64,000 nucleotides of DNA, taken from contig NC_042997.1 of assembly GCF_006345805.1 (NCBI RefSeq), positions 207,700,001 through 207,764,000 on the forward strand, in the 5' to 3' direction. Origin of the DNA: Octopus sinensis (Eukaryota). Each line of letters begins with the position of its first letter. Position 1 is the first letter of the stretch. The notes under the pieces were generated by a model that was given only the letters and a program-made list of their open reading frames with translations, was not told where the DNA came from and made no database searches. Below, piece after piece: positions 1 to 64,000 of this stretch. A program made the translations under genes and the position numbers.

Positions 1-71
1 CACAAACGTTATTTCCTTGTCAAAGAAGTGAACTGATTGTTTTTTCATAAATGTATTTCCCTTTTCTACAG

Positions 72-249
72 ATTGAGAGAATTCAAAATAAAACATTGTA
101 CCAGGGATACCAAGCATTGAAAAGAAAGTTTGAGGTAGAAAATCCAAACATTTCAAATGAAGTTGATGGCCTTTGGCATGGTACTGCTGAAGGAGCTGTT
201 GAGGGAATAAATAAATCAGGATTCAACCGTAGCTATTGTGGTAGAAATG
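72..249 (+). CDS. PARP14-like: Gene 1 penultimate exon: PARP catalytic domain, N-terminal half (IERIQN...LWHGT...GFNRSYCGRN)
   Basis: Acceptor cttttctacag|ATT at 71/72 and donor ATG|gtaagt at 249/250; 178 nt, phase 0 to 1. The translation has the IERIQN, HGT and GFNRSY motifs of the PARP14/15 family. Paralogous exon at 61221-61398. Confidence 0.93.
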
Positions 250-1384
250 GTAAGTATATTATAATCAACATCATCATCTACCCACCCTTCCTATTGTCCT
301 GAGCTGGACAGACTGTCACTGTCCACATTGATTGCTGTTTAGAATCCTTTCTCACTCAGAGAGGACAGAGGATGTCATGTTGCTCACACATTCCATGTTT
401 GGCATCGTTTCTACTGCCAGGTCCCCTTCCTAACGTCTTCTGCTCTAGAGTAAACCAGGTGTATTTTATTATTGTGGAACCAACACTTTTACTTGTTTTT
501 CTTGCTGGATTGGGAGGAAGGGTCTGTCCCCATCCATCAATGTTCCTCTTGAACCTTTGTAAATGAAAATATTGCAGGAAAGATAAGAGAAGGGGTGGAA
601 TTCCAGAGGGGTAATGTTATGGGAAAGAAGGAAAAAGTTTAGTGGAGAGTCTGCAAGACTGGACAGAAATATCAACAAGCGAACACCAGGCCTAGCAATC
701 ACCATTCTGAGTTTGTCAATTATAGATATACTGAGATAATCAATACAGTGTTGTTAACTCTCATTGAAATATTCAATGTCTGCTACGGCCTAGAAATTGG
801 TTAAGGGACATTTAATAACTGTACAGAAATCTGATAAACCAGCAGTGGTACCATCACAGAGGTAACTCCATTTAGATATCTCAAATGATCTTCTCTCACT
901 AACTCTTTTATCATCTTTTGGAATTAGATTTTGATGTGTTTGCTGAATATGGATATGGGGTGAGTAGAAGAGTGGTGTTCCACAAAATGCCATCCAAACA
1001 TGTTCAGTGGTAAATATTTGCAGGGGACAGGCTTTTAATAGATCTTTTCTGATAAAGTGTTTGGAACTATTAAATGCTTGCAGAGTTTCAATGACACACA
1101 TCTGTCAACTGACATGGAACTCATTCTGGAAGTTTCTGCTGACATTGCTGGGTACATAATTGGGAGAATTAACCCTGTTTGGACATCTCTAATCTCTATT
1201 GTTATTGTTAGTGACTGCTGTGTGTGTGTGTGTGTGTGTGTGTACACACATACATACAGGTCATTAAGAATGAAATGTTCACTTTTGAACTGTAAGTTTA
1301 TTTTACTTTATCTCAAAAAATGCAATGCAGCTAATCAAAGTATGCACCTAAATTATCAACACAATTTTGCCATTTTATTGGTAG

Positions 1385-2300
1385 CTTATTTATGCTGGCA
1401 TCAAAGAATTCTGGAGAGCAAGAGGTGATGAAATCACAAAAGGCTGTTTTTACATCTTCTTCAGATTTTAAGTTTTTTCCAATGCAAAAAAGTTGTCTAA
1501 TGCCTGGAAAATGTGATATTCAGTTGGTGCAAGGTCTGGTGAATATGGTGGATGACAGAGTACTTCCAAGTTCCATTCCTGTAACTTGAGTAGTGTTCTT
1601 TGTGCAACATGTGGTCAAGTATTTTCTGGCAAGAGAATTGGCCTGTCTCTTTTGTCCAATCTCAGTTGTTTAATTGCAAGTTCACCCATCATTTCATCCA
1701 GTTGGTTGATGTATACATCCACTGTAATTGACTCATGAAGCTGTAGTAGATGACACCAGTGCTGGACCAACAAACAGATTCCATTACCTATTTTTGATGA
1801 ATATTTCTTTCTTGGGTTGTGTTTTGGCACTTCGTCTCTATCCAACCTTTGTGCAAAAACACTTGCTGTTGTTGAAAAGAATCTAATTTTTTATGACACG
1901 TAACAACACAATGCAAAAATGGTTGGCTTTTATGCCGTGACAACAAAGAACAGCAAATTTCAAGATGGCATGTCATTTGATGCTCGTTCAGTTTGTGTGG
2001 TACCTGCTTGTCCAGCTTCTTTACCTTGCCAATTTGTTTCAGTTGGTCCAATGCAGTTGGAATTGAAACATCAAACCTTGCTGCTAACTCACGCGTAGTT
2101 TGAGATGTATCCGCTTCCACTAGTTTCCAGCTCATCATTATCCACCTTGGTCTCAGGTCTACCATGGGGCTGATTTTCAAGAGTAAAGTCACCAGACCGG
2201 AACTTCTCAAATGTACAGTGCACTCATTTGCCACATCTTTACCAAACACCCCCATTGATGTTTCAAGCTGTCTGAGATAAATTGGTTCCATGACAGAACT
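1385..2300 (-). mobile_element. Degenerate mariner (Mos1/SETMAR-type) transposase relic
   Basis: Minus-strand frames contain TTRELAARFDVS (HTH), KQVPHKL (degenerate WVPHEL), FLHCVVT and LEVLCHPPYSPDLAPT (YSPDLAP motif, about 1525-1575). Frameshifted; boundaries approximate. Confidence 0.85.
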
Positions 2301-3134
2301 CGTATTCATAAACAACTCAAATTTTTGATCTGTCCATGGGTTCACAATAATTGATTTACAAGAGAAAACTCACAATATAATCAGATACCACGAACTGCAT
2401 TTCAGAAAGTGAATAAGTAACTCTTCAATGTTGTAAAACAAAGAATTGTCAGGATAAAACATTAGAGTTAATGACTGTCAAACTTGGTGCATAAGAAAAC
2501 CAGACATTCCATTCTTAATGACCTGTCCTTGATATATATATATATATTGTGTTATGTTGAATCTCCCTCAGAACTGTGTTAAGGGCACACATGTCTGTGG
2601 AGTGCTCAGCCACTTGCACATTAATTTCACTGGCAGGCTGTTCCACTGATCAGATCAACTGGAACCCTTGTTATTAAAAATACCAGTGCCATGGCTGAGT
2701 AGTTAAGGTAATTGGCTGCTAATCTGCCCATGAGTTCAAATCTCATCCTTGTCAATTACATTTTGCCTCAGGGAGGCAGTGAAAAGTGACCAACACCTTT
2801 GGCAATATACCATGCTTAAGAAGATCTGTCAAGCCAAGTAAGATCGCAGTTGTGGCCAATGCCAGTGTGTCATAAGTGGCACCTGTACCGGTGGCACATA
2901 AAAAGCACCCACTATACTCTTGGCCTGGTTGGCGTTAGTAAGGGCATCCAGCTGTATGAACCATGGCAGATCAGATTGGAACCTGGTGCAGCTCCCCAGC
3001 TTACCAGGTTTCAGTCAAACCGTCCAAAAACAGACATGAAATGATGATATTTATGTAATACCCACCTCTTTCTAGACTTTTAAGACTTTCAGTTCTACCA
3101 TTCATTTTAAATAAATATAAGCACATATATATAT

Positions 3135-6100
3135 CATCATCATCATCGTCGTCGTTTAACGTCCGTTCTCCATGCTAGCATGGGTTGGATGGTTCGACCG
3201 GGGTTCTGGGAAGCCAGAAGGCTGCACCAGGCTCCAGTCTAATTTGGCAATGTTTCTACAGCTGGATGCCCTTCCTAACGCCAACCACTCCGTGAGTGTA
3301 GTGGGTGCTTTTTACGTGCCACCTGCACAGGTGCCAGGCGGGGCTGGCAACGGCCACGGTCAGATTGGTGTATTTTATGTGCCACCGGCACGGAAGCCAG
3401 TCAAGGCGGTGCTGGCATCGGCCACGAGTCGGATAGTGCTTTTTACGTACCACCAGACCAGGGATCCTGGCTGGTTCAATTCGATTTCGATTTCGCTTGC
3501 CCCAACATGTCTTCACAAGCAAAGGGGGTTGGCATGGGTGCCTGTCGTACGGTCGCATTGGAGTATTTTACGTGCCCCAGCCACGAGTCGGATAGTGCTT
3601 TTTACGTACCACCAGGCCAGGGATCCTGGCTGGTTCAATTCGGTTTCGATTTCGATTTCACTTGCCCCAACATGTCTTCGCAAGCATGGGGGGTTGGCAT
3701 GGGTGTCTGTCGTCGGATGAGGTTCTATATCGACTTCGCTTGCCTCAACCGGTCTTTGTGTCCAAGGGAGGAAAGGCATTCATAAGTGGGCTGGGCTCAC
3801 TTGTCCTGCCTGGTCTTCTCACGTACAGAATATTTCCAGAGGTCTCGGTCTCTGGTCATTTCCTCAGTGAGGCCTAAAGTTCGAAGGTCGTGCTTCACCA
3901 CCTCGTCCCAGGTTTCCTGGGTCTACCTCTTCCACGGGTTCCCTCAACTGCTAGGGATTGGCACTTTCTCACACACCTATCTTCATCCATTCTCGCCACA
4001 TGACCATACCAGCGCAATCGTCTCTCTTGCACACCACAACTGATGCTTCTTAGGTACAACATTTCTCTCAAGGTGCTAACGCTCTGTCGAGTATGTACAC
4101 TGACATTACACATCCATCGGAGCATACTGGCTTCATTCCTCACGAGCTTACGCATGTCCTCAGCAGTCACGGCCCATGTTTCGCTGCCATGTAGCATGGC
4201 TGTTCGTACACACGCATCATACAGTCTGCCTTTACTCTGAGCAAGAGGCCTTTAGTCACCAGCAGAGGTAAGAGCTCCCTAAACTTTGCCCAGGCTATTC
4301 TTATTCTAGCAGTTACACTTTCAGCGCACCCACCCCCACTACTGACTTGGTCACCTAGATAACGGAAGCTATCAACTACTTCTAGTTTTTCCCCCTGGAA
4401 AGTGACGGAAGTTGTTTTCTGCAGATTTTCGGAGGTTAATGCTCCCGAGCATCTGCCACATACAAAAACTATCTTCTTAGTTAGCCTACCTTTGACATTG
4501 CTGCACCTCTTATGTGTCCATAGCTTACACTGGGTACATCTTATAGAGTTTCTACCTACACCTTTTCTACAGATCGAGCAGGGCCATCTTCCTGAAGATA
4601 TTTGTGGATTGTCTACCTTTCTACTTATTAGTACTTTGGTTTTAGCTAGGTTGACTCTAAGGCCCCTTGATTCTAAACCCTCCTTCCACACCTGGAACTT
4701 CTCCTCCAGTTCTGATAGTGACTCAGCAATAAGAGCAAGGTCGTCAGCGTAGAGGAGCTCCCAGGGACAGCCTGTCTTGAATTCCTCCGTAATTGCCTGG
4801 AGTATTATGATAAATAGGAGGGGGCTGAGTACTGAACCCTGGTGGACCCCAACCTCTACTTTGAATTCTTCTGTGTACATGTTGCCAACCCTAACCTTAC
4901 TTACGGCATCTCTGTACATGGCTTGCACAGTCCTCACCAGCCATTCATCTATCCCTAGTTTCCTCATTGACCACCAGATAAGGGATCGGGGGACCCTATC
5001 AAAAGCTTTCTCCATGTCAACGAAAGCCAGGTACAAGGGCTTATCTTTGGCTAGGTATTTCTCCTGCAGCTGCCTTACCAGGAATATAGCATCAGTGGTA
5101 CTTTTCCCTGGCACGAACCCAAACTGCATCTCATCTAAACTAACTCTCTCTCTAATTAGTTGGGCTATGACCCTCTCCGTAACCTTCATTACTTGATCCA
5201 ACAGCTTGATACCTCTGTAATTATTTGTATCTAGGGCATCACCTTTACCTTTGTAGCAGTTGACTAGTATGCTGCTGCACCAGTCATTGGGTATGACTCC
5301 TTCGTGTATCACCTGGTTGACTATACGGGTGACTAGGTTATAGCCGACACTGCCAGATATTTTGAGCATCTCTGCAGTAATTCCTGATGGGCCTGGGGCT
5401 TTCCCTGTCTTCATGCTTCTAATTGCCTTAGCTACCACGGAACTATCAACTCGGATAGCTGGACCCTCTGTAGGGTCAACATTCGGCAGACTCTCTTTAT
5501 CCCATTCATTTTCCTCATTCAGTAACTTTCATAGTGTGGCGTCTCCAAGCTTCTCTCTTTGCATCCTCATTTAGCGCAAGTGAACCATCCTCCATGCGAA
5601 CACATTTCTCTCCTACCACATCACGATTCTCTCTCACACACTGTCTTGCAACACGAAATACCTCAAGTCTTTCATCCTCAAGGCGCAGGACATTGGCAAA
5701 TTTTCTCTTATCTGCTTCCCCTCTGGCTAGATAGACCTGTCTCCTAGCTTCCCTTCTGGCAGTCTGATACCCTTCCCTGCTACCACCGTTCTTCCAGGCC
5801 TTCCAAGCCTGTTTCTTTTGTCTAATAGCCCTGTCAACAATATTGTTCCACCACCACGTTATTTTGGGTCTTAAGGGGACTTTGCACCAGCCACAGATCT
5901 GGTCAGCGGCTTTCAGCAGGTTGTCCCTCAGAAACGTCCAGTTGTCTTCTACCCCATGTGTAGCTATACCCCCTTCCACTTCGTCAAGGCTTCAAGTAAC
6001 ATATCTCTAAATCTCTGTCCATTCGCAGGGGCTTTAAGCTTCCAGACCCTTCTTCTCCATGTTGGTCGTCTTCTAGTCGCCCTCTTAGTCCTGATCCTAA

Positions 6101-7062
6101 AGTCACTAACTACCAGTCTATGTTGTGGGGTGCATTCTTCGCCTGGGAAGGTTTTGGCATTTTTAAGCAGCCATCTTTCCCTTTTTCTGGCAAGGATGTA
6201 GTCGATTTGGCTAGTATGCCGGCCCGATCGGTAGGTGACCAGGTGGCTTGTTGGTTTCCTGAAGTTAGTGTTGCAGACCATAAGACTATTCGCATCGCAG
6301 AACTCCAGCAGCCTGGTTCCCTCCTCGTTGCGGGAACCATAACCGTAGCCTCCATGTACGCCATGGAAGCCCCCAGCATGTCGTCCAACATGCCCATTGA
6401 AATCACCAGCCACAAAGAGAAGGTCCTGTCGTTCGTCGATGAGGTGGTCTGCAGTAGGGTGTCATAGAAACTGTCTTTCTGTCCATCGGGTAGCCCTGGC
6501 TGAGGGGCATAGGCCGATATAATGGTTGCTAATCTATTATGAAGCACTATTCTAATCTTAAGTATTCTGTCACTTACTCTGATTACCTCAATTACTCTAT
6601 CTATCCATTTCTCAGTGATAAGTATACCCACGCCACCAACCCCGTCAGTGTTCCCTGCCCAGAAAATCTTGTACCTGTGTTCCTTGCCTGTGAGGACCCT
6701 AGCAGATCCTCCTCTCCACCCTATTTCTTGCATACAACATACATCAACACGTCTCCGTTCAAGCATCTCGACTATCTCGCCAGACCTACCTTTCAATGTG
6801 CCAACGTTGAGGGTGCCCACCCTGAGGGTGTGGGAGGTGTGGGCCTCTGAGACCCTGGGATGAGGGGCCGCAGTGTTATGTACCTGAAAAGAAAGCTTGC
6901 ATTTGCCAGATATCATACTGAGACTCTAGACTACAACCTGCATAAATTTCAAAGTTTTTGCGCTATATGATCACAATAAACCCTACATAGGGGTGCGGGG
7001 AGGGGTCAAGAAAGATAGAAAACAGAAACTTCCGGTTCTGGTGGGAGGGCGGGGTCACCTCC
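3135..7062 (-). mobile_element. Near full-length RTE-clade LINE (APE endonuclease + RT), frameshifted
   Basis: ORF 6110-6916 has TLNVGTL, VCCMQE and ISAYAPQ (APE). ORF 4167-5438 has FVDMEKAFDRV, GVHQGSVLSPLLF and YADDL (RT). The 3' UTR ends in a (CAT)n/(GAT)n tail at about 3135-3155. Confidence 0.95.
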
Positions 7063-8256
7063 AAGGAACAACAGGTTTTAAGTTAATACGTAGGGAATTT
7101 TCTGCGACAGAAATTACTGAACATCTAGAAACTTCGGGGTTCGATTAAAACATAATATAAATAGGAGAGAGAGAGAGAATATTGTAGTGAATTCTGGGGA
7201 TGGAATAACAACGGGATGACACTGAAATTAAAGGAGGAATTTAAAATGCATGACAGACAGGAAGCCATGCATACAAGATGGCGAAATAAATAATAGAGAA
7301 ACGGGATTTAGAGTTACGAATCAACGCTTAAAAAATGAATATGAATGACAGGTTGTAAGTTAAATTCGCTTAGCTGGTCATTTTTCGAGTCAGTGTTTTG
7401 TCAGCAAGATGTAGAATCGAGAAGAGGGACGAGATAAATCGAACACTGCTTTATAAAGAGTTAGGGATTGGGGGGGGGGGGATTATCAGGTGGAAGCATG
7501 AGGAAAGAGAGAGGGGGGAAGGAAAGAGAGAGAGAGCTAAGGAACAACAGGTTTAATTCGTAAGGAATTTCTGCAACAGAAATTACTGAACATCTAGAAA
7601 CTTCGGGGTTCGAGAAGAATGTAATATAAATAAGAGAGAGAGAAAATATTTCGTAGGGAATTTAGGGTATCTTTGGGGAAAGGAATAACGTCGAAGGAAC
7701 AACAGGTTTTAAGTTAATACGTAGGGAATTTTCTGCAACAGAAATTACTGAACATCTAGGAACTTCGGGGTTCGAGAAGAACGTAATATAAATAAGAGAG
7801 AGAGAAAATATTTCGTAGGGAATTTAGGGTATCTTTGGGGAAAGAATAACGACGAAGGAACAACAGGTTTTAAGTTAATACGTAGGGAATTTTCTGCGAC
7901 AGAAATTACTGAACATCTAGAAACTTCGGGGTTCGAGAAGAACGTAATATAAATAAGAGAGAGAGAAAAAATTTCGTAGGGAATTTAGGGTATCTTTGGG
8001 GAAAGGAATAACGACGAAGGAACAACAGGTTTTAAGTTAATACGTAGGGAATTTTCTGCGACAGAAATTACTGAACATCTAGAAACTTCGGGGTTCGATT
8101 AAAACATAATATAAATAGGAGAGAGAGAGAGAATATTGTAGTGAATTCTGGGGATGGAATAACAACGGGATGACACTGAAATTAAAGGAGGAATTTAAAA
8201 TGCATGACAGACAGGAAGCCATGCATACAAGATGGCGAAATAAATAATAGAGAAAC

Positions 8257-8257
<1 letters not shown>
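7063..8257 (-). repeat. Composite repeat abutting the LINE 5' end: two identical 241-bp direct repeats enclosing three ~160-bp monomers
   Basis: aaggaacaacagg starts at 7063, 7539, 7694, 7855 and 8017. Segments 7063-7303 and 8017-8257 are identical by eye. Confidence 0.9.
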
Positions 8258-8333
<76 letters not shown>

Positions 8334-8337
<4 letters not shown>

Positions 8338-8688
8338 CATAAAAAACACCATCCGAGCGTGGCCGTCTGCCAGCCTCGTCTGGCACCTGTGTCGGTGGCA
8401 CATAAAAAAACCATCCGAGCGTGGCCGTCTGCCAGCCTCGTCTGGCACCTGTGTCGGTGGCACATAAAAAACACCATCCGAGCGTGGCCGTTTGCCAGCC
8501 TCGTCTGGCACCTGTGTCGGTGGCACATAAAATCACCCACTACACTCTCGGAGTGGTTGGCGTTAGGAAGGGCATCCAGCTGTAGAAACACTGCCAGATC
8601 TGACTGGACTGGTGCAGCTTTCAGGCTCCCAGACCCCAGTTGAACCGTCCAACCCATGCTAGCATGGAAAGCGGACGTTAAATGATGA
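8334..8688 (+). mobile_element. RTE 3'-UTR/tail-only copy with three ~63-bp internal repeats
   Basis: ggcacataaaa units at 8334, 8397, 8459 and 8522, then the shared tail cacccactacactc...gaagggcatccagctgtagaaac...ggacgttaaatgatga. Confidence 0.85.
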
Positions 8689-9623
8689 TAGCGCATAGCC
8701 CGGCGTTGCCCGAATATGTAAGAGCCTCTAGTAGGCAACGACTAATCCCAATCTAGTCCTTTCCCTCTAGGGAACGAAGGTGCATGTGTAGGTTGCAATG
8801 TCTTCTCTTCACTGGAATACTTCTGTATATACGATGTTCCTAGCTGTCCCTTTGGGCGAAAACATGAAAACATCATTGTGCCTCGCAACACGTGAACAGC
8901 CCACGTAGAGTTGACCGTGGGCGAAGCACTGTTCACCCAACTGTAACCCAGCGACTTATAGCGTTTGGCCTTGGGATTTATTGATGGACATTGCGAAGCA
9001 GAGTTTAACAGGAGACTGAGAACGTCTGAAGTGGATTGGTAGGTCAGCGCCCGACGGTTGAAGGTGCATGCGTGGAATGAAGACGTCCTCTCCCTTCCCA
9101 CAACGGGTAAGTATTGTGGCCGTCATTAAATGTGGTGGCAAATGTTTCACAACCAGACGTGTGCTGTTGCACTGTTTAGCTGGAACCAAATTCCTGATGA
9201 GCATAATGGGCGCACCGACTTTTAACTTCAGGATGTGTGGCGGCAGGCCTGGCGGTTCAAGTGAATTCAGGAATTCAATAGGATAATCGGCAAGCTCGGC
9301 GGGGTCTGCTGTCCTATCAATAGATTTGTAGACGTGGACATCACCAGGAATAGCTTCAAGTAGCTGGATATTGATGGAGTTGAGAGTTAAAAAGGTCGAG
9401 TTGCGTCCCCTAGGCAGTTTGTGTTTCTGATTCTCGACCCCATGTCGAATTTATCATTTTTTTCAGAACTGGGGGAACTTTTCAAAATTTTCGCTGTGTT
9501 AGTTTTGAATTATGACATTGGGCTATGTGTGTGTCAAGTTTCATCAGAATCAGTTGAAAGCCGTGGTCAGGGTGAGGGTACAACCTGACAGACACACAGA
9601 CAGACAAGCTGCTGTTTATATAG

Positions 9624-9624
<1 letters not shown>
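8689..9624 (-). mobile_element. Internally deleted Helitron carrying a PIF1-type helicase fragment
   Basis: Minus frame MLIRNL..CNSTRLVV..VFIPRMHLQPS..FAMSINKSQGQTL matches Helitron helicase motifs. 5' end TC at 9624; 3' hairpin (gcccggcgttgcccg on +) at about 8697-8711. The 5' ~240 bp are shared with 10560-10810. Confidence 0.85.
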
Positions 9625-9654
<30 letters not shown>

Positions 9655-9714
9655 TATATATATATAACATACACACACACATATATATATATATATATAC
9701 ATACACACACACAC

Positions 9715-9746
<32 letters not shown>

Positions 9747-9754
9747 ATACATAT

Positions 9755-10104
9755 AGGAGTGGCTGTGTGGTAAGTAGCTTGCTAACCAACCACACGGTTG
9801 CGGGTTCAGTCCCACTGCATGGCATCTTGGGCAAGTGTCTTCTGCTATAGCCCCGGGCCGACCAATGCCTTGTGAGTGGATTTGGTAGACGGAAACTGAG
9901 AGAAGCCTGTCGTATATATGTATATGTGTGTGTGTTTGTGTGTCTGTGTTTGTCCCCCTGGCATTGCTTGACAGCCGATGCTGGGTGTGTTTACGTCCCC
10001 GTCACTTAGCGGTTCGGCAAAAAGAGACCGATAGAGTAAGTACTAAAAGGTGGTGCTCCAGCATGACTGCAGTCAAATGACTGAAACAAGTAAAAGAGTA
10101 AGAG

Positions 10105-10106
<2 letters not shown>
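9755..10106 (+). mobile_element. tRNA-derived SINE (abundant octopod-type family)
   Basis: A-box-like tggctgtgtgg, B-box ggttcagtcc, body ggcatcttgggcaagtgtcttc..., tail gactgaaacaagtaaaagagta. Homologous to 12572 and 31343. Confidence 0.85.
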
Positions 10107-10193
<87 letters not shown>

Positions 10194-10440
10194 GTGTTTT
10201 ACTCTTTATCTTTTAAAAACTTTTAATACTTTTGATATATATTTAAAATAATATAAATTAAATTAATTTTATGTATTGGCTTATGTTTTTCACTGTTTTG
10301 ATTTGCCTAATAGTGGTTTTATCTCTAATTTAATATATATAATATATTATACTATAAAAATTGGATTTAATCCTAAATCTGATTTTTCCCTGTAAGTTTT
10401 CTCTAATATTTTATTACATATATTTTATTACATATATATA

Positions 10441-10805
10441 CTAGCAGTATCGCCCGGCGTTGCTCAGGTTTGTAAGGGAAATAACTATAAAGCATTTTTA
10501 GAGAGTTATAGCCAATAAATAGCAAAAAAATGATGGTAAATTTTTTTTTTGAGTTAAAAAAGGTTGAGTTGCGTCCCCTAGACAGTCTGTGGTTTGTTTC
10601 TGATTCTCGACCCCATGTCGATTTTATCGATTTTTTTCAGAACTGGGGGAACTTTTCAAAATTTTTCGTGCGTTAGTTTTGAATTATGACATTGGGCTAT
10701 GTGTGTGTCAAGTTTCATCAGAATCGGTTGAAAGCCGTGGTCAGGGTGAGGGTACAAGCAAACAGACACACAGAAACACGCACAGACAAACTGCCGTTTA
10801 TATAT

Positions 10806-10810
<5 letters not shown>
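10441..10810 (-). mobile_element. Non-autonomous Helitron (370 bp)
   Basis: Minus strand begins TC, ends with a GC-rich hairpin followed by CTAG, and sits between A and T with no TSD. Confidence 0.85.
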
Positions 10811-10896
<86 letters not shown>

Positions 10897-11178
10897 CATA
10901 TATATATACACATATATATACATATATATACACATATATATACATATATATACACATATATATACATATATATACACATATATATACATATATATATACA
11001 TATATATACATATATATACATATATATATACACATATATATACATATATATACATATATATATACACATATATATACATATATATATACACATATATACA
11101 CACATATATATACATATATATATACATATATATACATATATATATACATAATACATATATATATACATATATATATAC

Positions 11179-11209
<31 letters not shown>

Positions 11210-11210
11210 C

Positions 11211-11243
<33 letters not shown>

Positions 11244-11244
11244 C

Positions 11245-11291
<47 letters not shown>

Positions 11292-11307
11292 CATCTATAT
11301 ATACATA

Positions 11308-11338
<31 letters not shown>

Positions 11339-11369
11339 GCATATACATATATATGCATATACATATATA

Positions 11370-11410
<41 letters not shown>

Positions 11411-11932
11411 GCATATATATATACATGCATATATATATACATGCATATATACATGCATATATACATGTATATATACATACATATACATACATATACATAC
11501 ATATACATACATGTACATATATACATGTACATACATGTACATATATACATGTACATATATATACATATATATATACATATGTGTATACATATATATATGT
11601 ACATATATATATATATACATATATGTATACATATATGTATACATATATATATATGTACATATATATCTATACGTATATATGTATACGTATATATGTATAC
11701 GTATATATGTATACGTGTATATGTATACGTGTATATGTATACGTGTATATGTGTATACGTGTATATGTATACGTGTATATGTATACGTGTATATGTGTAT
11801 ACGTGTATATGTATACGTGTATATGTGTATACGTGTATGTGTATACGTGTATATGTATACGTGTATATGTATACGTGTATATGTATACGTGTATATATAC
11901 GTGTATATATATGTGTGTATATATATATATAT
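10811..11932. repeat. ~1.1-kb compound (TA)n/(TATACA)n/(TACGTG)n microsatellite
   Basis: Directly visible; source of the spurious YI/YM-rich ORFs. Confidence 0.97.
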
Positions 11933-11969
11933 ATTATATCAAATTAGAGACCCTAAAGATATATATATA

Positions 11970-12570
11970 TATATAAAATCAAACCAAATCAAATCAGATA
12001 TCAGAAAGCAGAACCAAAATCGAAGCCGATCAACATCAATGGAAATTGCAGCTGTGATACCAGTGCCGGTGACAAATAAGCGAACCATCCAATCATGGCC
12101 GTTGCCAGCGCCGCCCCGACTGGCCTCCGTGCCGGTGGCACGTAAAAAGCACCATCCGTTCGTGGCTATTGCCAGCCCCGCCTGGCCCCCGTGCCGGTGG
12201 CACGTAAAAACCACTATCCGTTCGTGGCTGTTGCCAGCCCCGCCTGGCCCCCGTGCCGGTGGCATGTAAAAACCACTATCCGTTCGTGGCTGTTGCCAGC
12301 TCCGCCTGGCCCCCGTGCCGGTGGCACGTAAAAACCACTATCCGTCCGTGGCCGTTTGCCAGCTCCGTCTGGTACCTGTGCGGGTGGCACGTAAAAAGCA
12401 CCCACTACACTCACGGAGTGGTTGGTGTTAGGAAGGGCATCCAGCTGTAGAAACACTGCCAGATCTGACTGGGCCTGATGCAGCCTTCTGGCTTCACAGA
12501 CCCCAGTTGAACCGTCCAACCCATGCTAGCATGGAAGGCGGACGCTAAATGATGATGATGATGATGATGA
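11970..12570 (+). mobile_element. RTE 3'-UTR/tail-only copy with ~5 internal gccggtggcacgtaaaaa repeats
   Basis: Same tail as 3135-3780 (reverse) and 47220-47598; ends in (GAT)n. Confidence 0.85.
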
Positions 12571-12571
12571 C

Positions 12572-12975
12572 GGCGCAGGAGTGGCTGTGTGGTAAGTAGC
12601 TTGCTAACCAACCACATGGTTCCGGGTTCAGTCCCACTGCGTGGCATCTTGGGCAAGTGTCTTCTGCTATAGCCCCGGGCCGACCAATAACTTGTGAGTG
12701 GATTTGGTAGACCGAAACTGAAAGAAGCCCATCGTATATATGTATATATATATATATATATATGTGTGTGTTTGTGTGTCTGTGTTTGTCTCCCTAGCAT
12801 TGCTTGAAAACCGATTCTGGTGTGTTTACGTCCCCGTCACTTAGCGCTTCGGCAAAAAGGGACCGATAGAATAAGTACTGGGCTTACAAAGAATAAGTCC
12901 CGGGGCCGATTTGCTCGACTAAAGGTGGTGCTCCAGCATGACTGCAGTCAAATAACTGAAACAAGTAAAAGAGTA
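12572..12975 (+). mobile_element. tRNA-derived SINE, full length
   Basis: ggcgcaggagtggctgtgtgg head, internal (TA)/(TG) tract, aaacaagtaaaagagta tail; ends ~30 nt before the exon acceptor at 13007. Confidence 0.88.
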
Positions 12976-13007
12976 ATATACATATATATCTTTTTTTCTC
13001 TTCTTAG

Positions 13008-13276
13008 CCACAGCATTTGGTGAAGGTGTTTATTTTGCCAAAGACATCAAATATTCTGCAAGTGATACCTATTCTACTCCTGACCATCACAGAATAAAGA
13101 GGATATACCAATGCAGTGTTCTTGTGGGAAAAGTGATACAAGGACAACACAGATTGAAAGTTTTACAGGAATCTTACAATTCTGCTGTTAATAATATTCA
13201 AACACCCAGTATTTATATTATTTTCCATGACTCTCAAGCATATCCTAATTATTTGATTACATTCTCTAATCAGTGA
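13008..13276 (+). CDS. PARP14-like: Gene 1 terminal exon: PARP catalytic domain, C-terminal half ((A)TAFGEGVYFAKDIKYSASDTYS...TPSIYIIFHDSQAYPNYLITFSNQ*)
   Basis: Acceptor ttttctcttcttag|CC. Phase 1 joins the exon ending at 249 to give RN-A-TAFGEGVYFA; 269 nt open to TGA. GxGVYFA, YS..DTYS, VLVG and AYPxYLITF motifs match PARP14/15. Not in the ORF track. Confidence 0.93.
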
Positions 13277-13395
13277 ATATAATTGGAATTCATAAAACAC
13301 ATATAATGTGAACAGGAATATATTTAACAGAAGAAAGACAAAGAAAATACAGGAAATTCTCTAATTCTAGGTGCAACCCCAGGGTCTTTTGTAAG

Positions 13396-13401
13396 AATAA
13401 A
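13396..13401 (+). terminator. Candidate polyadenylation signal for gene 1
   Basis: AATAAA 120 nt after the stop codon. Confidence 0.45.
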
Positions 13402-13504
13402 ACTATTCAATAGAATATTTTTCTATCATTCACACAGTGTTGTTGTCATTTTCTATCTTTTTTTACTTTAGAAATAATTATTGCTAAATATTAAAATACA
13501 TGAA

Positions 13505-14060
13505 GGTGCCTGGCTCAGTGGTTAAAGCATCAGGCTCACAATCATGAGGTAATGAGTTCAATTTCCAGGTCGGGTTGTGTGTTATGTTCTTGAGCAAGAC
13601 ACTTTCTTTCACAATGCTCCTTGTTCAGTGAGCTGTAGCAATGAGTTTCCACATCACTGGTGCCAAGCTGTATCGGCCCCTTTGCCTTTCCCTTGGATAA
13701 CATTGGTGGTGGGGAGAGAGGAGGCTGGTATGGATGAGTGACTACTGGTCTTCCATAAACAAACCTTGCCTGGACTTGTGCCTAGGAGGAGAACTTTCTA
13801 GGTGCAATCCCACGGTCATTCATGACTGAAAGGGGTTCTTTACCCTTTTAATATAGAATGCAGGCTGAAGGCGGCAAGCTAGCAGAAGCATTAGCATGCT
13901 GGGCAAAATGGTTAGCAGCATTCCCTCTGGCTTTACGTTCTGAGTTCAAATTCCATCAAGGTTGACTTTGCTCTTCATCTTTTCCGGGGTCTATAAAATA
14001 AGTACCTGTTGAACACTGGGGGTCAATATAATCAACTCACCCCTTACCTTGAAATTGCTG
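13505..14060 (+). mobile_element. Two further degenerate SINE copies of other families
   Basis: tRNA-like head ggctcagtggttaaagc...gagttcaatt at ~13512. Second element ggcggcaagctagcagaa...gagttcaaattcc...aataagtacc at ~13870, related to 24617-24790 and 36000-36290 (reverse). Confidence 0.65.
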
Positions 14061-14254
14061 GCCTTGATCTCTCTCTCTCTAATTAAAATTTAATCTTACG
14101 TTATTTTACGAAATTTGCATTTTAATCATCTGCAGACACCCATTTGAATATGTTTCCGTTTCATCCATTCACTCATGGCCAGGCTGTGAAGCAGAATTGT
14201 TTATTTATAGTTGTATAAAGGAAAGGGGAATGATACAGAGGTGTGCTCAGAGAA

Positions 14255-14675
14255 ACACCTTACCTCAAATACCTGTTAACGACTTTATTTGGTACACCTT
14301 ACCTCAAATACCTATTAATGACTCTATTTAGTACATCTTACATCAAATACCTCTTAACATCTCTGTTTCATACACCTTACCTCAAATACCTGTTAACAAC
14401 TCTGTTTTGTACACCTTACTTCAAATACCTGTTAATGACTCTATTTGGTACAACTTACCTGAAATACCTATTAATGACTCTATTTAGTACATCTTACATC
14501 AAATACCTCTTAACAACTCTGTTTTGTACACCTTACTTCAAATACCTGTTAATGACTCTATTTGGTACAACTTACCTGAAATACCTCTTAATGACTCTAT
14601 TTGGTACACCTTACCTGAAATACCCCTTAACAACTCTATTTGGTACATCTTACTTCAAATGCCTGTTAGCGATTC
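14255..14675. repeat. 39-bp minisatellite, ~10.8 copies
   Basis: Unit acaccttacctcaaatacctgttaacgactctatttggt; unit starts at 14255 and at 14645 (=14255+10x39). Confidence 0.95.
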
Positions 14676-15094
14676 ACATATTTTATTTCCTATCAAAACC
14701 AGTTTAAATATAAGAAAACAGTTTGATTGCTTAAAAGGTGACAGAACTGTAGGTAAAGAATATGGATAACTGATTTGAATGGAGAAGGCCACTGGTATTT
14801 GCTGACATTGCAATCATGGCAAGACACATTCAACAACAAAGTTTTGAACTGGGAACAGACACAAATAAAAGTAAATAAATATTGTAAAATATTTCGTCTC
14901 CTATAAACATGTCTGCCACTGTATAAACATAACTGATGATGTTAAACATCAAATTCACACATGTTTGGCAATTGTTTTCTGAAAGGAAAATACTTCAATA
15001 GCAACACGAACAACACATTGCTTCTTCAAGACCATTATAATGCCATAGGATAAGAGAAATGGTCAAATAGAGTATTAAAGAAATATATTTCTTA

Positions 15095-15695
15095 GACAGG
15101 TGTAAGATAGTGTCAATGAGACAGTGTGTGGCAGAGTATATCTGAGAGAGTGTCAGACATTGCATCTGGGACAGTTCAAGGCAACGAAAATGAGACAGTG
15201 TGTGGCAGAGTATATCTGAGAGTGTCAGACATTGCATGTGGGACAGTTCAAGGCAACGAAAAATGAGACAGTGTGAGGTAGTGTCCATGAGACAGTGTGT
15301 GGGAGAGTATATCTGAGAGAGTGTCAGGCATTGCATGTGGGACAGTTCAAGGCAACGAAAGTGAGATAGTGTGAGGTAGTGTCAATGAGACAGTGTGTGG
15401 GAGAGTATATCTGAGAGAGTGTCAGACTTTGCATGTGGGACAGTTCAAGGCAACGAAAAGGAAATAGTGTGAGGTAGTGTATATGAGACAGTGTGTGGGA
15501 GAGTATATCTGAGAGAGTGTCAGACATTGCATGTGGGACAGTTTAAGGCAACGAAAGTGAGATAGTGTGAGGTAGTGTCAATGAGACAGTGTGTGGGATA
15601 GCATATCTGTGAGAGTGTCAGACATTGCATGTGGGACAGTTCAAGGCAACGAAAATGAGACAGTGTGAGGTAGGGTCAATGGGACAGTGTGTGGG
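15095..15695. repeat. Minisatellite with 74-bp and 98-bp unit variants
   Basis: tgagacagtgtgtgg recurs at 15117, 15191, 15288, 15386, 15484 and 15582. Confidence 0.92.
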
Positions 15696-15699
15696 AGAG

Positions 15700-17835
15700 C
15701 CGAATGTTGACCCAACAGAGGGACCAGCTATCCGAGTTGACAGTACCTTTGTTGATAAAGCAATTAAGAGTATGAAGACTGGGAAAGCCCCAATCCATCA
15801 GGAATCACTGCAGAGATGCTTGAAATATCTGGTGGTGTCGGCTATATTCTAGTCACCTGTATAGTTAACCAAGTGATACATGAGGGAGTCATACCCAATG
15901 ACTGGTGTAGCAGCACCATAGTCAACTGCTACAAAGGTAAAGGTGATGCATTAGATACTATAATTACAGATGTATCAAGTTGTTGGATCAGGTAATGAAG
16001 GTTACAGAGAGGGTTGTAACCCAACTAATTTGGGAGAGAGTTAGTTCAGACGAGATGCAGTTTGGGTTTGTGCCAGGGAAACGCGCGACTGATGCTATAT
16101 TTCTGGTAAGACAGCTGCAGGAGAAATACCTAGCCAAAGATAAACCTCTGTACCTGGCTTTTGTTGATATGGAGAAAGCCTTTGACAGGGTGCCCCAATC
16201 CTTTATCTGGTGGTCAATGAGGAAACTAGGGATAGATGAATGGTTAGTGAGAGCTGTGCAAGCCATGTACAGGGATGCTGTCAGTAAGATAAGGGTCGGC
16301 AATGAGTATAGTGAAGAATTCCTGGTAGAAGTAGAGGTTCACTAAGGATTGGTCTTCAGGCCCCTTTCATAGTCGTCCAGACAATAAAAGAGGAATTCAA
16401 GACAGTCTGCCCTTGGGAGCTTCTCTATGCTGATGACCTTGCTCTAATAGCTGACTCACTACCAGAACTAGAGAAGACATTTCAGGTGCGAAAGCAAGGT
16501 CTAAAAATTGAAGGGCCTTAGAGTCGATCTAGCAAAAACCAAAGCCTTAGTAAGAAGGCAGACATCCCATAAATCCCTTCAGATAGATGGCCCTGCTCAA
16601 TTTGTAGGAAATGTGTAGATAGAAACTCCATAAGATGTACCCAGTATAAGATATAGACACATGAGAGATGCAGCAATATCAAAGTGGTGGGGCTAACTGG
16701 GAAATTAGTTTTTGTGTGTGGCAGATGCTCAGAAGCAATAAACACTGAAGATGTGCAGAAAACAATTTACATCACATTCCAGGGTGAAAAACTAGAAGTA
16801 GTTGATAGCTTCTGTTAACTAGGTGACCAACCCAGTAGTAGGGGGTGAATGCTCTGAGAGCATAACTGTTAGAATAAGCATATCCTAGGCAAAGTTCAGA
16901 AAGCTCCTACCTCTGCTGGTAACAAAGGGTCTCTCACTCAGAGTGAAAGGCAGACTGTATGACGCATGCATGTGAACAGTCATGCTACATGGGATGTGAC
17001 TGCTGAGGACATGCGTAAGCTTGCAATAAATGAAGGTTGTATGCTCCACTGGATGTGTAATGTCAGTGTGCATACACAACAGAGTGTAAGTGGCCTAAGA
17101 GAAGAGTTGGACTTAAGAAGCATCAGATGTGGTGTGCAAGAGAGACGACTGGTATGGTCATGAGACACTAATGGATGAGGTCAGTTGTGTGAAAAAGTGT
17201 CACACTCTAACAGTGGAGGGAACCTGTGGAAGTAGTAGACCCAGGAAGACCTGAGATGAGGTGGTGAAGCATGACCTTCAAACGTTGGGCCTCACGGCGG
17301 TGATGACAAGTGACTGAGACCTTTGGAGATACGCTGTGCTTGAGAAGACCAGGCGTGCCAAGTGAGCCCGTAGCTATGGCCTATGTCAGTGTCACAGAAC
17401 TGGCCCATTTAAGAGTACCCTTCAATCATTGAGCATTATGCTTGAGAAAACTTGATGAGTTAAGTGAAATCGTTGACGTGGCAGATGCCAGTCCCGCGAC
17501 TGGTACCCATGCTGGTGGCATGTAAAAAGCATTATTCAAGTGTAGTTATTGCTTGTGCTGCCTGACTGGCTCCCGTGCCTGGTGCACATAAAAAGCACCC
17601 TTCGAGCATGGTTGATGCCAGTGCCACCTAACTGGCCTCCGCACCGGAGGCACATTAAAAGCACCCACTACACTCTTGGAGTGATTGACGTTAGGAAAGG
17701 CATCCAGCTGTAGAAACTCTGCCAGATCAGACTGGAGCCTGGTGCAGCCTCCTGGCTTGCCAGTCCCCAGACAAGCTGTCCAACCCATGCCAGCATGGAA
17801 AGCGGACGTTAAACGACGACGACGATGATGATGAT
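15700..17835 (+). mobile_element. 5'-truncated, degenerate RTE LINE with 3' tail
   Basis: RT motifs FVDMEKAFDRVP and YADDL (ctatgctgatgacc), stops and frameshifts, (GAT)n tail at ~17815. Confidence 0.92.
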
Positions 17836-18290
17836 GGTGTTGACTATATGCATATAATCTGACACCAAGTGTTTGTAGTAACCACGCTACACATGTATTA
17901 TGTATGTGTATATACCATATGGCTTCGTGCTTTAGGCATTCGGCTCACGATCGTAAGGTCTTGAGTTCGAATCCTGTTGGAGTGTTGTCCTTGAGCAAGA
18001 CACCTTATTTCATTTTGGCAATCGATCGGAATAAGTCTCAGACTCGTCAAGATTCGTTCGTTAGTTTCCGTATGCGTGACAGCACGTGCCGTCAACAGTA
18101 AACCCATTGAATATTATCACTAATACGGCTTTTTCGATGCACATACATATACACACTTGTCTTCTGTATGTATACATGTGGGATGTCGATAACAGATACA
18201 ATGTAGCATTCGAAGCTTGAGAAAAGCCTTGCCTATTTATAAGGTCATTATTCAGTTCATTCCAAGATTTCTTGCCAATAAAGAACCAGT

Positions 18291-18703
18291 GGCGATCTTT
18301 CGTCTCTAGTAGACCTTTCCGTCGATTTCCGTAAAAAAATTTTTTTTACATATGGGCTTGCGGGAACTTTTGAAGTAATATACATACATATACACATACA
18401 CCGAGTAAAAAATTTCAATTATCTCTCTCTTTCACACATTACTCTCTCTGTCTCTTCACACACACTAACAGAAGCACTTCACTTACACAACATACTGTCT
18501 GTCTCCCACACCCCATCAAACACACACACACACACACACATATACATCAATGCTTCACATGCACGGTAACTTCAAAAGAACTTCCCTCCGCTTTCTCTTA
18601 GTCTCTTTCGCTCTCATTACTTCAAAAGTTCCCGCAAGCCCATATGTAAAAACAAAATAAAAGTTTTTTACGGAAATCGACGGAAAGGTCTACTAGAAAC
18701 GGG
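18291..18703. mobile_element. Long-TIR MITE (Mutator-like), right end clipped
   Basis: Starts ggcgatctttcgt; 18301-18380 is inverted at 18617-18701. Termini and interior are related to 23095-23781. Confidence 0.75.
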
Positions 18704-19589
18704 TATTTTTGTATGTATGTATGTATAATAATGATAATAATCGTGTACAGTGCTCAGGTGCACTACAACTCATCTAAAGTGTATATATAATCAGGTGTAG
18801 TTTCGGCAGATTTCGGAAAGCATGAGGGCCTTAAAGGATGCGCCCTTTTGTGCGTGTATGTGTATGCGGCTAGGGCTCGCCCTTACCTCCTTCATTTGTA
18901 TATGTAAAATCTGTAAATTTCCAAGAAGAAAACGAGATCGACGTCGAAAAATCCGTATTAGTGACAATATTTCATGCCTGCAGTTGACAAGAACGTGCTG
19001 TCACGTAGACGGAAACAAACGAACGAATCTGGACAAGTCTCAGACTTATTCCGATTGATTGCCCTTATTTTAAGTCGGTCCATTTCAGTCAACTGGCAGA
19101 AAATGAGGAGAACCTGAGAAATACATTAAGGCTACGTTGATCGGATTAGCTGGAACCTCTGTCGGTTTCAACCGGCGGAGGGCTAGTTTTGTGTGTGTGT
19201 GTATACGCGTGTAGCCACAAATTGAAGGTTTGAGGCGGGGAGGGGTCGACACGCCAATCAGTGGCCACCACTGGGGAAAATCAGATAAGTTTCAGCGAGG
19301 CGATTGACAAAACACTGAGAGTGAAATCCTACCTTACTTTCACCGTGTATTTCCCCTTAAAACTTTCTTTCTTTCGTTATCAGTTACTTCCTTTTGTACA
19401 TATATACTTACATACACACACACATATATATATTAGAAGGTTTGGAGATGATGTACAGCTATTTTATATTAGAAGAAATGAGATACTCAGAAGTTCGGAT
19501 GGTTTTATAGCTACAGATATTCATTTGTATATTACATGTTTTTATACATCATGTAACATATATTAGCGCTTTCGTTCATTATATATATG

Positions 19590-19622
<33 letters not shown>

Positions 19623-19909
19623 ATACATATGAGAAGAATTTAGCAAACACCAGAGCGTAAGCGAGCAAAACAAATGAAAAGTTCTGGTGTTTGCTAAATT
19701 CTTCTTAAGAACATTTCTTAGTGGTAAGACCATAGCTGATCTACTTCTAGCATAAGGGTTGTCCACATAGCGGTCATCCCTCTCATGTGTATATAATACA
19801 ATTTACTGAACCTTCAGATTTTAATATACTAGACCACTGGTGTTAAATTGATGTTAATTAAATTAATATCCAATTTCTCACCCTCATTTTAAATTTATTT
19901 ATATATATA

Positions 19910-20032
19910 TTATGGTGGGGTGGGCCGGTTTATGGGGTTACTCTGGGTTTCTCGCTCATATCTTCAGACCCCAAACACTGCTGCTGGCCTGAGACCTCGC
20001 ATAACCCCATAAACCGGCCTAACCCACTATAA
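19910..20032. mobile_element. Small MITE with ~31-bp TIRs
   Basis: ttatggtggggtgggccggtttatggggtta ... taaccccataaaccggcctaacccactataa. Confidence 0.7.
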
Positions 20033-20092
20033 TTTTAACTGCTCTACATCTTTAGAGTTTGCTTTTCCTCTGGATTTATATATTTCTACAAA

Positions 20093-20169
<77 letters not shown>

Positions 20170-20229
20170 GTGTTTTCTTCCCATTTTGTTTGTTGTAAAT
20201 GATAATAATAAACTTTTATCACAAAGTGT

Positions 20230-20376
20230 TCGTGGAAGTAAATTATGTTAAGAGAGGACAGAGGGGAAGTGTTTTTCTAGGAAAAACACTGATGTCATAC
20301 AAAGTTGTTGTCAAACCAATGAACAGCTTAAAAACCACCAAGTTTCAGTTTCGCTCAGAGCTGTGACGAGGTAAGT
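20230..20376 (+). promoter_or_regulatory. Putative gene 2 promoter: ETS-like GGAAGT x2, GAS TTCTAGGAA (20275-20283), CCAAT (20316-20320), ISRE AGTTTCAGTTTCGC (20341-20354) overlapping Inr TCAGTT, then donor AG|GTAAGT (20370/20371)
   Basis: Exact consensus matches clustered in ~140 bp of non-repeat sequence between gene 1's 3' end and gene 2's ATG exon. The link to gene 2 is inferred, with no transcript evidence. Confidence 0.55.
20347..20370 (+). other. Putative non-coding exon 1 of gene 2
   Basis: Inr-like TCAGTT (A at 20347) and a perfect 5' splice site gag|gtaagt. The 5' end is a guess. Confidence 0.4.
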
Positions 20377-21074
20377 TTTTAAAGTTTTACATCTTCCTAA
20401 TTTAATTTCTTTGATCCCGTCTCTCCATTGCTTTACAAATACTTTACAAAGTCGCTTTCAATTCTTTTATGCTCCTCACCACAACTCGAGTTCAAATCTT
20501 ACCCGGATTTGCTGTTTTCATTCTCCTGGAGCAGTCATTTGGTAGACAACGCTCCCGTCTTAAATATTGGTATTAAACTTACGTATGAGGGCATAATTTC
20601 ATTTTCGGTCAGTACTTTTTTTTTAAATTCCAGCTGGTTGTTCGGCAATTTCCGCAAAGAATTTCTGTTTTTAATTTACTTTTATTTTCATGCCCGGCGG
20701 AAGGTGACATTTGCTTTGAAGTCGGTGAGGGAGATGAGAAGTGAAACACATGATAGCGCGCACCGCCCCCCACCGACTGACTTTGAACAGTGAAACACTC
20801 GCACAATGCTTGTATGTATTAAAGTATATGAAAGATAATGGAGTGTACGTGTGTCTGTGTCCTGCTTTATGTATTTGAACTCACACACAAACACGCCCAC
20901 CCGGCAATCTTTCATATACATTTACATACAAGAAGCTTCCTTCATAACCACATGGTTCCAGGTTCAGTCCCACGGCGTGGTACCTTGGACAGGTGCCTTC
21001 TACTATCGTTTCGGGCCGACCAAAGCCATGTAAGTGGATTTGGTAGACGGAAACGAAAAGAAGTCCGTCGTTTA

Positions 21075-21157
<83 letters not shown>

Positions 21158-21344
21158 CGGAGATGTACTCGCATAGCAAGTAATTTGATCTGAGATCGTG
21201 TGCTGGAACGAAAACAATTGCAGCGTGGAAGGTGTTTATAAGCCATTTAAGAAACACACAAAAGCCGTTCGATTCACTCCAACATTTAAGTTTAATTTGT
21301 CAAAATATTTTCGTTTGTTTGTATATATATATATATATATATAT

Positions 21345-22131
21345 ATAACCACTGAGTTATATGTTTTGTCATTTATTTTCTCTGTAAACTGATAACAAAA
21401 CTTGCATACGACTTAAACATATTTATTTCTGTCGTTTATCAGAACATCATAAAATGGGCGAAAGTAAAGCGAGTTCACACCACCGAACTAACCAGTTTGC
21501 GCAGTAAAAAAATCTGGTTAAAAGCAATCAAGAATTTACAAACGATATTGTCGGTGTGTGGGGTCCCTCTTGCCGCCCTTTTTTCCGAACCAAAATAAGG
21601 GATTTGCTGCATATTAGGAAGTCGGATCGCCGTCCAGGGGTTCCGCAAGAAGTTACAAAACTGCTAAAATCAGCAGTAATTTTTAATTCACCTGTGCATA
21701 AGACAATTAAATTATTGCACAGGGGTTCCTCGAGCCAGTGGAATGTTTCCTTGGGGTTCCGCTCCAGCAAAAAGTTTGAAAAGCACTGGTTTATACAGAC
21801 ACATAAATGAAATCACGTAAATACATATACACATACATTATATATACACACACAAAAATACCTGTACATACGTACACACACATACATACACCACATGCCA
21901 CGGGCGTAGTGGTTCAGAGCGCGGACTACTAAGCCCAAGATTTCGAGTTCGATTTCAGGCAGTGACCATAATAATAATAACAATAACTACAATAACATCG
22001 AAAAATACCTTAGGAATGAGAAGCCAGGTTCGAAATTTCCCCAAGACACCTGGAGAAGGTTGGAGGGTATATCAGCCGAAACGTTAACAACAAACAAAAT
22101 GAGGAACAAATATCCGTCAAATGTAAATAAC

Positions 22132-22185
<54 letters not shown>

Positions 22186-22915
22186 TTGTCTCCCCACCAC
22201 CATCGCTTCACAACCGGTGTTGGTATGTTTACATCCCCGTAACTTAGCGGTTCAGCAAAGGTGCCGATAGAATAAGTACTAGGCTTACAAAGAATAAGTC
22301 CTGGGATCGATTTCTTCGACTAAAGGCAGTGCTCCAGCATGAGCGCTGTTAAATGAATTAAATAAATACAAGAATATATACATGCATTTTTTGTATGTAT
22401 GTATGTGTGTGTACGTATGTACATGTATTTTTGTGTGTGTATATATAATGTATGTGTATATGTATTTACGTGATTTCATTTATGTGTCTGTATAAACCAG
22501 TGCTTTTCAAACTTTTTGCTGGAGCGGAACCCCAAGGAAACATTCCACTGGCTCGAGGAACCCCTGTGCAATAATTTAATTGTCTTATGCACAGGTGAAT
22601 TAAAAATTACTGCTGATTTTAGCAGTTTTGTAACTTCTTGCGGAACCCCTGGACGGCGATCCGACTTCCTAATATGCAGCAAATCCCTTATTTTGGTTCG
22701 GAAAAAAGGGTGACAATTTTGTAAATTCTTGATTGCTTTTAACCAGATTTTTTTACTGCGCAAACTGGTTAGTTCGGTGGTGTGAACTCGCTTTACTTTC
22801 GCCCATTTTATGATGTTCTGATAAACGACAGAAATAAATATGTTTAAGTCGTATGCAAGTTTTGTTATCAGTTTACAGAGAAAATAAATGACAAAACATA
22901 TAACTCAGTGGTTAT
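21345..22915. repeat. Large near-perfect inverted repeat (arms ~546 and ~520 bp, ~500-bp spacer)
   Basis: 21345-21890 is the reverse complement of 22396-22915 apart from one ~25-bp indel and a few substitutions. Each arm includes a hAT-MITE-like cagtgcttttcaaactttttg...gcggaacccc segment. Confidence 0.93.
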
Positions 22916-23094
22916 TTCGCCCCTCGTATCATTAACGACTGGTAAAGTAAGTTACCTCCCCATGTTTCTTAATATTCGCGAATATTTCCGTTTCTTTTAT
23001 TTTTTAGTATAAAATATTTTAAAATATTAAAAAAATTTTTTTGCATACTTCATTCATTTTGGATATATTTCCCATTTTCATATTAAAAAAAAAA

Positions 23095-23781
23095 GGCGAT
23101 CTATCGTTTGTAGTAGCACGTCTCCGTCGATGATTTCCGTAAAAAACTTTTATTTTTTTACATATGGGTTTGCGGGAACATTCGAAGTAATGAGAGCGAA
23201 AGAGACTAAGAGGAAGCGATTTTATGACGAGGGAATTTCTTTTTGAAGTTACCGAAGCATTGATGTACATGTGTGTGTGTGTTTGATGGGGTGTGGGAGA
23301 CAGACAGTATGTTGTGTAAGTGAAGTGCTTCTGTTAGTGTGTGTGAAGAGACAGAGAGAGTAATGTGTGAAAGAGAGAGATAACTGAAATTTTTTACTTG
23401 GTGTATGTGTATATGTATGTATACATGTATGTGTGTGTGTGTATGTATCTATGTATGTGTGTGTGTGTGTATGTATGTATGGCCGATTCAGTGTAATTTT
23501 TTATTCGGTGTATGTGTATATGTATGTCTGAATGTATGTGTGTGTGTGTAAGTATGTGTGTGTGTATGTATGTATGGCCGATTCATTGTAATTTTTTACT
23601 CGGTGTATGTGTATATGTGCTTCGGTAACTTCAGAAAGAAATTCCCTCGTCATAAAATCGCTTCCTCTTAGTCTCTTTCGCTCTCATTACTTCAAATGTT
23701 CCCGCAAGCCTATATGCAAAAAAATAAAGTTTTTTACGGAAATCATCGACGGAAACGTGCTACTACAAACGAAAGATCGCC
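23095..23781. mobile_element. Mutator-like MITE with ~170-bp TIRs flanked by A-runs
   Basis: ggcgatctatcgtttgtagtagcacg ... cgtgctactacaaacgaaagatcgcc; A10 on the left and A11 on the right, compatible with a 9-10-bp TSD. Confidence 0.8.
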
Positions 23782-25375
23782 AAAAAAAAAAATTAGGCAT
23801 CATTTTGTTGGAGAGGTGCGTTTCGAAAAGAACGTCAGCTGTTTTGGCTGCGATTAATTTTCTGTTTCGGGTTTTCTTGCTTTCATTTTGACATTTTTGG
23901 TGAAGCATGAAGGATCTTGACTTGACACATTTATTAGTTTTTTTATTCACTATTTTCTTCTTCTTTTTCCACCTCTTCTTCTTCCTCTTTTCCTTCTTCT
24001 TCTTCTTCTTCTCCTCCTTCTTCTTCTCCTCCTCCTCCTCCTCCTCCTTCTTCAGTGAGAGAACAGTGCATGCTATCAAAGTGACACTGGGGTAAAATAT
24101 ATGAAGCCCAGTGTACCCATCATAACTACCCGTCTGATAAGGGTACACTAGGCACATGCATCACAACCATATGTGCGCGACATGGTGATCTCATATCAAA
24201 ATAAACGTTGCATGACCTTGCAGGTGGAGGCTCAGAGTTTTCTTCAGGTCGAGTAGCCCATCCTGCTCAAAAGGTCCCTGAATAAGGGTTGTTTAAGGAT
24301 GTTGAATGAAACACCCATGTTCCGAAGGTGAGTTAGCCAAACCCCAAAGAATCCCTCTCAACACATGGCTATGATGCTCCCCCACTACGTCTGCTCGTGA
24401 TCAGAGATGCACATTTCGGTAGCCACTAAGGGACATGCTCAACTGCTTAAGGTCAAACAACTGACAAGCAAATCTGTGGTATTGAGCAGAATATTTGCTG
24501 TAGCCCATCTTTTTATACCAAGACAAAACAATGTACATGATAACACTTCCAATCAGTTAAGATCAGAAGCCATGAGAGCCACTGCCTGTGACTTATTATT
24601 ATTACTATTATTATGAAAGTGGCGAGCTGGCAGAATCGTTAGCATGCTGGATGAAATGCGTAACGGTATTTCACCCATTGTGACATTCTTAGTTCAAATT
24701 CCGGTGAGGTCAACTTTGCCTTTCATCCTTTTGGAGGTCGATAAATTAAGTACCAGTTACGCACTGGGGGTCAATGTAATCGACTACTTCCCCTCCCTAG
24801 AAATTTGAGGCATTGTGCCTTTAGTAGAAATGATTATTGTTGTTATTATTATTATAGGTAGTGGGTAGCGATTTTCTCCACTACTTCAGGGAGTTACGAT
24901 CCTGCCTGACACGAGTCTCGGGCTCAGCTGGCTCCGGCTGACAGTACCCAGTATGGGCCCCTATCCAGGGTTACGGAAAGGAGACAACTTTCAAAGAAAT
25001 CCGGAGTGGAGCCCCATAGGTGGTTTAGTGTTTGACTTGACACTCTTCCGGCAGCTCCTGCAACCAAGCCGGTGCCAAACGTAATGCTCTGCATTCCTTT
25101 GGACTACATCAGCAAGGTCGAGAGAGGAATCCTGACGATTGGGCTACCCAGGATTTTCTTACATCTAGCCCAGGCCTGCGCAAAATTGGAGAGGAAACTG
25201 GAGAGGACATGAAATGTAAAAACCAGACTGGATTAGTTTATGCGCAACTCCATTGTCTCCCGAGACAAAAGGGTGTCAACAATTATTATTATTATTATCA
25301 TCACTGAGGTCAATGAAATTGATCCTTCCCCCTCACCAAAATGGCTGCCCTTACGGCAAAATTTGAAACCATTAA

Positions 25376-25431
<56 letters not shown>

Positions 25432-25549
25432 TGTAGTTTTATTTTTATCACATGCTTTCACTTCACTCCCCAGCACAGCTCTGTCTTATGCATTTGTCTG
25501 AATGTTCTTTCATCATACCTAATGCGCCTATTATGATAGGAATTGTTCC

Positions 25550-25960
25550 TGGTTTCAGATGCCACATTCAAGTTACCTCTTTTCTAGATCTTTGTTTTTT
25601 TTGAAAGTTTCTCTGTTTCTAGTAGAGATGAGATGTTACAGAATAACTGAAGACGTGAGGAGGGGAAGAAGCAAGGGCAGTAGTGAAATAGCCTCATGTA
25701 ATACAACACAGACATTTAAATTGATTGGGTTTTTCTAAGGATGTCAGCAGTACTTGCCAACACAATCTTATGGATTTCTCTGAGACATGGTTCTTCTGGG
25801 ATCTTATCTAGATGTTTCTGACATCCCATTTTTTTTTATTATACCTAGGGCACCTACAATAACAGGAACAGTTCTCGTTTTAAGATTCCACATCCTTTCT
25901 ATTTCAATTAACAGCTCCTTATATTTACTTAATTTGTCAAATTCCTTGACCGATGCCAGA
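25550..25960 (-). mobile_element. R4/Dong-clade LINE 3' fragment (end of restriction-like endonuclease)
   Basis: Minus frame MWNLKTRTVPVIVGALGIIKK resembles the R4 RLE C-terminus. Confidence 0.6.
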
Positions 25961-27409
25961 CTCCCCTGGCACGTAAAAAGCACCCACTACACTCACGGAG
26001 TGGTTGGCGTTAGGAAGGGCATCCAGCTGTAGAAACACTGCCAGATCAGACTGGGCCTGGTGCAGCCTTCTGGCTTCCCAGACCCCAGTTGAACCATCCA
26101 ACCCATGCTAGTATGGAAAACGGACGTTAAATGATGATGACGATGATATATTTTTATCAGTGGGAACACTTGCATCTATTAGTCCTAAAGTATTTTCTTC
26201 TCTCTCTTTAATAATTATGTCTGGTTGATTTGCATGGATCATTCTGTTAGTGAAATCCCAGAGGATAGTGACATTTTTATCCTTAATGACTAATGGTTAA
26301 GGTCCCATTTCCTAGGTTCTGTTGAGCCACCTTACTTGTATATAAGGGAGTGTTTTCAGTATACTTGCGTCTTTGGTTCCAGTCCTTATAAGGGCTAACC
26401 TCTGACCACAGAGCTACTCAACATGTTCCAGTCACAACGACAGACGATCAGCCACGACGACGCTAATGTACACCTGCAACAGAAAACCAATTTCTATCTC
26501 CGCCGCCGTCGTCACCATCATTGTACCAACTTCAAGTCGCCATCACCATCGTCCACTTCAGACATGTACACACCAACTTCACAGATTCAACTCATACTGT
26601 TAGTGTGAAAATCTCACCACGGAAAAACAGTTGCAGTATATATATCTGAAAGAATATCTATATCAAGAGAAAAATAACCAAGCAAAACATGATATGAAGA
26701 CGCTATAGTAAACCAAGCGACAGACATAATGTCATCGCCAACATCGTCTCTATCTACGAAGATTTAACTTGTACACAAGATAACTACAGATTCAACTCCT
26801 GCTGTTAGGTGAAAATCTCACCACGGAAAAACAGTTGCAGTATATATATCTGAAAGAATATCTATATCAAGAGAAAGATAAGAACAACAAGTGATTCAAC
26901 TAATCTCAGCTCCGAGACACAACATCTTGATATTGAAGTCTTACACTTCGTGTACCTCATGAACAGTAAATCTATTATTAACTCTATGCTCTGTACCTAC
27001 TATGCCACACGCATTCACCCTTATTGTATCTGTCACACACACGAACACACAGACACAAACACGTGTTGTACGCACACATACACAATGCTTGCTAGCCCTC
27101 ACAACCTTCTAACATTAACCCATTGTAAATAAAATAATATCTATCCCTCAAACAGTGGAACGGCTTGTCGTCAATTCATCTAAATTCTGTTGGCACTGCA
27201 TTGTATAAAATTGTATTTATGGCTTATCTTATTTCGCTAGGAATGCGACCGTGTGACTTACCTATGTCACCAACCTCAACATACGGTCGTATTCCCTACA
27301 ATTCCATTATATGTATACCCCAGCACTTTATGTCTATCTTTGTATTATTCCCCTCATCCTTCACACTTGTGGCAAATAAATGAAAGAATTATTATTATTA
27401 TTATTATTA

Positions 27410-28120
27410 AAACCAAAGTGGTTGTTAGTAAGAAGGAAGATAAAACTCTCTTTCCTTCAGGTAAATGGTGCCGCTCCATAAGAAGGAAAGGAGTTGGAAG
27501 AAATTCCTTGTACTGTATCCAGTGTAAACTGTGGGCAGTGGAATCACAGGTAGATTAAGAGATAAAATTGTCTTTGTATGTGGCAGATGTGCAGGAACAA
27601 TAAGCACTAAGAGCACACGGGACTTAGATTCTCTCAAAAACCCAGGAGGTTCTCTTGAGGTTGTAGATAGTTTCTGTTACCTAGGTGACCAAATTAGCAA
27701 TGGTGGAGGATGCTCTGAAAATATTGTTTCTAGAATAAGAATTGGGTGGGTGAAGTTCAGAGAACTATTACCTCTGTTAGCAACAAAAAGGACCCTCTCT
27801 CTCAGAGTGAAAGGTAGACTATATGGTGCTTGTGTGCGAATGGCTATACTCCATGGTAGTGAGACATGGGCTCTGAATACAGAAGACGTGTAGACTGGAG
27901 AGAAATTAAGGTGGTATGCACCGTTGGATGTGCAACAACAGTGCACATGTACGGCAAAGTGCAAATGTGTTGAGAGAAAAGTTGGGCATATCAAATGTAG
28001 TATGCAAGAGAGAAGACTACTTTGGTTTGGACATGTGATGTACATGAATGAGGACAGCTGCATAAAGAAGTGCTGATCACTAAAAATGGATGGTACCTGT
28101 GGAAGAGGGAGACCCTAGTT
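27410..28120 (+). mobile_element. Degenerate RTE LINE 3' fragment
   Basis: KIVFVCGRC, VVDSFCYLGD, KFRELLPLL and LHGSETW motifs shared with the other RTE copies. Confidence 0.85.
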
Positions 28121-28129
28121 CTTCTGTCT

Positions 28130-29280
28130 AGCTTTGCTAGTTCACTTTTTATCACAAAAGCTGCTAAGTAAAAATACTGCCCAAGTATTTACAGCCTTCA
28201 CTAGATTCCGACCATTTAGTTTTGACTTCATTAGCTTCCTCCTCCTTCTCAATTTTCCTTTTCATTTCTGTAGTCAGATCCTAATACTCCAAGATACTTA
28301 TAACTCTCTCCTTCTTTTAATGATTTTTATATCTGGCCATTAGGTAATTGGATGCCTTCTGGTCCTGGGCCCTTCCAATTTAGCATTCTTCCTAACACAT
28401 TACTCATTAATGCGCTAGTTAATCTTAGATCTAGCTACTTCTTCCTTTGTTTTCTTTAACTACCCTGCATCTCCTTTTGATTGTCTGGCTTACACCAAAT
28501 ATTACTCCAGAACATTCTAGCTTCTTCTGCATTAGGTTCCTCATCTTCAGTACTTTCTTCTCCACTATTTATTTGGTTATAAAATCTCTTCTGGTCTGTC
28601 TCAAGTCATTTATTCTGTTGATACTGATCTGTTTGTTTTCTGATATCTGGAGAGCTTGCCTGCTATTGTTGTTACACATTGTTTCAAATCTTTTATTATT
28701 GTCCCAAATCCTTCTTTCTCTTTGACTAAGTATCTTTTCCCAAGAGAAGATTTGAATCTTGTGTTTCCTATCTTGTTCAGTTTCCAGGTTTCTATTCTAC
28801 TCAGATCTTGTCTTAAAGTCTTCTCCTTATTTTGTAATTTCCTTTTTCACACTTGCTTTTTTCTAATTTGTCCTTGTGGAATATCTAATCTTTTAGTAAC
28901 TACTACTCCTCCGGCAGAGATCAATGAGTGTCTTCTGTATTTTAGTATCTATCCTACTGATAACAGAATCTACTTTCTTAGTCATATCTAGCAACATTCT
29001 TCTGTTGGTACCCTTTAAAGAGAGCAATCTTTTTCTTACTTCTTTACTCATGAATTCCTGCAACACATCTAAAATCTTCTGATCTTCCTCACTTAAATCA
29101 CTGGTGCCAGTTGTCCCTTCCTTATTGGTAGCACTATTGTTATTTTTTTCTTTAGGTTCTTCTTTGGTTTGAGCTGTATCTCTTATGTTGTTGTTTGTCT
29201 TTCCCACTGCCTGGTCTTTCTTTTCCAGTTCTCTCGTGATCCCTTCCACCTCCAATTCTGTCATCCACTTTCTTCTATAA
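28130..29280 (-). mobile_element. R4/Dong-like LINE N-terminal ORF fragment
   Basis: Minus frames KRLLSLKGTNRRMLL...KVDSVISRIDT and GVVVTKRL...RKLQNKEKTLRQDLSRI, typical of the R4 region upstream of RT. Confidence 0.6.
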
Positions 29281-29376
29281 ACATTAGCTTGATCAACTAA
29301 CTTGTGTGCTCAGTCACTTTAAACAAACCCTTCTCTACCCAAAGCGTTGAAATCCCTTTTCTATAGCCCTTTCTTT

Positions 29377-29990
29377 TAGTTATTTTTTTTGGCTCAAAAA
29401 GCAAAAACCAAGGCCATGTAGGGGGGCATGGAGTTATGTACAGGGTGGTGTTCATGTAAAGAGTTCAGGCCACTTGAGGTCAAGGGAGACTTTGAACTGA
29501 GCGGTCGTCGGCATCTTCACCATCTCGTCTGGCAGCTTATTCCACGGATCCGCAACCCGGGCGGAGAAAGCCCCTCTCCTTCGATTGAGATGAAATCGTC
29601 GCAGATAGAGCTTTTCGGAATGACCCCGCAGCCGACGCTCTGGAGCAGGAGTGAAGAACAGCTCTTTCGAGAGGTTACACTTTCCACTTATGATGTTGTG
29701 AGCAAGAATGAGATCACCACGGCGTCGTCGTTTTTCTAGAGAATAAAGGTCGAGCGTCTTCAGCCTTTCTTCATAAGACAAATTCTTGAGACCAAGAACC
29801 ATGCGGGTAGCCAGCTTCTGGACTCTTTCGAGATGCTGTATGTCTTTGAGGAGATAAGGAGAAGAGGCTTGAATCCCGTACTCCAATATGGGTCTCACCA
29901 GCGTGACATAGAGCGGTAGGAATATGGCTGCTGTGAGCATTCCGAATGACCGTCGAATCAAGAACAGAATTCCGCGTGCTTGTTATGAGG
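29377..29990 (-). mobile_element. 5'-truncated CR1-clade LINE, ORF2 C-terminus intact
   Basis: ORF 29452-29961 has LVRPILEY, LERVQKLATR, SYEERLK, RRRGDLI, RGHSEKL and RVADPWNKLP, followed by a short 3' UTR. Confidence 0.9.
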
Positions 29991-30541
29991 TTTGAACTAA
30001 GTCTTTTCTTGTATCAGTGTTTGTATTGTGTGTTGTGTGTGTAGCGTAGTTGTGTTCTTCTGATGGTTACTGGGCCTCTTTTGTACATGTTGTTGGGCTT
30101 TGTTCATTTTATTGTGCATTTCCTGTATGAGTTTATTCTTGTGTGCTTTTTGGGAGTGTTGCACTGTAGTAGGACTCAAAAACACACACGTAAACCTTAT
30201 TACCTTGCACAATGTGGTCAATTAACCTTTTAGCGTTTAGACTGGCCAAATCTGGCCCAATCATATAACTTGTTTTATATTTAAACTGGAAAGATCCAGC
30301 CTTTGTAACACTTACCCTACAATGTCATGCTAAAAAGATAATCACGTTATCACAATGTTTAAGCTATGAGATAATGGCATCGATTCAAAACAATGTGAAT
30401 AGACAAGCATTGCATTTGGCTGAGGAATCTGAATGGTAAAGGGGGGAGATGGATTCCTGTCTGAATTCTGCCCAATTGTTTGATTCTCTCTTAACTGTAA
30501 TTTATAATTTACTTTGCAGAGCAAAAATACATGTTGAAATC

Positions 30542-30554
30542 ATGGAAAAGAGAG
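30542..30554 (+). CDS. PARP14-like: Gene 2 putative start exon (exon 30520-30554; ATG GAA AAG AGA G, MEKR)
   Basis: Acceptor tttactttgcag|A at 30519/30520, strong-context aatcATGG, donor AG|gtattt. Phase 1 joins 37980 to give MEKR-D-TPSPNP. Short exon, inferred. Confidence 0.6.
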
Positions 30555-30775
30555 GTATTTATTTATTTTTTAATCACATTTATATAAAATTTTCTTTTTT
30601 GGATTTAAAGTTTCAAAAATAATACTTGTGAAAATTTACAGAAATAAAACAATAAAACTTTTACCCATCATCATCATCATCATCATCGTTGTTTAATGTC
30701 TGTTTTCCATGCTGGTTTGGGTTGGATTGTTTGAAATGGAAACAAAAAATTTCCAGTTTCCTGTTTTATTTTATA

Positions 30776-31077
30776 CTAGCAGTATTGCCTGGTGTTGCTC
30801 GGGTTTGTAAGGGAAATAACTATATAAGCATTTATAGAGAGTTACTTCCCTTATATAAACTGAGCGAAAATGCATTAAAAATGATGAAAAATTATGGTAA
30901 TTTTTTTTTTAAATCGTAGACTCATTGTAGACGCGCGCTAATACCCAGAAGGGCTCGATATGAATCACGACTATAAGATACCCGGTTTTGGTTAAACTGC
31001 ACCGCAAAATGTGGGAGTAGTTAGGAATCTAAATCGTAGGAGACAGACAGCACACAACCTCTCTTTTATATATAAAG

Positions 31078-31078
<1 letters not shown>
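30776..31078 (-). mobile_element. Non-autonomous Helitron (303 bp)
   Basis: Minus strand TC...hairpin...CTAG between A and T. The 3' ~90 bp match 10441-10530 but the 5' part is different. Confidence 0.8.
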
Positions 31079-31117
<39 letters not shown>

Positions 31118-31342
31118 ATATATATATGTCAGGTTGCTCTTGAGTGCTGCTGGTAACATGTAATCCAGCACAACCTGGATTTGGGCCATGAGAGGAACAG
31201 AGAGCTGGACTGACCATCGTCTAGTGTGTGGAAAAAGGAATTTTTCATAATGTCTAAAAGTCGACAGTCTGGTCCTAAGGTACCCAAAAAGTTAAATGTT
31301 GCAAACTTCTAATTACCAAGCAACTTGCAAAGATTCCATATA

Positions 31343-31724
31343 GGCGCAGGAGTGGCTGTGTGGTAAGTAGCTTGCTAACCAACTACATGGTTCCGGGTTC
31401 AGTCCCACTGCGTGGCATCTTGAGCAAATGTCTTCTGCTATTGCCCCGGGCTGACCAATGCCTTGTGAGTGGATTTGGTAGACGGAAACTGAAAGAAGCC
31501 TGTCGTATATATGTGTATGTATGTGTGTTTGTGTTTGTTCCCCTAGCATTGCTTGACAACCGATTCTGGTGTGTTTACGTTCCCGTCACTTCGGCAAAAG
31601 AGACCGATAGAATAAGTACTGGGCTTACAAAGAATAAGTCCCGGGGTCGATTTGCTCGACTAAAGGCGGTGCTCCAGCATGGCCGCAGTCGAATGACTGA
31701 AACAAGTAAAAGAGTAAAAGAGTA
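31343..31724 (+). mobile_element. tRNA-derived SINE, full length
   Basis: Same head, body and tail as 12572-12975. Confidence 0.88.
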
Positions 31725-31779
31725 ATGCTATAGAAAGTATCAATCTTGGCCCAAACAATCTATGGGAAGATTTCAAAAC

Positions 31780-32100
31780 AAAAGTTTGTCAGTGGGATTT
31801 AAATCACATATGTCCAGTGACTGGTTCTCAGATCAGCAGAAATTCATGATCTACTTTTAGAAAAAAAAACTTAGGCAATACACTTCTTTCTCAGTCATTG
31901 AACCCCAACTCAAAGCTTACAGAAAGCTGAAAGGGAAAGTGAAGACTGCTCCAAAGAAAATTAAACAGGAATGGTAGAATGATAGAGCAAAAGGGGCACA
32001 AGAAGCAGCTGACAGAAATGATGCCAAGGGTTCGTACTCTTATATTAAGGAGGTATATGGCCCAAAATTTCTTCAGTATCTTCAGTGAGAACAGCAAACA
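31780..32100 (+). mobile_element. Old RTE/BovB-like LINE fragment
   Basis: Frame reads W*NDRAKGAQEAADRNDAKGSYSYIKEVYGP, resembling the BovB-type EN-RT linker. Confidence 0.55.
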
Positions 32101-32461
32101 GATGTTTGCTTCTGACTGACACCGCTTCTATTCATAAGTTCATGTACGGCAAAGTGCAAATGTATTGAGAGAAAAGTTGGGCATAAGAGGAATAAAGTGT
32201 AGCTTGCAAGAGAGGAGACTACATTGGTTTGGAGATGTGATGCGTATGAATGAGGACAGCTGGAATAAAGATGTGCAGATCACTGAAAGTGGATGGTACC
32301 TGATGAAGAGGAAGACCGAGGAAGATGCAGGATGAAATAGTGAGGACCGATCTCAGGAAGATGGGCCTCGTGGAGGAAATGACAATTTACCAAGATATCT
32401 GGCGATATGAAGTTCTTGAGAAGACCCAGCCACATCAGTAAAAACTGAATTCTGGAAGTGT

Positions 32462-35400
32462 TGTGTGCTCCACCCACACTTAACACGGAAACTTCTCGCA
32501 CGCCCTACCACAACAAACCAAACTACATCTCTTCCTCACATCTCCTCCTTCATGCACTAGGCTTACCTCCCACTCCCCAATCCTGTCCACCTGGCCCTGT
32601 CTCACTGCTATCCCCTAGCCCCAGATCTGTGTGCTCCACCCACACCTAACAAGAAAACTTCTCGCACGCCCTACCACAACAAACCAAACTACATCTCTTC
32701 CTCACATCTCCTCCTTCATGCACTAGGCTTACCTCCCACTCCCCAATCCTGTCCTCCTGGCCCTGTCTCACTGCTATTCCCTAGCCCCTGATCTGTGTTC
32801 TCCACCCACACTTAACACGAAAACTTCTCGCACGCCCTACCACAACAAACCAAACTACATCTCTTCCTCACATCTCCTCCTTCATGCTCTAGGCTTACCT
32901 CCCACTCCCCAGTCCTGTCCTCCTGGCCCTGTCTCACTGCTATACCCTAGCCCCTGATCTGTGTGCTCCACCCACACCTAACAAGAAAACTTCTCGCATG
33001 CCCTACCACAACAAACCAAACTACATCTCTTCCTCACATCTCCTCCTTCATGCACTAGGCTTACCTCCCACTCCCCAATCCTGTCCTCCTGGCCCTGTCT
33101 CACTGCTATTCCCTAGCCCCTGATCTGTGTTCTCCACCCACACTTAACACGAAAACTTCTCGCACGCCCTACCACAACAAACCAAACTACATCTCTTCCT
33201 CACATCTCCTCCTTCATGCTCTAGGCTTACCTCCCACTCCCCAGTCCTGTCCTCCTGGCCCTGTCTCACTGCTATACCCTAGCCCCTGATCTGTGTGCTC
33301 CACCCACACCTAACAAGAAAACTTCTCGCATGCCCTACCACAACAAACCAAACTACATCTCTTCCTCACATCTCCTCCTTCATGCACTAGGCTTACCTCC
33401 CACTCCCCAATCCTGTCCACCTGGCCCTGTCTCACTGCTATCCCCTAGCCCCAGATCTGTGTGCTCCACCCACACCTAACAAGAAAACTTCTCGCATGCC
33501 CTACCCCAACAAACCAAACTACATCTCTTCCTCACATCTCCTCCTTCATGCACTAGGCTTACCTCCCACTCCCCAATACTGTCCTCCTGGCCCTGTCTCA
33601 CTGCTATCCCCTAGCTCCTGATCTGTGTGCTCCACCCACACTTAACACGAAAACTTCTCGCACGCCCTACCACAACAAACCCAACTACATCTCTTCCTCA
33701 CATCTCCTCCTTCATGCACTAGGCTTACCTCCCACTCCCCAGTCCTGTCCTCCTGGCCCTGTCTCACTGCGATCCCCTAGCCCCTGATCTGTGTGCTCCA
33801 CCCACACTTAACACGAAAACTTCTCGCACGCCCTACCACAACAAACCAAACTACATCTCTTCCTCACATCTCCTCCTTCATGCACTAGGCTTACCTCCCA
33901 CTCCCCAGTCCTGTCCTCCTGGCCCTGTCTCACTGCTATCCCCTAGCCCCTGATCTGTGTGCTCCACCCACACTTAACACGAAAACTTCTCGCACGCCCT
34001 ACCACCACAAACCAAACTACATCTCTTCCTCACATCTCCTCCTTCATGCACTAGGCTTACCTCCCACTCTCCAGTCCTGTCCTCCTGGCCCTGTCTCACT
34101 GCTATCCCCTAGCCCCAGATCTGTGTTCTCCACCCACATTTAACACGAAAACTTCTCGCACGCCCTACCACAACAAACCAAACTACATCTCTTCCTCACA
34201 TCTCCTCCTTCATGCTCTAGGCTTACCTCCCACTCCCCAATCCTGTCCTCCTGGCCCTGTCTCACTGCTATCCCCTAGCCCCAGATCTGTGTGCTCCACC
34301 CACACTTAACACCAAAACTTCTCGCACGCCCTGCCACGACAAACCTAACTACATCTCTTCCTCACATCTCCTCCTTCATGCACTAGGCTTACCTCCCACT
34401 CTCCGGTCCTGTCCTCCTGGCCCTGTCTCACTGCTATCCCCTAGCCCCAGATCTGTGTGCTCCACCCACACTTAACAAGAAAACTTCTCGCACGCCCTAC
34501 CACAACAAACCAAACTACATCTCTTCCTCACATCTCCTCCTTCATGCACTAGGCTTACCTCCCACTCCCCAGTCCTGTCCTCCTGGCCCTGTCTCACTGC
34601 TATCCCCTAGCCCCAGATCTGTGTGCTCCACCCACACCTAACAAGAAAACTTCTCGCACGCCCTACCACAACAAACCAAACTACATCTCTTCCTCACATC
34701 TCCTCCTTCATGCACTAGGCTTACCTCCCACTCCCCAATACTGTCCTCCTGGCCCTGTCTCACTGCTATCCCCTAGCTCCTGATCTGTGTGCTCCACCCA
34801 CACTTAACACGAAAACTTCTCGCACGCCCTACCACAACAAACCCAACTACATCTCTTCCTCACATCTCCTCCTTCATGCACTAGGCTTACCTCCCACTCC
34901 CCAGTCCTGTCCTCCTGGCCCTGTCTCACTGCTATCCCCTAGCCCCAGATCTGTGTGCTCCACCCACACCTAACAAGAAAACTTCTCGCATGCCCTACCA
35001 CAACAAACCCAACTACATCTCTTCCTCACATCTCCTCCTTCATGCACTAGGCTTACCTCCCACTCCCCAATCCTGTTCTCCTGGCCCTGTCTCACTGCTA
35101 TCCCCTAGCCCCAGATCTGTGTGATCCACCCACACCTAACAAGAAAACTTCTCGCATGCCCTACCACAACAAACCAAACTACATCTCTTCCTCACATCTC
35201 CTCCTTCATGCACTAGGCTTACCTCCCACTCCCCAATACTGTCCTCCTGGCCCTGTCTCACTGCTATCCCCTAGCCCCAGATCTGTGTGATCCACCCACA
35301 CCTAACAAGAAAACTTCTCGCATGCCCTACCACAACAAACCAAACTACATCTCTTCCTCACATCTCCTCCTTCATGCACTAGGCTTACCTCCCACTCCCC
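32462..35400. repeat. 166-bp tandem satellite, ~17.7 copies, in gene 2 intron 2
   Basis: Unit starts at 32462 and 32628 ... 35284 (=17x166 later); highly homogeneous, C-rich + strand. Confidence 0.97.
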
Positions 35401-36609
35401 AAGAAAACTTTTCACACATCCTACCCCAACAAACCAATCTACGTCTCTTATTTGAGAAACTTGATCACCAAATCCATTTTCTAAACACAACAACCACACT
35501 CCGCATCCCCCCCCAGCCTTCATAAATTTTCCCTCTTATGCCCCCCCTCACTACTGCCATATTATTAAACCGGCAATATGTCTTCCCTTTAATTCCATGT
35601 TACCATTTACTTGCTTCTCTCTGTATTTTTCCCATACCATTTAAACATTTTTTCCTATTATCTCACCTGCCGCCCCACTCCTGCTCATAACCTTACAGGT
35701 ACAGCCGCCAACAGACACCTCCCCTACTTCATACTGTAAACATGCTCCCAGCACACAATATACATTCACCAATTGGACACATGTGGTAGCCGCCATGATT
35801 CTTCTCCATTCTCTCTTGCTTTCTTCATACTTTTGTCTCCCTCTTCACTAAAAACATTTCCCCACCCTCTTCCCCACACATTACCTTTCTAATACCTCTC
35901 CCCTTCTGCAATTCGACCAAAGCAGCCCTATTGAATAATCTTTTCTACTCTAGACACAAGGCCCAAATTTTTTGTGGAAGGGGGCCAATCAATTAGATCG
36001 ACCCCAGTACACAACTGGTACTTAATTTATTGACCCCGGAAGGATGAAATGCAAAGTCGACCTCACTGGAGTTTGAACTCAGAATGTAAAAACAGACGAA
36101 ATACCTATTTCTTTACTACCCACAAGGGGCTAAACACAGAGAGGACAAACAAGGACAGACAAATGGATTAAGTCGATTATATCGACCCCTGTGCGTAACT
36201 GGTACTTATTTAATCGACCCCGAAAGGATGAAAGGCAAAGTCGACCTCGGCGGAATTTGAACTCAGAACGTACAGACAGATGAAATACCACCTTAGCAGC
36301 TTTATTGAATACTACTGGACAAATGACCTTATTTATATTCCTCACTCCTCTCACTTCACATGTTTTTTTTCTTTTCTTCTTCTTTCTCTCCCCATTTATG
36401 TTCTCCTCTCCTTCTGTGCTCTCTATTCATTCTGACTGAGTCTTCCATGTGTTAACGTGTACCTCCTTATTACAATGTAAACATTTATTTAATCAAGATA
36501 CCCTCAGCCTGATGAGTAGCCTGCAGTATACACCTCGCTTGGAGATTTACCACTTCTGATATTCCGCTTGTAGCCCGGATCTTATCTATACCATTCTTTA
36601 AGTTTTGTG

Positions 36610-37395
36610 TATACATGTGTGTGTGAAAGGCAGATTGTGTGTGAATGGCTATGCTACATGGCAGTGAAACATGGACTGTTACAGCTGAGGATATGCATAG
36701 GGTTGAAAGAAATGAAGCTTGTATGCTTCATTGGCTGTGCAATGTCCATGTGCATGTTCAACAGAGTGTAAACATCTTTAGAGAAAAGCTGGGTGTAAGA
36801 GGCATCAGATGTGGTGGTGCAAGAGAGAAGCCTGCACTGGTATGGTCATGTGATGCGTTTGGACAAGGACAGCTGTGTAAATGCTGGTTTCTAACTGTGG
36901 AGGGAACCTGTGGTAGAGGTAGACACGGGACGACGTTGTGAAGCATGATCTTCAAACTTTGGGCCTCACAGAGGTATTGACTAGTGATCAAGACCTTTGG
37001 CAATGTCCTGTGCTTGAGAGGACCTGTGAAGCCAAGTGAAATCATGGTCGTGGTTGATGCTGGTGTCACATAACTGGCACACGTGCCAACCTTTCAAATG
37101 TTGGGCCTCACAGAAGTAATGACAGAGTGCTTTGGCATTATGTCGTGCTTAAGAAGAAGAGCCATGAAGCCAAGTAAAATGGCAGTCGGGGCAGATACCA
37201 GTGTCGTGCAAATGGCACCCATGCTGGTGGCACGTAAAAGCACCCACTACACTCTTGGATTGGTTGGCATTAGGAAGGGCATCCAGCTGTAGACACCATG
37301 CCAGATCAGATTGGGGTCTGGTGCAGCCTTCCAGACCTGGTCAAACTGTCCAACCCATGCCAGCTTGGACAACAGATGCTAAATGATGATGATGA
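36610..37395 (+). mobile_element. Degenerate RTE 3' fragment and tail
   Basis: AMLHGSETWTVTAED motif, followed by the common tail ending (GAT)n. Confidence 0.85.
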
Positions 37396-37979
37396 TGATA
37401 ATATATATATCATCGCCATCATCTTCTTTGTCATTTAACAGCTTTTTTCCCTGCTGGCATGGGTTGGATGGTCTGACCAGGGCTAGCCAGAAAGAAGACC
37501 GCACCAAACATCTGTGTCTGTTTTGACATGGTTTTTATGGCTGGATGCTCTTCCCAACACCAACCACCCCACAGAGTGGATTGACTGCTTTTTATGTGAC
37601 ACCAGCGCAGGCAAGGTCAGTTTTGGCAAGGTTTCTACTGTTGGATGCCCTTCCAAACACCAACCACTTTACAGTGTGGAGTGGATGCTTTTTAAGTGGC
37701 ACCAGCACAGACAGGGTCACCAAGTACCTTGCAAGACAAGAATCCTTTGAGAGGAGAGGGGGCATTGCAGGAGGGGTTCTTGTGTCAGATGATAAAATGT
37801 TAGAGTGAGATGGAGAGATAGAAACATGTGCCTTGCTGAGGAGGAGGTACAAGGTTACCTGGCCTGAGAGATAGGGGAAGAGGGAGAGAGAGAGATAACA
37901 AGAAATAGAACAGAAACATGTGTACAGTTGTAAAGGAGAGTTGTTATACATATATATATTGCTATTTGTTTATTTTCAG

Positions 37980-38116
37980 ATACCCCATCACCAAACCCAT
38001 CCTTTCCTGGTTCACTACAGAAATTATCCTCCATGTTACCCAGAACTACTGTGACATCCAGAGAAAATGCTGGCATCAAAATACAACTATTGATTGATTC
38101 AATTTCTAATGCATCT
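37980..38116 (+). CDS. PARP14-like: Gene 2 exon 3: linker + first strands of macrodomain 1 (D TPSPNPSFPG...GIKIQLLIDSISNAS)
   Basis: tttattttcag|AT ... TCT|gtgagt; 137 nt, phase 1 to 0, open frame; paralogue at 50628. Confidence 0.85.
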
Positions 38117-38397
38117 GTGAGTAAATAGATTCATGTAACTTATTTATATTTAATTGTTATTTCATTTCCAAATGAGGAATCATTAAAGTTAATTAAAACA
38201 TTTTCTCAATCAAACTCAAACATTCTATTTCCTTCACATCTGATATCTTGAGTATATCTTTTGCTAACTTTAACAACCTCAAACTTACTACAGCCATTCT
38301 GTAGAGCCTTTCTTAACAACAATATCAACTGCAACAATGTATCTCTCTTCTCTCCACGGAATGTTCCTTAGTTGTTTACCATTAATTACTTTTCTAG

Positions 38398-38625
38398 GTT
38401 GATGTCATCGTTAACAGCAGCAATAAACAGCTCCAGCTTCAGAGAGGTGCTGTCTCCAAATTTATTCTCAATGCTGCTGGTTCAGAGATACAAAGCGAAT
38501 GTAACCAGAAATATCCTCGAGGTATTTCTGCATCTGAAATAGCCATCACTAAAGGATACAACCTCAAGTGTAAGAATGTATTTCATCTGGCATTACGCTT
38601 TTGGAATGACGATTCCCCCGATTCA
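38398..38625 (+). CDS. PARP14-like: Gene 2 exon 4: macrodomain 1 core (VDVIVNSSNKQLQLQRGAVSKFILNAAG...GYNLKCKNVFH...)
   Basis: ttttctag|GTT ... TCA|gtaagt; 228 nt, phase 0-0. DVIVNS, G.VSK.IL.AAG and G.NL.CK.V.H are macrodomain motifs. Confidence 0.93.
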
Positions 38626-39354
38626 GTAAGTATCAATCATATGATATTGTTTTATTGAAAGAGTTGTTGTACAACCCTAGGTAATCATTGATCCAGCATC
38701 CCTGTGGCATGAATGGAATTGTCCATAAAACTATGCACAATCCACAGATATGTTTTTCCAGTCATACAACACCTCCGTCTGCTTCAAGACAGTAGCATGT
38801 ACTTTGATCTCCAGTGATGTACAGTTTGGGCTACAGTGTGACAGTCTGGTGTTGTGGTATTCTGTACAGTTTCCAAAGCATGGATTCTGGTTGTTTGAAA
38901 TTGATGTAGACTCTATTGTAGATATTCCCTGAACATTTCGACTCAACCATAGTCTCTTGTGTGCAGTGGAGAGTCTTTTGTGCCTGTGGCACCCTGCCTT
39001 GTGGGTGGTTTTGTTGCTTCTTGCAGTATGTTCTCACCCAGATTTCCCTCTTGTAAATAATAATTAATCTCCCCTCTTCCATATTACTGTTTTTTTTTTT
39101 TTTGTTAATTACAAAATTCCACCTGAATTACACTGTGCAACCACCAAATCTTGGAACATTTCTCTTTCCATTCATGGCATCCATATCGTCACTCAGATCA
39201 GACTTTCTGCTATCACATGATCTGTGTTGATCCTTCTGTCACATGATCTGTGTTAATCCAATGACCACATGATCTGTTAATCCAATAATCACTAGAAGTT
39301 GTTTAATGTTATTCAAATCTGTAAAACATTTCTGTTTAGAACAACAAAATCATC

Positions 39355-40470
39355 ATCATATTTTAACGTCTGCTTTCCATGCTGGCATGGGTTGGACATT
39401 TTAACTGGGGGATGATAAGCTGAGGAGCTGCACCAGGTTCCAGTCTGATTTGGCATGGTTTCTACAGCTGGATGTTCTTGCTAACGCTAACCATTCCAGG
39501 AGTGTAATGGGTACCTTTACATACCACCAGTATGGGCGCCATTCACATGAGACCGACCACAGCCACAACTATGATTCGTGGATAGGTGCAATTTACATGG
39601 CACCGACAGTGACTATGACCACAATGCATAGGTGCCATTTGCATGGCATCACCATTGGTCATGATTCCCACGTGCCAATTTACATGGCACCATCAATGAG
39701 CACAAGTATGATGCATGGGTGTTATGTATATGGCAGTGACCACGATGACCATTCACAGCTAGCCTTTACATGACACTGGCATGGCTTCAGCTACGATTCC
39801 ACTAGACCTGATTAGTCCCCTCACACACAGTATATTGCCAAAAGTCTTGGTCAGTAGTGATTGCCTCTGTGAGGCCAAACATTCAAAGGTCATGCTTCAC
39901 CACCTCATCCCATGTTTTCCTGGGTCTTCCACAGGTTCCCTCCAAAGTTAGATATCATCACTTCTTCACACAGCCGTCCCTGTCCGTGCACATCACATAC
40001 CAATGCAGTTGTGTCTCTTGCACCACCACCACATCTGATGCCTCTTATGGCCATTTTTTTCTCTCGACTCTCATGACACTTACTCTCTGTTGTACACGCA
40101 CAATGGCATTGCACATCCAGTGTAGCACACTAACTTCATGGTCTTTTGTTACCAGCAGAAGTAGAAGCTCTCTGCACTTTGCCTGGCCTCGTCTATTCTA
40201 GTAGCTATTCTTTCAGAGCATCCACCTCCGCTACTACTTGGTCACCTAGATAATAGGAGCTATCAACTACTTCTAACTTTCCCCACTGTCACTTGATGGA
40301 GTCTCTTTTCTGTACATTTCTACTGTTTATTACACCTTCCACACACAAAATATTTTCCCAGTTAACTTTCCTCTGATACTCTGCCCCTCTTATGTGTCCA
40401 TAGCTTAGACTGGGTACATCTTATGGATTTCTCCCTACGCCTTTTCTACAGATCGAGCAGGGCCATCTAA
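39355..40470 (-). mobile_element. RTE 3' fragment inserted into intron 4 after the macro-module duplication
   Basis: RTE motifs and tail on the minus strand; absent from the paralogous intron 51277-52102. Confidence 0.8.
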
Positions 40471-40574
40471 CTGAAGGGGGATTATATTTAATACAACTTA
40501 ATGATTCCTTCCTGTAGTAAGAAAATAATTTAATAAAATGTTTCATTATCAATTACTAACAATTATTTTTATAG

Positions 40575-40797
40575 ATTTTAGCAAACTGACTCAAATAATA
40601 ACCAATTGTCTAAAAACTGCTGAGAGAATGGGAGCAAAAAGCCTGGCATTTCCTATATTAGGGACTGGAAAAATGAGGTACCCCATTGAAGAACTACCTG
40701 AATTATGTATGAAGCAGTGAAACTACTCAAATCAAATTCAAGCCAGATCAAAGACGTTTTACTTTTGGTTATTCCTACAGAGACAAAAATAATAAAG
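40575..40797 (+). CDS. PARP14-like: Gene 2 exon 5: macrodomain 1 C-terminal part (SLAFPILGTGKMRYP), 5 nt short and frameshifted in this sequence
   Basis: tttttatag|ATT ... AAG|gttggt; AFP.LGTG motif. 223 nt versus the 228 expected; four small deletions in base runs relative to 52103-52331. Confidence 0.85.
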
Positions 40798-40974
40798 GTT
40801 GGTTGCTGTATTTGTTGTTTTATGTTGAAATTTTTAGAATTTACAAAAAATGTATTTTGAAATACACAAGGAAATAGAAAACAAAATAAAACATGGAATT
40901 ATCATCATCATCATCATTTAACATCTGGTTTCCATGCTGGCATGGGTTGGACATTTTAACAGCACTAAAGGAAA

Positions 40975-43510
40975 AAATTTGCCAATGTTTTGCGTAGTGA
41001 GGACCAAAGACTTGAGGTGCTCCATGTTGGCAAGACAGTGTGTGAGAGAGAATCGTGATATCATAGAGAGAAATGTGTCTGCATGGAGGATGGCTCACTT
41101 GCATTTAATGATGCTGCAAAGAGAGAGACTTGGTGACATCACTATGAAAGGTTGCCAAATGAAGAGAATGAATGGGAGAAAGAGAGTCTGCCAAATGTCG
41201 ACCCACATAGGGACCAGCTATCTAAATTTACAGTACCTTGGTAATAAAGCAATTAAGGGTATGAAGACAGGGAAAGCCCAGACCCATCAGGAATCACTGC
41301 AGAGGTGCTTAAAATATCTGGCGGTAGGCTATAGTCTAGTCACTTGTATAGTCAATGAGGTGATACATGAAGAGTCATACCAGTGACTGGTGTAGCAGCA
41401 CCATAGTCAACTGCTACAAAGGTAAGGTGATGCATTAGATACTATAATTATTACAGATCAAGTTGTTGATCAAGTATGAAAATCACAGAGAGGGTTGTAG
41501 CCCCAACTAATTAGGGAGAGAGTCAGTTTTAGACAAGATACAGTTTGGGTTGTGCCGTGGAAAAGCACCACTGATGCTATATTTCTGGTAGAGACAGCTG
41601 CAAGAGAAATACCTAGCCAAAGATAACCTCTGTACCTGCTTTTGTGATATGGAGAAAGCCTTTGACAGGGTGCCCCCATCCTTTATCTGGTGGTCAATGA
41701 GGAACTAGGGATAGATGAATGGTTAGTGAGAGCTGTGCAAGCCATGTACAGGGATGCTGTCTGTAAGATAAGGGTCGCAATGAGTCTAGTGAAGAATCCA
41801 GGTAGAAGTAAGAGGTTCACTAAGGATTGGTCTTCAGGCCCCTTTCATAGTCGTCCAGACAATAAAAGAGGAATTCAAGACAGTCTGCCCTTGGGAGCTT
41901 CTCTATGCTGATGACCTTGCTCTAATAGCTGAGTCACTACCAGAACTAGAGAAGACATTTCAGGTGCGGAAGCAAGGTCTAAAAATTGAAGGGCCTTAGA
42001 GTCGATCTAGCAAAAACCAAAGCCTTAGTAAGAAGGCAGACATCCCATAAATCCCTTCAGATAGATGGCCCTGCTCAATTTGTAGGAAATGTGTAGATAG
42101 AAACTCCATAAGATGTACCCGGTATAAGATATAGACACATGAGAGAAGCAGCAATATCAAAGGGGTGGGGCTAACTGGGAAGATAGTTTTTGTGTGTGGC
42201 AGATGCTCAGGAGCAATAAACACTGAAGATGTGCAGAAAACAATTTACATCACATTCCAGGGTGAAAAACTAGAAGTAGTTGATAGCTTCTGTTACCTAG
42301 GTGACCAACCCAGTAGTAGGGGGTGAATGCTCTGAGAGCATAACTGTTAGAATAAGCATAAACCAGGCAAAGTTCAGAAAGCTCCTACCTCTGCTGGTAA
42401 CAAAGGGCCTCTCACTCAGAGTGAAAGGCAGACTGTATGACGCATGTGTATGAACAGCGATGCTACATGGGATGTGACTGCTGAGGACATGCGTAAGCTT
42501 GCAATAAATGAAGGTTGTATGCTCCACTGGATGTGTAATGTCAGTGTGCATACACAACAGAGTGTAAGTGGCCTAAGAGAAGAGTTGGACTTAAGAAGCA
42601 TCAGATGTGGTGTGCAAGAGAGACGACTGGTATGGTCATGAGACACTAATAGATGAGGTCAGTTGTGTGAAAAAGTGTCACACTCTAACAGTGGAGGGAA
42701 CCTGTGGAAGTAGTAGACCCAGGAAGACCTGAGATGAGGTGGTGAAGCACAACCATCAAACGTTGGGCCTCACGGAGGTGATGACAAGTGACCGAGACCT
42801 TTGGACATATGCTATGCTTGAGAAGACCAGGCAAGCCAAGTGAGACTGTAACCGTGGCCTATGCCAGTGCAGCATAACCAGCCCATTTAAGAGTACCCTT
42901 CAATCATTGGGCAATAAACTGTGTTTGAGAAGACCTGTTGAAGTAAGCGAAATCGTTGTCGTGGCCAATGACAGTGCTGCCTGATTTGCACCCATGCTGG
43001 TGGCACATTAGAAGCACCATTCGAGCGTGATTATGGCCAGTGCCACCTCACTGGCTCCTGTGCTGGTAGCACATAAAAAGCATCATTCGAGTGTAGTCGA
43101 TGTCACTGCCGGCTGACTGGTCCCGTACAAGTGGCACATTAAAAGCACCATCCGAGCGTGGTTGTTGCCAGTGCTGCCTCACTGGCTCATGTGCCAGTGG
43201 AATGTAAAAAGCACCATTCAAGAGTGGTCGATTCCAGTACTGCCTGACTGGCTCCAGTGATGGTAGCGTGTAAAAAGCACCATTCGAGAGTGGTTGTTGC
43301 CAGTGCCACCTGACTTGTCCACGTGCCAGTGGCACTTAAATAGCACCTATTACACTCTCAGAGTGGTTGGCATTAGGAAGGGCATCCAGCTGTAGAAACT
43401 TTGCCAGATCAGATTGGAACTTGGTACAGCCTTTTGGCTTGCCAGCCCTGAGTCAAACCGTCCAACCCATGGCAGCATGGAAAGCGGATGTTAAACAACA
43501 ACGATGATGA
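40975..43510 (+). mobile_element. 5'-truncated degenerate RTE LINE with repeat-rich 3' UTR
   Basis: RT motifs and tail with ~6 internal repeats; central part nearly identical to 16330-17270. Confidence 0.92.
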
Positions 43511-43519
43511 TAAAGCAGT

Positions 43520-43720
43520 GGACCATGTTCAGCAAAGAACTCCAATGTGCCTCATCCTTGCCACACAGCTTCAAATCATCCATGAAGAAGAAGTGGTTGA
43601 CTGTTTGAGATTTTCCCTTTAGTTGAAAGCCCAGGTTCATTTTCCTGAGTGCCAAGGTCAGAGGGATCATACAAAGAACAAAATACAACAGAGATCAGCT
43701 ATTGCCTTGGAAAACCCTCT
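43520..43720 (-). mobile_element. R4/Dong RT fragment
   Basis: FVLCMIPL..LRKMNLGFQL..NHFFFMDDLKL (RT motif 5). Confidence 0.7.
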
Positions 43721-45492
43721 TCTGGTGCCCAGAGGGCCCGGGTTTTTTTTTTCCATAGGATGTCGAATCAGTTTTCCGACTCTCTTCAGAAAACATGTTA
43801 GATTCTTGCAATTCCAAACAAATCTAAGCACTTGATGATCCACATTATTATTATTATTATTATTATTATTTATTAATATTATCATTATCATTATTTCAGA
43901 GACAGATTTAGAAAAAATACAATAAATGTAGCAAAAACATACTGTAGTATCATCACCATCATCATCATCATAGCATCTACTTTTCTGTGCTTGCATGGGT
44001 TGGATGGAATTTGTTGAGGTGGATTTTCTATGGCTTGATGCCTTTGCTGTCACCAACCCTCACCTCGTTCCAAGGGAGGTAACTATTTCCCCATTTTACA
44101 AAATATTAGAAACAAAGGACACTGCTTGCATAACAGGGGCACTCGCCTACAACTATCACACAATGTCAAAGCAGAGAAAAACACTTGCACACATATGTAC
44201 GACAGGCTTCTTTCAGTTTCTGCTTACCAGACCCATTCACTGGGCTTTGTTTGGCCTAAGGCTGTAGTCGAAGAGACTTGTCCAAGGTGCCATACATTGA
44301 GACTGAACCTAAATCAGGGCAATTAAAAACAATAGCAACAGATGCATTATTAACACCAAATGGCAATCTTTATATCCAACAAAATGTGGATGCTGTTATT
44401 TACTGTGTTATTTACCTTGAGAGGAGCTTTCCTATGAACACATGGTGCATAAAAGCACTCACATTTATATTGTTGGCAGATGACAATCATCTGTCTACTG
44501 GCACCAGAACTGCCAGATCATGTATTTTCACTCTGCCTGGGTCCATCAGTGACAGACATCCAACAGCGACACCATAGCTGAATCTCACTGTCAACGATAT
44601 ATATACACTTTCACGTCATTTCAGAATATTCATGTTGCAAATAGCCAGAAGACTTATTAGAGGTAATTAATAGTTAGAAGGTTTATTAGAAATAACTGAT
44701 AGCCAGAAGGCTTATTAAAGATGCCCCAGCATGGCCACGGTCTTCGGGCTAAAACATTTTTAAGGATTTAAGGATTTTAAGCCAGAAAGTCTATTAGAAA
44801 TAATAATGATAGAAGCAGTATTAATACCAAAATATAATCTTTATGTCTTTCCACTGTAACAAAAAGATGAAGGAAATTTCTGTCCACTGTCGAACTGTTT
44901 GTGAACCTTTTCCTCTTTGAATCTTTTCTCTTTTCTTTGTCATGAAGGACCACGGTCTGAATTGTCAGGTTTCCTCTCATTCTTCCTTACAATGTCAAAA
45001 TAATTACCTTGTACTCCTGTTTGTTCCTGAAATAGTTTTGGACAAACAGGATGTAACAAGAAAAACCCCAAATTCAACATTCTTGATAGACATTTTGACT
45101 GCAAACACAAGATCCAACAGATCTAACCATGATGGTAACTGGACAGGAAAAACAGTGGAACTTCAGCTACATGAAGACACCGTTACCACATGTTTAACTG
45201 CAATGACACCACATTGGTGGCCATGTAAAGTGTGGGAGGTTTTTCTGCTGCATTCACTCTGTTACCATATAGACATAGGTCTCACATCTCCCAGAAGACA
45301 GGAAGGCCATGGATGGAATATCTTTGATCTGAGTGATAAAGTAATTTTCCTCATTTCCTTATTACAGAATAGAAATAACTCATTAAATATTTCAAATATT
45401 TTGTTTGTCTTTTGTTAAATTAAATCTATTCTTTGTGCAAAAATGGGAAAATAAAACATAAAAATGATTCTCATTGTTATTTGTTTTCACAG

Positions 45493-45544
45493 ATATTTAC
45501 TGAATATCTAAATAGACAGAAAAATGAAGGATTTCATTCAAAAG
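45493..45544 (+). CDS. PARP14-like: Gene 2 exon 6: last helix of macrodomain 1 (IFTEYLNRQKNEGFHSK)
   Basis: gttttcacag|ATA ... AAG|gtaaac; 52 nt, phase 0 to 1; fits between exons 5 and 7; homologous to 55146-55200. Confidence 0.75.
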
Positions 45545-45800
45545 GTAAACAATTTGTTTGTTAATATTGAATATTATGGTGCTTTGTTGTGTCTTCTCAA
45601 CTGAACATCCCTGATTATTATTATTGTTGTTGTTGTTGTTATTATTCAGTTGTTTTGTTTTTATGGCATGCTTTTACTTCACAACCGAGTGCAGCTCTGT
45701 GTGCCTTAGTTACGTGCAGTAGTTTACTGTGATGCTCTGATGGTTACTGTATTGAAAGTGTTTTGCGTAGGATGCGTGCAGTGCCCAGTAATGATGATGA

Positions 45801-45853
<53 letters not shown>

Positions 45854-45857
<4 letters not shown>

Positions 45858-46221
45858 ATTGAAGAAATGGAGTTGAACGAAGATTGAACAGAAATCGTTT
45901 TATTGCATTCTACACGTGTTTCGAAAGGCACAATTTACCAAATTCCGATTGAATAAGGAGACCATATTGTGTCTTTCTCTTCAGGAAGAAATAGGAAATC
46001 CGTTGGAAAAAACAAAAACAGAACAGAGGCGGAGCAAAACAAATTGCCTCTGTTCTGTTTTTGTTTTTTCCAACGGATTTCCTATTTCTTCCTGAAGAGA
46101 AAGACACAATATGGTCTCCTTATTCAATCAGAATTTGGTAAATTGTGCCTTTCGAACACATGTAGAATGCAATAAAACGATTTCTGTTCAATCTTCGTTC
46201 AACTCCATTTCTTCAATTCAC
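45854..46221. mobile_element. Hairpin MITE, ~177-bp arms with 15-nt loop, TA target duplication
   Basis: TA|GTGAATTG...CAATTCAC|TA; arms differ by 2 substitutions and 1 indel; loop 46031-46045. Confidence 0.9.
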
Positions 46222-46382
46222 TAATAATATTAAAATTCAATTATCCGCACCAATGCACGGTTGCAACACCATAGGGTTGTACCTCCAACCGTGCTGTCTT
46301 CTGCTGTGATTTTTGCTACCAAGGTATCGGTTAAACATTTGATTAATCTGCAACAAGATTATTCATCTTTCTATTTCACAAA

Positions 46383-46409
<27 letters not shown>

Positions 46410-46416
<7 letters not shown>

Positions 46417-47598
46417 CAAAGGAAGGCTCACTAGGAAGATAGTTTTTGTATGTGGCAGATGCTCAGGAACAATAAACACTGAGAATGTGCAGAGAACAAT
46501 TTCAGCCACATTCCAGGGAGAAAAACTAGAAGTAGTTGATAGTTTCCATTACCTAAGTGACCAAGTCAGTAGCAGGGGAGGGTGCGCTGTAAGTATAGCT
46601 GCTAGAATAAGAATAGTTTGGGCAAAGTTCAGAGAGCTCTTACCTCTGCCGGTGACAAAAGGCCTCTTGCTCAGAGTAAAAGGCAGACTGTATGACGCAT
46701 GTGTACGAGCAGCCATGCTACATGGCAGTGAAACATGGGCTGTGACTGCTGAGGATATGCGTAAGCTCACAAGAAATGAAGCCAGTATGCTCCGATGGAT
46801 GTGTAATGTCAGTGTTCATAGTCGACAGAGTGTAAGTACCTTGAGAGAAAAGTTGGACCTAAGAAGCATCAGATGTGGTGTGCAAGAGAGACGACTGCGC
46901 TGGTATGGTCATGTGACGAGAATGGATTGATGATAGTGGTGTGAAAAAGTGCCACACCCTAGCGGTTGAGGGAACCTGTGGAAGAGGTAGACCCAGGAAA
47001 ACCTGGGATGAGGTGGTGAAGCACTACCTTCGAACTTTAGGTCTCACTGAGGAAATGACTAGAGACCGAGTCCTTTGGAAGTATGCTGTGCGTGAGAAGA
47101 TCCGGCAGGACAAGTGAGACCAAAACCTGTGGCCTCTACCTGGGATGTAGCCAGTCCACTTATGCATACCTTTCCTTCTTGGGACACAAAACTCTATTTG
47201 TGAAGACCTGTTGAGGCAAGTGAAAATCAAAATCAAAATCGATCAACATCAATGGAAATTGTAGCTATGATACCAGTGGCGGTGGCACGTATGTGAGCCA
47301 TCCAAATGTGGCTGTTGCCAGCGCTGCTCCGAATGGCCTCCATGCCGGTGGCACGTAAAAAGCAGCATCCGATCATGGCTGTTTGCCAGCCCCGACTGGC
47401 ACCTGTGCCGGTGGCACGTAAAAAGCACCCACTACACTCACGGAGTGGTTGGCATTAGGAAGGGCATCCAGCCGTAGAAACACTGTTAGATCAGACTGGG
47501 CCTGGTGCAGCCTTCTGGCTTCCCAGGCCCCAGTTGAATCGTCCAACCCATGCTAGCATGGAAAGCGGATGCTAAACGATGATGATGATGATGATGAT
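46410..47598 (+). mobile_element. 5'-truncated RTE LINE with tail
   Basis: ORF 46403-46930 (KGRLYDACVR, LHGSETW, RLRWYGHV); starts in a (TA)/(TG) tract. Confidence 0.92.
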
Positions 47599-47849
47599 AT
47601 ATATATATATATACATACACATATATACACAGGTGCAGCTGTATAGTAAGACGTTTGCCTCTCAACCCCATGATTCATGATTTCCGCTTCAGACCCACTG
47701 CCTGGCACCTTGGGCAAGTATCTTCTACTATAAACTGGAGCTGGGCAAAACCTAACCAGTGGATCTAGTAGACGGAAAGTGATAGAGCCCCATCAAATAG
47801 ATGTCCCTCTAACTTAGTGGTTCAGTAAAAGAGAGCAATAGAGTCTCTG

Positions 47850-49770
47850 GCTGCCAAAAGTATTCTTTCTTTACAACACAATTCTTCAGCTCCAGTATCA
47901 CAGTACCAACAGTGTCTTCTGCACCTCGTATTCCTCTGCCACCTTCCTTTCTTGGCAGACAGAATTGACTGGTATTACCTTGATGATGGAGTGCATTGTG
48001 CTTTCTGGTACCTGCATATCAGAAAGGAGCAAAATGTCTCAGTATTGGTATTGCCCATATAGAATTGCCTTTAATGATGTTCTCTCCAATTCATCTTCCT
48101 AACTCTCCTTTTCTTCCCTTTAGTAGCTTTCTTTCTAATTTCCCCTTCCATTATCTTATCATCTTGCACCATTCCTGGGTATTTGTATCCCTTATTTATA
48201 TCATCACCATCATTATTATTATTTTTCTTCTTTCGATTTTCTTTCCATTTCTTGCCAATGTCTTCCCAACACCTAGGGCAAAGCAACTCTCTCTACACAT
48301 TGGTAAGTCATTAAAATAAACACACCAGATTGTTCAGTTTGATGTATTTCCGATACCTGGATCACCAAATCTTGGTATTTGTCTGCCTTCCTTCCCTCGG
48401 CCAGTTCAACATTCTGGTCAGCAGGAACAGCAATGTTTATCATGACCCATCCATGTTTGTCTCTGTGTATAATTGTGATATTTGGGTGAATATGCTCCAC
48501 ATGCCTCTCAGTAAATTTGCTCGTGGCTCACAAGAGCTTCACTTATTATTATTGTTGTTGTTGTCGTTGTTATCATCATCATCGTTATAACTCCTTTCTG
48601 TTTGCTCTGCCAAGCAAACATTCTTTCTGGTAGAATCAGGACATTCCTCTTGATATCCAACAGCTTTCACCAACCATTCTAATTTCTTGCCTCCCTCAGG
48701 TTCCAATTATAATTGGGAAAAAAAACTTTATGGCAGTTCCAAATATTTTAGGCCATGTTATTCCTTTATTCTCTCACATTCTTTGTCTACCATTCCTGTT
48801 CCAAACAGTCAAGCATCATCAATTAAACAACACACTTGTTCCTCCTTATTGAGTGCAACAATACCTGGGGGTTTCCATAGTGTTTCATATCTAACAGTAC
48901 CTTCAGATGGCCATCTCCAAGGATGTGTTCCGTTTTATGGCCATACTATTTTCCCACATGTTCAAATCCAGAATTTCTTACAGATTTGCCAATGTGTGGT
49001 TGTAACAGTCTTGTCATGTCTCCAGTTATTAGAAACCCCCTGAGCAGGCACTTTACATTCAGGGACGACATCTGCAGCCATCACTTTCACCACACACTCT
49101 CTACATTTAGTTGAGATGTCTTCCTGATGTATCTTATTCTGTTTGTTGATCTTGCACAGATAGGATGAAAAAAACCCCTGTCTCTTTCTTCAAAATTCCT
49201 TTCTTTATTCCCTGAAATGACTTCTCATCTCAATATCCTTCAGATTTTTAATAAACATTTCTTGTTCCAAAAGCTTCGCTTCTTTTTCCTCTTCTTCCAG
49301 TCACACCTTTTCCGCTCTTACTGCTATCAACATCACCACAACACTCTCAACAACATACTCCCTTACAAATCTCTTTCTCCATTTCCATACAGTCTTCTCC
49401 CTCCATTCTTTCTCTTGAAATATAAATCTTTGACTGTGTAGAATGTCAGCAGGTTCCTTGTTTTCCCATCTCTGTTCTCAAGGTCTTCCATTTCCCATCT
49501 AATTATTCCATCACAGTTTATGATGATGGCTACTTCGCTTGTGTTTATGACAGTAATGGTATATACATGCCAGTGAGTTTGGATTTCAATATACTCTTTA
49601 TCCTTTGGAAATATTCTCCCCTGAATGAAAGAAGAAAAAAAATCCAGAAAAAATTGATAAAATGCAAGAAATAAAGACATATGGAGCAAACAGGAAGTCA
49701 TTTCACAGAAAGTTCTTTCTGAAATAAGACTAAACTTTGTTTCTTGCACCGAAGATTGCTTGCTTCCAGT
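47850..49770 (-). mobile_element. Degenerate R4/Dong LINE (RT thumb, CCHC finger, RLE)
   Basis: Minus frames LPRKEGGRG, HDKTV...HWQICK and HPNITII...INIAVPADQNV...KADKYQDL (PD..D..K-type RLE). The order of pieces suggests rearrangement. Confidence 0.7.
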
Positions 49771-61398: not shown

Positions 61399-62429
61399 GT
61401 AAGTATATTATAATCCATCATCATCTACCCACCCTTCCTATTGTCCTGAGCTGGACAGACTGTCACTGTCCACATTGATTGCTGTTTAGAATCCTTTCTC
61501 ACTCAGAGAGGACAGAGGATGTCATGTTTCTCACACATTCCATGTTTGGCATCGTTTCTACTGCCAGGTCCCCTTCCTAACGTCTTCTGCTCTAGAGTAA
61601 ACCAGGTGTATTTTATTATTGTGGAACCAACACTTTTACTTGTTTTTCTTGCTGGATTGGGAGGAAGGGGCTTCCCATCCCTTTTCAGACCCTTCTAAAC
61701 TGTGGGGATTGGTTAGCATTAATGCTTCTCTTTAATCTTTGTAAATCAACAATTGCAAGAAAGGCATTAGAAGGGGTGTTGTTGATTGCTAGATTTACAT
61801 ATCAGGTTGCTCTTGTGCACCACTGGTACCATGTAATCCAGTACAACCTGTTACATGGTCGGGTCGTTGGTGACTTAACGCCACCGAGCATTGCTTAGTT
61901 GGGAGGGTGATTGTTGGACACCCTGCGGGACCAAAATAAGACTCGTTAAAGGGCAAAGGAACTGCTCTTGTAGTCAATGGTCATTCAAGACTGTGTGTTA
62001 AGGTAGCATGATACTCTTTAGCTTTGGTTAGCAACCTTCCTTGAGATGGTGTCTAAATAAAAATACTTTAGGAGTAGATGGTTTACCTGTCGCCCAGTTT
62101 TGCACTCCTACCTAGCTTATTGGTTTGAAAAGAGCACCGCAACCGGATATTAGAAGGGTGTGAGTTCGATCCTCATGGCTGGCTGCTGGCAAATTGTTTT
62201 GCTCTTAAAAGGATTTTATCCTTTATATATATATATATAACGGGAAGGTTTACGAAAATAAACAAAAGACGAAGGCAGGTGGAGTACAAACAAACAAATG
62301 TATTAGTATGGCGCTCAGGAATAGAAATAGAACTAGTCTTTTACGTTTCAAGCCTATGCTCTTCGACAGAAAGATACACAGAAAAAAACAAGGAGAGAAA
62401 AAAATGTGTGTAGGAGCTAACGATCTATC

Positions 62430-62514
<85 letters not shown>

Positions 62515-62609
62515 CTGTTCAGTATTTATGCGTTGAATAAAAAAATCTTTCTACTTGTTCTACAATACATTTTAACGCTTTGAAAACAAACTCGTTTTAT
62601 ATATATATT

Positions 62610-64000
62610 ACAGGGGTATCAAGCTGCTGGATCAGGTAATGAAGGTTACGGAGAGGGTTATAGCCCAACTAATTAGAGAGAGAGTTAGCCTAGATCAGAT
62701 GCAGTTTGGGTTAGTGCCAGGGAAAAGTACTACTGATGCTATTTTCATGGTAAGACAGCTGCAGGAGAAATACCTAGCCAAAGACAAGCCCCTATACCTG
62801 GCTTTTGTTGATATGGAGAAAGCCTTCGACAGGGTCCCCTGATCCCTCATCTGGTGGTCAATGAGGAAACTAGGGATAGATGAATGGTTAGTGAAAGCTG
62901 TACAAGCCATGTACAGAGACGCTGCTAGTAAGGTGAGGGTTGGCATCGAGTACAGTGAAGAATTCAGGGTAGAGGTTGGGGTCCACCAAGGTTCAGTCCT
63001 CAGTCCCCTCCTATTTATCATAGTCCTCCAGGCAATAACGGAGGAATTCAAGACAGGATGCCCCTGGGAGCTCCTCTATGCTGATTACCTTGCTCTAATT
63101 GCTGAGTCTCTATCAGAACTAGAGAAGTTTCAGGTATGGAAGCAAGGTTTAGAATTGAAGGGCCTTAGAATCAACCTAGCCAAAACCAAAGTCCTAATAA
63201 GTAGGAAGGTAGACCAATCACAAACGCCTTCAGGTAGATGGCCCTGCTTGATCTGTAGAAAAGGTGTAGGTAGAAACTCTATAAGATGCACCAAGTGTAA
63301 GCTATGGACACATAAGAGGTGCAGCAATGTCAAAGGAAGGCTAACTAGGAAGATGGTTTTTGTATGTGGCAGATGCTCAGGAACGATAAACACTGAAAAT
63401 GCTCTGAGACCAACTTCCGTCACTTTCCAGGGAGAAAAACTAGAAGTAGTTGATAGTTTCCGTTACCTAGGTGACCAAGTCAGTAGCGGGGGCGGGTGTG
63501 CTGAAAGTATAACTGCTAGAGTAAGAATAGCCTGGGCAAAGTTTAGAGAGCTCTTACCCCTGCTGGTGACAAAAGGCCTCTCGCTCAAAGTAAAAGGCAG
63601 ACTGTATGATGCATGTGTACGTACAGCCATGCTACATGGTAGTGAAACTTGGGCTGTGACTGCTGAGGATTTGCATAAGCTCGCAAGAAATGAAGCTAGT
63701 ATGCTCCGATGGATGTGTAACGTCAGTGTTCATAATCGACAGAGTGTAAGTACCTTGAGAGAAAAGTTGAACCTAAGAAGCATCAGTTGTTGTGTGCGAA
63801 AGTGCCACACCCTGGCAGTTGAGGGGACCTGTGGAAGAGGTAGACCCAGGAAAACCTGGGTCGAGGTGGTGAAGCACGACCTTCGAACTTTAGGTCTCAC
63901 CAAGGAAATGACCAGTGACCGAGACCTTTGGAAGTATGCTGTGCGTGAGAAAACCCGGCAAGACCAGTGAGAACAGTCAAAATCGAAATCAAACCAAATT
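62610..64000 (+). mobile_element. Young 5'-truncated RTE LINE (runs off the window)
   Basis: ORF 62861-63970 is RT with YADY in place of YADD; begins in a (TA)n tract; ~57-bp internal deletion near 63790. Confidence 0.93.

What the first reader, a model, noticed from the sequence alone, without database searches (positions are those of the whole stretch)
20230..20376. GAS + ISRE 'interferon-stimulated gene' promoter grammar in front of gene 2
Seen: TTCTAGGAA (TTCN3GAA) at 20275-20283, inside a perfect 10-bp palindrome agtgtttttc-tag-gaaaaacact (20268-20290). AGTTTCAGTTTCGC at 20341-20354 is an exact AGTTTCNNTTTCNY ISRE. Also two GGAAGT ETS cores, TGATGTCA and CCAAT, a perfect AG|GTAAGT donor 16 nt after the ISRE, and a second TTTCATTTTC at 20597-20606. 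Established: STAT binds GAS and IRFs bind ISRE; molluscs have STAT and IRF genes but no recognised interferon. Inference: an IRF/STAT-driven promoter. Caveats: the ISRE overlaps an invertebrate Inr (TCAGTT), and such motifs arise by chance in AT-rich DNA.
Basis: partly seen in the sequence, partly recalled or inferred. Interest (0 to 1): 0.7.

Follow-up and report, generated by a model that had tools for sequence, protein, structure and literature searches.

The report
STAT/IRF-like sites before octopus PARP14-like gene
A short, conserved stretch in front of an octopus relative of the interferon-induced gene PARP14 really does carry textbook STAT and IRF binding motifs next to a used splice site, but nothing here shows that it is the start of transcription or that those factors bind it.

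Summary
I add a second GAS-like site, TTCGTGGAA, at 20229-20237.

- **Chance:** the exact ISRE occurs once in 64 kb (0.13 expected). An ISRE with two GAS sites within 150 bp occurs once in 365 kb of cluster sequence. The smaller motifs (ETS, CCAAT, TGATGTCA, Inr) occur at chance frequency.
- **The gene:** "gene 2" is an Octopus PARP14-like gene with two Macro domains and one PARP domain.
- **The splice:** the acceptor at 30520 and ATG at 30542 match NCBI and O. vulgaris gene models. One O. vulgaris paralogue model reads ...RVVTR|AKIPVEIM across the same junction, so the 20370-to-30520 splice is plausible.
- **Conservation:** the block 20201-20468 is single-copy and recurs upstream of exon 2 in one paralogue at 84% identity. 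That copy keeps both GAS cores and the donor, but half of the ISRE has decayed. Retention is no better than neutral (P about 0.09).
- **Transcription start:** unproven. The annotated O. vulgaris orthologue starts 1.3 kb upstream and skips this exon. Other models use two further 5' exons.

Verdict: a plausible but untested IRF/STAT-type promoter or 5'-exon element, and a new member of a known kind. Interest is moderate.

The parts
20201..20468 (+). Single-copy conserved block: about 170 bp of upstream sequence, a short non-coding exon and the first 98 nt of the intron
   Evidence: It has no other copy in the window. It is 84% identical to L003 3449-3718, upstream of exon 2 of the paralogue that encodes P0009. 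Apart from the exon 2 surroundings, it is the only unique colinear match in 20 kb.
20229..20237 (.). GAS-like site 1, TTCGTGGAA; it overlaps the ETS-like GGAAGT at 20234-20239
   Evidence: The paralogue has TTCTTGGAA, so the core is kept and only the spacer changed.
20268..20290 (.). Perfect palindrome with 10-bp arms and a 3-bp spacer, centred on GAS-like site 2, TTCTAGGAA (20275-20283)
   Evidence: 0.1 expected per 64 kb for spacer 3. The paralogue has GTGTTTTTTCTGGGAAAAACAC, so the core is kept. The stretch 20263-20317 is 93% identical to the paralogue.
20290..20297 (.). TGATGTCA, a CRE/AP-1-like octamer
   Evidence: It is identical in the paralogue. The octamer occurs at chance frequency in the window: 4 found against 4.4 expected.
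20341..20354 (-). ISRE: GCGAAACTGAAACT on the minus strand, AGTTTCAGTTTCGC on the plus strand
Evidence: The paralogue has AGTTTCACTTTTGC, so only one AANNGAAA half-site remains. It is also a tandem (AGTTTC)2 repeat.
20345..20351 (+). Initiator-like TCAGTTT (YYANWYY) with the A at 20347, overlapping the ISRE
   Evidence: Read directly from the sequence. The paralogue has TCACTTT, which still fits YYANWYY. TCAGTT occurs at chance frequency in the window.
20347..20370 (+). Non-coding 5' exon. The 3' end is defined by the donor ACGAG|GTAAGT. The 5' end is unknown, and 20347 is only the initiator-based guess.
   Evidence: The donor is perfect and is kept in the paralogue. The in-frame reading ...SLRAVTR|AKIHVEIMEKR parallels P0024's ...RVVTR|AKIPVEIMAEK and the L003 frame ...LLLRVVTR. 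The frame from 20252 to 20370 has no ATG and no stop.
30520..30554 (+). Exon 2, 35 nt: acceptor ...tttgcag|A, main ATG at 30542 (MEKR), out-of-frame upstream ATG at 30531
   Evidence: The P0004 gene start (L001 position 10001) maps to window 30542. P0014, P0009, P0024 and P0038 all read RAKI(H/P)VEIM across this acceptor. Sequence read; note that the slice printed runs one base to the right of these coordinates.
37980..38116 (+). Exon 3 (DTPSPNPSFPGS...DSISNAS)
24299..24327 (+). Alternative or cassette 5' exon, ATGTTGAATGAAACACCCATGTTCCGAAG|GTGAGT
   Evidence: It is identical to the exon that gives P0014 its N-terminus MLNETPMFR, joined to exon 2.
18974..19072 (+). Alternative upstream 5' exon used by the O. 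vulgaris orthologue model P0038 (MPAVDKNV...LIL|RAKIH)
   Evidence: The match is 33 of 33 amino acids. The exon lies in the right arm of the inverted repeat 18017-18137 / 18944-19063. The donor in the window reads AAG|TC, which is non-canonical. This may be a GG-to-G homopolymer error like those seen.

Best explanation
The block 20201-20370 is the proximal promoter plus a short non-coding leader exon of an octopus PARP14-like gene (two Macro domains and a PARP catalytic domain).

**Proposed mechanism**
1. STAT dimers bind the two TTCN3GAA palindromes at 20229-20237 and 20275-20283.
2. An IRF binds GAAACTGAAACT (20341-20354, minus strand), which overlaps the initiator.
3. Immune signalling activates both factors: RIG-I-like-receptor (RLR) or cGAS-STING signalling to IRF, and cytokine/JAK signalling to STAT.
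4. Transcription starts at or just upstream of TCAGTTT (A at 20347).
5. The leader is spliced from 20370 to 30520, onto exon 2, which carries the ATG at 30542.

**Shown here**
- The motifs are present.
- The gene is a PARP14-like macro-PARP.
- The exon 2 acceptor and ATG match gene models.
- The donor is conserved in a paralogue.
- The same junction reading appears in a relative's annotated model.
- The block is a conserved single-copy island.

**Inferred**
- That this is a transcription start rather than an internal 5'-UTR exon or an intronic enhancer.
- That STAT and IRF bind.
- That the gene is inducible.
For: - The motifs are exact, and the cluster is unique in 365 kb.
- The gene is PARP14-like. 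P0004 and P0038 are 90%-cluster mates, and P0038 has two Macro domains and a PARP domain.
- Exon 2 and its ATG are confirmed.
- P0024 reads ...RVVTR|AKIPVEIMAEK, matching the translation of the block's donor-proximal codons in L003 and the window.
- The block recurs 13.7 kb upstream of exon 2 in the paralogue L003. It is the only unique alignable sequence there apart from exon 2.
- Both GAS cores, TGATGTCA, the initiator and the donor are kept. The substitutions fall in degenerate positions: 3 of 9 changed, against 1 of 23 constrained positions.
- Literature:
  - Oyster IRF2 and IRF8 activate ISRE reporters (PMC5557890).
  - An oyster receptor activates ISRE and GAS reporters (cited in PMC8218723).
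  - O. vulgaris haemocytes express IRF and STAT transcripts (PMC4199593).
  - Aplysia PARP14, PARP12 and DTX3L fall in immune co-expression modules that hold IRF1, IRF8 and RIG-I (PARP14 in a neighbouring module) (PMC8195618).
  - Mammalian PARP14 is interferon-induced (PMC12505956, PMC11251048).
Against: - No transcript 5' end was available.
- The O. vulgaris orthologue model P0038 starts at window-equivalent 18974 and joins exon 2 directly, skipping this exon.
- P0014 and P0009 use other 5' exons.
- P0024's gene range is 225 kb, so in that model the homologous exon may be internal.
- The ISRE ends only 16 nt before the donor. It must therefore lie at the start site or inside the transcript.
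- The ISRE coincides with an initiator and with a simple hexamer duplication.
- In L003 the second GAAA is lost.
- Amino-acid comparison hints that P0024's copy lacks one hexamer (H-P-N-L-A-R against H-Q-V-S-V-S-L-R). This inference comes from protein sequence only.
- Motif retention is not significant (P = 0.087; Fisher 0.057).
- The intron part is 90% identical to the paralogue, at least as conserved as the promoter part at 79%.
- The gene copy itself carries a frameshift in O. sinensis assemblies.
Confidence: 0.38

Rival explanations
1. The block is a genuine promoter or leader exon, but the GAS and ISRE matches are incidental. The 'ISRE' would be an initiator (TCAGTTT) embedded in a slipped (AGTTTC)2 repeat. 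The palindrome would be bound by some other dimeric factor, or by none.
For: - The initiator overlaps the ISRE and is kept in the paralogue, while the ISRE's second half is not.
- TTCN3GAA is not enriched in the window.
- The smaller motifs occur at chance frequency.
- Motif retention is not significant.
- No such cluster was found upstream of the Argonauta relative.
Against: - Two GAS cores plus an exact 12-of-12 ISRE within 130 bp occur once in 365 kb.
- The substitutions fall only in degenerate positions of both GAS sites.
- The downstream gene family is a classic IRF/STAT target in vertebrates.
Confidence: 0.3
2. The block is not the transcription start. It is an internal or alternative 5'-UTR exon, possibly with an intronic enhancer. 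The main start lies upstream, at or before 18974 in a repeat-derived exon, or at another alternative exon.
For: - P0038, the orthologue model, starts at window-equivalent 18974-19072 and joins exon 2.
- P0014's exon corresponds to window 24299-24327.
- P0024's model spans 225 kb, which implies exons far upstream of the homologous exon.
- The O. vulgaris annotation used Iso-Seq, RNA-seq and PASA (PMC10700109).
Against: - In the window the 18974-19072 exon has a non-canonical donor (AAG|TC) and sits in an inverted-repeat arm.
- These N-terminal extensions are the kind produced by taking the longest ORF or by ab initio prediction.
- There is no good polypyrimidine acceptor upstream of the ISRE.
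- Models that start at MEKR (P0004, P0008) leave the 5' UTR unseen.
Confidence: 0.22
3. The block has no function. It is alignable between the two paralogues only because the duplication is recent and transposon insertions happened to miss it.
For: - Identity is 84%, within the range seen around exon 2 (84-92%).
- The intron part is at least as conserved as the promoter part.
- The gene copy carries a frameshift.
Against: - It is one of only two unique colinear islands in about 20 kb of otherwise replaced sequence.
- The perfect donor is kept.
- The junction reading is present in an annotated model.
Confidence: 0.1

Closest known systems
Vertebrate interferon-stimulated gene promoters that combine ISRE and GAS (for example GBP1, and the PARP9-DTX3L / PARP14 locus; recalled from memory for the cis-elements, with PMC12505956 and PMC11251048 for interferon induction of PARP14)
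   Same: The consensus sequences match (GAAANNGAAACT and TTCN3GAA). They are clustered within about 130 bp at the 5' end of a macro-domain PARP gene.
   Different: No interferon or ISGF3 is known in cephalopods. The ISRE sits at or inside the leader exon rather than 50-150 bp upstream of the start site. Binding and induction are untested.
Mollusc IRF / JAK-STAT interferon-like pathway described in oyster (PMC5557890, PMC8218723)
   Same: Mollusc IRFs activate ISRE-driven reporters, and an oyster cytokine receptor activates ISRE and GAS reporters. That makes the proposed trans-factors plausible.
   Different: In the passages I read, those studies used mammalian reporter elements rather than native mollusc promoters. 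The work was on a bivalve, not a cephalopod.
Invertebrate STAT sites (Drosophila STAT92E binds TTCN3GAA; recalled from memory)
   Same: The palindromic core and 3-bp spacing are the same.
   Different: There are no data for cephalopod STAT. Here the palindrome extends to 10-bp arms, longer than a STAT core needs.
Initiator-driven TATA-less core promoters
   Same: TCAGTTT fits YYANWYY and the arthropod TCAGTY, and it is kept in the paralogue.
   Different: This reading would give a leader exon of only about 24 nt. No start-site data exist.

Membership tests
ISRE (IRF / ISGF3 response element) | Sequence match to A/GNGAAANNGAAACT | tested here: met
GCGAAACTGAAACT on the minus strand at 20341-20354.
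ISRE (IRF / ISGF3 response element) | Kept in paralogous or orthologous promoters | tested here: not met
   The only paralogous copy recovered (L003) has AGTTTCACTTTTGC. One GAAA is lost and a single AANNGAAA half-site remains.
ISRE (IRF / ISGF3 response element) | Bound by IRF and confers inducibility | not testable with these tools
   This needs EMSA, DAP-seq or reporter assays.
GAS (STAT-binding palindrome) | TTCN3GAA | tested here: met
   There are two sites, at 20229-20237 and 20275-20283.
GAS (STAT-binding palindrome) | Core kept in a paralogue | tested here: met
   TTCTTGGAA and TTCTGGGAA in L003. Only the spacer bases changed. The result is not statistically decisive at 84% background identity.
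GAS (STAT-binding palindrome) | Bound by STAT | not testable with these tools
   This needs binding assays with octopus STAT.
Core promoter with first exon | Transcription start site within or next to the block | not testable with these tools
   No transcript 5' ends were accessible. Annotated relatives show at least four different 5' exons.
Core promoter with first exon | Donor at 20370 spliced to the acceptor at 30520 | tested here: inconclusive
   The acceptor is confirmed by five gene models. The donor is perfect and conserved. P0024 reads ...RVVTR|AKIPVEIM, as predicted for this junction in a paralogue. There is no direct transcript for this locus.
PARP14-like macro-PARP gene (homologue of vertebrate interferon-stimulated genes) | Macro domain(s) plus a PARP catalytic domain | tested here: met
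   The orthologue P0038 has PF01661 twice and PF00644 once. The window exons match it.

The most novel reading that the evidence does not exclude
An octopus-specific, tandemly expanded family of macro-domain PARP genes is driven by a compact IRF- and STAT-responsive promoter. That would mean the regulatory link between IRF/STAT and PARP14-type genes predates vertebrate interferon, and that cephalopods run an interferon-independent 'ISG-like' programme.
Probability: 0.22. Interest if true: 0.6.

Novelty: new member of a known kind. Interest (0 to 1): 0.38.

Why it matters
If the sites work, this would be a native cis-regulatory element tying cephalopod IRF/STAT signalling to an antiviral-type effector family. 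In the papers I read, mollusc work used mammalian ISRE and GAS reporters instead. It would give a short, testable fragment of about 170 bp for asking whether the 'interferon-stimulated' regulon is older than interferon. It would also help in studying a gene cluster that is duplicating and decaying quickly. If the sites do not work, this is an ordinary leader exon with coincidental motifs.

Tried and rejected
**Looking for more copies of the promoter**
- I fetched nine loci around relatives:
  - O. sinensis: L001-L004, L006 and L008.
  - O. bimaculoides: L005.
  - Argonauta: L007.
  - O. vulgaris: L009.
- Only L003 held a copy of the block.
- The promoter of the closest paralogue, P0008/P0014, lies beyond both fetches. 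It is about 3 kb past the 10-kb flank in L004, and just past the contig end in L002.
- The regions downstream of P0008, P0016 and P0030 are filled with different transposons.
- P0002 and P0024 gave no DNA because their gene ranges are too long. P0001 is not on record.

**Looking for transcripts**
- A protein search with the in-frame translation of exon 1, exon 2 and exon 3, meant to catch transcript-derived ORFs, found nothing.
- Exact-match scans of metagenome contigs for the spliced junction and for the GAS2 block found nothing.

**Other checks**
- Rfam and tRNA scans of the window were empty.
- A heat-shock element is rejected for the palindrome, because the spacing is 3 bp and not 2.
- I found no match to the NF-kB site consensus by eye.
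- A transposon origin for the block is rejected: it is single-copy in about 430 kb of repeat-rich sequence.
- The CCAAT box carries no weight. It lies in an indel relative to the paralogue, and the pentamer is under-represented in the window rather than enriched.

Full report
**What the window is.** The window is repeat-rich eukaryotic DNA. An Octopus sinensis contig (L001, GCA_006345805.1 VCDQ01000074.1) is 97-99.9% identical to it. Stop-to-stop translations and a protein search show tandem PARP14-like genes on the plus strand.
- Gene 1 ends at 13273.
- Gene 2 has macro-domain exons near 38.4, 40.6, 51.1 and 52.2 kb. Its PARP catalytic exon lies at 61.2 kb.
- Its O. vulgaris orthologue P0038 (670 aa) shares a 90% cluster with the O. 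sinensis model P0004. P0038 has two Macro domains and one PARP domain.
- The gene behind the finding is therefore a relative of the vertebrate interferon-induced macro-PARPs (PMC12505956, PMC11251048, PMC4038475).

**The observation.** I add a second TTCN3GAA, TTCGTGGAA, at 20229-20237.
- The full ISRE pattern occurs once in 64 kb against 0.13 expected.
- GAS-type sites are not enriched overall (14 found, 18.9 expected), but two lie 46 bp apart here.
- A strict ISRE with two GAS sites within 150 bp occurs once in 365 kb of window plus related loci.
- The 10+3+10 perfect palindrome is one of two non-microsatellite palindromes of that size in the window. About 0.1 is expected for spacer 3.
- TGATGTCA, CCAAT, GGAAGT, TCAGTT and AGGTAAGT occur at chance frequency or below.
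- The cluster was picked after the fact, so these figures are descriptive only.

**The exon structure.** Exon 2 is 30520-30554, with acceptor tttgcag|A, main ATG at 30542 and an out-of-frame upstream ATG at 30531. The start of the NCBI model P0004 maps exactly to 30542.

Five models read RAKI(H/P)VEIM across that acceptor from an upstream exon, but the upstream exons differ.
- P0024, an O. vulgaris paralogue, reads ...RVVTR|AKIPVEIMAEK. This is what the block's donor predicts: the window frame gives ...SLRAVTR and the paralogue L003 gives ...LLLRVVTR.
- P0014 uses an exon identical to window 24299-24327.
- P0009 uses L003 6001-6008.
- P0038, the orthologue of gene 2, begins MPAVDKNV...LIL. This matches window 18974-19072 at 33 of 33 residues, 1.3 kb upstream of the finding.
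  - That exon lies in one arm of an inverted repeat.
  - In the window its donor is non-canonical. This could be a homopolymer error like those.
- P0039 uses yet another exon, downstream of exon 2.

The O. vulgaris annotation combined Iso-Seq, RNA-seq, PASA/TransDecoder and ab initio predictors (PMC10700109). These 5' exons may therefore be real isoforms or artefacts of taking the longest ORF. The donor at 20370 is supported as a used splice site. Its status as the first exon is not settled.

**Conservation.** The block 20201-20468 has no other copy in the window. Among nine fetched loci it recurs once, at L003 3449-3718. That is 13.7 kb upstream of exon 2 of the P0009 gene, against 10.15 kb in the window. 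In the 20 kb around it, only this block and the exon 2 surroundings align uniquely. The rest is replaced by repeats.

The paralogous copy shows the following.
- It keeps both GAS cores, with changes only in the N3 spacers.
- It keeps the GAS2 palindrome, TGATGTCA, an initiator-type heptamer and the donor.
- The second half of the ISRE reads TTTT, which leaves one AANNGAAA half-site.
- CCAAT lies in an indel.

Overall identity is 84%: 79% for the promoter part, 87% for the ISRE and exon, and 90% for the intron start. Of 23 constrained motif positions, 22 are kept (P = 0.087). Three of nine degenerate positions changed (Fisher p = 0.057). This is suggestive but not decisive, because the duplication is young. 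The 10 kb upstream of an Argonauta relative has no comparable cluster, but its 5' end is unknown.

**How it most likely works.** The best reading is a compact proximal promoter with a short leader exon. STAT dimers would bind the two palindromes. An IRF would bind the element that overlaps the initiator. The start would be near 20347, with a splice from 20370 to 30520.

The trans-factors are plausible.
- Oyster IRFs activate ISRE reporters (PMC5557890).
- An oyster receptor activates ISRE and GAS reporters (cited in PMC8218723).
- O. vulgaris haemocytes express IRF and STAT transcripts (PMC4199593).
- Aplysia PARP14, PARP12 and DTX3L fall in immune co-expression modules that also hold IRF1, IRF8 and RIG-I; PARP14 itself is in a neighbouring module (PMC8195618).

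Several points weigh against this reading.
- The ISRE ends 16 nt before the donor, so it must sit at the start site or inside the transcript.
- It is also an initiator and a slipped hexamer repeat.
- The orthologue model skips this exon.
- Binding and induction are untested.

I put 0.38 on this reading. The rivals are:
- a real promoter with incidental motifs (0.30);
- an internal or alternative 5'-UTR exon, or an enhancer, with the start elsewhere (0.22);
- a functionless relic (0.10).

**Comparison and novelty.** The grammar is that of vertebrate ISG promoters and of invertebrate STAT sites. The proposed link to mollusc IRF/STAT signalling extends published oyster work to a native cephalopod element. 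It is a new member of a known kind, of moderate interest. It would matter more if induction and binding were shown.

Noticed in passing
window 32462-35402: A 166-bp satellite array in intron 2 of gene 2: 17.7 copies, 96% matches, with strong strand bias towards C. The array is about twice as long in the O. sinensis loci L001 and L004.
   Followed up: partly
window 37958-39350 and 50606-52780: An intragenic tandem duplication of about 12.6 kb gives gene 2 two macro-domain units. The close paralogue P0008 (L004, L002) has one unit.
   Followed up: partly
window about 52184-52190 and 40700-40725: A +1 frameshift in the macro-2 exon (CCTTACATTAGG against CCTATATTAGG) is present in both the window and L001. 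This is why NCBI splits the gene into P0004 (380 aa) and a P0016-like model. The O. vulgaris orthologue P0038 is intact (670 aa). The window also has homopolymer contractions in the macro-1 exon that L001 lacks, which suggests assembly indel errors.
   Followed up: partly
window 18017-18137 and 18944-19063: An inverted repeat with arms of about 120 bp (84% identical), about 800 bp apart, looks like the ends of a DNA-transposon-like element. The right arm holds the 5' exon used by the O. vulgaris orthologue model.
   Followed up: partly
window 19909-19940 and 20002-20033: A 32-bp inverted repeat (91% identical) forms a foldback of about 125 bp, MITE-like. It lies 170 bp upstream of the conserved block, just before a (TA)n(TG)n microsatellite.
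   Followed up: no
window 21345-21500 and 22760-22915: A perfect 156-bp inverted duplicate in intron 1. Related copies in both orientations lie at the start of L002.
   Followed up: no
window 12979-13599, compared with L004 and L002: The last PARP catalytic exon differs from its closest relatives far more at the protein level (about 85% identity by eye) than the 300 bp just after the stop codon does at the DNA level (98%). This fits fast evolution or gene conversion in the catalytic domain, as reported for vertebrate macro-PARPs.
   Followed up: no
window 30531-30533: An upstream ATG in exon 2 is out of frame with the main ATG and would open an overlapping uORF of about 33 codons. The paralogue L003 lacks it (CTG).
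   Followed up: no
window 4167-6916 (minus strand), 62576-63970, 15600-17300, 41000-42700, 46300-47100: LINE-type retrotransposon copies and fragments with endonuclease and reverse-transcriptase ORFs. Very AT-rich microsatellite blocks lie at 10.6-12.0 kb and 56.4-58.2 kb.
   Followed up: no
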